Source: Phoronis australis (Eukaryota; Animalia; Phoronida). From it: a DNA stretch of 64,000 bases. How positions within the stretch are numbered: the stretch's first letter is position 1; each line of letters starts with the position of its first letter. The notes beneath the pieces were generated by a model. The model worked only from the letters and a program-made list of their open reading frames with translations, did no database searches and was not told the origin of the DNA. Below, in pieces: positions 1 through 64,000 of this stretch. Where the stretch lies: NCBI GenBank assembly GCA_002633005.1, contig NMRA01000367.1, forward strand, positions 336,762-400,761. The letters are read 5' to 3'. Position numbers and translations under genes: made by a program.

Positions 1-51
1 TGATTTATCCAAACATGACACTTGTCTTCCCTTTTAAACTCTCTTCACCAA

Positions 52-191
52 TGGCACATTGACTTATCCAGCTCAAATGTCACCAGTGGCCACTACATGG
101 TATCTGTCCCTGTGTATATAGTGGCACATTGACTTATCCAGCTCAAATGTCACCAGTGGCCACTACATGGTATCTGTCCCTGTGTATATAG
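52..191. repeat. 70-bp direct tandem duplication
   Basis: tggcacattgacttatccag...gtgtatatag x2. Confidence 0.9.
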
Positions 192-1141
192 GGGCTCACC
201 AATGATCTCCATACTGTCTGTCCCATGGAAGCCAACTCCTTCATTTTTTACGGATGTTTACATCCACACTCATAGCTGCTGATTCTGCTCCAGTGAACTT
301 GATAAACACTAGTCACAGTCCTCTCAGGGTTTCAAGTGATTAAGTTTCCTGCTTGTCAAACAACTAAATGTTGGTCTTAATTTTAATGTTAATGCTTCTC
401 TTTTTGTTGAGACCATCTCAACCATAGTTGTGGTTTCCATGGACTATAAGGACTATAATGTCTTGGTTGGAGCTGGCATGAAAACTGAGATAACTGACGG
501 TTGCAAATGTTGCTGGGCTGGGATACAGTTTAAAATATATAAACGAAATTAAGAGGAAAATATGTTTTTGAAGTTGGGTTAAATAGTTTTGTTTCAATTA
601 AACCAGAGTCACTTTTTGTTTACAGAAATTAGACCAGCATCAATTAAATGTCTTTGTTTTTTATACATTTATTGCCCAGGCAATATCACAAAGCCAGTCT
701 GAGGTATCCTTGTGATATACTTGGCTCACTGAATATCCTTGTAATATAGGCTCATAAAATATCCTTGTGATATACTAGGCTCACTTTAGAGGCAAAACTA
801 GCTTTTATCCACCATGTGCAGGAAGGTTGTCTTTATCTAATTACATAAACTGTTGGTGTGCGTGCCAACTGTTGGCTGGTATTTGTGGGTTTGTTTACAA
901 TAGATCACATTTTCCTATCATTATCAACAGTATTACAGGGGACTGCTCTGATGAATTGCTCATTAACTGTCACTAATAGCTTGTGTGAGTGGGCCCAGCT
1001 CACCCTTGCACATCAGGTTGGCTGATTAAAGTGTAGTTTACACTTTTAGAAGTTGACATGGATCAGCTGACAGTTGTTCCAGGGTGTAAAGGGGACTAAT
1101 ATGGAGCAAATTGACACGGTGGTAACAAATTTTGACACTGT

Positions 1142-1240
1142 TTGATAGGTAGAGCAATTTGCACTGGGACATCTTGATAGGTAGAGCAATTTGCACTGGG
1201 ACATCTTGATAGGTAGAGCAATTTGCACTGGGACATCTTG
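1142..1240. repeat. 32-bp minisatellite x3
   Basis: ttgataggtagagcaatttgcactgggacatc. Confidence 0.9.
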
Positions 1241-2106
1241 CTCTATGTCAATTATATGTCTGAATGAGTAAGGCGGAAAGGATCATCTCTACTACGCTTG
1301 CCTTAGTTTCTGCAACTCTCGTCATTTGTAAAGCTGCGCATGTGCGATCCAGTCTCTCTGGCCTGCAATTTCTGTCTAGCCACAGTTAATGAGTTGCGTG
1401 TGTAAACGGCCGCTTGACTCAGGTCAATTTTCTCCGTGTCAGTTGCGCTGGGACAAAAGTTGATGTCTAAACGAGACTCAAGATGTAGAACATCAGGAAC
1501 TTTTGTCTTGAACAATCATCAGCAGCCAGTTGTCATGGTGACCCATGTACTGGTGTGTCACCCTGCTCCAATGTCAAGCGCCTCCAATACAATACGATTA
1601 TCGAGAGTCAAAATTCAAAATTCCATGTTTTTTTCAGCTATGAACTCTGCTGGTGGAGTGAAAGTAGTTCTAATTCATCTTTTTTCGTCTATTCCAGTAG
1701 CTTGTTCTGAGTATTAGGATGAAGTCATGAATTAATCATTTTGTTTTAATCGCCTTATGATTGCTCACCATTCATGACAAGAGTTTTATTTGCTGTACTT
1801 AACCAACCAAATGTACATGCTTGATGCATTGAAATGTTCCAAACACTGTTTTATACCAGTGTACACTTAAATAGTCACTGGTGCAACTTTGTGGACAATG
1901 TCAGGCTGTGAAAGTGTGGAGGAGTGAAGGCTCGTAAAGGCAACAAAATAATGCATTAAGTTAAAACAGCGATTAGTCTTTGTTTTTGTTTAGTTACAAT
2001 TGGAAAAAGAAAGTGATTTAATAGTTTAACAACATGAAGTGTATTTTTGATTGTATTTAATTGTCATTTATGTCACACTAAATAATTATATTTTAATCTA
2101 TTTTAG

Positions 2107-2301
2107 CTCTTCCGAGCGCCTATCCAGAAGTAATTGATGGCCCCAGATTACAGTCAGTAGAGCGTGGTTTAACGGCAACTCTAGAGTGCAGAGTGAATGG
2201 AGTGCCACAGCCTGTTGTCTATTGGTTAAAGGACTTCAGACCTCTTGATGCAAAGTCAGACCCCAGGATAGAACTGTACAAAGTCGATAATAATCCCAAC
2301 T
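2107..2301 (+). CDS. Lar: Lar exon, Ig2 N-terminal part
   Basis: ttttag|CTCTTCCG...CCCAACT|gtgagt; [47 protein letters not shown]...[12 protein letters not shown]; phase 1/1. Confidence 0.93.
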
Positions 2302-5300
2302 GTGAGTTTTGCACTGTAGTTTGATCATATGGTGATTATTTAATGTTATATTTGTATTGAATTTATGCAAAAGTGTACATTTTAGAAGAATTTTCTAAGT
2401 ATTTGTGTTTTACCAGTTTTCACAGAAATTTGATGTCATAGCCGTTGTAAGTTGTGTTGATACGTATTACCTCCATGAACCGTTAACTCTCTTTGCACAA
2501 CTTCAAGGGCAGCTTCTGTGTGTTATCTCCTTTGTTGCCAGTAGCAACAAGTATCACTGTTGTTGCCTGTCCATACACTGTCATTATTCGTGTCACTGAT
2601 CAACATGTCCACTGATCAACATGTCACTGATCAACATGTCCACTGAAATAGAGCATCTCCAATTTTGTTCCGTTTTTTTTGATCAACTCAAGAGAAGTCT
2701 GTCTACGCACTCTAATTAAAGTATGTGGAAAGCAATATACACCAATCACAGAGCTTAAACAGGGTGTTCTGTGTCATCTGATTTTGTGATTCTCCAGAGA
2801 GGACATACTGTGCAATTTGATGTTGACTTTCTCCAGAGGGGATATGTTGTGTCATCTGATATTGAAGTTCTCCAGAGAAGATGTGCTGTGTCGTGTGATA
2901 TTGAGGTTCTCCAGAGAACATATGATGTCATCTGTCATTGAGGTTCTCCAGAGGTGATATACTGTGTCATGTGATATTGAGGTTCCTCCCTGGAGAAGAT
3001 ATGCTGTGTTATCTGTTATTGAGGTTCTCCCGGAGAAGATATGCTGTGTTATCTGATATTGAGGTTCTCCAGAGAGGATATGCTGTGTTATCTGATATTG
3101 AGGTTCTCCAGAGAGGATATGCTGTGTTATCTGATATTGAGGTTCTCCAGAGAGGACATGCTGTGTTATCTGATATTCAGGTTCTCCAGAGAGGACTTGC
3201 TGTGTTATCTAATATTCAGGTTCTCCAGAGAGGACATGCTGTGTTATCTAATATTCAGGTTCTCCAGAGCACTACACTAGTGATTGAAGGGAGCATCAAC
3301 TGTAGTCTATCCTTCAAGTTACAGCAAGAGTCCATTGTTTGTACCAACAGGATATTATGATCATAGTCTCATAGTGGCTTTATTGGTTGACTGGGTCATA
3401 CCTACTCCTAAACCTGGTCTGACCAACATGACATGAGATGCCTGTTCACTTTCTCCATCTGTGGCTAGTGATTGCTTGTAATTACCGTATAACAACTGTT
3501 GGTAATCTACTGATGATGACAGGGCCCAACTGTTTGTAATCATCCATTGATAGCCTGTGTGAGAAGCTTGTAACAAGAATAGCAGTCATTGACATGACAA
3601 GTATGCTCCTGTGTTCAACTGAATATTATGTTTTTGGAAACAGCAACTAATAGTCATAATTCCTGCAGGCTTCTGTAGTCATCATCATTCGCTCATTTCT
3701 AAACTGGCCAACACACTGGCAAGTTATAGTTTAATTGTGTTGACACATGAGATGAGTAAATTGATTAAACCAATGGATCCTGTTCTCTACTCCATGTCCA
3801 TCATGCACTCTGACAATGAAAAGTGCAGCTTGTAGTTAATCTTCCTTATCTCTGTGGTTACTTGGTCGAATTAGTTAGAAACACAACACATTCCAGAGAA
3901 TATGAACAAGTAGGTTGAAAATTAGCAAACGACTTCTGTGTCGAAAATGATCTTCTGTCGAAAATGAAAAATGATTGACTTCTGTGTCGAAAATGATCGT
4001 TGTAAATCACTCAACCGTGTCCAGTAAGTATCTTGAGGCGGTGTTGGACAACAACGCTGCATGGTGGGGGTTATGTGAGCCTCCAAAGGTCACCTATTTG
4101 CAGAATTTTTTGTTTTTTAATTAACAAGATGTCAATTAATACAACTGCATTTTAATTAATGTAGATGATGTTCAAGTAGCATTGTTGTTCCTTCTGGCAT
4201 AGTTTGGAGCATGCCAATATATCTGTAAGCATGATGACCAATAGGTGAGCATCTTCACAGGTCAAAAGTACAACCAGTATCTTGGCTTCAGGCACACTGT
4301 AATCCATTTTTGGTCATGTTTCCAACCAGGCATCAATGCTTCAGTGCAGTATAAAAACTCAACAGGTTTTCAATTCCTCCACAATGAATGCATTATTTAG
4401 TTTTCTCACATTTCCATCTTTGATATTTTGCTTAAAGGTATTTGTATTTTACTGCATATTTTACTGTGGAGATCACATTTTGACCTAGTTTAGGCTTTGT
4501 GCAGCTTACTTGAACTATGGCAACCATGGCAACCATGGAAGATTTTAAATGATTGATTAACAAACTTGAAACTCATCTCTAGCTGTATAAATGTTTTAAC
4601 CAATTTTTTAAAAACATTTGAAATACTTTATCCAATTTGAAGAGTTATTAGAGTGATTACACATGCTAGCTCTTTAGAATGGACCAAGGAAAAAATGGAT
4701 GATGCAATGAAAACTCAACCTCATTAGTGTAAGACTCCTTGTGATCTAACTGGTTGTCAAGAGCATCAACATGTGTCCTGCTGAGGACCACCTACTTGTA
4801 ATCTGTTAGGAATAAGTTGTAACCCAGTTTATAACTGTAAGTGGCCCATTATAGCAGTTTGAAAGGCTGTGCATGGTCCTTGTATTAAACATATCTTCAT
4901 AAGCTTTCAATAAGTGCAGACTTTCAAAATACTGAGCACCTGTTCCCCCCAATAGTCCTTCCCAGTTACAGCAGATTTTAACCCTGACATCAGAAGTGTG
5001 TTCAACAGAGTGAGCGCCCGCTAGCGTGTACTCGCGAATACAAGGAACAGCTCCTGAACAGCTGTGAGTGCTCACTGNAACATTGATTCAACTTGTGTTA
5101 TCCACTGAACATTGATTCAACTTGTGTTATCCACTGAACATTGATTCAACTTGTGTTATCCACTGAACATTGATTCAACTTGTGTTATCCACTGAACATT
5201 GATTCAACTTGTGTTATCCACTGAACATTGATTCAACTTGTGTTATCCACTGAACATTGATTCAACTTGTGTTATCCACTGAACATTGATTCAACTTGTG

Positions 5301-8300
5301 TTATCCACTGAACATTGATTCAACTTGTGTTATCCACTGAACATTGATTCAACTTGTGTTATCCACTGAACATTGATTCAACTTGTGTTATCCACTGAAC
5401 ATTGATTCAACTTGTGTTATCCACTGAACATTGATTCAACTTGTGTTATCCACTGAACATTGATTCAACTTGTGTTATCCACTGAACATTGATTCAACTT
5501 GTGTTATCCACTGAACATTGATTCAACTTGTGTTATCCACTGAACATTGATTCAACTTGTGTTATCCACTGAACATTGATTCAACTTGTGTTATCCACTG
5601 AACATTGATTCAACTTGTGTTATCCACTGAACATTGATTCAACTTGTGTTATCCACTGAACATTGATTCAACTTGTGTTATCCACTGAACATTGATTCAA
5701 CTTGTGTTATCCACTGAACATTGATTCAACTTGTGTTATCCTACTGTTTGACATCTACTGATATGACGCCAGTTCTTGTCAGTTGTATGGCGACCCATAA
5801 AAATGTGGCCAGCATCATATCAGACAAGTGATTGTGTAAAAATACTACAACATGGTATTGTCAAGCTGTCACTGTGCAGTAGGAACATTACTACAGTGAA
5901 CCAATTCATGGATTTATTTCACTTTTCATTAGACTGACTCTGCATCTAATTTTAATACAAATTGGTATTAGTCTGATATGCTAGTCATAAATTGATATTA
6001 GTCTGATATGCTAGTCATAAATTGATATTAGTTTGATGCTAGTTTTAACATTGACAATCCTAGTATGTTCCATGATTTGTTAACTAAAACACAATCACAT
6101 GAAGCAGATTGACGTATAGTGCTTAGCTCCGATCTATGTAAATTATTTAGAGCCCTATTCAGTTAGTTTTATTTGTACAATTAATGTTTTATGTTTGGGC
6201 TGGTTCATTTCAATTCTTTCTCAACATTTGCACTCGCTATCTGAAAGTCAAGGATGAAAAAAAAATCAATTAGGAAATTCTGATTTTCCTTAAAGTCCAG
6301 TAGTCCCGTCCTGATGGAACTCTGGTTATAATTACTGTAATTAATATTTCAGGGGACTTTGATTACAACTGTCTTCCATAATCTCTTCCATCCATGGAGA
6401 ATGGGATTGTTGAGGCATTATAGTGGATGGAAGTCGTACTATAAATGTCTGAAGGTGACCCCCCCCCCCTTTACCTTGCCCCTCTTACCCCCTCATCACA
6501 TGTAATGGATGTACAACAGGTCTGACCCTCATAGTTATCCCTGCTCTACTGTCATGGCCATGTCAACCACCTCTCCAACTGCTTTGTCACAGTTGGTACA
6601 CAGTTTTACCACAACATTTATCTGTCACTGACTATGGTACACTTTGAATGGCTTCACAGGTTTGTTTGGCAAGTTTATAAACACTTCCTCCATCTATTCT
6701 GTGTGAAAAGCTTGCAGGCAGATTTATTGATCAGATAAACCTGGCCTATGTAAACAGTCCACATCTGATACCTGTCACCCCTTAATCTATGTACCTGTGG
6801 TGCAGTCCAGCTCAATCCACATGCAAAAGCAGTATTGTTTATTTGATCAAAGGGGTGGCCACTGTGTTATTTGATATATTTGAATTGTATGCACATTGAA
6901 TAGTCATTCAATTGATCAGACAAAGGCACACAAAAGGTGTATGGAAACAGGAGCTCTTTTTAAAAAGTCAAATTGTGCAGTGCAGTGTGCAATGACAGGT
7001 TAAAAATTGTTGAATTATCACACATGGAGGCTGTTTGTAATAGAATGTTCAGAGAGTTGGGCTGGCAAGTCAACTTGTTCTGGTAGAACCATGGATGATT
7101 TATGATGTGGTTTTTGACATGCTTACTCCAGGATTGGCTGAAAACTGTCAGGGCAGTTTAAACTCACTTTCTCTTCTGTCTGTCAAGTAGAAGTGGAAGC
7201 CAGGTCTCATGTGAAGACAACATTAACAATACAGTGAGGATCAACAGTAGAATTGATCACAAGTCAAGAAGAGATAGTGAAGTGTGGCCATTGGTGGTGT
7301 AACCCTGCCTAGTATAGACTCTACTAATACTCATCAACAGGACACAGTAGGAACAGATCATCTTTGAAAGGCCACCAGTGTGTATTGGAGGCTGAGTGGC
7401 TGGGCTTAGTGTTAAGTAGCTGGAGGTACTACTGTCAGTCAACTTCATGTCTCTTCATTCATCCACAGCTACAGTGATGTTGTTGGTTTAACAGATAACT
7501 GTTTGTAGGCTTTGACCATCAATTGTAGTAGGTCTGGTGGTGTGAACAAGGAGTGTACTTCATTATATAGACTGGTGCTTGGCAGACAGGAATACACTGG
7601 AACTGTGGGAATACACTGGTCTTTGGCAGTGGAACTGTGGGGATTTAGTACACAGCTTACTGTTTGATGAAAGATAAGAAAAATTAACAACTGAGGCTAC
7701 ATCACTTGAAGAGTACATACAGTAGATTTAAAGCAACCGTTTATTAGTAAAGGATTACTTTGAAGGAGGTGACAGGTTGGTTGGTGTTAAAAAGTACAAG
7801 GAATGAAGCGGTGAAGCTGAGACTGGATTAGGTTACATATTTTGAAGGTTGTGGATACCTGGAGTATTAATCACTGAGATGTGGATGATGGATAACTATG
7901 TAATATACTTGCTGTTGGCTGTACTGGGATTAACTGTTCATGGAGGCTTTTCTCAAGAAACAAGTAAGTGTATACTTTGAATATGTGTATTGTTACAGTG
8001 CATCGACTGGAGATCGATAACTCTAAAGAGTCAGATCAAGCTCAGTATGAGTGTGTGGCGGAGAATTCTGCAGGACTGGCTTACTCTCTAGCGGCACAGT
8101 TGTATATCCGAGGTAAGTTTCACCTCATCTTGTTTTTTACAGGTTCCTACCCTGCAAACACTCTCAGCAGCCGATTACTTCCTGTTACCATTGTCGCTTG
8201 GCTTGTCCCATTGTCTTGTTGACTGTTTGTATGGTCTACTTGTATGTCTTGTGCAAATGTGTTGCATCTGGCCTCGCCTGTTGCATGCGCCATCTTGTGG

Positions 8301-11300
8301 CAGATGCTTGTCGTGACCTGCGTGCTTCTCTGTATGAAGGAGTGAAATTAATGCCCCCTCTGTAACAACTGTTAAGCATCTTGTCCCTGCATCGTGTCAC
8401 TTGCCCCTTCTCGGTGTCCCTTCGCACTGATGTGTCCACCCTTATGCCTTGTTTTGCATTTCTCCTCTTACCTGTGGTAAAATTTCACTATAGAACTGAG
8501 AAGTAATTTTTCATTTTTTATGAAAAATGATTAGCACAAAATGGATGTGTTTTTAAGTATTTGAGTTTAATAATTTGACTAGCACTGAACAACAGTTTGG
8601 GATAATTGTGAGTTCTCAATAATGTTAGAAGTCATGGGAAAATGGAAAAAAAATATGATTTTATAATTTACTTTTGTCCAAATTTAGTGAAATTTTACTG
8701 AAGTGTTAACCTAATAACAATTAATCCCTGCCGCTTCCTTCTTGAATGTTTTTGTAAAGTCACTGGCTTCTTACTGTTCTGGAAGAAGTTGCTTTTTTGT
8801 TTCTCCCCTGAATTGTTCTTTGTTGTATTGCCAAAAGATATTGCACACTGTCGACATTGTGATGTTTCTCATCTCTTTTCCTCTATGGTTGTTTCATCTC
8901 CATTACTTGCTACATTAGTCCTTGGGAGCATCGACCGTATCTTTTGTTGATACTGGGAATAGAAAATGAGCCATTTCAATAATCCACCTATATTTCTGTT
9001 GCGACTCATCCAACCTTTGAAATCAATAGCATAATCATTTCAATTTGAATATCAATATTTGATGGATATAAAAGTGAATTAGTTTTCCTTGAATTTGTGA
9101 AAATTTTATATTGATAATTTCAAGAAATTAATCATCAAGAAATTAATTTGCCCGATTTAAAAATGTTACACGACAGCTTTTTTGTAAGCAGCCATTTTAT
9201 AACACGAGCTTCCGAAAAGACATTCATTGTAATAAATTGGGTTACTGCTAATACTGTCTCCTCTTTATTTTATTGAACTACCATTATGTTCATCTCTATC
9301 TTACAAGTTGTGCAATGTGCATCTCTCATTCAAAATGGCTGCCACACCTCGGCATACCTCTGGTTGGCTGGGCTCTTATCATGTTACCAACTATTTCTGG
9401 GAATTGGCACACAACTTTCTTATGTTTCTCATGCACTGTCTTAAACATTTTCTCTAGATCTCTCTCTTTCTCTCTCTATGTCACACACTTTACCCACTTA
9501 AAATATCCTGATTGTGATGGTCACAGATATTCAGTTTAAAGATTGTGTCTTTATGCCTCATATTATTAAAAAATATTTAAGAATTGTCATTTGGTCTGCC
9601 ACGTCTACAAATTTATTAATATAAGTCGGACGACTGTAAGTCGTGTTTAATACTTCCATATATTATTTGTACTAATGAACTGTTCATTGCACGTATACAT
9701 ATATTGCCCTCTATCTCATTTGAGTTTCATTAACCCAAACGTGGGTGCAGTGCAGTCCCTCATTATTTGACTGTTCACCTCTCTGCTATGTAACATCTCA
9801 GAAGTCCTCTCTCCCAACACATTACTGACATTATCTTACATTGTAACACTAATTAGCACTATTATTGTAACTCTAACTAGCACTATAAACTCCAGTGTTG
9901 GTGACAACAAACAGTGCTTGGGCTCCACTCACAACCAATAACACAACTACAATAAAGATTCTCTGGCTTGGGACAATCTTTATAACTTGAGGTCATGATG
10001 TTCAAGACGAATTTGAATTTTCTTGAAGATTGGTACATGAGTGACTTGCGTTAAAAGTATTTCTCAAATATGTCTTAGTTCATAAAATTGTCAAAATGGC
10101 CACTGATGCCACTTGTGTCCCCATACTGTGTGACATCGACTTGAATGCTCCTTTGTCATTAATTGATAGTCTTGAAAATTTGGATAACCAGTATTGACTA
10201 TTTCTAAAATTCGGTGACCAAAATATTTAATTCCCCCCATTCCAAACTGGAGAATTTTTACTGTACACAGCATTTGGTGTAGCCTGATGAGGCCAATTAT
10301 AAATATTGTCCCGTTGTGTTACTGCTTTTAGTGGTGGATATGGCTCTGGTATTTCCCTGGGGTGGGCAGGGCAGCCAAGTGTTGCAGGTGATGGTATAAT
10401 GGGGCTCTTATTACCTTGAGCTGGGTTGCATCAGGCAGTATAGTGCTTCTGGTAAATAATATGATGGGGCTAATGTTACGGGGGACTGGTTAGGACATCG
10501 TACTCCTTGTAAGTTACGAGAACAGGGCTGCATTCTGTAGATCTAAGACAATAGCTTGCACTTGCAGTGAAACATCTGTGAAAGTTATATCCCATAATTT
10601 ATGAATTCTATCCCATGATTCAACATTCCAACCTCACCGACCAATCACTTTCATGGCCACCATTTGCTAGGTTATACTCTTGCCAGTTTGGTCTTGACTA
10701 TACTTGTGAAACATATTTTTCTTGTGTGATTTGTGCGGTCTTACTTTATTAACAAAAAATTTTAAGTCTACAGAATGCTCCTGGGTAATCATTTAGTGCC
10801 GGCATACTTTAGCACGTTGACATTGTTGCAATGTTCAGGTGCACTAAGCTGTCTGTAACTGTGCTTGGTGGTTGGTACACTCATGACTGGTAGTTGGGTT
10901 GCTTGTCACCAATACTGGAGTTATCTCCCCCTGTTCCCCAAGGCTTAGTTGGATTAATATGTTTTTATCTCCCCTGAAGATCTCGGCAAGACTGGTAAGA
11001 AGGAAGCACCTGACTTGTTTTCTTTTTATACTGATTGAAGTCATTGTGTCACTGTTTTCGTATAGTTTAATCCACTCGCATGTTGTGAGGTTCTGGCCCA
11101 CTCACCCACCCTACCCACAATCCTCTGTCACTAATTCCCGCATTACGTGTGTTGTTCTTAAGTAGAAACGAGTTTCACACACAAGTGGTGTCCCAAGGTA
11201 CAACTTCAAGCACACATTCATGGTCTACCCTTTATTATGTCATTCAGCATGTTTTGTCAGTCATGCACTAGATATTTCCCCTGTTCAAAATACTAACCAA

Positions 11301-14300
11301 ATGAGGTTTGAATTATATAAAAATGTCTCATTAGTTGTCTCAGTAAGGCCACTAATTTCCTGATGACAGACGTGGGCTTTCTACCAATTGTCTGTGTCTT
11401 TACCATGTGTTAACAAATCCAGCCCTGCTTTGATTACCCTCTTACCAAATGAATGTGCCACTGATTCATGTCTTCTGATAACACCTGATCTTGTGAACAC
11501 TCATTTTTACTTAAAAACAGTTGCTTGCCATAGTGTGCCCATAGTTTCCTCTGTATAGTGAGAAACTCTGGGTTAGAGCTTGGCACAGGTGGGATATTGC
11601 ACACACCGAAGAATCGTATCAAAATATTGAAGAGAGGGAGTGTTGTGGAAGAGTGTGCGTGTGTGTGTGTGTGTGTGCAGTATCTCTGACCTGCACTTTA
11701 TCGGGTGCATGCTCATTAACCACATTTCATTTATAATTCCACCATTCTCTCCCACTATTTACAAAGATGAACTACAGTTCCTAGCATCAGAAGGTAGGCC
11801 TGTATTACTACAGCCAGGTTACTGTGTCCGTCTGTGTGTCTGTCTGTCTGTCTGTCACGTGACCTCTCCTAATTTGTTGTGGAATGTTGTTCACCTTTCT
11901 CACTGTCCCTGCGGGTGGCACCACCAACTGGTGGGGACTGCTCGTCTGATATCACTATTCACTAGCAGGTAAGAGTCATGCCAGAAAGTCACACAAAACT
12001 CTCACAGAACCATTACTTCCATTCTTTTGTCAAAAAACAAGTTTTTATTTAGAGCACCTTAAAAGTGGTCTTAAAAGTGTTTCTTTGTTAAAATAGATGT
12101 GATTTTTGGGCTTGTAAATAACATTGTGTATTTATTGGGACCAAGCTCTTCCGCACCCAATGTATCATTTCTAAACTGAGTAGGGGACAAGCTAAGACCA
12201 ATTTTATATTGGTAAATGACCTAAATCTTAAGTTATTTTCTTGACAGAAAGCGTGGGTTTAACACCGCTTTATTTTATCACAAAGAGTGTTTTTCTATCC
12301 ATACAAATCGTGATTGAAGGTCAATGCTTGCTCCAATATTCATCATTGTCAGTAATGACCTTAATTTAATTCTGCCTGGTAAATGTCAACCTACCATCAA
12401 AAGAATGATAATGATTTCCCAAAATTGACTGGTTTGAGTTAAATCTGCAACATCACATCTGATCGATGCTGGTTATTTTCCTCTGCTTCTCACATGGTTG
12501 TGTGCTAGTAGTGATGGACATCTGGCTTGTCCTGCCTTATAGTCTGGATCATTCAAACACTCAACACTATGTTTGTGTACGCCTCTACACACACGCAGTT
12601 ATTATCAAAGTCAAGTTTGTTTTGTCAAATCCAGCAGAAGAAGGAATTTATGAATTTCGCTTGGCCACAGTGTAATCTACAGGGAACTGATGCAAAGCTA
12701 AAATGTCGGCCATTTGGTTAATAACTGATTAAAAAGTCACCTCAATGACAAAGTGTCTTAATGAGGCTTATCTGTTGGTTGACATTTCAACTTTAAAAAA
12801 AGAGAATTAAATATTGAAGTCTACGCTATGTATGTGTGTGTTTGAATGAGTTCCAGTTGTCACATTTATCCGATATTATGCCTCCAGAACAGTGCAATTA
12901 GTGATATTTGATAAATGGTTATTCTCACTTTCAGCTGGTGTGCTAGACATGTCTAAACAGTTTAACACATTATGATTTGTAGATGGGACACCTAGTGTTT
13001 AATGTTATTGGCAGATATGAATGCCTGCAACATTACACAAATTTGCTGCTCACTTATTTAATGTTTGAAATTTGTTTTACTGGAGTTTTAGTACTTCTCA
13101 ATATTGTATGTACAAAATGGGTTAATTTCCTGGCTAGTTGGTCTGTCCACACTTTCACTAGCAAGCATTTGTGTTTAGCAATATTGACCAATGAAAATGG
13201 AGGTGAAGAAGGTCACAGTGATTAGCTGGCTGAAGATAACTGCAGTGTAATAATGAACCATCTGATACTCATAAAGATGTCTGTTCAGTGCAAGAAATCT
13301 AGTGCAAACTGAAGCCATTACTTGTGCCTGGCTGGTGATTGTTTTTATCAAAGACATCAGATTACTACTGTAGGCTCTATGTGTTCTCTTGTTATATTTC
13401 TGTAAACACTGGATCTCTGTATGTTAATCTGGAATATGGTATCTGCATGGCTGGACACCATGGGAGATGATAATGTTACTTACAGTGTCTTGAGATGTTG
13501 TCCGTATGTGCAAGAAACTCCTCAAAATCAAGATCATTTGAGTTTTGACAAGATATGGCCACACATTACCAAACAAAGCACGTGATCATACTTTTTTGCG
13601 AGCGCCATGCATCTATTGAATGTACCCTGGCAAGTGCACGACAACCAACCGTTTCTCAATGTTTTCATTCTTGTCCAAATGTCTCAACTTCAGACCACAT
13701 CTCAACTCGGTTACATTTTGTTGCATATTTTCAACTTGCAGTCATTTCAACAATTTCTTCCCTTAACTGCTCTCAGTTAATGCCTGAGTAACTAATTAGC
13801 TGACCATATGGCCAACCATGGATAATTTTTTCTTAAACTAATTAGTTGTTGGTTGGTACAGAGTCTACAGACCCTGCATTAATAGTTTTAGCAGACGCTC
13901 TGGTCTCCAGTTTCACTTGAGCAGGAAGACTAAATAACTGGTTTTACCACAAGTCCCATTCCAATTTCAAAACAAACATTAACAAATGGCAGACGACATT
14001 TTTCTTTATTTCCTTTGTTACAAATTACCAAGTTACTGCATCACGTCAGCACGTTATTTTTGACAGCAATTATTTCCTTTTATTAAATTAGATTTCATTC
14101 AACTTACATCTTGACATTATTTGTTGAAGCAGTACATTATGTAGGTGGAGTCACTTCCTGTTTAGAGATGTACCATATACAGAGAACAACATCATAGGGC
14201 TCAAGTGTTTCTCCCTCAGAAACCATGTCAAACTGATTGAAACTTGCCAAATATTCAGTTTGTGTTGAGATGTGGCCTGCTCGAGGGAGGGGGGTGGGTG

Positions 14301-17300
14301 GTAGTACCTCCGAAGGGGGCTTGTGTCACTCCTTGAGTCCTGATGTGCTTCGCGTGTTTGTTCAGTCACTGCTTTAAGTCTGACCTTGACACTGCCTGAG
14401 GTGTACCCCAGCAATGTTCATATTACCAACATCCTTGTGTTAATGAGACTATTACTGACTAAATGTTATTTCATTGTAAATTGATAGTTCTATAGTTCAT
14501 TAACCATTCCTTTCATTTGTTGTTATCTATGTTTACAATGATATCTCTATATTTACAGGCTTCAGCTAGATACCTAACTTCTTACACAACTTAAAATGAT
14601 TAATAATGATTAATACTTTTTCATTATCCCAACATGTTGCATTTCAGGTTGTGCTTGACTTCTATTATTTATGTTGACACTGCGTCCATTATTGTATTCA
14701 ATCTGGTATTATTTGTGTTTACACTGTGTTCATTATTGTATTCAATCTGGTATTATTTGTGTTTACACTGTGTTCATTATTGTATTCAATCTGGTATTAT
14801 TTGTGTTTACACTGTGTTCATTATTGTATTCAATCCGGTATTACTTATGTTGGGACTGCATTTATTTTTGAATTCAGCAATAGTCATATTTAAGGTGCCC
14901 AATTTGATTCAGGTATTCAGTGAAGAACACTAGTCAAAATGTGGCATGTTATATCCAACTATAAACTTGTATTCAATCTGGTTATTACAGTTTCTATGCT
15001 GTTCCACTTGACTGCTGGTATACCATAATCACTACTGAACTCAAGATACAAAATACAATTATAAAATCAAGATAGCAAACAGTTATAGACTGTGTGACAC
15101 TACATCTTTTTTCAACCTTTGTTTAACTTTGGCCTGTGTTGTGGCTGGAGGAGTGTTGAAGTGATTTTGAACATGTTATGGATTTGAAGGGTAAAATGTT
15201 CCCATTTCAGCCACTGCTAATGGATGACTGCGGTAGAAACCTGGAGTGCATTACTAGAAGCTGTCTTTGATAAAACAAAGAAATAAAATTGCCATATCGT
15301 GTACTGATTATATAGACAGNTTACACTGTGTTCATTATTGTATTCAATCTGGTATTATTTGTGTTTACACTGTGTTCATTATTGTATTCAATCTGGTATT
15401 ATTTGTGTTTACACTGTGTTCATTATTGTATTCAATCTGGTATTATTTGTGTTTACACTGTGTTCATTATTGTATTCAATCTGGTATTATTTGTGTTTAC
15501 ACTGTGTTCATTATTGTATTCAATCTGGTATTATTTGTGTTTACACTGTGTTCATTATTGTATTCAATCTGGTATTATTTGTGTTTACACTGTGTTCATT
15601 ATTGTATTCAATCTGGTATTATTTGTGTTTACACTGTGTTCATTATTGTATTCAATGAGGTATTACTTATGTTGGGACTGCATTTATTTTTGAATTCAGC
15701 AATAGTCATATTTAAGGTGCCCAATTTGATTCAGTTATTCAGTGAAGAACACTAGTCAAAATGTGGCATATTATATCCAACTATAAACTTGTATTCAATC
15801 TGGTTATTACAGTTTCTATGCTGTTCTACTTGACTGCTGGTATACCATAATCACTACTGAACTCAAGATACAAAATACAATTATAAAATCAAGATAGCAA
15901 ACAGTTACAGACTGTGTGACACTACATCTTTTTTCAACCTTTGTTTAACTTTGGCCTGTGTTGTGGCTAGAGGAGTGTTGAAGTGATTTTGAACATGTTA
16001 TGGATTTGAAGAGTAAAATGTTCCCATTTCAGCCACTGCTAATGGATGACTGCGGTGGAAACCTGGAGTGCATTACTAGAAGCTGTCTTTGATAAAACAA
16101 AGAAATAAAATTGCCATATCGTGTACTGATTATACAGACAGATTCCATTACCATATTCCCAAGCCACTATCAGTATTTGCTCATTCATGTCACAGGGCCT
16201 ACATCATCACCTAGTAAAGTCAATTATGGAAGTTGTTATAAGTCTGCTGTGAGCCCTGTAGATGTTACTGGAGGACAACAGAGGCCCTCTGTGTAGCCCT
16301 GACTCACAGCCATATTCTCCCACACTCTCCTGTGTTGTGAATATAGCCCACACCTCACACAGGCATCATTTACTCTGCACTTGATTCATTTCCCAGAATC
16401 TGCTGCACTCCTAATGAGTATTTTAAAGCCATCAACAGAGGATTGAGTACACTAGTATACACACCTGTCCTCTCTGGTACAACTCACTCACTACTTTTAA
16501 GTTAAGTAGTATACAACCAGTTGGTTTGTTTACATTTACTGAAAGGTATTGATTTAAGGAAACTTCTTTTAACAATTGTTTTTATCACCACGCCAGGTTG
16601 TTGAAAATTATGACGCGCGCACACACATACACATTTCACACCTATGGTAAAACCGACAACTACGTGGGGAATACCAACTTGGCAAGCTAGTGACTTGTAC
16701 AATCACAGCAGGAGCACTTGGTGCCTTGAGACAGTTTAATTTAGTTTGCTGGGGTCTAGAAGAACACATAGAGATATTGATTATGGAAAACTAGTGCATG
16801 TGGAAATATGTTGACAAAGGGTCTGTGTACCATCAATATAGTTGTGTATTATGTCAACATTAAGCAGTGGGCTTATTAACTAGATATTGCATTTGATATT
16901 GATGATTGTGGTTTGAAGTGTGTACTTTTGTTAGCCCACATTATCAGTTGAACAGTGAGAAGTCTTAACAAATACATAATATACACTGTCACATTTATAA
17001 TGTGGAAATAAAATAAAACCTTGTATTCTTATAATTTCTATTATTGCTGCATTTGAATGTAAACACACACACCATTGAAAACTGCACTTAATTCAGTCTG
17101 TCCATAACATTATTCTAAAATATAGAAATGATTGAATAATTCTCTTCATGTAGACCATGATTACACGTGTAATGAATTCTGTATTCCACATTTTGAACTC
17201 TTAATTCTTTGCTAAATTTCAAGTTACTTACTTAAGCAAGTTAAGTTGCCTCAGGTGCCAGCCTTGATATTGAGTGACTCTAACAATTGAGTGGCTTAAT

Positions 17301-20300
17301 TCATTCATTAGACATTCATTAGTTTTCCCTGGACGCTCATTAAGTACACTAATGGACCTTAGTATTACATCTCAAGAGACAAAACAGTTCAAGAACAAGC
17401 GGTGCTTGCATATCACCAATCTTTTTTCAATTCATTGATGTTTTTTGAGGTAGTATTATCCTTAAGCTGTCTGTCATATTTTTTCTTGATATGGGCCATT
17501 AAATATTTTCTATATTTTCTTTATTTAGTTGTATTGTAGAGACAACCTCCTTTGGCATAAATCAGTTCCTATTTGATTTAGTCAATCATAGATCTTCATA
17601 TTCCTGCAGCAGTCAAGGGGTAACAAACCACTTTGGTTTATACCCGTGTCCTATTGACTTCATTTTTTTCTTTTTCAGGTACAAAATATGTTCGGTTATT
17701 GTCGTATTTTGTAATTGTCTACTTTATTCTGTTGTATTTTACATTTTGTGTTGCATCTTGCTTGTTTGAAATTTAGTTTGTTGTGTTTGTTGAATCTTGT
17801 TTGCTACGCTTCTATGTTTTTGATTGGTTGAAATTTGACAGTCGCTGTGATTGTTTATTTGGAAAGCTTCCTCCCTTGAGTAATTTGTAGTGGTAAAGTA
17901 GTAAAGTTGATAGGTAATGGTCATGTTTAATGATGTCTCTTGTGCATAATCCAATCACTGCTAGTGTTACATATAACCCCAGCATGACCTCCCTGCCAGT
18001 GCACTGATTGGTTGGTTTGTTTTCTTTTTGCACGTGCAGTCCGTCGAGTGCCTCCTCATTTCTCCATCGCTCCTGAGAACGTGGACGTAATGCCAGGAGG
18101 TGATGTCAACATTTCCTGCGTTGCTGTGGGCTCCCCAATGCCTACAGTTCGCTGGCGTGTTGGAGGTACAGACATTGACCAAGGCAGTTTGACTCCACCT
18201 GTTGGCCGTAACATCCTGAAGCTACGTAATGTACAACAGAGCAGAAACTACACCTGTATAGCTGTGTCAGAGTTAGGTCGAGTGGAGTCGGTGGCCTTAG
18301 TACAGGTCAAAGGTCAGTCAATCCTATGTACTAACATTTCCCTTTTGTTTGTAGCTGAGTGGATATGTTATTAAACTAATGTGTTTTAATGAGTGCATAC
18401 ATATATAAAGAGGCACAAGGTAATTATAAGTCAATTCCGGAAAATTCAGGTTACGTTACAGTTATCTGGATGTAGCAGCTTCTTGTATTCACTTCCACGT
18501 GGAGATTGGTTTATACATTAATGTGGTTTATATATCAATGCACTTGATATTTTGAATGTTGTCTTTAAACAATGTAAATATTATGTATAAAGCATTTATT
18601 GTCGTTGTTTTGTAAGCTTTTTCTGTTTGCATGTGTCTGTGTCTGATAATGCTGTTTCAAAGTATGTTTTCCGTAAACACAGTATGCCATGTTGGAACTG
18701 TGCATCATCAGCGCCTCCTGTGGGTAAAATGAGTTATTGTTTCGGTACTCTCCAGTCCCTGTTTAATGTGTTGCATGATTATCAGTCAAAGCGGAGCTCA
18801 TTGTCAGTGATCTCGGCTTGGTTGTTAAGCATGGCTTCTAAACGGATCTGTCAGTGCTTGGATTGTTAGCATTGTATAGATAGCATGATATACAATATGA
18901 CAAGTACAAGATGTTGTATAGATAGCATGATATACAATATGACAAGTACAAGATGTTGTATGGACAGAGGACTAGGGTTGTCATCAGTAGAGCATTGAAT
19001 ACACATTATCAGTTTGTGTGTGTGTTTGTGTGTGCGTGTGTGTGTGCGTGTGTGCATGTTTGTAGTGACTGTACAACATGTATGGACTATACAGTAAAAC
19101 TAACCAAATGTAAACTCGCACTCATTGGAATGCCAGTGCTTCAATGTTCTGCAACACATCCTGCACCCACTGATTAGCAATTTTTCTGTTGGATGAGAGA
19201 ATGAACCTCTACTGCCACCTTGTGGTGGTCTGCTCAAGTATTACTACAGGTCTAATGCTACAGCCTGGTTAATGGCATGGTTTGGATTGGTTTCGATACA
19301 CTGTTGGTAATCTCTAAGTGAATGAAGCTAGACTGAACTAAAACTAGCATGAAACTGAAGGCAGCTGATGGTTGATGAGAACTAATATTATAATGATGAT
19401 ATTGTGCGTGAAGAGTTGATAGAAAGCATGGCTAAAGCTTGCCTGAATGGAGTGTGTTTCGCATGCAAACTAGTTTACCTATACATTATACGGTAGTTAA
19501 CCTATACATTATACATTATAGTTAACCTTGATACTCTAAAAGTAAGATCTCACCTTGTCGACTAAACATGGCAAACAGAAAACGTGTACATTGTAGTTAA
19601 CCTTGATATTCTGCAAGTAAGGTATCACATTGTGAACTAAATACAGTACACAGACAACATATTCACTGTAGTTAACTGTTAACCTCAATACACTATGGTT
19701 AACCTTATATTAAAGAAGGACTTGTCTGTTTAGCCAAATATGTCGCACAGACAACATATTCACTGTAGTTAACCTTGATGCCCTAATAAAAGTGAAATAT
19801 CTCCATGTCAACAAAATGTGGTAGATCCATAAGTTAGTGCACACTGTAGTTAACCTTGATACTGTAGGAGTAAGGCTTACCTGCTCAACTAATGGGGGTA
19901 CACTTAGGGGTCCAGTCTCATAGCTGAACTGAAATTGATCATTGATCAAGTGCCTTCTGTCATGACTAATTACTGCAATACAATAACTCACAACACGTCA
20001 TGACTAATTACTGCAATACAATAACTCACAACAGGTCATGACTAATTACTGCAATACAATAACTCACAACACTTCATGACTAATTACTGCAATACAATAA
20101 CTCACAACACTTCATGACTAATTACTGCAGTACAATAANNNNNNNNNNNNNNNNNNNNNNNNNNNNNNNNNNNNNNNNNNNNNNNNNNNNNNNNNNNNNN
20201 NNNNNNNNNNNNNNNNNNNNNNNNNNNNNNNNNNNNNNNNNNNNNNNNNNNNNNNNNNNNNNNNNNNNNNNNNNNNNNNNNNNNNNNNNNNNNNNNNNNN

Positions 20301-23300
20301 NNNNNNNNNNNNNNNNNNNNNNNNNNNNNNNNNNNNNNNNNNNNNNNNNNNNNNNNNNNNNNNNNNNNNNNNNNNNNNNNNNNNNNNNNNNNNNNNNNNN
20401 NNNNNNNNNNNNNNNNNNNNNNNNNNNNNNNNNNNNNNNNNNNNNNNNNNNNNNNNNNNNNNNNNNNNNNNNNNNNNNNNNNNNNNNNNNNNNNNNNNNN
20501 NNNNNNNNNNNNNNNNNNNNNNNNNNNNNNNNNNNNNNNNNNNNNNNNNNNNNNNNNNNNNNNNNNNNNNNNNNNNNNNNNNNNNNNNNNNNNNNNNNNN
20601 NNNNNNNNNNNNNNNNNNNNNNNNNNNNNNNNNNNNNNNNNNNNNNNNNNNNNNNNNNNNNNNNNNNNNNNNNNNNNNNNNNNNNNNNNNNNNNNNNNNN
20701 NNNNNNNNNNNNNNNNNNNNNNNNNNNNNNNNNNNNNNNNNNNNNNNNNNNNNNNNNNNNNNNNNATGATGTGTGGTTTATATTTTGACAACAGGTGTCA
20801 CTGCTGCTCCATTTTAGACGCACATAGAAAAGCATGAAACAGGCGAAAACTCAAACATTTTAAATGGGGATATTCTTGCGGCACATCATATTATTAAAGT
20901 AATGACATTTATTTTGCTTTTGGTATTTTTAAAAAAAGATGAAGTACATGAAATTACAGCTCTGCAATACCAGTTTGGAGTTAAGCAAGGTCCATGTCCC
21001 TATATAAAGTACAGAATGACAGTGGCATGTGAATTTATTGAAAGCAGACATTCTGGCAACCAACCACGTGCTAATGATTGACAGGTCTACCAAGTAGTTT
21101 GAAAATAGTTTGAATATTGCAACATTTTAAATACTTTGTATATCTCTTTCCCAGTTGAAAGGGCCAACTTCCCAATTTGATTAAGTGGGAGTTTTAGTAA
21201 TCTTTCAATGTGGGTGTCCAAACTGGAGAAATTCTGATTGACAGGGCGTCCAAATGATACATTGGGCGTCCTTGTCAGGGCGTCTACATTAGTGCTAGGG
21301 CGTCCAAATGGACGCCCAGGACATACGCTGCATGAAGGCCTGCCGACTGTCTATACGCATATACGGTAGTCATAACGTGACTCGCACCTTACACACATAC
21401 TGTAGTTATAGTGTGACCGTCGCACTGTACACGCATACTGTAGTCATAGTGTTATACACACATGTTGTAGTAATAGTGTGACTCTCAATCTACACACATA
21501 CTGTAGTCACAGTTTGACTGTCTCACTATACACACATACTATAGTCACAGTGTGACTGTCTCACTATACACACATACTATAGTCACAGTGTGACTGTCTC
21601 ACTATACACACGTACTATAGTCATAGTGTGACCGTCGCACCATGCACACATACTGCAGTCAAAAGTCTGGTTATGGCTTCTTGCAACTTATTGTCTTATG
21701 AGCTGTTTGTGATCTGGTGCCTGTATCACTGGCCTTGAGAAGGTATCAAATGCCTGTCTTGAGTTCCGACATGTTTCAAGAAGCATAGCGCTATTACTGG
21801 CCTTGACGAGGTATGAGATGGCAGCCTTGAGTTTGAGATACACAAAGCATGAGAAACACTTGAGGTGAATAGGGTTAGGTATGAAATTAGAAAAACAGAA
21901 CTGACCTAGTTGCCATCCTTATACAGTGTGGAATGCTTTCAGCTATTGCTTTCTAACTAGCACTGCAGACACACTAGAGCTTGTTACTAACTCTAATAGG
22001 AAGCATTAACCACTAAGCGTTGATGTTCCTTTGTTAAAGATCCACAGAAAGCAGCAACACTTGACTTGCTAATGGACATTTTGTTGTTTCAGCTTCTGTG
22101 CTATGTTGATTGTTTACAACTGTTTCCTAGCACTCCTGGTCAACATGGGGTCACTGATTGCTGTAGAGAGGGTCAAGGTCACTTCATACGTTAATGTCTG
22201 CTCTGTGTCAGTGTCCATTTTATTGCTTTCCTCATGTGTCTGTCCTGTTTTTCACGCCATGTTAATGTCGCTGTCACTTGTTATCTCCGTAGCCTTCCCA
22301 CCAGCCCCAGTTGACTTGGCTACGTCAGACATTACTGATTCGTCCATCAAACTGAGCTGGTTACCTGGCAACAGTGATCCCGTCCTCTTCTACACGGTCT
22401 ACTATAAGAAAAAGCATGATCCATCGCAGACCACTGAGTCGATAGACCGAGTGAGGTCTACGCAGTACACTATAACTGGCCTACAACCGTATACCCAATA
22501 TGTGTTCAAAGTTAAAGCTTCCAATAACATTGGCCCAGGTATAGCCAGTGCACCTCTCGATGGACTGACTGGGGAGAGGGGTTAGTATGGTTGCATCGTG
22601 CATGTGCACGCGTCCGTCTCACCCATAACTAACTGCCGGATCAGTTCGAGAGAACACTCATGTTGATATAGTTTTCTGTTACAACGTGTGTGCGTGACAC
22701 CTCCTACCCCCTTGTGCACTTTTCATGTGTGAACGCGACGGCTCGCTCGCAGATTTCGTAGATGCTATTACATCACCACTCGTGCTTTTCACTGCTTATC
22801 CACTGATCATCTTGTGTCTTCCTTATGTTTCTGTTGTGTGTCAGTGTGCTTATACCTAACCCTTGCTGCAGACAGTTTAGAACATAACTTCTAGGCATAC
22901 ACCAAACCAACTAGTTCCAATCGACACAAATAAATAATTCCATGATCTTCTCTATTACACAGCTGATGGCAGTGAAGGTAATGCTTTAATGGCAAACCCA
23001 TAGGAATGGTTGTCTGACTTAAGTTTTAGACTGTATAATTGTTGTTCATTTTCAAATTGCACCACAGGTCATAAGTTGATAGACTCCTTTTGTTCTCATT
23101 CTGCCTGGACTAGTCATGTATGTCGGCTGAGAACGTTCCTAATTTGGTCATGGCTTCAATTGTTGAACTAAGTTTTGCACCCCTATGTGGGACTGCATGA
23201 TGAGAGTGAAAAGTCACGTTGTCCAGCGTGCTGATTGGTCAACACTTTATGCCGCGTTCTGGAGCATGAACGTTGGTTGTTAGAGGTTGTCTTCATTTCA

Positions 23301-26300
23301 GTCTTCTTGCTAAAATCTTAACAAAATTTTCAAAATGGCCCGTTTCTTATTTTTCAAGGACTTTGGATTTGTTTTGAATTCCATAATTTGTCAAAACATT
23401 GTTAATGGTAGAAATGATAAGTGTTTGCTCTCAACAGCAATTTTGCATCATTTTATCAATAGATTGTTGTTTCTCGCACAGTTTTGTTATAACAGCCTAC
23501 AAATCCCACAATGCCCTTTGTTCTCTAGATAGGGAAATTAAAATCAAATGATCATCGCCAGTTACCACCCAAGGCAACACTGTTGAGAGGGAGTGTTCCA
23601 TGTGTACTATGCTATTTACCAATTCAACTTGATAAATACCGTATTCATCCTAATAAATGCCCAGGGCGCTTAGAAAAACTCGCTCCAGGAAGGGGGCCCA
23701 AAGTTATTGAAACCCAGTCTTTGAAACAGGTGAAATCATAAGCTAGAATTCATAAAATTTACGCTCAGTGATGCATCTGTAACCTATGGCAGAGTTTCTA
23801 CAAAACTGCCGTGCATTGCTATCAAACTTTGTTGTTAAATTTCGAGCATTTTTCAGAAAGTCCCAGTGTGAAAACTCGCGGACTGATGCGTCGCTGCCTC
23901 GCAATCGCCGATAAGTCAACTTGAATTCTTGAGTAAAAATATAGTTTCGACTCAACAAATTACCTGAAGTCATCCTTAAGTTTTCAAAATAGCGTCCTAA
24001 CGTTTTTAAGTTCCTGTGGAGTCGGGATTAACTGCATGTTAAGTCCAAATCTGTGCTAGATTATGCTCCACAACACGACAAAATCTCTTGACGAACACAC
24101 GTGTTGTCACGTGATGTTTGAAGTTCGTCTGCGTGTGTGAGTGAGCGAGCGCGTGCGTGTCATCTGAGTTCATTTGCCAGAGTAAATGCGATGTAACGAT
24201 CTGGTTGTGCATTGTAACAAAAGAAATTAACTCAAGCAATAAAGCAGAACATGTTTTATTTAGCACTTGTTGATCTCGTCTGCTCAAAACGTTCGAGAAT
24301 TGTCTCGGTAAGGCCGATATCGAGTTGCCGGGTGACTGGATGCGTTACAGTCGAACAGTTATTTTTTGGGAGATTCGGAGGGTATAAGGGTGCGGAAGTG
24401 TTCACTATCAGTGGGTCATTTTGACTTCAAAATTACCAATTACGATTAATTTAATAAGTCATCCTAAAAATAACGCAAACGTTTTTTTACGGTATTAAAA
24501 CTTTTGAAAATAAGTGTTTATTTCTTGCCGATGCTATGCTACCTGTTTCATGAATAGATAGCTCCTGAAGACTAATGTCTTCAATGACAGGTACATGTAT
24601 GAAGTGCGCGCTTGCTGGCTACGTGCTTTAAACAAAAGGTCAAGTTTTTATTAGTCTTTGATTTGCGGTTTTCACGTATACAAAGAAATTTGGATTCCTG
24701 TTGAGGGAGAAGATCTGGGCGGGAAAGATACAATACAATTCCGTTGACAGGTTTGCTACATCTGTTCTGAAAGACCAGACCGTAATAGGATACATCCCTC
24801 ACATGATCAGCAAAACGTTTGCGTTCTTTTTGATGCACCGCGGAAGTTTGAAGTGTATAGTCACGGCTAAATACCGACATAGCGGTGAGGCTCATGGTCC
24901 ACAAATTCCGCGCACAATCATTTTTTCAGGACTGTCGGGTCTTATTGATAAATTGAAGACGTTACTGTAGAATTTTAGAACTGTAGATAAGGCATTTTTC
25001 GCATGTTCAGCGGCGTTCATGGACTGGGCGCTTGTTTTAGTAAAGCCCGAAAACATGTTGGGACGCTTATAAGAGTATGGGTGCTTATTAGGGCGAATAC
25101 GGTAAACTCTTTCACCTTTGAGTTCAGTGATACTACCTATATTGAATACTGAAGTGACACTTATACTGGTTTAAGGAAATCGAAGTAATTCTTTGCAAAA
25201 AAGGTTTATAGGGACAATTATACAATTTCTATGGTGAATTTTCAGTTCCTTGCATTTTAAATCTTAATTCTGCATGCAACTCTTGTGTAGAAATTATAGG
25301 TTAACATGTCTTGAGTTGACACCTAGAGACTAGACTAGTGTCATAAAGTGTCACTGAATAACGAGTTCGTGAACTACCAATGTAGTGTATTCACTGCATA
25401 TCATGTACATAAATTCCTCCTTAAAAAGTTAATTTGACGTTACTTTTCATTTATGAAAAGCAAGCAAAATAAATTGCCTCTTGTTCATTTGGTGAGATAT
25501 AACCCAGGCAAGTCAAATGTTGACTAGTAGTCGAAGTAAGTGAATCAGTTACAGGAACTTTATGAGAAGGATACTTCTGAATTACCGTAAACGTTCAGGT
25601 TAATGCCCTGGCTGGTTAAATTGGCAAACCCAAGAATTCGTGGATGGGCGGTTAATCAGACTTGGGCGCTTAAACGTGAAATTTCAAGAAATCCTGGGGT
25701 GGGCGGTAAACTGAATATGGGCGCTTATTATGACAGACAACCGCCCTCGGGGGTTAATCTTACCTCATGATCTAAGTCCCCACACGACACACGTACTCGG
25801 AATGCATAGCACTTTTCCAAGAGCTTTATCTTCACGTCGCCAAATGACGGTAAAAACATCATAACAGCGGCTGATCCCATTAAAGGTTCTCTTGCCCTCA
25901 GATTAGTCATTCACTATTAAATTTACAAAATTGCTGAGTAATATCCCCATGCTGTCCTGCGGTCTTGTTACTTTGTTAGATCTGTACGCATACCAGTCAG
26001 TACACACAGCTTCCACTTGGGTTGCAACTATTTCAAGATGTGACCTTGTTAAAGTGCGCGCGTGCTAGCTTCACCTGTTGCAGAGGTCACAGCAGACATC
26101 AAATTTATGGTTACACTCTGGTGCTAGCTGTCAAGTTATGAGTCAGAGAGCAGTTTTAAAATTAGTTGTATTAAAAGTTTGAAAAACGTAATTCATTTCA
26201 GATGTTTTTTTTGTGTTTGGGATGTTTATAGTCAACACGCTGTGACTCAAGGACATTTTCAGTGTATGGTTCTGCGGCTCACTGTTTTATCTCGACCACC

Positions 26301-29300
26301 TGGAATTGCTCGGCAAAGAAGTAAGACAAGAATCGGTGGTAAGCGGATGTGAGCCAGTCGTCAATCAATAAAATTTCGAGCCGCGGCGTATGTGATAAAA
26401 CATCACAAAACAGCGATGTTTCAATTCATGCTTAAATGATCACCTTACCAAACTTCGTGGTGGAAAAACATTTATTTTACATGCAAGATGTCCAGATTAT
26501 CCTATTATAATGTCACCTACAATGTCGCACTGCGGCACTGTTTGGTCCTGCTGTTTGCGGGCAATGTCTGTTGGCTGACAATCGTGAGTTGGAAATGCCG
26601 TCTAGTAATATAACGGCCTCTTTTAATATGCATCTTGTTTTTTATGGCCAAAGATAGCGGTGGGATTCAGCACGCACGTAGGGCCTACGTATGAGTCACC
26701 TGTCAATCACATGTTGGTGTCGAGGTAACATGCACTCCAAAGTGTGGGAACTTACGCGTGTGCACTACTACAAAGTCGCACATCAAAAGAGAACGGCAAC
26801 AGTCCTAAGTAACCGAAATGGGGGCGACTATGTACTTACTTACGAAAGACCCAGTGCTTTACGATATTCCTTCATTCCAATGTTACCCAAAACTTTGATG
26901 TCAAGTCAATTCCAATATTTCGCAGCTCGATGTTCCCTAGGTCCAATGTGCCATGCCCGTAGCTAGCTGCGAGCACCTCCTACCCACTATTGCCAATTTT
27001 CCGTCAGTCTACGCCGTAGATATTTCAGACTCGAATGGTAAGAATTTTTGTTTAGGCTGAAACTGGCCAATGTATTAACAAAATTATTCTGGATGGATAA
27101 AAAGGGAATTTGGAAACAGTAATTCACACTGTCACGCCTACGTGGGTGCTGACGTAAGAAATCATAGTAAAGAACAGCCAGCGACATCAGTTAAATTTGC
27201 TAACGCCAGTTTGACTGCAATGCAATAAGCAAAAAGCAAAATTTGACTAGCTGTTTTTTATTACCGCAAGATCATAAACAACAAACACAGTAACGTTTTG
27301 CCAACCTTTGAATTCAGAAATCGAGAAGCAGCAAATCGGTAACCCAGTAAGGCACACTGTCCCTTCGGTTGTCACACGTCCTCTATAACCCGGCAGTTAC
27401 ATTCATCAAAATAGTGAGAATTTGACATCTTTCCGTGACTTATGGTTGGCAAAACCATTGTTACATTTCTCTGGCCTGCAGACGGAAACTCGGCGCGACA
27501 GACAAAGCCGAGGTTTTGACACCGACGGGGTTCTTAAACTTTACGAACATGGGAAGAAAATAAAGTGACAAAAACATTCAAGTATTATATTTTGAAGTAA
27601 GTCCATGACCCAGGACAATAATTCGTTACTTGTATTGTAATTCACATTGCTAAACCGCCGTCTCGGAGGCCCGGCGTCGTTGCGCTTATTTTGATCATGA
27701 TCTTTATCTAACAGTCGGGGTTTCCTTAGCACTGGGCGCTAAATCTTCTCTCTTTAAAAGTTGGGGATGGGCGGTTAACCGAGAGGTGAGCGCTTAACTG
27801 GAAATCTTCAAAATCACAGGGGGTGCTTAACCGAACAGTGGGCGCTTAAATCGGAAATCCACCTAAAGTTGGGGTTGGATGGCTAAGTGAACATGGGCGT
27901 TAACCCGAACGTTTAAAGTAAATAACCACAATTACATATTAGTAGTTAGTTGTGTGGAAAATGGTGCGTTTGTCAGTTTGCAACATGTAGTGATAATGAT
28001 ATTCATAATATAATAATAATAAAATAATAATGATAATAATAATAACGATGATGAATACTGTAATAGTAACACTGAGGAATAGCTTAGTAATAATGCACCT
28101 AGTACATTGATAGTCACACTTGTTAGTTTTGTTCAGACTAACCACAAGATGTCTCTGAGTGTCTTATTGATCAGTATACTATATTTGTATATGTTTATGT
28201 ATATATGCACTGCACAGAGCTACTTGATTCATACACATGTTCACCCTTCAATTAACTTGACATATTATTTATATAGCCTAGTTTGCATGTATTTCACTCT
28301 CACCTGTCAACATTAGATGTGTCTTCTCACCTGCTGACATCAGAAATAGACCATGTAAACGGATCTCAAACAGTAAAGGTTGGATTCTATAGCTTCATCC
28401 ATGATAAAGAAATGACATCATTGTTAGATTTCAATCACTTGCTCTGTTGGCAGTAAATGTTGATAAGTAAATTTCCCTTACCTGAAGACTGCTCTATAAT
28501 TATTCTGAAACATAGGATGATGTCCATTATCTATAAATAGTTGTACAGTCAGTGGCGCTCTCGGTACATATGTGTACCAGGGTGAAGGTTGCAGCTCTGC
28601 CACCAGGTGTCTCACTTGTATTTATTGCTCCTATAGCCCCAGGCAGTCCACCAAGGAGTATTAAACTGGTTCCCATTTCCTCGACAACACTACTGATTCA
28701 ATGGAGAGAGCCAAGTACTCCAAATGGAGTGATTAAGGTGAGATACATCCAGGTTTTGTGGATGGGAAGGTTGCTCTGGTGATCCGAGGGTGTGACGGAC
28801 TGTTGGAGAAAGGTGTGGTAACCTGAGGGGGGGGTAAGACAGGTGGTGACGGACTGTCAGAGAAAGATGGTTACATGATGGACGAGAAAAACCTGGTGAC
28901 CTTTTTTCAAAGTGAGGGATGGGCGTTAAAATGAGCAACCCTGGTTGTTTGAAGAACTTTACTCAAAAGTTGTGTATTACAATGAGCAGTCAGCGTTAGC
29001 GTGACAGGACCTCACTAATGTAACACACCTGTAGTTTTTGTTAAAAGCATAATTTGTCCTTATAAAAGTTTGTTATACTGTAATGAATTGGGGGGGGCAC
29101 TCATTTCAACCATGAATTCCTATCTTGAAAGACTTGTCTTGGTAATCATTGCTGATGGGGGAGGCAGTGTGGTCTAGTGGGATAACTGTCTACTTCCTTT
29201 ACTGAAGGTCGTGGGTTTGAGTTCCACTGGGGCACACTGCTAGAACCTTGACTCAGGTCTCTAGATTCTCAGCTCAGTTTTAACTATATGTTAATAATGG

Positions 29301-32300
29301 CTAAAATGGTTGCAGGTGCAATATGCTCTCACTGAAGCCTGCCCACAGGTACCAGACTCCCTACAATCATTTGTTATTATTGTTATTATTAACCATTGCT
29401 GCACTAGATCGTGGGCCAGTAACAGTCAAGGTGCTTATTTTAAGCAAATTCTCTCGCCAAACAAGTCATGCCAATGTTTTTTTAAATCCAGTTTTAAAGA
29501 CAATTAATGTAATCCGTAGACTGTTTCACTGACTATAAAATAAGAAAAAATTATTTTCTTGCCATACAAACTCAATTCCAAATGATTAAAGTACACGTAT
29601 CCCGTGTCCTATTCACTCTAGTCATAGCTCATGAATACACTCACTGGAATATTTTGTTACACTCTCAGGCACTGGAATAAAGAAATTACCACACTGCTAG
29701 CAAGGCTGTGCAAGTTTAGTATGGAATCTTCAAAAATTAGGCTTAAAGAGCTTAAATAATATAAGTCAATCTTGAATAAGGTTTCATGAGTTTTAGCTAG
29801 GTTCATCTTGTCTTGAAAAGGTTGTTTTCAATCTCAAAATCACTAAATATTATTAACTTTGCGCCATCACTAAAATTCATTGACTGTTACAATGGTCACT
29901 GTGCTCACCGTGGTGACACTGCCTGCCTGTTCCTTAGTGATGCTTGACACAAGCAGATTGTTTTGATGACATCACCACTGGTTTACCGACAGACTGATGG
30001 GGATGGGACTTGTCCAGATTACAACAGACACAAAGTTAATTTAAGTCATCTTGCTGTTCTAATTGGATGTTCTTAGAAATATGTCATCAATTTATTACTT
30101 AGTCATAGTTTTGTTTCTTGTCAATTACATTTTCACTCTTGTAAAACATTACGTTAGTTTATATCTTTTTACTTTTATTTTGTTTTTAGTTAACATTTGA
30201 AAACCTGTTCTTCTTATGTTCATATTTGTTTTGAGTTAAATGTTCTTCTTAACTCTTCTTCATTATGCTGCTATTTTCAGTTGTTCATTTGTTGTGTTAT
30301 TCTGTGCACCCCCTCTGTAGGGCTACCGTGTGTACTACACATTGAACCCTGACCTCCCATTGACCAACTGGCAGCAGCGACAGGTACAGACTGGTGAGCT
30401 AACCACAATCACAGAACTTCAGGTGAACCGGGTGTATACGGTGCGCATCCTGGCGTACACTAGTAATGGTGGCGGACCAGCATCTGAGCCGCAGCAGGTT
30501 ACCATGAGACCCGGAGGTAGATACTGCTTTATATTGTACCATTTTATGATGGCTGGCTAGCTTAGCTGGAGGAATTAAAGGCTTTCATACTTGTGTGTGT
30601 ATATGTTAAGTGGTTTGTGTGTGTGTGTGTGCGCGTGCGTGTGTGTCTGTTAGTATGTGGGTGTGCGTACATTATGTGTGTTTAAGTGTAAGGACCCATT
30701 AACAACACTGCATCTATCTAACTCTAAGTCGAGATCCAAATATATGAAATCAATGTGTCTTTCTGCTGGAAAGATCCATAAAAATGTTAGTTGGATAGAT
30801 TAGTCCGGTGGATATGTTAGTCTAGTGTAACAGTTGCCTGTCTCTTGTCTGTTGTCTGTCTCTAGAGAGTTAGTGCTAAAACATGACTCTATGTGTTTAG
30901 CATGCTGCAGTCTGCTATAGACGGCATGTTAGCTTTGTGTCAGCTAACAACTCTATCAAGACTCACTAAAAATATCTTGNTAGTATGTGGGTGTGCGTAC
31001 ATTATGTGTGTCTAAGTGTAAGGACCCATTAACAACACTGCATCTATCTAACTCAAAGTCGAGATCCAAATATATGAAATCAATGTGTCTTTCTGCTGGA
31101 AAGATCCATAAAAATGTTAGTTGGATAGATTAGTCCGGTGGATATGTTAGTCTAGTGTAACAGTTGCCTGTCTCTTGTCTGTTGTCTGTCTCTAGAGAGT
31201 TAGTGCTAAAACATGACTCTATGTGTTTAGCATGCTGCAGTCTGCTATAGACGGCATGTTAGCTTTGTGTCAGCTAACAACTCTATCAAGACTCACTAAA
31301 AATATCTTGCCAACTGTTGTTTTAATTCTCCAGTAAAACACTTGTTATAAGTTTTGTAAAATCTTGAAATATGATTTTGAGAGTTCCTCATTCATTGTTT
31401 GTTTCTAAGACGGGGAACTTCAGCACCACCACTGAAATTGTTTTGACAATGTCGACTATTTCTAACCCATTAAAGTGGAGGAAACAATATGTCCGCCGAG
31501 TTCTTCACTTATAAACACTGCTTACTGAGCTGGTAAACTTGGTGTGCTCAGCGCCCCCTATTGAATGTTTGTATTTATGAATTGGAAGGAGGAAGATGGT
31601 TGCACCATCCATAAACAATAGAACCTACCACTGTTCACTGACTCAGAAACAATAGCACCTATAGGCATTCACTGACTCACAAATAGTAGCACATACTGGT
31701 GTTCACTGACTCACAAACGAGGGTTACTAACTCTCAAAGTAATTGCTGCACTCGCAAAACATGTTTTTTGCACCTAAAGATACAGTCTTGGTGTAAAGTT
31801 GTATAATTGTACAATTTTGTATTGATCTAGGTAAAAATTGAGTTAGTTAAAAAATCAGACAAAAGATAAGTGTCACTCTTCGTTGAAGTAAGTTGATTTA
31901 GTAACTGGTATTCTGCAATTCCGATTGTCCGGTATTCTGCAGTGATGCTGTGTTAGTGAACAATGCCGTTAGTCCGGTATTCTGCAGTGATGCTGTGTTA
32001 GTAAAACAATGCCGTTAGTCCGGTATTCTGCAGTTATGCTGTGTTAGTGAACAATGCCGTTAGTCTGGTATTCTGCAGTTATGCTGTGTTAGTAAAACCA
32101 AGCCTTAATGCTGTTAGTAACTCACCAGAAATTAAAACTACAGAAAGTGTCTCTTTCTATCAAGTGTTCCCTGTTGAGAGTGTCGACAGGTTTAAGTACT
32201 TGGGCCTTATTTTAGATTCCAACCTTAAATTTAATATACACATAGATCACATCACAAAGAATCGTGTACTTAAACATCTTAATGTCATCATTCACAGGAC

Positions 32301-35300
32301 ACCATATCATTCTATTCCATACTAACTAATATTCACCAGTTTCAGGGCATACACTTGTAAGCAAAGTTCAAGTAATTCAAAATAAAGCTGCCAGGACTAT
32401 CCTGAGTTCTAGAATTAGGGACACTCGGGTCAACGACTTGTACTCCAAGCTTGACTTTATGAATTAAGTAAAACAATGAAATATCTCTCTCTCTCTCTCT
32501 GCTTGTTGCGTACAGACGTGTCAATGGCTTGGCTCCAACATTTCTCAGCCACAAATTCAGTTGCAGTCAGGCTCTATATACTCTACCAGTTGCAGTCAGG
32601 CTCTATACTCTACCAGTTGCAGTCAGGCTCTGTACTCTACCAGTTTTTCCGCTATTGGTAATGTTTCATTTAAGAAAATTAAAACTGAGACTGGCTAAAG
32701 ATGTTTTATTTATGTTGATGCTGCAATATGAAACTCTCTTAGCCCAGAAATGAAACGGTCCAATTCTATTAATGTTTTCATATTTAATATTAAAAAGTGA
32801 CAGTAATTTACCTGTATCTGTCTTAATTATGTCATTGTCATTACTATAAATACTCTCATTATTTAGTGTCACCTGTTTATTTTATTTCATGTCTCTTGGT
32901 CTAGTTTCATCTCCCTTCGTCATTTATTATCTAACTTGTCAACCTGTTTTAATTGTATCTTTGTTATTTGTATTTAATCATTGTTTTACTACTTTATTGT
33001 ATTATTGTACTGTTTTATATTGTGTTGTTGAGGACACTCTTGGAAAGCAGGGTAGACCCTGAAGTGAGGGCCCTCTTGGAAAGCAGGCTTGACCCTGAAG
33101 AGGCCATCCTAATTTTACATTATTATAATATAGAGTGCCATTGTGCACTGGGTTAGTCAAGGCAATAGTTGAGTTAGTGAATTGTTTTTTTTGGGGTACA
33201 AGCTGTGTTTTGTGAGTCTAGCTTCATGTTTAATAGTCAGTGAGCTGCGTTTGTGAGTGCAGGCAGGCAGGACTTTGTGAGTCAGTGAACTGAGTTTATT
33301 GGGTCTATTAACCATGTTTACAAGTGAGGTACTGTGACGAGTGGGGCAGCCATGTTGTATCCTCCCCTGACTGGTATGTTCTGCCGTAACTTGTGTGTGT
33401 TCTAGTGATTGTAATAGTAGTAGTTTTATGATAGAGGTTAGCTATATGTTACCATGTTTTGTTCTAACTGCTGTACTCATATATATATATATATACCATA
33501 TCTGTTTGATCTTGTCCTTTGTTTTGCTAGAAAATGAGACAATCGCTCGTTTTGCAAACAGTAAGTAGGATCAGAAAGATAATATTTCCATTTTTATTCT
33601 GATCTACTTTGTATTGGCGAATGAAGCATTCTTAGTCTGCAGTGTGGCATGTTTGTATCTATGCCTTTGGTGCATGACATTATTGGTAGGGTTCATTCTT
33701 GCTTGATGTATTGTGACGTTGGCGCAAGTGCTGCCCTCTACCTGGTTGACATTGATCTACTTTCTGAACCTGCGATCACTGCGCCATCCATTGCCGGTTG
33801 CCAGCACTCAATCGTATGCTGAACAGTTCAAGCGCACAACACATTTCTGAAAGTCACATTATTTAGGAAAGTCTGCTTTTTTCAACATTTCAGCCTTTTC
33901 TATCTGTTTTGACTAGATGTGTTGCAAGTTGTTGTCAAGCTATTGTCAGTACTGATACAACAAGTTCTGACTAAGTGATTTGCTGAAAAGCTTTCATTTG
34001 TTTCACTCTGATTAGTGTGCTATAGAGCCACTTTGTTGTGTCACTATGTCGCCTACGGCCACACACTGACTACACTTAAGGACATGTTCAGTGCCATCTG
34101 AGGTGCTCTTTTGCAGGAAGTGACACAGCGTTGTATCTGGCTTTATGCACACTGAATATATAATGTATTTTGTCTTTGTTAACAAACACAATAGCCATGA
34201 TATCAAAGTTAGATTTCAACATTTATTTTTGCTGAGATACAGAATTGGTTGACTTAAAAGTTTTTGAAGACCAAGCTTCATATCTTAATTTGTCTGCCTT
34301 GCCTGAAATAACATCTTCCTGAAACTTAAGTGGGACTATTCACTCAGTGTGCATGAATGGTGAATCTGGAGTGAATGAGTTGAGCAGATTCACTGTGCTC
34401 ACTTTGAAACTGACACATGTAACAGTGTGTGGTGCATCTTGTATCTATGGCAGACAGAAGAAAACTCATTCCCACTTAAATGGATTTATGGGATGTTGAC
34501 ATGTCAGTATAAAGTTGTAGCAAAGAGTATTTCAAGGATGACCTATTTATACTGCTTATCAAGGATGACCTATTTATACTGCTTATCAAGGATGACCTAT
34601 TTATACTGCTTATTAAACATGTTCCTTGACACCTGATCGTCAACTTCTTTGCGATAACTCAGATATCTGGTCATGTGCTGACACAATCTTGTGCTTTGGG
34701 AAGAATAGTCTTGGGGTATGTTCTCCATGAATTAGTGGTTGCCTAGTTACCAGTGATTGACCATAGGACCAGGTCACATGGTTGTGGTCACTCTACCCTG
34801 ACATTGACTTCATTGCTTGGTATTTTTCTCTCATCAATTCCGTGCAGACATGAAGGGTCGAAGTAAGTGCCCCTGTTGTTACTCTACCTTGTCCTTCGTT
34901 CCATTGTTGTAGTAGATCACCTGACAGTCACCTCTGACTCACTCAGACCACCATGTGCTAGACACTCTACCTGATACACTGTTTCATTCTAAAATAAAGG
35001 TGGAGAAACAATGAAACTTTTGGTTTGGGCATTTTGAAATGAAAAAACATTCATTTGTTCCGCGACTTATAAATATCAAGAATATGTCGCACATTATCGA
35101 CAAGTCTGTACGTTTAGTCAAATATCTGCAAACCAATAGATTCTAACATAATAAAAATTTACATTTTGTGAAAGTATAAAGCCTTACTTTTACCAATCTG
35201 CCATGTATTGGATGACATGTCCATGTCTAATTTTACTACAATACAACATTTATTGGATGACGTGTCTATTTCTTTTTACTACAATTCAACATTTATTGAG

Positions 35301-38300
35301 TGACGTGTCCATGTCTATTTACTACAATTCAACAAAGAAAAAATGTATAGTGATCTAAAGAACCAAACTTAATTTCATGTAAATAAATGTTGCAGATGAA
35401 ATCTTGGAAATTCTTTTACAATTTTCTAAATGATTTTGTTTTCGTTTGATACAACTTTTAACGTTTTTTGAAAATCTTGAAACCATGTTAAATGGAACAT
35501 TTTAAAAAGAATTTCTTACAGGATTTTGGGGAACACCATTTTACCATAGTATGTGAAGCTGTATCCGATCAGTTGTGTCTAAATTGTGATGTTCCGAAGT
35601 TAGCCAAACTTGAACAATTTTCTTGTGTCCTACCTACATAGCCTTACTTTGAGAAGATTGTGCCACAATTTTCATTCTTGAAGGTTTTCCACATCAGCTC
35701 AGACTCGCTCTGGACAACTGATTTTCAATTATGGTGAAAAATTGAGTTTGACATTCAAAATGGTTCATTTCTTGGCTTACCATCATCCCATAACTTATGT
35801 GTTAAAACAGCTATATTGTACAGTGTGAGACCAGAGGGACTGTCAGCTGCTGCCATCTATTGCTGAATGGTTAACATAGCTTTCTTATCTGTCACTAGTA
35901 TGTTTCACTCGGTGTCCTGTCACTTTAGGCTCAACTTGTAGCCACGCCCTTGTCATAGTAACCTGTCGTCATAGTAACCTGTCTAGTAGCTCTGAATTCA
36001 TATCATTTTAGTTGTTAGTTCACACTCTGCAACATCTCTCATGCTGATCTCTTTACAAGCTTTAAACATATTTCATCATTCCTGTCCAGTTGTTGTACTT
36101 TGTCCCTGTTGTTTACTTTGACACCCAAGGACAACTAGAGACAGAAATGGTCATTGTTTTGTTATGTGTTGAGCACAGATGTAGGTCTGGGCAGAGTGCA
36201 GGTAACTTGAACACTTTCTGCTTGTAACAAGAGTAACACTTAAATGTGGTGTTGCACAATCCTAATTGGAGATGTTTGATAGCACTAAGTATGATCACCT
36301 CAGTGTTGTTTACTGAGCGTTTTACCGCCCTTTTCCCAGAGTTCCTTGGTGAAGCTATTCCCTTGTCCCTGGCTGGCAGACACGTGTTTGTATTCAATGA
36401 AGACAAGAATGGATGTTCAGTGTCAACAGGAGGACACAGTATGTAGGTTGATACAGGTGACATAGTGGACCTGTTCATGGTACTGTTGAGGCTGACTATA
36501 TTATTGAAACTTTACCTAGAAGTTGCGCTCTGCATGTTGTGCTGTGTGAGTGCTCATGTATGTGACTGTTTCACTGTTTGTTTAGTTATAGAATGTGTGT
36601 GGCTTCTTCATTACCTGTACTCCTGGAAAAATGTTAATATTGACTGTCACAATACACTACTTCCAGTGCCTGGTCAGCCCGGTAACTTGCAAGTGACCGA
36701 CGTGGGACCCAATACACTAACAGTACGGTGGACGGAACCAGATTCAATTAGTGAGTTTCACCATGGCAACGGTATGACGCAGTACAGCCACGGTTCATGC
36801 TAGATTTTTCAACTTCCTCGTGTTTTGTAAATTACGTGTTATTCCTGTATAGTGCGCCTGGATTTAACCGTTTTGTTTCCTTTTTATTAAAAATTGAAAA
36901 TGACATGTCTCTGTAAGTCTGTGTTGTCATTTCAACAATTCTTTAGAATGGGAAAAGTAAACAGTATCTCATGTGGTGATTATACGATTATCTCCCCTTT
37001 CAGGTACTGTGGTTCGTTACTATGAACTCATAGTGCAAAGTCCGACTGGACCGCTTAACATCACAGTGAACCACCCCACCACTGTTAAAGTTTTGGATGG
37101 TCTTGTCCCCAACACACCCTATAATGTGAAGGTGCGTGCCAAGTCAGAGAATGGCTTCTCTCCGTATTCACCCACAGTCCTGGCGAAGACTTCCACATTC
37201 AGTAAGTGGCTCCACCTAGTGCATTTGAAGATAACAGCCTATAGACTTAGTACTAAAGACTTGATGAGTCATCTCACTCTATTCTTGTTGTTCATTTTGT
37301 TATGTGTAGAAAGTAACTGTCCTCACTGTCCTATAGGAGGCAGCAGCTGTTTCATAGAAATGATGTGGTCGTAGCTGTAGTGTTTTATTCTAGATGTTGA
37401 TTAAGTAGATCTACATATTAGTCCATGCAAGTGATGCGTGAGGGGAACATGTATAATCCCTGGGGGTCATGAACTATGCCATGGGAGGCTATGATTACCA
37501 TAAGACTGTTAGCAGTCTTCTCTCACCTTCGATATCTTCCATTCTCAACATTCTTTCACTGTATACAGTTGATCTACTCTGAAGTATTATAGTTATGCCC
37601 GTATACTAAAGCTATCAATTTTTTTCAACTTGATATGCAACTGTTTACAAAGCCTGTTATGTAAACTAGAAATGCAAAATAATGTAGGAGATCGTACTTA
37701 GTAATTGCCGCAGTCAATATCAGAGAGGCCACTCTGTGTGATTCACACAATTTTTCCTGAACTCCTCATGCATTGATGAAAAACTTCACCTGCGCATGAA
37801 AGTCATCTCTTTCTAAACAAAAGGCAACCATTTCTTTGTATCTGCAAATCTGTTCCCACATTCTTTTTGCCCAAGCTCAGTAAGCTCCTTTTCCTTTTGA
37901 TTTTATTTAACGTTTTGTAGTTATACCATTTGTTTTCTTGATGCTGATTTCAGTTTTTTTTCTGTGAAAGTCATTCATTGTTGATAGATGTGATGATTAC
38001 AAACTCTTAGGTAGCTCTTGCCTAATACGGCCAATTTCAGTTTTGTAATTTGTCAATGTTGTTTTGGTTCTCAGTAGACCTCTTGTGTTGCTTGCAATGT
38101 GAGCATGTTTAATGTGTTATTTGCTTTTTCTTTTCTCCTCACTCTCCTCACTCTAGGGCCCACAGCTCCCCCCAGAAATGTGCAGGGATCTCCTTACAGT
38201 TCAAAAAGCATTCTGGTTGAGTGGGCCCCACCCCCAGAGCGGTCTTGCAATGGAGACATTGCCAAGTATAGGATCACATTTAGCAAAGAGGAAGAGGGGG

Positions 38301-41300
38301 TATCGAGTAGTATTGAAGTTGATGGCAACGTCCACTCCTACATTCTAACCGACCTTGAGATCTGGACTGAATACAGAATTCAAGTGGCCGCAGCCACCAA
38401 TGTAGGCTACGGTCCTATGTGTGACCTGATTATTGCTCGCACTGCTGAAGACGGTAGGTTGGCATGGTAATGGGTTGCTGTTAATGCCTGGTCTTGCATC
38501 ACTAACCTTTGCCTGGTCATCCAGCCTACTAACCCATGTGCCCTTGTTTGCTGTGTTGATTTGTGTATGTTTAGTCTTGTCTCTCTCTTCTCATCTCATG
38601 CATTCACATGTGTTCTCACAGGAGGTAACTATGACAACTGTGCTTCACATTTCTGTTTTTGCCATCCATTTCCTGTAGTACAGCGTTATAATTACTTGCA
38701 TTATAATTACTTGCATTATAATTACTTGCATTATAATTACTTGCCAGCATGGCCTGATCAGATGTCTTGCTACACCTGGTCACATGGCCTGCTACACAGA
38801 AATAATGTTTCATTGTGGTTCTCACAGACCAGGGCAGTCACCCAGGCAATGTGGTTAATGTCACCTGGTGGTCCTCGTATTTTCACGAGGCCAACATTAA
38901 AATCCAAAGTGAGGCTCACTGTGATAAACAAAGCAGAAGTTGACATTGTGTCCATAGTTAAACACAGAGACATAGAAAAATATGTTAGAGAACAAGTCCA
39001 TGCACCAAAGAGGTGTCTGACGAAAGGGTGTAATTTTTTTTCGGAAAACTACATTCGAAACATGAAAACTAATATGACTAAGTTGCGGTGATCGTGTTAG
39101 GGATTTAGGTATATGTTGAATGTGGGGTTACATTTCTTCTTTTAAATTGTTGATAAAAGTGCTTTCTACACAAACGAGGTCATCCATTTGTATTTTTGAC
39201 GAGTTGAAGATTCATTTGACTGTGGTGGCTCATCTCATTTTGATGTCATGTGCAATTCGCATCTGGTTTAATTTCTTGATCAATAATATTAATATCAAAC
39301 ATACTCTAGGTCTTTCTAGTGAGGTAGGGAATACAGGTACTAACAGATGATTTGTCATTGTTCTGTAAGAATGACTGATGTTATTAAAATTATTTTTATA
39401 CCAGGCTAGTAATTGAAGCTAAAAATTATTTGACCATCAATTCTGCTTCAAATTCTTGGCTTTGATAAGTCTTACATCTATTGCATTTGTGTTTTTGGAT
39501 TTCAAGTATCAATCTGGACCAAATTGAATTTTAAAATTAAAACACCCAGTTCACTCATCCAGTTCACTCGTCCAGTTCACTCGTCCAGTTCACTCATCCA
39601 AAGCATAACCTGAAAAAGTAACCTATCTCATTTGAGAGCTTTAATAAATTGGACAGAGCAAGCATAGTTATCATGTTCCTTCAGGACCCTCGTTCATCCG
39701 CAGGGAGAGGTGCCTGTGCCTTCTGAGAGGGGAATTTTTTGGCTGTGTGAGGAGGAAGTTCTACCTCTGGATCACCATCAGTAGCGCCCCCTGCCTTGTT
39801 GCAAGCTCTCATAGGCTCTGCCTCAAGCAGCCAAAAGTTACATTTTGTGCTCTTTTAAATTGTCATTGTCACCTGTGTGGGTTACAATTGATTCGAACTT
39901 TGAGGGGAAATTTTCAATCATTTAAGGGTAAATTTTAGGCCCCATGAGGGTAATTTCACGTGATTTTTCAATATTTTTGAGAGGTGAATGGGGCCGACAT
40001 TCAGCCCCAAAATCGAGGGATTGACTGTCCTGTCCTTTTTGGAAAGTAATGCACCATGTTTCAACCAGTAGTTGTGACAACACAGCCTGGCTGGCCGAAG
40101 ATTCACTGGTTGTTGCTATTATGGTCGGCAACCGACATGCAACAAAATGTCGTCAAACTTTCAAAAACATTTATCAATTTTACCCAGAAATGTTTTTCGT
40201 TGTCACGGCGTATGGCAACCACCCAATGCTTCCGAATTTCAATGTCTTTAAAGATTGTAAAAAGGACGGCCGATTGCCATTTGAGCAACGTGGAACACAA
40301 TGTCGATTAGCCATTAACGGAGCTATCGTAGTGAGCCTCATTTTGGAACACACTTCTTGTCTGTGCTAATTTGGCACATAGACATGGGTAGCCACACAGG
40401 CCATGTAGTTAATGTCACCTGGTGGTGCTCGCAGACATGGGCAGTAAATCATTGCAGCTGTGTAGTTACTGTTCTTGGTGGTCTTCACAGACATGGACTG
40501 CCATATGAGCTGTGTAGTTACTGTAACCCGGTGGTTTTCACAGACGTAGGCTGTCATTTGCACTGTGTATGGCTGTCATTTGCACTGTGTATGGCTGTCA
40601 TTTGCACTCTGTATGGCTGTCATTTGCACTCTGTATGGCTGTCGTGTGGGCTGTGTAGCTTATGACTTGAAATGGCAGCCACTTTTGTTTGCTACNNNNN
40701 NNNNNNNNNNNNNNNNNNNNNNGCTCCCCCCTCATCCCCCCGCCATTGTGTTGTCACCTCTCCATGCACATGAACAGTGAATGTGTGCCAGCAGTATCCC
40801 TGACCATGGCCACATTTGCATTGCTTGCCTTGCATTTAGTTTACACTCATTCCTCCCGTGTTTGCTGACATACACAAACGACACACACACTTGTCGCCTG
40901 GTGCATCTCCACTCATTATAAAGAACTTCAATTCATTTTAATCGTTAATATTAATGTGCTTTGTCATGTTTTTAATAAAACAATGGTTTCTTTCTATGGT
41001 ATGAGTGTTTAACTTGTATTTGACGTCAAAGGCATGTGAAGAAGCATTTTCAAAAGGAAGTGACGTGCTTGTATAACACTTAACACTGGTTGTCCTGGCA
41101 ACTGGCTAACTTGACCAACTATATGTATGGTTAACATGTCTACTTCGTCAGCAACACTGCTCTATTGTTTTAATACTATTTCCTTGAATGCTTGTTTTGC
41201 TTTGCATTACAAACAATTGTAGAGTGTTGATAAGGGGGGAGGATTCTCTACCTTCGGAGGTTTGTTAAGACCCTCCAGGAGATAGACAAAAACATGGAGC

Positions 41301-44300
41301 ATATTGGAAGTTGCCATTCAGTTTGTGGTGTACAAAAGAGTCTTTAATTTGATATGTAATGAAGTCAACATAAATTTTTTGTTCAAAATGTAAAATTTTT
41401 AAGTGTGGATTACTGACTCATGAGTTTAAAGAAACCTCCAACAAGTGTCTTCCGGTGATGTTCATATCATCTTGTTGGCATTATTCCAGTTCCTGGACGG
41501 CCAAGGAGAGTTGTGGTCACTGTGTTGAATTCTACAGCTGTGCGTGTACAGTGGCGCCCTCCTACCAAGAGAGACAGGAACGGAGTTATCCGTGGATACC
41601 AGGTAATTGTGGTTACTGTGAAGTGGCAGAGGCTGAAACTGATGGAATGACCATCAACTGGTCTTGGGCTAATTGTAGGACCATTGGTACAGCCACTCAT
41701 CATTTCCAGCTCAGCAGCACACTTGGTGTAATTAGCATGGAGCATAGTCTGCACTTTCAATCCTTAGAATATAAAGGTGTGACCACTCAAGTCAGCACGT
41801 ATCTCATAAGCCCACCCAATGTATGACCACTCAAGCCAGTCCATATCTCATAAGCACACACAGTGTCAACTCTTCCCTTTCTTTCTGCTGACTGATCTGA
41901 ACTTAACCACTAAGCTTATCAAATGTTGAGCTATGCTCATCAACCATTAATTTCGTAACCTGTTGGGCTTTGCTCATAAACCATTAATCTCGTAACCTGT
42001 TGGGCTGTGCTCATTAGCCAGTATTGTCATAAATTGTTGGCTGTGTTAATTTTGTGTTGATGTGTTTAGGTACACTTCGTACCAGTAGACATTGTGGGTG
42101 AGAGACTAGGCCTGCAACAACAGAGAGACACAGCGGATGGTAGTAAACACTCGATGGTGGTCAATGAACTACGGCCTAACACCAGCTATAAGTTCCAAGT
42201 AGTTGCTTACACCAGGGAAGGAGATGGGGACCGCAGTGAAGAAAAAACCATAACAACAAAGGGTGCAGGTAAGTTAATTAAACTACAACTTTACCTGGTT
42301 ATAACATACATCAAGGCACCTTTAATACAAAGATAGATCGTTACAAGGTATAGCATCTTAAATATCTATTCAAAGGTAGATTGTTATAACCAGAGTAAAC
42401 TTGTTAATGTTAAGTAGGACCTCATTGATTGGTCTGCATATTTAGCCAAGTGTCTACTACAGTAAAACCATATGTTTCTATTTTATGCAGCTGAGAGTTT
42501 TTCATGAAAATCATATAAGCCTTATTTTTTATTGCACCTCATGGGACATTTTAAGAACAGTTGTAAACAGAACTGAAGAACAATGCATAAAACATAGTCT
42601 AGTTTCATATGAATTCTGTCGGCCATTTCTGAGATATAATGGTCTGCAGTTAGCACAAAGTTGAACATTTTTATAGGATTCTACATAACCTTAAAGTCAT
42701 TAACATCTTGAATGACTCCATTTGTAACCTGCATTCTGAACTTTGTTCACATCCAAACTATGGCTTTGTTGTAGTGTTTTGGAAATAACTGTCTGGTGGC
42801 ATAGCACACCTCCAGTTTTAACCTATTATGCAAGTTTGACCTGTTTTAATGTTCTCATTTTTTTTCCTTGTTGTGAGAAATTTTCACATAAACTTCCAAG
42901 AGACAGCAGAATTGTGCGGAATATTGCGATCGCCATGTAATCTTCGCCACTCTGTGCAGTTTTTACTTTTTTAATCAGATGACTTAGTTTGTGATTTCCT
43001 GACAGATTTTCTCACTGCAAAATAGTAATAACAAAGACTTGATCCATAACTCAAAGACTCAATACAGTCTATTTAAGCACATATAAGCACATGTGTTTAT
43101 TCCTCTGACTGGGACTCATAGTCAGGATGCTGTTCATGGTAAACATAGTTGATGGTCACTTTGAGGGAAGTTATTAACATTTTAGCAATATGATCATTGT
43201 GAATGTAAACAATTGTGACTAAATGTTATTAACAATTATGGTGTATCAAAAATGCATTGGGTAAAATCAAAACTTATCATTGTTAATCTTCTATTGCAAT
43301 GAGGATCAACTGTTCTTAAATAGAAAATTTTTGAAGATCGCGGGTGTTTAAGTGGAAATATTTGATGAATTTGACACAAAAAAGCAATGAACATAACTAT
43401 AATGAACAGAACAATAATGAACAGAACAATAATGAACAGTACAATAGTGAACAGAACAATAGTGAACAGAACAATAGTGAACAGAACAATAGTGAACAGA
43501 ACAATAGTGAACAGAACAATAGTGAACAGAACAATAGTGAACAGAACAATAGTGAACAGAACAATAGTGAACAGAACAATAGTGAACAGAACAATAATGA
43601 ACAGAACAACAGGCAGCAAAGAAGTTGGTATGAAGTCCAGAAATATGAAGCAGAATTTGTGAGAACAGGTTTCTTTAATATAATTTTTCTTCAGTGAAAT
43701 GACTCACCCTGTTCATTTTATTCTTTCGTGGGTCTGACCTCTGACCCTGTATATTGCAGTTCACTGTTTGACCTCTGACTCTTGTATTTTGCAGTTCCTA
43801 CTCCACCTCAGGGCATGAATGTACAACTGATTGATGAGAATCCTCTCGCTGTGGAGGTAACTTGGCGCCCCCCTCGCTCCACTTCGGGAATGCTACGCTC
43901 CTATCGTGTCAAATATGGTCGCAAAGGAAGTAACACGTTCAAGGAAGCTGTCTTGGTTGGCCCAGTCTTGACATACACTGCTACAGATCTCGGTGAGTTG
44001 ATCTGGTATCATTCATGTTCACTCAAAATCAAGCTGACATTTGATGGAATTTTATCCTCTGTTTCTTTGTCCTTGGTCAGAAACAGATGAATGTGCAAAA
44101 ACAAAAAATAAGAATCTCTAAACTAGTCTGGTTAAATGCAATCACAGTACTTAGCATTTGCATTGGGAAGCATGATTCCGTACTTAGCCGACACAGTGGG
44201 AAACGTGCTTCAGTACTTAGCAGTAACATTGGCAAGCATACTTCAGTACTTAGCAGTAACATTGGCAAGCATACTTCAGTACTTAGCAGTAACATTGGCA

Positions 44301-47300
44301 AGCATACTTCAGTACTTAGCAGTAACATTGGCAAGCATACTTCAGTACTTAGCAGTAACATTGGGAAGCATGCTTCAGTACTTAGCGGTAACATTGGCCA
44401 GCATACTTCAATACTTAACGGTAACATTGGCCAGCATACTTCAGTACTTAGCGGTAACATTGAGATGTATGTTAGCTTTGTGTGATGAGACTATTACTAA
44501 AACATCATTTTATTTGTAGGCAAAGGTGTCAACTATGAGTTCCGGGTAGCTGCTAGAAATGAGGTGGACTTTGGTGAAGAGGCTTCAGCTGAAATCAAGA
44601 CACCTGATGGAGGTAGGGATGGCACCTGATGGAGGTAGGGATGGCACCTGATGGAGGTAGGGATGGCACTAATAGGCTGAACTAAATTTTTTTCATAAGA
44701 CACAAATTAAGACTAAAACCAGCCTTAGCTTAGATCATAAGTGTACCAACTATGGAGGACTTGTATCAGATTTTTGGTGCAAATGTCAAAAATATACAAG
44801 CCACCACTGTAAACTGTCATGGAACAATTTTTTTCTATATTTTCACTGTAGTTTTACAATCCAATGGCAAATTACCATGGAGATAATAAAGTGTGAAATA
44901 TCTGCTCGTCTGAAGTGATATATTCTACCTGTACTAGTACCTGCAATGATACTTATGCTAATGTTGTTACTGAAGGCTCCCTGATAGACATTCTTAATAT
45001 TGGAGTTGACACGTTTCCATACTTGATTTTGTGAATCTGCTACAAGTGGTGAAGCCATTGTTGGTGTGGTCAGAAAAGCTGATTTAATTTCAATCTTATG
45101 TAAAACAGAAAACAAATAATACGGTCTTTTCCGACTTGAAATCTTCCATCTTACCTTAGCCCGTATTTTGGTGATAAATTGATGATAATGAAATGGGCTC
45201 CTTGTGTCTGTGCAAGTTAGTTCAGGCAATGTAGGGTCTGTACTGCCTTGCTTCAGGTTGTCTCCTGTCTGGGCCTAGCTAAGACTAGCTGGGTCCGGGT
45301 ATATAAGGGTTTGAACTCCAGGTTTTCTCCTGTTTGGGCTAGTATGACTAGCTAGGTCCAGGGTATATAAGGGTTTGGACTGTAATCTGATTACTCCAAT
45401 CTTAGTTCTGACTCAAACTTAATCTATCACGCTGTGCAGGTTTACTCAAAGCATGTCATGTAATTGGTCAAGTTTCTAGTACAGAGAGTAAACTCCAACC
45501 CTCGGTCTAGTTAGTTCTAGGATATGCAGGGTTTTGGGTGGGATTGAGAGGTGCGTACTACCTTGACTCTGTTAATGTGGCCTTGACATTCTGGTATGGT
45601 TCAGTGTTCTAGTGGCTTAGCTTTCTGTTAGCGATCACAAGCCCGATCCATATAATGGTTCAGTGTTCTAGTGGCTTAGCTTTCTGTTAGCGATCACAAG
45701 CCCATTCCATATAATGGTTCAGTGTTCTAGTGGCTTAGCTTTCTGTTAGCGATCACAAGCCCATTCCATATAATGGTTCACTGTTCTACTGGCCTAGCTT
45801 TCTTCTAGAGATCAGAAGTCCGTTCCACATAACTGACGTTGAATTCAGTTTTGACTTGAGTCTAAGATTTCTCTCAACGTCCTAACGTTGAAACCTCCTC
45901 ATCAGGCAAAAATTAGTCAAAATTGAGACAAAACTTAAAGCAAAAACTTCAGATCTCTTTCTTGAAACGAAGTTGAGACAAACTTAAGTGCTATCTTAAA
46001 ATTGACTGAAATTTAAAGTTTGTCTTACCTAAGTGAGTTTTCTTGGTATGGGCCCTTGTACTCTAAGATCAGATGAGCAGACTGCAGTTTGAAGTTGCTG
46101 TTTTGTTTATTTCTGATTACGTTTTCAAAAGTGAGATTATGTTCAATAACCAGTTTATTAGCTATGTGCTTGTTTAACTCCAGCCCTTACTGAGATCACC
46201 TTGACATTACTTCAGCATTCTGGCCACAGTTTTTCCTAAACTTAATACATTAGTCATTAAGACTGTTTTTTGCTGTGTTTCTAAAGTTTATTTCATATTT
46301 TGTGCTGGATTAAGCTTTATATAATATTCTTGTTTAGTTCCTCAAGCTGCACCGACCAATTTCTCAACCCAGCGTGTGTCTGCCTCCAGCGTCGCACTAC
46401 ACTGGGATCCTCCTATAGAGGAGTATCGCAACGGTGACATCGTTAACTATGAAATAGTCTACTTCAAACGCTCCAATGCCATTGATGAGATGAGTGAGAA
46501 TACAACTTCTACCCACCTGACAGTAAATAATCTGGAAGGCAATATGGACTATATCTTTAAGATCAAGGCGTACACGTCTAAAGGTGCAGGACCATGGAGC
46601 AGTGGCAAGCCATACAGCACACACACAATAGGTAGTTATGTGTGATAGTCATATATATATGCAGTGTTAGCCATACTGGGGTTAACTTGTGTGGCTGAAC
46701 AGGATTGATAATCTATTAGTATTGATGTTCATGCTATGAGTAAGATTCACGCTATAGACCTAGATATTGTAGACACATCCTTGTATGGGTATTGCATGTC
46801 TCATGGACATGTCCTTGTATGGGTATATCTGATGATCATTTTGCAGTTGTAGTGAATCTATCACTCTCTTGCTGTGCAGTCATTCTGCTTGTTTGTCATA
46901 ACAACTCTCACCACTTTACAGTCGTAATTTGTTGCATCTCATTTTGTACCCAGTCAGCTGTACCCGTTGATCCTGTCGTCTGACTTCAGGTATTCCTAAG
47001 CCAACCAATGTGGAGGCGAAGCGTTTGTCCAGTCCATCCACGTCAGTCAGCGTCACCTGGCAGTCACCCATCTTCCCTGTACGAGGCTACTGGCTCTTCT
47101 ATCATATCCGTGATGACCCGGACCTTTCCAACTGGGAGAAAGTCGATATTCCTAACCCAGTGAACTCTTACATTCTGCGCAACTTGCAGAACTACAAGGA
47201 TTACTACGTGCGCCTACAGGCATATGGTCAAGAACAGAATCTTGGTGACCTTTCTGATGTGGCTATCACTACTGTTATACCTGGATGTAAATGTCTTTCA

Positions 47301-50300
47301 ACTTTTTTCACTTTTTACTTAATTATATCCTCTTTGAAGCAAAGTGAACCTATGTCTTGGTTTTAGTGTTGCCCATAAATACACGACTGCATACATACCC
47401 CTTAAAGTTTATTATTTCAAACCTTATTTAGTGACCTCCATTCTAGCTCATTTATCACAAAGTTAGTCTATGTCAACTAGTGAAAACATAAATGTTCTGG
47501 TTTAATCAAACCATTTTGTGCCATTTTTAAAAAATTTGTCAATCAACATTTGAACTGGACTGTTTTAGATCTGCCAACAATGGTGAGGTCCTTTGACGAT
47601 GATAGAAGTGAGCGCAGTGATTCGATTGTGTTTCTGCGCTGGGATACGCCACGCAAAAGTGATCCTGACTCGTACAAGGTATATGCACTCTTGCGTGTGT
47701 TGTGTTTGAATAATATAGTAAACTGATGTGAATGAAAGAGTTGCCATGGTGATCCGTAGCAAATTGAAGCCTCGCTGGCTGTAGTTACCACCAATTGAAG
47801 CCTCGCTGGCTGTAGTTACTACCAATTGAAGCCTCGCTGGCTGTAGTTACTACCAATTGAAGCCTCGCTGGCTGTAGTTACCACCAATTGAAGCCTCGCT
47901 GGCTGTAGTTACTACCGATTCCTTGTGAATTTATTATCTTGTTGCTGCAACCATAGTGTAAGCACAAAATATGAAGTGAGTATATTATGTTAAATTTTGA
48001 ACAATGGTCTTAGGGCTGTTCCAGTAAAATCCGTGTGGGAGGGGGGGACGGCAGTAGAAATAAAAATTCATGGGTGGTGGTCTTCAGAAAAAAACTCAAA
48101 TTATGGGTGGTCGTTCCTGTAAGAAGTGATGCATTAAAAATGGGTGGTATTTTTTGACCTGTTAATGTTGACAGGTTGGTTACTTCAGCGGAACACATCT
48201 CCAAAGAAATCAAAACTCAATAAAATGCAATTGGCTAATATCCTAACTTATCCCAATACAAAAAAGCCCATATTGCCAATGAACAGAGTGCAATATGTTC
48301 ACTAAGCCATTAATCAAGTCATGGGCAACTTGATTTGCGCCAACTGTTAGTCTGCAGTCCTATTGAATTGAAAAGTTATGCAACACTAAACTGGTGTTAA
48401 CACATATAAGAAAATTGATGATTTTTAAATAAAAAGTATGAGGAGTAAGATAAACAAGTTCCAATATTCACTTGACATAGAAGTACAAAAGAGTTTGTGG
48501 AGACAGTTTGAGATTCATAGATGCTTATAATTGAAAAAATTTTCATTGAAATTATAGACACATGGTGAACAGAGACACCTGGTGGCTGCCAAAAGTATTG
48601 CTCACAGGCTACTTTAGTTTTTGACAATATTGGACAAGACAACTAGTTCTTGTCTGTCAATCATCTAAGTTCTTAACAGGTCCTCCTGGAGGCAATTTGT
48701 TTGCAAGTATTGGATTTTGTATTTCAACCTATAAAAATAATTAAAAAATTATGGGTCATGGGTCGGAGAAATAAATGAAAAATATGGGCGGTGGGTACGA
48801 AATAAAAGTGCCTTCCCCCCCCTCCCATACAGATTTTGCTGGAACAATGGTCTTAGATTGCTTTAGTATCATAGTCATGCAAACTTTAGATAGGTCCATT
48901 TAAGTCTGTCCAGTAAACAAGAAGTTGGTAGTGTTTGATGTGTAATTCTTGCTTCGCCTGTTAACAGGTTGAGTGGAAGGCTAAAAAGGAATACTTGGAT
49001 GAAAATGGCCGGCTGCAGATTATTAACATTCCAAAATCAGTCAAGGTTTTAAGAGCCAAACATAAAAGTTTCCGTGTCAGGAACTTGCTTCCAAGCACCA
49101 CCTATTGGTTTAACATCACCACTACATTCGAAGATGGTGTTGTGTCTGATCCAACCTCATACTCAGTCACAACTAAAGTTGCAGGTATGTCTAATTTAGT
49201 AAAGTAGCATATAGCCAGGTGGTGCTGCAGTTGGTTGAGACTTTTGCACCAATAGTAGAGGTCTGTGCAGTCAGTTGTATGCTGCATCTATTTGGTTCAT
49301 CTCTTTTTGTGGTGCATGTTAAGAAGTAAGTGCTGGCTAATGAGATAAATTTGATTTTATTAATTTAAAAGCTATCATTTTTCTCTCAACTTTATTAGAG
49401 CATTGTATTATTGTACTTTTATCCAACTTAAATTCAAACTTTTCTGCCTTGGTGATCATGTCTGATCTATCTTCCTTGTCTACTTGTGTTGATGACTCAT
49501 CTGCCATGTTGTAACCTCTTGCAGCCCCTGAGTCCATCAAGCATCCTGTCTTCAATGGACTGGGTGATGGGAACACCATCAAGCTGCGTCTGTATAGGGC
49601 GTCTGAGAAGAATGGTGAAATAAGTCACTACTGGATAGCTGTGATACCAGATGGCGCTGTCAGCAAGCAACCATCTGAGTTTGAGTTATCTGATGTGAGT
49701 AGCCTACTGATTTGGCAATATCTCACTAGAGTGGCTGGCTGACCTTGAATGTCATTATCTCTCAAATGTTGTTGGTTGATTTGTATTATAAAGTGCACAT
49801 ATTTTTTCATAAATGTGGAAATAGTGAAATAATCAAAGGATGTTACTTGTAAGTAGTTGTTATATTGCAGTGATATCCTCAAGACACCGATGTCTACTTT
49901 GTCAGATATAACATGTTACATTGTTATCTGTATTGTGAAGTGGAAAACAGTGCAGTTGTGTGTGCTCTTTCTTTCAGTTCTCCAATGTTGACAGTGATGG
50001 TAAGCCGTATATTGCTGGCCAGTTTAATGGGAACCAATTGCCTGATGTGTTTGAACTGGGTGATGGTCAGATGTACAATAACTACTTGAACAAAGCACTG
50101 GACCCTCTCATGAAGTACAAAGTGTTTGTCCGAGCCTTCTCCACTAACAATGTAAGTATTACCGTCCACCACACTCATGTTACTGCACCATTGGCCTACT
50201 TACTAACTCTACAAGAGAACATCAAAACAAGGCGTCTGTAGCCAGAAGTGCTCTCAATCACTTAAGTTGTTGTTTCTTACTGTTTGTTAGCGAAGAGAGA

Positions 50301-53300
50301 AAATGACTGAAATTTGCTCTAGTGAGTTGGCCAATCTACTGTTTTGTTATGACACCAATCAGCCAAACATTGTCTTCATAACATCCCTCCTGCTGTTGTA
50401 TTGTGTAACCCATCCTCAATGTAGTGAAATATTCCCTTGTGAAATTTTCTCTAAATTAGTAGAGGTTGTTAGGCATCTTGTGATTTTTTGAAGCACAGAA
50501 AGTTGAATGTTTTATCCTTGTGACCATTTATAACAGTCTTTGAGTTGTTGTTGTGGTCAACAACTTATATAAAGTATTAGTCACCTCTTCACAGTCGCGC
50601 TAATTTATGGCAAACATCAACTCATAGTAATTCTAATTAACTCATAGTCATAGCAATGCGGTTTCTAACCACTCTTGTTATTAGTTACTAACCACTTTGA
50701 GTATGTTAGTTTCTAATTAACTGTTTCTTCGTTTTAGGCCCTCTATACATCTAGTGATTACAGCGAGCTGTTATATTTTGTACGTTACAGTCCGTTTATC
50801 ACTCACCTTTCTCCTTTCTGAAACTGTATGACTGAAATTGGTTCTCTGAGCAAACAATAAGTCTGTGAATCACTGTGTCATCAATCAAATGTGTTGAGTA
50901 TTATGAACGTTTCAAATTAATCGTGCAATGTTTATTGCATATTTTACACCTGTTCATGTATCACATGTTACATAATGTGTCTAAAAGCTAAAATGTCCTA
51001 CAGTTTCTAACTTTTGTTTCTGCGCACGTTGGCATGACATTATCTGACATACCTGCCTTTTCTCATAACCATCCCTTTGTTCCTTCTCATGGTTATTTAT
51101 ATAATTGTGTTCTACAGTTCATGGTAAACATGTGAAACTGTCCATGCTCCTGTTGGGATCATGCAGCTTTGCAGCGATGGTCATGTGACCCTTGCAGTTG
51201 TATTGTTGACAAATTACCAGTCTGTTTCTTCGTTTCATTAACAACAACTTACCTAGTCTGGCGTGTAGGTTCCTGTTTGAAGATTGCTTATATGTTATTA
51301 AAAATTGACCTTGACGTATATCAGCAGTGTAGTTTACTACTCTATTTGTAAGTTATAGGCCCTGTAGTAACAGAGTGCAATACTGAGCTGGCTCTGCGGA
51401 ATGCCAATATTGATAGTAACCATATTAAGCATTATGATGAAGTCACTGGACAAGATTTTAGTTAATTCTGTTACATTATTGGGAACTCTCATCAAGTTTC
51501 ACAAATTTGTGATAGAATGGCAAAAACAGAATACATTTTTTTTGTAAGTTCAAGAAATTTGTTGTACCCAAAATACATTTTAGCCTTAAAACTGATAGTT
51601 TTCTTTCAATGTTTGCCTGGTTACAAAGTGCTGTTTGCACCAAAATTTGACAAAAGACACCTACATCAAAATACAAGATTTCAGAAATCCATTTCTAAGT
51701 AAAGGGCATTCCTGTGCTCAGAGAGCAGTATTACAGAAGTCACTTGAAGACATTCTGTTCCAATGTTATGTCAGGTGGCAGGAGCCTATATGTTATTGAA
51801 GTCAGAATCACTGGGGCATGTTTTTATTTGTAAATACAAATGAAAAGCACATACAATTTGTTAGCCTTTTGCAGGTTATTTCATGACAGAGTAGTAGAAT
51901 TTTGTACAGCAGGTTGAATCTGATTTGTATTCGAACTACCGTATTCGCTCTAATAAGCACCCATGCCCCTATAAGCGCACCCCCATGCATTTTCAGACTT
52001 CTCTGAAATAAGTGCTCACCCCATGAAGGTGTACATGCGAAAAATGTGTTACCTATACAGTCCTAAAATTCTACCGTAACAGTCTTCAATTTATCGACAA
52101 GAACCGACAGTCCTGAGAAAAATGTGCAGGGGATTTCTAGACCACCAGCCTCGTCGATATGTCGGTATTTAGCCTTTAAACTTCCGCCATGCTTCTAAAA
52201 GAACGCAAAAATTTTGCTGATCTCACGAGGAAAGTGACCCACTATGGTCTGGTCTTTCAGAACAGATACAGCGTACTTGTCAACTGGATTGAAACTTTCA
52301 CATAGTTTCCAATTCTTCTCCTTCAACAGGATTCCTTCTTTGTACACGTGGGTCTCTATACTGTTGTACCTTGTGTGACAGGATTGTTTTCATTCATGCC
52401 CCATATGTCAGTGTGTGTAAATCAATCCCTACTACTAACTCTTAATTACCAATATTGTTCTCGTTTGGATTTATAATTCTATCACTAATGTAAATCTACG
52501 TTATAACCTGGCTTTGGTCTCTGTAACACCTCACTTAATTATTTTCCAAGTTGTTTTTCACATTTTAACTTAGCTGTAAGTTTTCTAAATAGTTATAAAC
52601 ACTTATGCTTTGTTTATATATATTTCTCTAATTACTTAAGCATTCAAGAAGTGCAACCTTCAACCTTAACTCTGTATATTTCCACTGTTATCCTTGATCT
52701 GTCTGTATTAATGTTACTTTTCAAAAATCCTTACATTCCCAAGTTGACAAACTCCTAAAAACAATACAAAAGTAAAGTTTCATTGCTCAAAGTTCTTTCT
52801 TTTTCCTTGGATGCTTGAAATTATCTAGTTTTGATGTTGGACGGTATACATGTTGTCCTCGACATATTTTCTCTTCGTTGTACTGCTGTAGGATTATGTG
52901 CTTAATTACAAATGATTGACACGTCTCTTGCTGTTGTCAATCATTCAAACTCTTCAGATAACCAAACTGTACTTGACAGGTATTCCACATATAGGGTTTC
53001 CTTATATGCCATGTTTCAGATTTTACGGAAACTGTAAAACTGATGTAAAGGGTTGGCTTAAAACTGGTAACCATAATACGTAAAAAAGTCATTGCTTTGG
53101 TCCATTCCGGCAGAAGCTTTCATTTCTACCCGGCCTATTCACGGCCTATTCACGGCCTATTCACGGCCTATTCACGGCCTATTCACGGCCTATTCACAAA
53201 ATTAAAGAAAATTTTCACTTTTCTGACGGCTTATCTTAGTCAGATCATTTCTTCACTAATTATATTCTCCACCCATTGCAAATTTCCATCAGTATTTATT

Positions 53301-56300
53301 GGTATTGTTTATTTCATTTAAAATGAATGCCTGTCTGCAAATCAAAAACCTTACAGGCAGACAATGTGATCTATAGTGAGGTTGCCATGGCTACACTGGG
53401 TAAATACTAGCACAGTGTGAGTATACACCAGGATTTTGTGGCTGTGAGGCATCATTAAATCATGAATACAGTACTTGAACTGATAAAGAAAGAGCCTGAA
53501 ATGGGTTGTGAAGATGCAGGAACGACACAAATGTGATCACTTGCTTGCAATGCATGGTGATATCTCGCAACTTTTATTGTTGTGAGTACATTGCTTCTAC
53601 TGAACAGGCACATGGCCCAATGTCCTTTGATGTCCAATGACCCTTTGATATTTTTGTTGAGCCCTTCTCCTTCCTGCGTATTGACATTTGAACTGATTGT
53701 GTCTACAGGCTCTACAGACATCCAGCGTGTACAGTGAGGTGGTGTCACTCAACACAACCACTGGTGGCAAGGAACCAGTCTCCAAGGAGGATGATAACTG
53801 GATGATCCCGACACTAGGGGCCACTGGTGGTGGACTGTTGCTTATACTGCTCATAGTACTGGCATTAGTCTTCTGGTAAGTACCACCACTGCTTGAAGCA
53901 GGACTGCTTGTTGTTCAACGCGAGATGGTCAGTTATCTAACTTGCCTTAGTCACGTGTTTATGAAGCTGTAAGTCACGTGTTTATGAAGCTGTAAGTCAC
54001 GTGTTTATGAAGCTGTAAGTCACGTGTTTATGAAGCTGTAAGTCACAAATTAATCATTACAAATGTCAGTGGTCTGCACTAGATGTTTTATGTTAAAAGT
54101 ATGACACAAAACATGATTAGAGTAGCTGTATAGGGAATAACCCTTTGTGCGACTGGATCTTGGGACTAGTGGAATATTTTAGCAGTAGTAGGTTGTTTAT
54201 CTTTTCTTTTTGAAGTTATACAAGAACCTTGTTTTGTTTACACACACAATTCACTTAGTATCAGCCTTAAATCCCTCACCACTTCACCAGTAGCTGTGTT
54301 TTGAACTGTCTTGTATCTAGCTGTGGTCAGACTTGGTAGTTGTCATGGACACAAATCTTAGCTAAAATAAATAATTAATCTGAAGTCTTGGTTAACGCCT
54401 TGTACAAAGCAAGCATGTGCTACTGAACAGAAGTGTGTAAGTATGTTGTATCACAGAGCTATTGTGTGCTACTTACACAAGAGTGTAAGTATGCTGTGTC
54501 ACAGAAAGACAATAATTGAGAAAATGTGGCACTTTCACTGGTAAATGGTTGGACACAATGTTCACGTCTCAAAACTGTTAAATCATCAGTTGCACCAACT
54601 ATGCATAAATAATGCAGTATTCTTACTGCTCTCTGTAACTAGTGAGAAAAGTGAATGCTTTGTCTATATATGTTGCTATATATAGTCATTTCACCTTCTC
54701 TTAAAGATGAAAATTTCTAATTGTTATATCAAGCTGTTATTAATTATTGTTCTTTACTTCTCAATTGTTTTGTTGCTCAGTGTTACAACAGATGTGATTC
54801 AATGTTGCAGCCGTCGCAGAAAGAATCGCAAAGAGAAAGCACCAGAGCCAACTAAAGTGCCTGTAGACGTACCAATGCAGCACCCTAGTGATCCTGTGGA
54901 GATGAGACGGCTCAACTTCCAGACACCTGGTGAGTCTAACATGAGTGTCTGTGTGAGGCTGTTGAATGTGCCCACTGCTGGTGATGGTCACGCAAGTGTC
55001 TGTGTGTGGCTGTTGAATTCTAACTCTGACTCCATTCTGACCAATCTTTCTTTGTCACATGACCATGAAAGCCATATTTAAAACTTGGAAAGCATATAAT
55101 TCAGCTGATTCACTGGTCTGTGTGCATTGACAAACAGTTGAGCTTTCCATTGTAGGAAAATTTGTTTTGGCTTGATTGGCAGGTTCTGCATAAAGAAACA
55201 GAGCTAGAAAAATCTCGCCAAAGTCACGTGTTCTCATTAAAAATACACTGCAATATCTTCCGAAGTCTTGCTTTTCTTGCGACGTCCTAGCCTTTATTGA
55301 AATCTTCCAGGATATTTCAGTAACAGCCTTTAAAAAAGCAACGGGATTAACCTGGTAAACAACAAATATTTGCATGTTATGAAATTTAGTTAATTTTACT
55401 CCCTGTTTTTCCAAAAACCAGAAGTTGTGAATTATGGGTACACATAACATTAAATGTGGGTTCACATAACGTTGAATATGGGTACACATAACCTTAAATA
55501 TGGGTACACATAACATTAAATATGGGTACACATGACGTTAAATATGGGTACTCATGACGTTAAATATGGGTACACATGATGTTAAATATGGGTACTCATG
55601 ACGTTAAACATGGGTACACATGACGTTAAACATGGGTACACATGACATTAAACATGGGTACACATGATGTTAAACATGGGTACACATGACGTTAAATGTG
55701 GGTACACATAACATTTAAAAGAACACTAAAACCCATTTGGTGATTTCATTGTTCTGTCATGTGCTAATACGTCAATGGTGTCTCACTTGAGCATTTAAAG
55801 CAAGATTCAAGTAAAAATTTATACGAAGTCATAAAGTGGATATTATGGTTCTTGGTGGGTGGTCTTTCCCTACAATTGTCATGTAACTCCATGCGCGCAC
55901 CCAGGGGGAGCTTGAATGAGCCCCCCCCTCCTTTTGGCGAAATGGACAAAAAGGTCCGCCTCAGAGAAACAAAAAGTCCACTAAAAAGGGGCAAACGCAC
56001 AATTCACAGCTTTGGACGTGGTACCCTGTTTTTTTAGTCCTTTGGCTTTTTTGACGGTAAAAGGTCAACACCATCGCAAATTCGAGCCCTCCTATTTTAA
56101 AGGCTGTGTGCGGGCGTGAACTCTCCTGAAGCATTGGTAACACTTGACCGTTTAGAAGGTTTTTTAGGGTTACAGAGCATTGTTTTGTGAAAGAGAAATG
56201 GATGGAAAAGTCCTTTATAACTACTAGTAGGTGATTTTCAGTGATATAACAAAATGTGAAACTAGGTATAATTTTTCTCTTTATCGCACAAAAATAATTG

Positions 56301-59300
56301 TCAAAATTACCATTCTTATATTTTTAAGTGGATTCCCTGACAAATTATGGAAATTTTACCAAATGGGGTTTATGACACATAGTGAGTTCAAGACAAGCTA
56401 ATGGTAGACGGAATTGTGATAATCGTCATTTTCAAATTTGACAGAATCAAGTTTCTCATGTCCACCATATTGTATGCTGAAGAGGCAAAAAATTACTGTG
56501 TATTATATATCCCTGTAAGAAATGCGTGTGTCTGTGTGTGATAAAGTCNTGAAGCATTGGTAACACTTGACCGTTTAGAAGGTTTTTTAGGGTTACAGAG
56601 CATTGTTTTGTGAAAGGAAATGGATGGAAAAGTCCTTTATAACTACTAGTAGGTGATTTTCAGTGATATAACAAAATGTGAAACAAACTAGGTATAATTT
56701 TTCTCTTTATCGCACAAAAATAATTGTCAAAATTACCATTCTTATATTTTTAAGTGGATTCCCTGACAAATTATGGAAATTTTACCAAATGGGGTTTATG
56801 ACACATAGTGAGTTCAAGACAAGCTAATGGTAGACGGAATTGTGATAATCGTCATTTTCAAATTTGACAGAATCAAGTTTCTCATGTCCACCATATTGTA
56901 TGCTGAAGAGGCAAAAAATTACTGTGTATTATATATCCCTGTAAGAAATGCGTGTGTCTGTGTGTGATAAAGTCAAGTAACATGCATGTGTGTGTTTGGT
57001 CAAGCCAAGTAAGTTTTTTGTCTTCACCGTTGTCTGGTTGGTTGTCCAATATTTTGTGGGAACTTGCAAATCTTTACATGACTGCTGTCTGCTAAAATAT
57101 TGCTTTGCAGTGAACTATTTACATAGCATAGTTCACTTTGCAGACAACTTGTAAGTGTCAGTGGTAGTTATTTGTGGCTCTAATAAAGGTGAAGTGAATA
57201 TTGCATTGATATTAGTTCCCTGTGGGGTTCTTTGAAGTCAGCTTGATTGGTAATATGGTTGGTAACCTGTTTCTGGGCTGTCTGTCTGGACAAGTGAGAA
57301 TGGCATACAGCTCATAATTGTGTGGTGAAAGAGTGCCAGGAACTCACTGTTCGTGGCTTGCCTGAGTGTCAGTTCAGCTATGTGAAGGTTGTGAATGTTA
57401 CTTTGTGAGGGTTGTTATGGATCTTGGCTGACTACTGTCTGCCAGCTGGCCATTTTGGCATGATGAACTGTGTCTGGTGATAGATCTTGGAATTAATGAG
57501 TCAGTAAGTGCTGTCTGTGACTGACGGACTCTTGGGTTTCACAGTCAAGAATGAATAGTCTACTTGCAAGTAAGGTAGGGTTCTTAGTGTCTGAGAAACA
57601 GTCTGGTTGACTGGTTAGTGTTTGTTATTAGCATTGTTGAATGCTCGACAAATTAAAGTGTTGCCTTGACTGTTACAGGCATGATGAGCCACCCTCCCAT
57701 TCCCATCACTGAGCTGGCCATGCATATAGACAGGCTCAAGACCAATGAGAATCTTAAGTTCTCCCAGGAGTATGAGTCTATTGAGCCGGGCCAACAGTTC
57801 ACTTGGGACAACTCTAACATGGAAGTGAACAAACCCAAGAACCGCTACGCCAATGTGATCGCCTACGACCACTCCAGAGTGATTCTACAACCAGTTGAGG
57901 GTATACCTGGCAGTGACTACATCAATGCTAACTATATGGATGGTTACAGGAAGCAGAATGCATACATCGCTACACAGGGTCCGCTGCCAGAGACTTTCAC
58001 AGACTTCTGGAGAATGGTATGGGAGCAGCGTGCAGCCACGCTGGTGATGATGACAAAGTTGGAGGAAAGATCAAGGGTGAGTAGTAAGGGTGATTAGGAA
58101 AGAGGTCAAAGATGATCTCTGTTGTCATCCAATGAGAGCTGCCAACTATGAATAGTAAGTCATAATCATTTACTCGTCTTATTTATGGAACACTCTCCCT
58201 TCCCAAGACATATCTGCATTATCCTTAATAAGCTTTAAGAGAATTATATGAATTTTAATTACATGTGTTTTGTGTACGAAACCTGCATTCAGTATCCCCA
58301 AACCAAACTATGTGTTTTATTTATGTGTCTATGTATGAGTGTATAATGTGTGTGTGTATGTATGTATATATGTATATATGTATATATATGTATGTATGTA
58401 TGTATATATATGTATGTATGGATGCATGTATAATGTCTTACTTTTATTAACTATTATTTATTGTCTGTTTATTAAATATTTATATTTTTATTTAATCATG
58501 TTTTCTTACTTTTTGTATCTTCTACATATTATTTTTTATTATTTTTGTTTCATCAGTCTTTTCATCTTAGTTTCATTTCATCAGTCTTTTCATCTTAGTT
58601 TCATTTCATCATAGATCATTTAAATGTTGTCTTTCATTTTGCACTTCTGTGCTGGTTTTACTGTCTTTGTATATTTTTATCGAGGGCCCCCATGGAAAGC
58701 ATTGTGGACTAATGAGGATACCCTTATGAAATACACCAGGAGGCACTGTCACTCACTATGGTTATATAGTGTGTTCTTACTGAGGGCCACTTTCCAGCAT
58801 CAAATTACATTATCTTGAAAATGCATTTATTTAAGTTAACCTGTTATTGTTTGTTACGGTATGATATGGAGAAGTACTGTATGTTCATTTCTCATTCCTC
58901 ACTGGAAGCTCACCTGAGATTGGCTGTGTTGCAGATCAAGTGTGACCAGTACTGGCCCAGTAGAGGCACCGACACCTACGGTCTGATGCACGTCACTCTT
59001 ATAGACGTCATGGAGCTGGCGACATACACAATACGAACCTTCACCATACAACGGGTGAGGCTAAAACTGAGACTGGTTGTCTGTATAAGACTGGGCGCTG
59101 TATGTCTTAGACTGGGGTCTGTTTGGAAGACATTGTTCTGATTTTGATATTACAACTGAATTGTGTTCAACAGTTCTGTCTGTTATTGTGGAATATTAAT
59201 GGTGGATTGAAGGATAGTCACATGACCTGATCAAGATGGATCACAATGAGTTAATGGAATACTTGTAGTTGTCAGTCATTGCCTGACTTGTGGTTAAACA

Positions 59301-62300
59301 CTGAATAGCTGAAAATACTATCAGCAGATGATTGTTTTGAAGGTGAAGCCAGTGTATTATGCTAAGTGTATTCTCTTTTGATGTGAACTAAGATAAAAGT
59401 TGATGGGAATTAGTTGAGCAGACAGCTGTTGTCTGACTTCAGCTTGCACACAACAATGATCACTTGCTGTTTTGTCGGACTTGCAAATATGTGTTTCATT
59501 TTCATCAAATGTTAAATAAAATTAAGATGATTTTGAGTCTCCTTCATTTGTCTCCAGCACGGGTACCCAGAGAAGCGGGAAGTTCGCCAGTTCCAATTCA
59601 CGGCATGGCCAGATCACGGAGTGCCTGATCACGCCACACCCTTGCTGATGTTCATGCGTCGAGTGAAAACGAATAACCCTCCTGATGCCGGACCCATGAT
59701 CGTACATTGCAGGTATTACAGAGTTCATTATACTGAACATGAATGCCATTTGTTCTGTAGAAAATAACCTTGTAGGCATTGCATCACTCTTTTAATTGTG
59801 ACTATTGTAATAATAGTCTACCATTATATCAATATATCATATATCCACAGTGCCGGAGTTGGACGTACGGGTGCCTTTATAGTCATTGACTCCATGCTGG
59901 AGAGGATACGACATGAGAAGACCGTTGACATCTACGGACATGTGACCTGCCTGCGTGCCCAGCGCAACTACATGGTGCAGACAGATGATCAGTATATATT
60001 CATTCATGATGCTCTGTTGGAGGCGGTGACCAGTGCAGGGACAGAGGTGCCGGCACGCAACCTGTACCCTCACCTGCAGAAGTTGACTCAGCCTGAGCCT
60101 GGAGAAACTGTAACCGGCATGGAACTTGAATTCAAGGTAGGGAGGTTGATATAAAACTGCTTTAGAATAGACCAACTTTAGGTAAAATGATCAAAGTGAG
60201 GTAGGCTGTTTAGCAATTACAAGAGAACCCTCGATGGCAAGGGTTAGTGATAAGTAGGGTTTGGGCAATTTGACAAATTGTGGGTCACTCAGATATGAAT
60301 GAATTTCAGAGTTAATCTTCCCAACAGTTTTCTCATAGCAGTACGAGATTTTACCTTGTGAAAGTAAATATTAAACGTGTGTGTGAAATAATGCTTTTGG
60401 TGAGCATTATGCCTGATGCGCCCATAGTTCTAGTGTACAGCAGGCCTGTGAGTGGAATATGGAGAGTGAACTGTCTGTAAGGTAAAGGCATGGATTCTTG
60501 AGTAAATCTTTTAAAGTGCAAGTAACAAGTTAAAGATATGCTCCTGTTTTATTGAATATCAATTGGTCTTTGTTTATGAATGAGTATGAAGTTATATTAT
60601 TGAATATCAATTGGTCTTTGTTTATGAATGAGTATGAAGTTACATAAAGATGAGTACCATGTATAATGTGAAATATTTAAGCAGTCAAGAATTTTTGAGT
60701 CTGTACATGTCAAGTTTGGACTAATATATTCACTCTAACTTGCAGAAGTTATCGAGCATCAAAGCTTGCCCATCTCGCTTCGTCAGTGCCAACTTACCAG
60801 TGAACAAGTTCAAGAACCGACTTGTAAACATCCTGCCTTGTAAGTGAATAGACAACACTTTACTTTGTACAATTAACACATGTTGTATGTTCAGCAAGAA
60901 GACTTTCTTGATAAAAGTACCATAAGTCTGTCACAGTTTGAAAGTGAAGTTGTGCATTTTGTTTATTAATGTTACAAAGTAACCCAATCGGTTGTTACAT
61001 AATAATTATTGTCTTCAATATTTTTCAGTTGAGACAACACGTGTGTGCTTACAACCAATCAGAGGTGTTGATGGATCTGACTATATCAATGCCAGTTATA
61101 TTGATGTAAGTCTATCTGTACTTGATAGGGTTTTATACTTGGGAAGATTGTGCATTACTCTCTTGAGTGCTTCCATAGGGTGTTTCATAATTTAAAATGA
61201 TTCATTTTTTCTTGTAACATTTGTCAGTGGAGCTGTTGGAAATAGAATCAACCAATAGTATCACTGACTAGCAATGTGTGAAATTAACAAAAGTAATCTG
61301 TTGTAAAAAGACCTATTAGCCTCCGTGTGGGACTTGATTGAAAGAGATTAAGTGTTTTGGTCAGTGTTATGAGTGTATTGTATTTGATCGTGAATAAAAT
61401 TTTGATTGGTAGATTAATTTTATTCATCTTATAACAATGTTATAGGGTTATAGATATAAGAAGGCATACGTGGCTACCCAAGGCCCTCTGCAGGAGACTA
61501 CAGAAGACTTCTGGAGAATGTTGTGGGAGCATAATTCGACCATCGTTGTCATGTTGACAAAACAACGGGAGATGGGCCGGGTAAGTTACCGTATAGCTTT
61601 TCGGGCTCCTATGTGTGCTGTTCATTTAATGCAAACAAAGATCTCATTTCATACTCAAGCAACTTTACAAAGACAAAATGGGAATACTGTCATTGTTCTC
61701 TTAATATTGCTGCATTGTGTAGTAGTCTTTCAAGTTCCTCGAGTGTTCCCTAGAGTTATAGCGACTATTTCTCTTGTGAATGTACATTACTGTTTGTTCC
61801 CTTTATAGGATAAATGTCACCAGTATTGGCCCACAGATAGGTCAGCCAGATATCAGTACTTTGTAGTGGACCCGATGGCCGAGTACAACATGCCACAGTA
61901 CATACTGAGAGAGTTCAAGGTCACAGACGCACGGGTACGTGGCTAGGTGCATGATGGTTTAGGGCTGGATTTTGAGTTATATTTTTGGAGCCTAGAGGCT
62001 GTAGAAGGATTTTAGATTCATTTTGTTTTAAGACTTTCCACTGTTGATGCTTAGAGGCGTGTAGATGGACTAGAGATACTGTTTAATACTTGTTAATTGC
62101 AGACTCTCTTATTCAGTTTAACTGCTTTCATGATAGTGATGTAGTTTGTTAAGTGGTTACAAATTTTCTGGTTACTCATTCAGTCTTGTTTGCCTGTTAA
62201 ATATATTAGGCTAGTGGTCAGCATACTGATTGTATCACTTACAGTAGTCACCATACTGATTGTATCACTTACAGGATGGCCAATCACGGACAATCCGCCA

Positions 62301-63716
62301 GTTTCAATTTACTGACTGGCCAGAGCAGGGTGTGCCTAAGAGTGGTGAGGGATTCATTGACTTCATTGGCCAAGTGCACAAAACAAAAGAACAGTTTGGT
62401 CAGGAGGGGCCTATCACAGTGCACTGCAGGTGAGTGACAGGGGCCTGGATTATGGTACTTCTTGGTTCACTTGTGTGTGCCAGTTGTCATGCATTAGTAC
62501 TAAATATATTAGTGAAGCAGTATAAAATTTCTGTTTAAAATACCCACCAACATAAAGCCCGCGTGAAGGCTCTTTCGAAAACAACCACTTAAAAAAGCCC
62601 CCATGAGGACTCATTCAAGACAGTTTTGAATTTCTGACACAGGAAAAAAGTTTTGAAAATGTGGCAAGATGCTATTATTTTTCCAAATTTGGTGCTTTGA
62701 GGGACCATTAAAATGTCAGGATTATCGATGACGTCTTCACATTTTTGCATAAAATAGGGATAAACTGAAACTGTATTCTCAAATTGGAACTAAGTGAATG
62801 TGGCTTAAATTTTCTTGTGAAGTCACTTGTTCATTTTACAGGACTAACTCAGTCCGCTGCTAAATGAGGGTATTGTGGTTTGCAATTAAGAGAACAAGGG
62901 GTGGGGGCTTTTTCTGACGCAAATTCACTTCAGGAAATGGGAGCTCCTGAAATCACAGTAGTGTATATTTGATTGTTATTGATATACATGTGGGAAACAG
63001 GTGGGAGTTGAAAGAAATTGGTTGATTCTGCACTCCTAATAGTGTTACTAGGATTAGAAGAAAGTTGGTGAGAATGTATGGAGTCATTCGTCATGTGGAG
63101 GACTTGGAAGATGTTAATTGTCTGATTGTAATTTCAAGTGGAGGACTTGGAAGATGTTAATTGTCTGGTTGTAATTTCAGCGCTGGTGTGGGTAGGACTG
63201 GTGTGTTCATCACTCTGAGTATTGTGCTGGAGAGAATGAGGTATGAAGGGGTCGTTGACATGTTCCAGACTGTACGTATGTTGAGAACACAAAGGCCTGC
63301 CATGGTACAGACTGAGGTGAGTAGGGACTGGCATTGGGGTTGGGTTTACTGTAAGGGAGGGGGAGTATAGATTGTGGTAGCTACATAGTATGTGTATGCG
63401 GGGAGCTGGTGGGGCATTTGTGGGTAGTGACAGGGCATTATGCAGGCCATTGCTTGTAGTGATGGGTATTATTGATAGACCAGTATTGTGAGCTATTCAT
63501 TGTTCCGACTACTGTAGTGATGGGTATTAATGATAGACCAGTATTGTGAGCTATTCATTGTTCTGGATACTGTTAACATGTCTGTACTGTGGCATGTGCA
63601 AGTCTTGACTTATGTACATACATTGCACTAGTCTCATGCTATTGCAGGATCAATATCAGTTCTGTTACCGTGCTGCTCTGGAGTATCTCGGCTCATTTGA
63701 CCATTATGCAAACTAG
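2107..63716 (+). CDS. Lar: LAR-family receptor protein tyrosine phosphatase (type IIa RPTP), 5'-partial, 32 constitutive exons in window
   Basis: The spliced frame is open from Ig2 ([20 protein letters not shown]...) to the C-terminus [22 protein letters not shown]. All junctions are GT-AG with compatible phases. LAR hallmark motifs present: [39 protein letters not shown], two [10 protein letters not shown] motifs. Confidence 0.98.
2770..3268. repeat. 39-bp minisatellite, about 12 copies, more diverged at the 5' end
   Basis: gatattgaggttctccagagaggatatgctgtgttatct. Confidence 0.9.
3400..3600 (-). mobile_element. Possible RTE-clade LINE C-terminal relic
   Basis: Minus-strand [11 protein letters not shown] resembles the KQLLYGELKQG motif of RTE elements. 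Confidence 0.3.
5079..5741. repeat. Near-perfect 29-bp minisatellite, about 23 copies
   Basis: ccactgaacattgattcaacttgtgttat, head-to-tail with no spacers. Confidence 0.97.
7999..8112 (+). CDS. Lar: Lar exon, Ig2 C-terminal part
   Basis: ttacag|TGCATCGA...ATCCGAG|gtaagt; [37 protein letters not shown]. Confidence 0.95.
8494..8502 (+). CDS. Lar: Candidate 9-nt microexon (meB-like, adds E-L-R)
   Basis: ctatag|AACTGAGAA|gtaatt after about 115 nt free of AG and rich in pyrimidines/TGC; phase 1, frame-preserving; encodes ELR, like vertebrate meB ELRE. Confidence 0.55.
11767..11793 (+). CDS. Lar: Candidate 27-nt microexon (DELQFLASE)
   Basis: acaaag|ATGAACTACAGTTCCTAGCATCAGAAG|gtaggc; about 85 nt AG-free upstream with TGCATG at 11706; phase 1, no stop. 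Confidence 0.5.
11966..11968 (+). CDS. Lar: Candidate 3-nt microexon (CAG) or recursive splice site
   Basis: cactag|CAG|gtaaga after about 145 nt without AG; strong donor. Confidence 0.45.
14680..16138. repeat. 44-bp minisatellite plus a ~480-bp flank, duplicated across a single N (15320)
   Basis: ttacactgtgttcattattgtattcaatctggtattatttgtgt arrays; flank 14840-15319 matches 15660-16138 with SNPs. Confidence 0.9.
18040..18312 (+). CDS. Lar: Lar exon, Ig3
   Basis: gtgcag|TCCGTCGA...GTCAAAG|gtcagt; [39 protein letters not shown]...[11 protein letters not shown]. Confidence 0.96.
19960..20138. repeat. 38-bp minisatellite running into the assembly gap
   Basis: tcatgactaattactgcaatacaataactcacaacact. 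Confidence 0.9.
20139..20765. other. Assembly gap (N run)
   Basis: 627 Ns; a second short gap is at 40696-40722. Confidence 1.
20766..21342. mobile_element. Right end of a hAT-like element (left end probably in the gap)
   Basis: Clustered GGGCGTCC motifs at 21244-21320 ending in ...CATGAAGGCCTG. Confidence 0.4.
21350..21660. repeat. Diverged ~38-bp minisatellite
   Basis: cacacatactatagtcacagtgtgactgtctcactata. Confidence 0.8.
22293..22580 (+). CDS. Lar: Lar exon, FN1
   Basis: ccgtag|CCTTCCCA...GAGAGGG|gttagt; FPPAPVDL...SIKLSW...[21 protein letters not shown]. Confidence 0.95.
23639..25102. mobile_element. Non-autonomous Tc1/mariner-superfamily (Tc2/pogo-like) DNA transposon with degenerate HIRAN-like ORF
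   Basis: TA|CCGTATTCATCCTAATAAATGCCCA ... TGGGTGCTTATTAGGGCGAATACGG|TA: imperfect TIR of about 25 bp, TA target duplication, CCGTA termini as in C. elegans Tc2; subterminal GGGCGCTT motifs; CpG-rich interior. Confidence 0.85.
24661..24970 (+). pseudogene. Frameshifted HIRAN-like domain ORF inside the transposon
   Basis: [19 protein letters not shown] / frameshift / [32 protein letters not shown]...GSLKCIVT...GPQIP...IDKLKTLL*; N-x-x-D-x-x-A...VGY(I/V)P pattern recognised by eye. Confidence 0.65.
25585..27918. mobile_element. Second Tc2/pogo-like non-autonomous DNA transposon (about 2.3 kb)
   Basis: TA|CCGTAAACGTTCAGGTTAATGCCC ... GGGCGTTAACCCGAACGTTTAAAG|TA inverted termini; arrays of GGGCGCTTA/GGGCGGTTA at both ends. 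Confidence 0.8.
28637..28737 (+). CDS. Lar: Lar exon, FN2 first half
   Basis: ctatag|CCCCAGGC...ATTAAG|gtgaga; [10 protein letters not shown]...[14 protein letters not shown]. Confidence 0.94.
29157..29240 (+). mobile_element. tRNA-derived SINE head (degenerate)
   Basis: A-box TGGTCTAGTGG and B-box-like GGTTTGAGTTCC at tRNA-like spacing; no intact cloverleaf. Confidence 0.55.
30321..30516 (+). CDS. Lar: Lar exon, FN2 second half
   Basis: ctgtag|GGCTACCG...CCCGGAG|gtagat; [17 protein letters not shown]...[19 protein letters not shown]. Confidence 0.94.
31929..32095. repeat. ~45-bp minisatellite x4
   Basis: ccggtattctgcagtgatgctgtgttagtgaacaatgccgttagt. Confidence 0.85.
32150..33130 (+). mobile_element. 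3' fragment of a CR1/L2-type non-LTR retrotransposon
   Basis: [26 protein letters not shown] (RT thumb KYLG motif); 3' tail CTCTTGGAAAGCAG...GAAGAGGCCATCCT. Confidence 0.7.
33531..33560 (+). CDS. Lar: Candidate 30-nt microexon in FN2-FN3 linker ([10 protein letters not shown])
   Basis: cttgtcctttgttttgctag|AAAATGAGACAATCGCTCGTTTTGCAAACA|gtaagt; phase 1, frame-preserving, no stop; TGC next to the 3' splice site; TGCATG at 33671. Confidence 0.7.
34848..34862 (+). CDS. Lar: Candidate 15-nt microexon in FN2-FN3 linker ((D/N)MKGR)
   Basis: tttttctctcatcaattccgtgcag|ACATGAAGGGTCGAA|gtaagt; phase 1, frame-preserving. Confidence 0.7.
36667..36750 (+). CDS. Lar: Lar exon, FN3 first part
   Basis: ttccag|TGCCTGGT...TCAATTA|gtgagt; [28 protein letters not shown]. 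Confidence 0.92.
37004..37201 (+). CDS. Lar: Lar exon, FN3 second part
   Basis: tttcag|GTACTGTG...ACATTCA|gtaagt; TVVRYYEL...[21 protein letters not shown]. Confidence 0.93.
38157..38453 (+). CDS. Lar: Lar exon, FN4
   Basis: ctctag|GGCCCACA...GAAGACG|gtaggt; PTAPPRNV...[21 protein letters not shown]...RTAED. Confidence 0.95.
38622..38624 (+). CDS. Lar: Candidate 3-nt microexon (GAG, adds Gly) in FN4-FN5 linker
   Basis: ctctctcttctcatctc...tgttctcacag|GAG|gtaact; phase 1. Confidence 0.4.
38889..40376. mobile_element. Degenerate DNA transposon with THAP-domain remnant (Harbinger/ISL2EU-like)
   Basis: 24-bp inverted repeat at 38903-38926 / 40324-40347; minus strand HCVPRC / [17 protein letters not shown] / LKHGALLS; element interrupts a diverged tandem repeat; ends approximate. 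Confidence 0.6.
41490..41602 (+). CDS. Lar: Lar exon, FN5 first part
   Basis: ttccag|TTCCTGGA...TACCAG|gtaatt; [25 protein letters not shown]...NGVIRGYQ. Confidence 0.94.
42070..42268 (+). CDS. Lar: Lar exon, FN5 second part
   Basis: gtttag|GTACACTT...GGTGCAG|gtaagt; VHFVPVD...[23 protein letters not shown]. Confidence 0.94.
43400..43610. repeat. 15-bp tandem repeat
   Basis: aatagtgaacagaac, about 14 copies. Confidence 0.95.
43795..43992 (+). CDS. Lar: Lar exon, FN6 first part
   Basis: ttgcag|TTCCTACT...GATCTCG|gtgagt; VPTPPQGM...VTWRPP...YRVKYGRK. Confidence 0.93.
44140..44462. repeat. 33-bp minisatellite
   Basis: cttcagtacttagcagtaacattggcaagcata, about 9 copies. Confidence 0.92.
44520..44612 (+). 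CDS. Lar: Lar exon, FN6 second part
   Basis: ttgtag|GCAAAGGT...GATGGAG|gtaggg; [31 protein letters not shown]. Confidence 0.93.
45595..45830. repeat. 59-bp minisatellite x4
   Basis: atggttcagtgttctagtggcttagctttctgttagcgatcacaagcccattccatata. Confidence 0.9.
46338..46631 (+). CDS. Lar: Lar exon, FN7
   Basis: gtttag|TTCCTCAA...ACAATAG|gtagtt; [20 protein letters not shown]...[13 protein letters not shown]. Confidence 0.94.
46990..47286 (+). CDS. Lar: Lar exon, FN8
   Basis: cttcag|GTATTCCT...CCTGGAT|gtaaat; [10 protein letters not shown]...SVTWQSP...GYWLFY...[13 protein letters not shown]. Confidence 0.9.
47569..47678 (+). CDS. Lar: Lar exon, FN9 first part
   Basis: ttttag|ATCTGCCA...TACAAG|gtatat; LPTMVRSF...[16 protein letters not shown]. 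Confidence 0.88.
47762..47915. repeat. 31-bp minisatellite x5
   Basis: aattgaagcctcgctggctgtagttactacc. Confidence 0.93.
48013..48846. mobile_element. PIF/Harbinger-like (Tourist-type) MITE
   Basis: TTA|GGGCTGTTCCAGTAAAATCCGTGTGGGAGGGGGG ... CCCCCCCTCCCATACAGATTTTGCTGGAACA inverted termini of about 30 bp. Confidence 0.75.
48968..49184 (+). CDS. Lar: Lar exon, FN9 second part
   Basis: taacag|GTTGAGTG...GTTGCAG|gtatgt; [14 protein letters not shown]...[13 protein letters not shown]. Confidence 0.92.
49525..49694 (+). CDS. Lar: Lar exon, membrane-proximal FN-like module
   Basis: ttgcag|CCCCTGAG...TCTGAT|gtgagt; [22 protein letters not shown]. Confidence 0.92.
49978..50151 (+). CDS. Lar: Lar exon, membrane-proximal FN-like module
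   Basis: tttcag|TTCTCCAA...AACAAT|gtaagt; KPYIAGQF...[17 protein letters not shown]...YKVFVRA. Confidence 0.94.
50738..50821 (+). CDS. Lar: Candidate alternative exon paralogous to the 5' part of the TM exon; gives a TM-less isoform
   Basis: ttctaat...ctgtttcttcgttttag|GCC CTC TAT ACA TCT AGT GAT TAC AGC GAG = [14 protein letters not shown], vs [14 protein letters not shown] at 53709; phase 0 matches the upstream donor; stop TGA at 50819-50821, or internal donor gtacgt at 50780. Confidence 0.7.
   Translation, partial: ALYTSSDYSELLYFVRYSPFITHLSPF
51939..52400 (-). mobile_element. Truncated, inverted second copy of the HIRAN-carrying Tc2-like element
   Basis: Starts TA|CCGTATTCGCTCTAATAAGCACCCA, the reverse complement of the right end of 23639-25102; minus strand reads [28 protein letters not shown]; distal boundary approximate. 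Confidence 0.85.
53709..53875 (+). CDS. Lar: Lar exon, stalk and transmembrane helix
   Basis: ctacag|GCTCTACA...TTCTG|gtaagt; ...[27 protein letters not shown]. Confidence 0.94.
53949..54046. repeat. 23-bp tandem repeat x4
   Basis: agtcacgtgtttatgaagctgta. Confidence 0.92.
54811..54929 (+). CDS. Lar: Lar exon, juxtamembrane
   Basis: ttgcag|CCGTCGCA...ACACCTG|gtgagt; RRRKNRK...[16 protein letters not shown]; an in-frame upstream acceptor at 54780 is possible. Confidence 0.9.
55433..55715. repeat. 22-bp minisatellite
   Basis: ttaaatatgggtacacatgacg, about 12 copies. Confidence 0.9.
55890..56118. mobile_element. 229-bp MITE (hAT-like CA...TG termini) with 5-bp flanking direct repeat AACTC
   Basis: AACTC|CATGCGCGCACCCAG ... 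CTGTGTGCGGGCGTG|AACTC. Confidence 0.7.
57679..58076 (+). CDS. Lar: Lar exon, wedge and PTP D1 N-terminal part
   Basis: MMSHPPIP...[16 protein letters not shown]...[15 protein letters not shown]...YIATQGPL...DFWRMVWEQ; ends TCAAGG|gtgagt. Confidence 0.98.
58150..58735 (+). mobile_element. 3' end of a CR1/L2-type LINE with internal (TA/TG)n microsatellite
   Basis: TTATGGAACACTCTCCCT = LWNTLP; tail GAGGGCCCCCATGGAAAGCA...GAGGATACCCT resembles the tail at 33030-33110. Confidence 0.45.
58935..59054 (+). CDS. Lar: Lar exon, PTP D1
   Basis: [16 protein letters not shown]...IRTFTIQR; gcag|...|gtgagg. Confidence 0.97.
59558..59712 (+). CDS. Lar: Lar exon, PTP D1 (WPD loop to VHC)
   Basis: [18 protein letters not shown]...GPMIVHC; ccag|...TGCAG|gtatta. 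Confidence 0.97.
59851..60136 (+). CDS. Lar: Lar exon, PTP D1 (SAGVGRTG, Q-loop) and D1-D2 linker
   Basis: [14 protein letters not shown]...[22 protein letters not shown]...GMELEFK. Confidence 0.98.
60746..60839 (+). CDS. Lar: Lar exon, PTP D2
   Basis: [31 protein letters not shown]; tgcag|...|gtaagt. Confidence 0.96.
61029..61105 (+). CDS. Lar: Lar exon, PTP D2
   Basis: [25 protein letters not shown]; ttcag|...|gtaagt. Confidence 0.96.
61446..61580 (+). CDS. Lar: Lar exon, PTP D2
   Basis: [15 protein letters not shown]...[18 protein letters not shown]...MGR. Confidence 0.97.
61809..61934 (+). CDS. Lar: Lar exon, PTP D2
   Basis: [42 protein letters not shown]; |gtacgt. Confidence 0.97.
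62275..62429 (+). CDS. Lar: Lar exon, PTP D2 (WPE)
   Basis: [51 protein letters not shown]. Confidence 0.97.
63181..63316 (+). CDS. Lar: Lar exon, PTP D2
   Basis: [46 protein letters not shown]. Confidence 0.97.
63648..63716 (+). CDS. Lar: Lar last coding exon
   Basis: ttgcag|GATCAATAT...AACTAG; [22 protein letters not shown]. Confidence 0.97.
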
Positions 63717-63925
63717 AAACAACCAGACATGTCAATGATATGAAGATTCTGGCAGACATGCATTTATGGATTGGATATAAACATGCTGATACACTGGTAA
63801 CTCGTGCAATATTTGGAGGGACATTCATCAAAATCGTCAGTCATCCGTGTATCAGAAATGTTGATGCAAGCTAACCAAAGACTGGATGTGTACTTATGTG
63901 ACTGGGTGATTGCTGAGACTTTGTG

Positions 63926-63931
63926 AATAAA
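63926..63931 (+). terminator. Possible proximal polyadenylation signal AATAAA
   Basis: AATAAA about 210 nt after the stop; the 3' UTR may extend beyond the window. Confidence 0.35.
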
Positions 63932-64000
63932 CCAGAGAGCATGTGAAGCCCTTGTCTCTTGATTTGATAATTGCAAAGAGAAACAACCAATCAGAATTGG

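What the first reader, a model, noticed from the sequence alone, without database searches (positions are those of the whole stretch)
8494..11968. Three candidate microexons at the vertebrate meB position: a modular Ig2-Ig3 linker in an invertebrate LAR
Seen: the intron between ...LYIR and VRRVPP holds three frame-preserving AG/GT-bounded units, each after a long AG-free tract. They are 9 nt AACTGAGAA (8494-8502), 27 nt (11767-11793, DELQFLASE) and 3 nt CAG (11966-11968). No combination creates a stop. Known: in vertebrate PTPRD/PTPRS/PTPRF this junction (LYVR|VRRV) takes the 12-nt mini-exon B (ELRE), which controls binding to synaptic ligands such as Slitrks, IL1RAPL1/IL-1RAcP and SALMs. The 9-nt unit encodes E-L-R, and 9+3 nt together give LYIR-ELRT-VRRV, the same length as vertebrate LYVR-ELRE-VRRV. 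Inference: an ancestral or convergent meB split into modules, allowing linker insertions of 0, 1, 3, 4, 9, 10, 12 or 13 aa.
Basis: partly seen in the sequence, partly recalled or inferred. Interest (0 to 1): 0.85.

Follow-up and report, generated by a model that had tools for sequence, protein, structure and literature searches.

The report
Candidate hinge microexons in invertebrate LAR
Three tiny DNA segments in a nerve-cell adhesion receptor gene of an invertebrate look like optional mini-exons that would lengthen the same protein hinge that vertebrates tune at synapses, and scallop, ribbon-worm and annelid-like relatives carry their own inserts at that spot, but the RNA reads available for this animal show only the version without them, plus a separate shortened form of the receptor.

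Summary
The 9-, 27- and 3-nt AG/GT units lie in the phase-1 Ig2-Ig3 intron of a spiralian LAR gene after AG-free tracts of 115, 84 and 146 nt, and all 8 combinations stay open. They are the only such hits in the intron; shuffles give three in at most 0.7% of trials, with thresholds set after the fact. All three share CACTAT before the acceptor (chance 0.2%).

RNA does not confirm them. In 4 runs of unknown tissue, 23 reads and 1 contig skip all three; no listed group includes any; 6 partial reads were unlisted.

Relatives do use this position: a 9-nt cassette in a scallop model, 60 nt in a nemertean, and a conserved 39-nt cassette in an annelid-like paralog, all with unrelated peptides. Best reading: the hinge intron is a recurrent site of small-exon gain, and one or more units are rarely included, likely neural, cassettes. 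Ancestral meB and an 8-state code are unproven; the 3-nt unit may be a recursive splice site.

Shown instead: a signal-peptide-like exon joined straight to Ig3 (7 reads), and FN1-exon skipping.

The parts
2107..2301 (+). LAR exon, first half of Ig2 (phase-1 donor)
   Evidence: tblastn with homologs, I-set match, open model with the next exons
7879..7963 (+). Alternative exon, likely a first exon, encoding a signal-peptide-like 26-28 residues in frame with Ig3; the 5' end is not known; joined directly to 18040
   Evidence: 7 reads in run X2, agreement 1.0; donor GTAAGT at 7964, ATGs at 7879/7885/7888, hydrophobicity peak 3.2, only 35 nt to the next acceptor
7999..8112 (+). LAR exon, second half of Ig2, ending LYIR plus one base
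   Evidence: X1 contig covers exactly 7999-8112; loose ends at the Ig3 exon match its end
8377..8491 (+). 115-nt AG-free, pyrimidine-rich tract before the 9-nt unit, ending in CACTAT
8494..8502 (+). Candidate 9-nt microexon (would add E-L-R); inclusion not seen
   Evidence: 6 of 9 letters equal the start of fish meB in L076:426-437; not in reads
11681..11764 (+). 84-nt AG-free tract before the 27-nt unit, 6 YCAY motifs in 80 nt, CACTAT at 11753
11767..11793 (+). Candidate 27-nt microexon (would add D-E-L-Q-F-L-A-S-E); atypical AAG acceptor; inclusion not seen
11818..11963 (+). 146-nt AG-free tract before the 3-nt unit, CACTAT at 11953
11966..11968 (+). Candidate 3-nt microexon, or the acceptor of a recursive (zero-length) splice site with a strong donor right behind it
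   Evidence: donor 9.8 bits; one of 2 intronic YAG-GTRAG sites on the + strand and the only one behind a long AG-free tract; inclusion not seen
18040..18312 (+). LAR Ig3 exon
   Evidence: best PDB matches are PTP-delta and PTP-sigma Ig3; covered by all 4 runs with sharp edges
22293..22580 (+). First FNIII exon, alternatively spliced (included in X4, skipped in X1 and X3, mixed in X2)
   Evidence: loose ends behind 18312 located at 22293 and 28637; fn3 match

Best explanation
The intron between the Ig2 and Ig3 exons of this invertebrate LAR gene holds three microexon-like units, of which one or more (the 9-nt unit first) is likely a real but rarely included, probably neuron-restricted cassette that would lengthen the Ig2-Ig3 hinge, while the bulk RNA sampled skips all three. 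Shown: the anatomy, the frame preservation, skipping as the form seen in 4 runs, and cassettes at the same junction in three other spiralian lineages. Inferred: long AG-free tracts and weak splice sites keep the units silent by default and allow a tissue-restricted splicing factor to switch them on, as described for fly and mouse microexons; inclusion would free Ig3 from the Ig1-Ig2 unit and so change which surface partners the receptor binds, as meB does in PTP-delta. The peptides at this position differ between lineages, so the position is best read as a recurrent site of exon gain where length matters more than sequence, not as one inherited meB cut into modules.
For: Anatomy above chance. 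The shared hexamer CACTAT within 20 nt of all three acceptors was not used to pick them; random triples from 292 AG-free sites share any hexamer in 0.2% of 200,000 draws, and 0 of 27 exon acceptors carry it. The same kind of scan, run with a looser AG-free cut-off of 35 nt, recovers true meB in a fish locus, 12 nt behind a 173-nt AG-free tract (L076). Mizuhopecten yessoensis models show three states at this junction (2 skip, 1 with +3 aa, 2 with +10 aa of 5 rows with Ig3); Lineus longissimus 3 of 8 rows +20 aa; Haliotis rufescens 6 of 7 rows +8 aa. By codon phase the scallop 3-aa and nemertean 20-aa inserts cannot be extensions of either flanking exon (inference). An annelid-like paralog has a conserved 39-nt AG/GT cassette in 7 of 21 loci, 6 distinct sequences, with conservative residue changes. 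Long AG exclusion zones and weak splice sites mark regulated neural microexons (bioRxiv 10.1101/2021.02.24.432780); neural exons arise repeatedly at equivalent positions (bioRxiv 10.64898/2026.09.05.749416). meB works by length: GSSG or QLEQ replace it, 12 residues weaken binding (PMC4423211).
Against: No inclusion was seen: 9, 8 and 6 reads in X2, X3, X4 and the X1 contig join 8112 to 18040 directly with agreement 1.0; in X2 all 28 partial reads are accounted for and none carries a unit; 4 reads in X3 and 2 in X4 are unlisted. No joint was listed inside 7900-12300. The 95% upper bound on inclusion is 12% if the unlisted reads are not inclusions and 37% if all are. At least one in-frame hit arises by chance in about 30% of shuffles. 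No UGC lies within 25 nt of any of the three acceptors (nearest -39, -57, -27), although that motif marks eMIC targets. 447 of 476 stored proteins with a readable junction have no insert, and only 3 invertebrate species show one. Annelid-like paralogs A and B (13 and 15 representatives) show no exon-like conserved island. The abalone 8-aa insert could be a shifted donor and the scallop 10-aa insert a shifted acceptor (inference). No close relative's intron was available to test conservation of these very units.
Confidence: 0.55

Rival explanations
1. One reading: the 9-nt unit is the descendant of a bilaterian meB, and all three units combine freely into up to eight hinge lengths in neurons.
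For: E-L-R equals the first three residues of meB; 6 of 9 letters match fish meB and the mismatches at letters 2 and 6 are synonymous (L076); only 4 of 9,910 positions of this intron would read E-L-R and 19 would read [DE][LQ]R. Scallop inserts of 3 and 10 aa and the annelid-like insert of 13 aa equal three of the predicted lengths.
Against: No inclusion reads; no E-L-R-like unit in any invertebrate intron fetched; scallop, abalone, nemertean and annelid-like inserts have unrelated peptides; meB sequence is dispensable for binding in vitro, so long-term sequence conservation is not expected; fish PTPRF itself varies (DQRE, DLRE); the three neighbourhoods are not alike at DNA level.
Confidence: 0.15
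2. The 3-nt unit is not an exon but a recursive (ratchet) splice site: the long AG-free tract, CAG and the strong donor let the 10-kb intron be removed in two steps and leave no trace in the mRNA; the upstream TAG is an incidental tandem acceptor.
For: It matches the consensus (Y)nNCAG|GTAAGT at all but the last letter (PMC5126111); it has the strongest donor and longest tract of the three; it is one of 2 intronic YAG-GTRAG sites on the + strand; mature RNA shows only skipping.
Against: No joint from 8112 to 11969 was listed and intron depth shows no clear step in two libraries with intronic reads, at depth 0-16; the unit shares CACTAT with the other two.
Confidence: 0.3
3. All three are chance AG/GT pairs (pseudo-exons) in a T-rich, AG-poor intron and are never used to a meaningful level.
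For: Zero listed inclusion reads; weak donors and an AAG acceptor; the minus strand gives 4 hits, 2 in frame, under the same filter, against 7 and 4 on the plus strand; thresholds were chosen after the fact.
Against: Three in-frame hits in one intron in at most 0.7% of shuffles; shared hexamer 0.2%; E-L-R match; real cassettes at the same junction in relatives; the tissues of the runs are unknown and about a fifth of each read run was read.
Confidence: 0.27

Closest known systems
Mini-exon B (meB) of vertebrate PTPRD/PTPRS/PTPRF
   Same: Same gene family, same phase-1 intron directly before Ig3, frame-preserving, long AG-free tract (fish example L076); the 9-nt unit would give E-L-R, and 9+3 would give a 4-residue insert.
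   Different: meB is one 12-nt exon with proven inclusion and ligand effects; here there are three unproven units of 9, 27 and 3 nt, no inclusion reads, and no known ligands.
meA3 + meA6 of PTPRD
   Same: The known case of tandem microexons used singly or together at one LAR-family position (PMC12598525; PMC4423211).
   Different: meA lies in an Ig2 loop, not in the Ig2-Ig3 hinge; no candidate passed the same filter in the corresponding intron here (2302-7870).
Drosophila Lar microexons DmeEX0004913 (24 nt, eMIC-dependent, pan-neuronal) and DmeEX0004911 (9 nt, low inclusion)
   Same: Invertebrate LAR genes already have catalogued neural microexons (PMC8797185 Table S2).
   Different: Likely other positions: 8-aa inserts in bee and sawfly Lar map to the FN1-FN2 linker; I did not map the fly exon itself.
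Spiralian LAR isoform models with Ig2-Ig3 inserts (Mizuhopecten XP_021354134.1 and XP_021354126.1, Lineus XP_064626984.1, Haliotis XP_046366897.1)
   Same: Small in-frame inserts at the identical junction, alternating with a skipped form.
   Different: Unrelated peptides and lengths of 3, 10, 20 and 8 residues; these are automatic gene models whose read support I could not see.
C. elegans PTP-3A/PTP-3B long and short LAR isoforms
   Same: Long and short isoforms with separate regulation and function (PMC7281833); comparable to the exon ending at 7963 joined to Ig3.
   Different: The short form here would keep Ig3; mollusc short models start with a signal peptide at FN1 (7 rows). The domain content of PTP-3B was not in the passages read.

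Membership tests
LAR / type IIa receptor tyrosine phosphatase | Ig domains, FNIII repeats and tandem phosphatase domains in order, best matches in the family | tested here: met
   Ig1 lies outside the window or was not found, and the transmembrane exon was not placed
meB mini-exon | Lies in the intron directly between the Ig2-ending and Ig3 exons, phase 1 | tested here: met
   same split codon in homolog loci
meB mini-exon | A single 12-nt exon giving 4 residues of the ELRE type | tested here: not met
   no 12-nt unit passes the filter; the 9-nt unit gives 3 residues, and 4 residues need 9+3
meB mini-exon | Included in mRNA in a regulated way | tested here: inconclusive
   0 listed inclusion reads against 23 skipping reads and 1 contig; 6 reads unlisted; tissues unknown
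meB mini-exon | Controls binding to IL1RAP, Slitrk, SALM or neuroligin partners | not testable with these tools
   no genome held; needs binding assays
meB mini-exon | Common descent with vertebrate meB | tested here: inconclusive
   6 of 9 letters and E-L-R match, but no such unit in other invertebrate introns or proteins examined
eMIC/SRRM-type neural microexon | 3-27 nt, frame-preserving, long AG exclusion zone, weak splice sites | tested here: met
   features as listed
eMIC/SRRM-type neural microexon | UGC close to the acceptor | tested here: not met
   nearest TGC at -39, -57 and -27
eMIC/SRRM-type neural microexon | Neuron-enriched inclusion that depends on the eMIC domain | not testable with these tools
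   no tissue labels for X1-X4
Recursive splice site (3-nt unit) | Pyrimidine tract, YAG and a strong donor back to back in a long intron | tested here: met
Recursive splice site (3-nt unit) | Intermediate joints and saw-tooth depth in nascent RNA | tested here: inconclusive
   no joint listed, depth low and noisy

The most novel reading that the evidence does not exclude
The Ig2-Ig3 hinge code of synaptic LAR phosphatases predates vertebrates: this spiralian keeps an E-L-R microexon descended from a bilaterian meB and has added 27-nt and 3-nt modules under a shared CACTAT element, giving neurons up to eight hinge lengths, alongside a promoter switch that removes Ig1-Ig2 altogether.
Probability: 0.15. 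Interest if true: 0.8.

Novelty: new variant of a known kind. Interest (0 to 1): 0.5.

Why it matters
The meA/meB splice code is treated as a vertebrate device for choosing synaptic partners. My searches listed no paper describing a cassette at the meB position in an invertebrate, yet public models and contigs show such cassettes in a scallop, a nemertean and an annelid-like lineage. If the units here are real, hinge-length tuning of LAR has been kept or reinvented across spiralians without the vertebrate ligands being known there, which makes the origin of the code testable by one RT-PCR per species and points to undiscovered Ig2/Ig3 ligands. The read-supported exon ending at 7963 adds a likely receptor form without Ig1-Ig2.

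Tried and rejected
No whole genome is held for the window, so paralogs, ligands and splicing factors could not be searched.

The run search listed no holder on record as RNA; X1 is a guess and X2-X4 came by species label. The lay on 7900-12300 was swamped by a dispersed repeat at 10588-10650, with 61 loose-end rows not shown. The two flanking exons were laid in separate calls, so the joint tables could not show the junction; isoforms were read from loose ends at the Ig3 exon. The depth dip at the 9-nt unit is not used as evidence.

Tandem duplication of the three units: rejected, alignment scores lie within background. The exon ending at 7963 as a mutually exclusive partner of 7999-8112: unlikely, because it would replace half of Ig2 by a hydrophobic stretch and has no good in-frame acceptor (read). 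A matching signal-peptide exon in the 79 fetched loci: none of the invertebrate loci gave one in 149 kb scanned; 1 weak hit in a fish locus and 1 in the window intron at 12324-12378.

Fly Lar 24-nt exon as an insect meB: probably not, insect 8-aa inserts map to FN1-FN2. Fish inserts starting with Gly (GKKHAA, GKR, GKIS) look like donor read-through and were not counted as meB. Chelicerate, gastropod, cephalopod, chiton, mussel, oyster, clam and brachiopod rows seen show skipping only; at most 15 members per cluster were listed, so this is not absence. Small shared islands in annelid-like paralogs A and B lack exon edges. No close relative of the window's species was found in three protein searches; the tree leaves it unresolved among spiralians outside molluscs and annelids. 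The 2019 eMIC paper is not held; a term search in PMC12075705 gave no hits. No structure or complex was predicted.
Full report
Gene and position. The window holds most of a LAR/type IIa receptor phosphatase on the + strand, from the first half of Ig2 (2107-2301) to the stop near 63713. The Ig3 exon matches PTP-delta and PTP-sigma structures best; Ig, fn3 and phosphatase domains were confirmed; a nine-exon ectodomain model is stop-free. A tree of 31 rows places the protein on a long branch among spiralians, outside the mollusc and annelid groups and unresolved beside Lineus. No genome is held.

The observation. With a donor matrix from 30 donors of this gene they are the only units up to 30 nt with an AG-free tract of 80 nt or more and a donor of 5 bits or more in this intron; 8 other intron stretches give 3 hits, 1 in frame. 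Shuffles give about 0.35 in-frame hits, at least one in 27-33% and at least three in 0-0.7% of 300 shuffles per scheme; the minus strand gives 4 hits, 2 in frame. The thresholds were post hoc. A feature not used in the filter is CACTAT within 20 nt of all three acceptors: random triples share any hexamer in 0.2% of draws, and none of 27 exon acceptors has it. The neighbourhoods are not duplicates of each other. Against: weak donors for the 9- and 27-nt units, an AAG acceptor for the 27-nt unit, and no UGC close to any acceptor.

RNA. Four runs were listed, one as contigs and three as raw reads of the same species label, tissues unknown. On the Ig3 exon the loose ends upstream are the end of exon 7999-8112 in 9 (X2), 8 (X3) and 6 (X4) reads and in the X1 contig, agreement 1.0. 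Inclusion of the 27-nt unit would have lowered that agreement, and the other units would have made groups at other places (inference). In X2 all 28 partial reads are accounted for (9+7+12); 4 of 21 in X3 and 2 of 14 in X4 are unlisted. No joint was listed within 7900-12300. Upper bounds on inclusion are 12% or 37%, depending on the unlisted reads. So skipping dominates; rare or neuron-restricted inclusion is neither shown nor excluded.

Two things the reads do show. Seven X2 reads join an exon ending at 7963 directly to 18040. Its frame encodes 26-28 residues with a hydrophobic core, continues into Ig3, and its donor is only 35 nt from the next acceptor; it is likely an alternative first exon giving a receptor without Ig1-Ig2. 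Seven mollusc models start with a signal peptide at FN1, and two Lineus models start just before Ig3. Second, the first FNIII exon (22293-22580) is included in X4, skipped in X1 and X3 and mixed in X2; abalone and chiton models show the same two forms.

Relatives. Of 560 stored proteins, 476 had a readable junction; 447 have no insert and 29 have one, 12 of them from three invertebrate species. Mizuhopecten yessoensis shows skip, +3 aa and +10 aa; Lineus longissimus skip and +20 aa; Haliotis rufescens skip and +8 aa. From codon phase, the 3-aa and 20-aa inserts must be separate exons, whereas the 8-aa and 10-aa inserts could be shifted splice sites (inference). These are automatic models; I did not see their read support. 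A metagenome scan kept the best 80 of 236 matching stretches; 26 of the 80 hold the whole intron. In an annelid-like paralog, 7 of 21 loci (6 distinct sequences) carry a conserved 39-nt AG/GT cassette 2.3-4.3 kb before Ig3; 12 of the other 14 do not reach 2.3 kb upstream, and 2 reach 3.1-3.5 kb without a match. Its variable columns are 6, 2 and 6 at codon positions 1, 2 and 3, which is modest evidence of coding constraint. Two other paralog groups show no exon-like island. A fish locus returned meB itself, 12 nt behind a 173-nt AG-free tract, the only E-L-R-like unit in the fetched introns.

Relation to meB. meB is Glu-Leu-Arg-Glu and acts as an adjustable linker; unrelated tetrapeptides replace it, and 12 residues reduce affinity (PMC4423211, passages; PMC12598525, passages). 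The 9-nt unit matches fish meB at 6 of 9 letters with synonymous differences at letters 2 and 6, and only 4 of 9,910 intron positions would read E-L-R. That is the best argument for ancestry. Against it, no other invertebrate examined has such a unit and the other inserts are unrelated in sequence. Recurrent gain of neural exons at equivalent positions is described (bioRxiv 10.64898/2026.09.05.749416, passages; its supplements were not seen; PMC8797185, passages). Fly Lar has catalogued microexons of 24 and 9 nt (PMC8797185 Table S2 rows), likely at other linkers. The features of regulated microexons are from the preprint of the same work (passages). Long and short LAR isoforms with distinct roles are known in C. 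elegans (PMC7281833, passages). PMC12626420 (passages) confirms that meA and meB have been deleted in zebrafish with mild effects. Searches (listings only, apart from the papers named) showed no report of a meB-position cassette in an invertebrate; most subscription papers are not in the library.

Mechanism. Most likely the units are silent by default because of weak splice sites, and one or more is switched on in a small cell population, probably neurons, by a factor binding the long AG-free tract; CACTAT and the YCAY clusters (2, 6 and 5 in 80 nt against a median of 2) are candidate sites. Inclusion would lengthen the hinge and reposition Ig3. Every step after the anatomy is inferred. The 3-nt unit has a specific rival: it fits the recursive splice-site consensus (PMC5126111, passages), which would leave no trace in mRNA.

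Verdict. Real and unusual anatomy, in a position that other spiralians use, but unconfirmed in RNA. My odds: at least one unit is a true cassette about 0.65-0.7; all three real and combinatorial about 0.25; descent from an ancestral meB together with the full code about 0.15. New variant of a known kind; interest 0.5.

Noticed in passing
window 7879-7963: Read-supported exon with a signal-peptide-like frame joined straight to the Ig3 exon (7 reads, run X2 only); likely an alternative promoter giving LAR without Ig1-Ig2.
   Followed up: partly
window 22293-22580: First FNIII exon is included or skipped depending on the run; the same two forms occur in abalone and chiton models.
   Followed up: partly
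L058:5466-5504, L078:4646-4684, L023:3607-3645, L069:952-990, L067:1620-1658, L026:98-136: Conserved 39-nt in-frame cassette in the Ig2-Ig3 intron of one annelid-like LAR paralog; not present in any protein row stored.
   Followed up: partly
L078:6786-7057 and matching stretches in L058, L023, L067, L048: A second conserved island in the same intron, containing an 18-nt AG/GT-bounded stretch in some loci with non-synonymous differences; regulatory element or further cassette, unresolved.
   Followed up: no
L010, L014, L016, L020, L034, L039, L043, L046, L053, L055 (donor of the Ig2-ending exon): This intron starts with GC instead of GT in 10 loci, most of them of annelid-like paralog B; a weak upstream donor at the meB intron.
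   Followed up: no
window 33531-33560 and 34848-34862: Two further in-frame small-exon candidates (30 and 15 nt, AG-free 87 and 73 nt, donors 7.5 and 9.4 bits) in the FN2-FN3 linker intron; both keep the frame open.
   Followed up: no
window 14619-16140: About 820 bases duplicated around a single N, with a 44-nt tandem array; probably an assembly artefact.
   Followed up: no
window 10588-10650: Short dispersed repeat, abundant in RNA on both strands.
   Followed up: no
P0001, P0188, P0481: Fish, amphioxus and nemertean proteins built from repeated LAR-like Ig2-Ig3 blocks without phosphatase domains in their Pfam lists; P0001 starts with a signal peptide directly before Ig3.
   Followed up: no
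window 50151-54800: The transmembrane exon was not placed by my searches; a 25-nt unit at 52551-52575 has a 137-nt AG-free tract and a strong donor but is out of frame.
   Followed up: no
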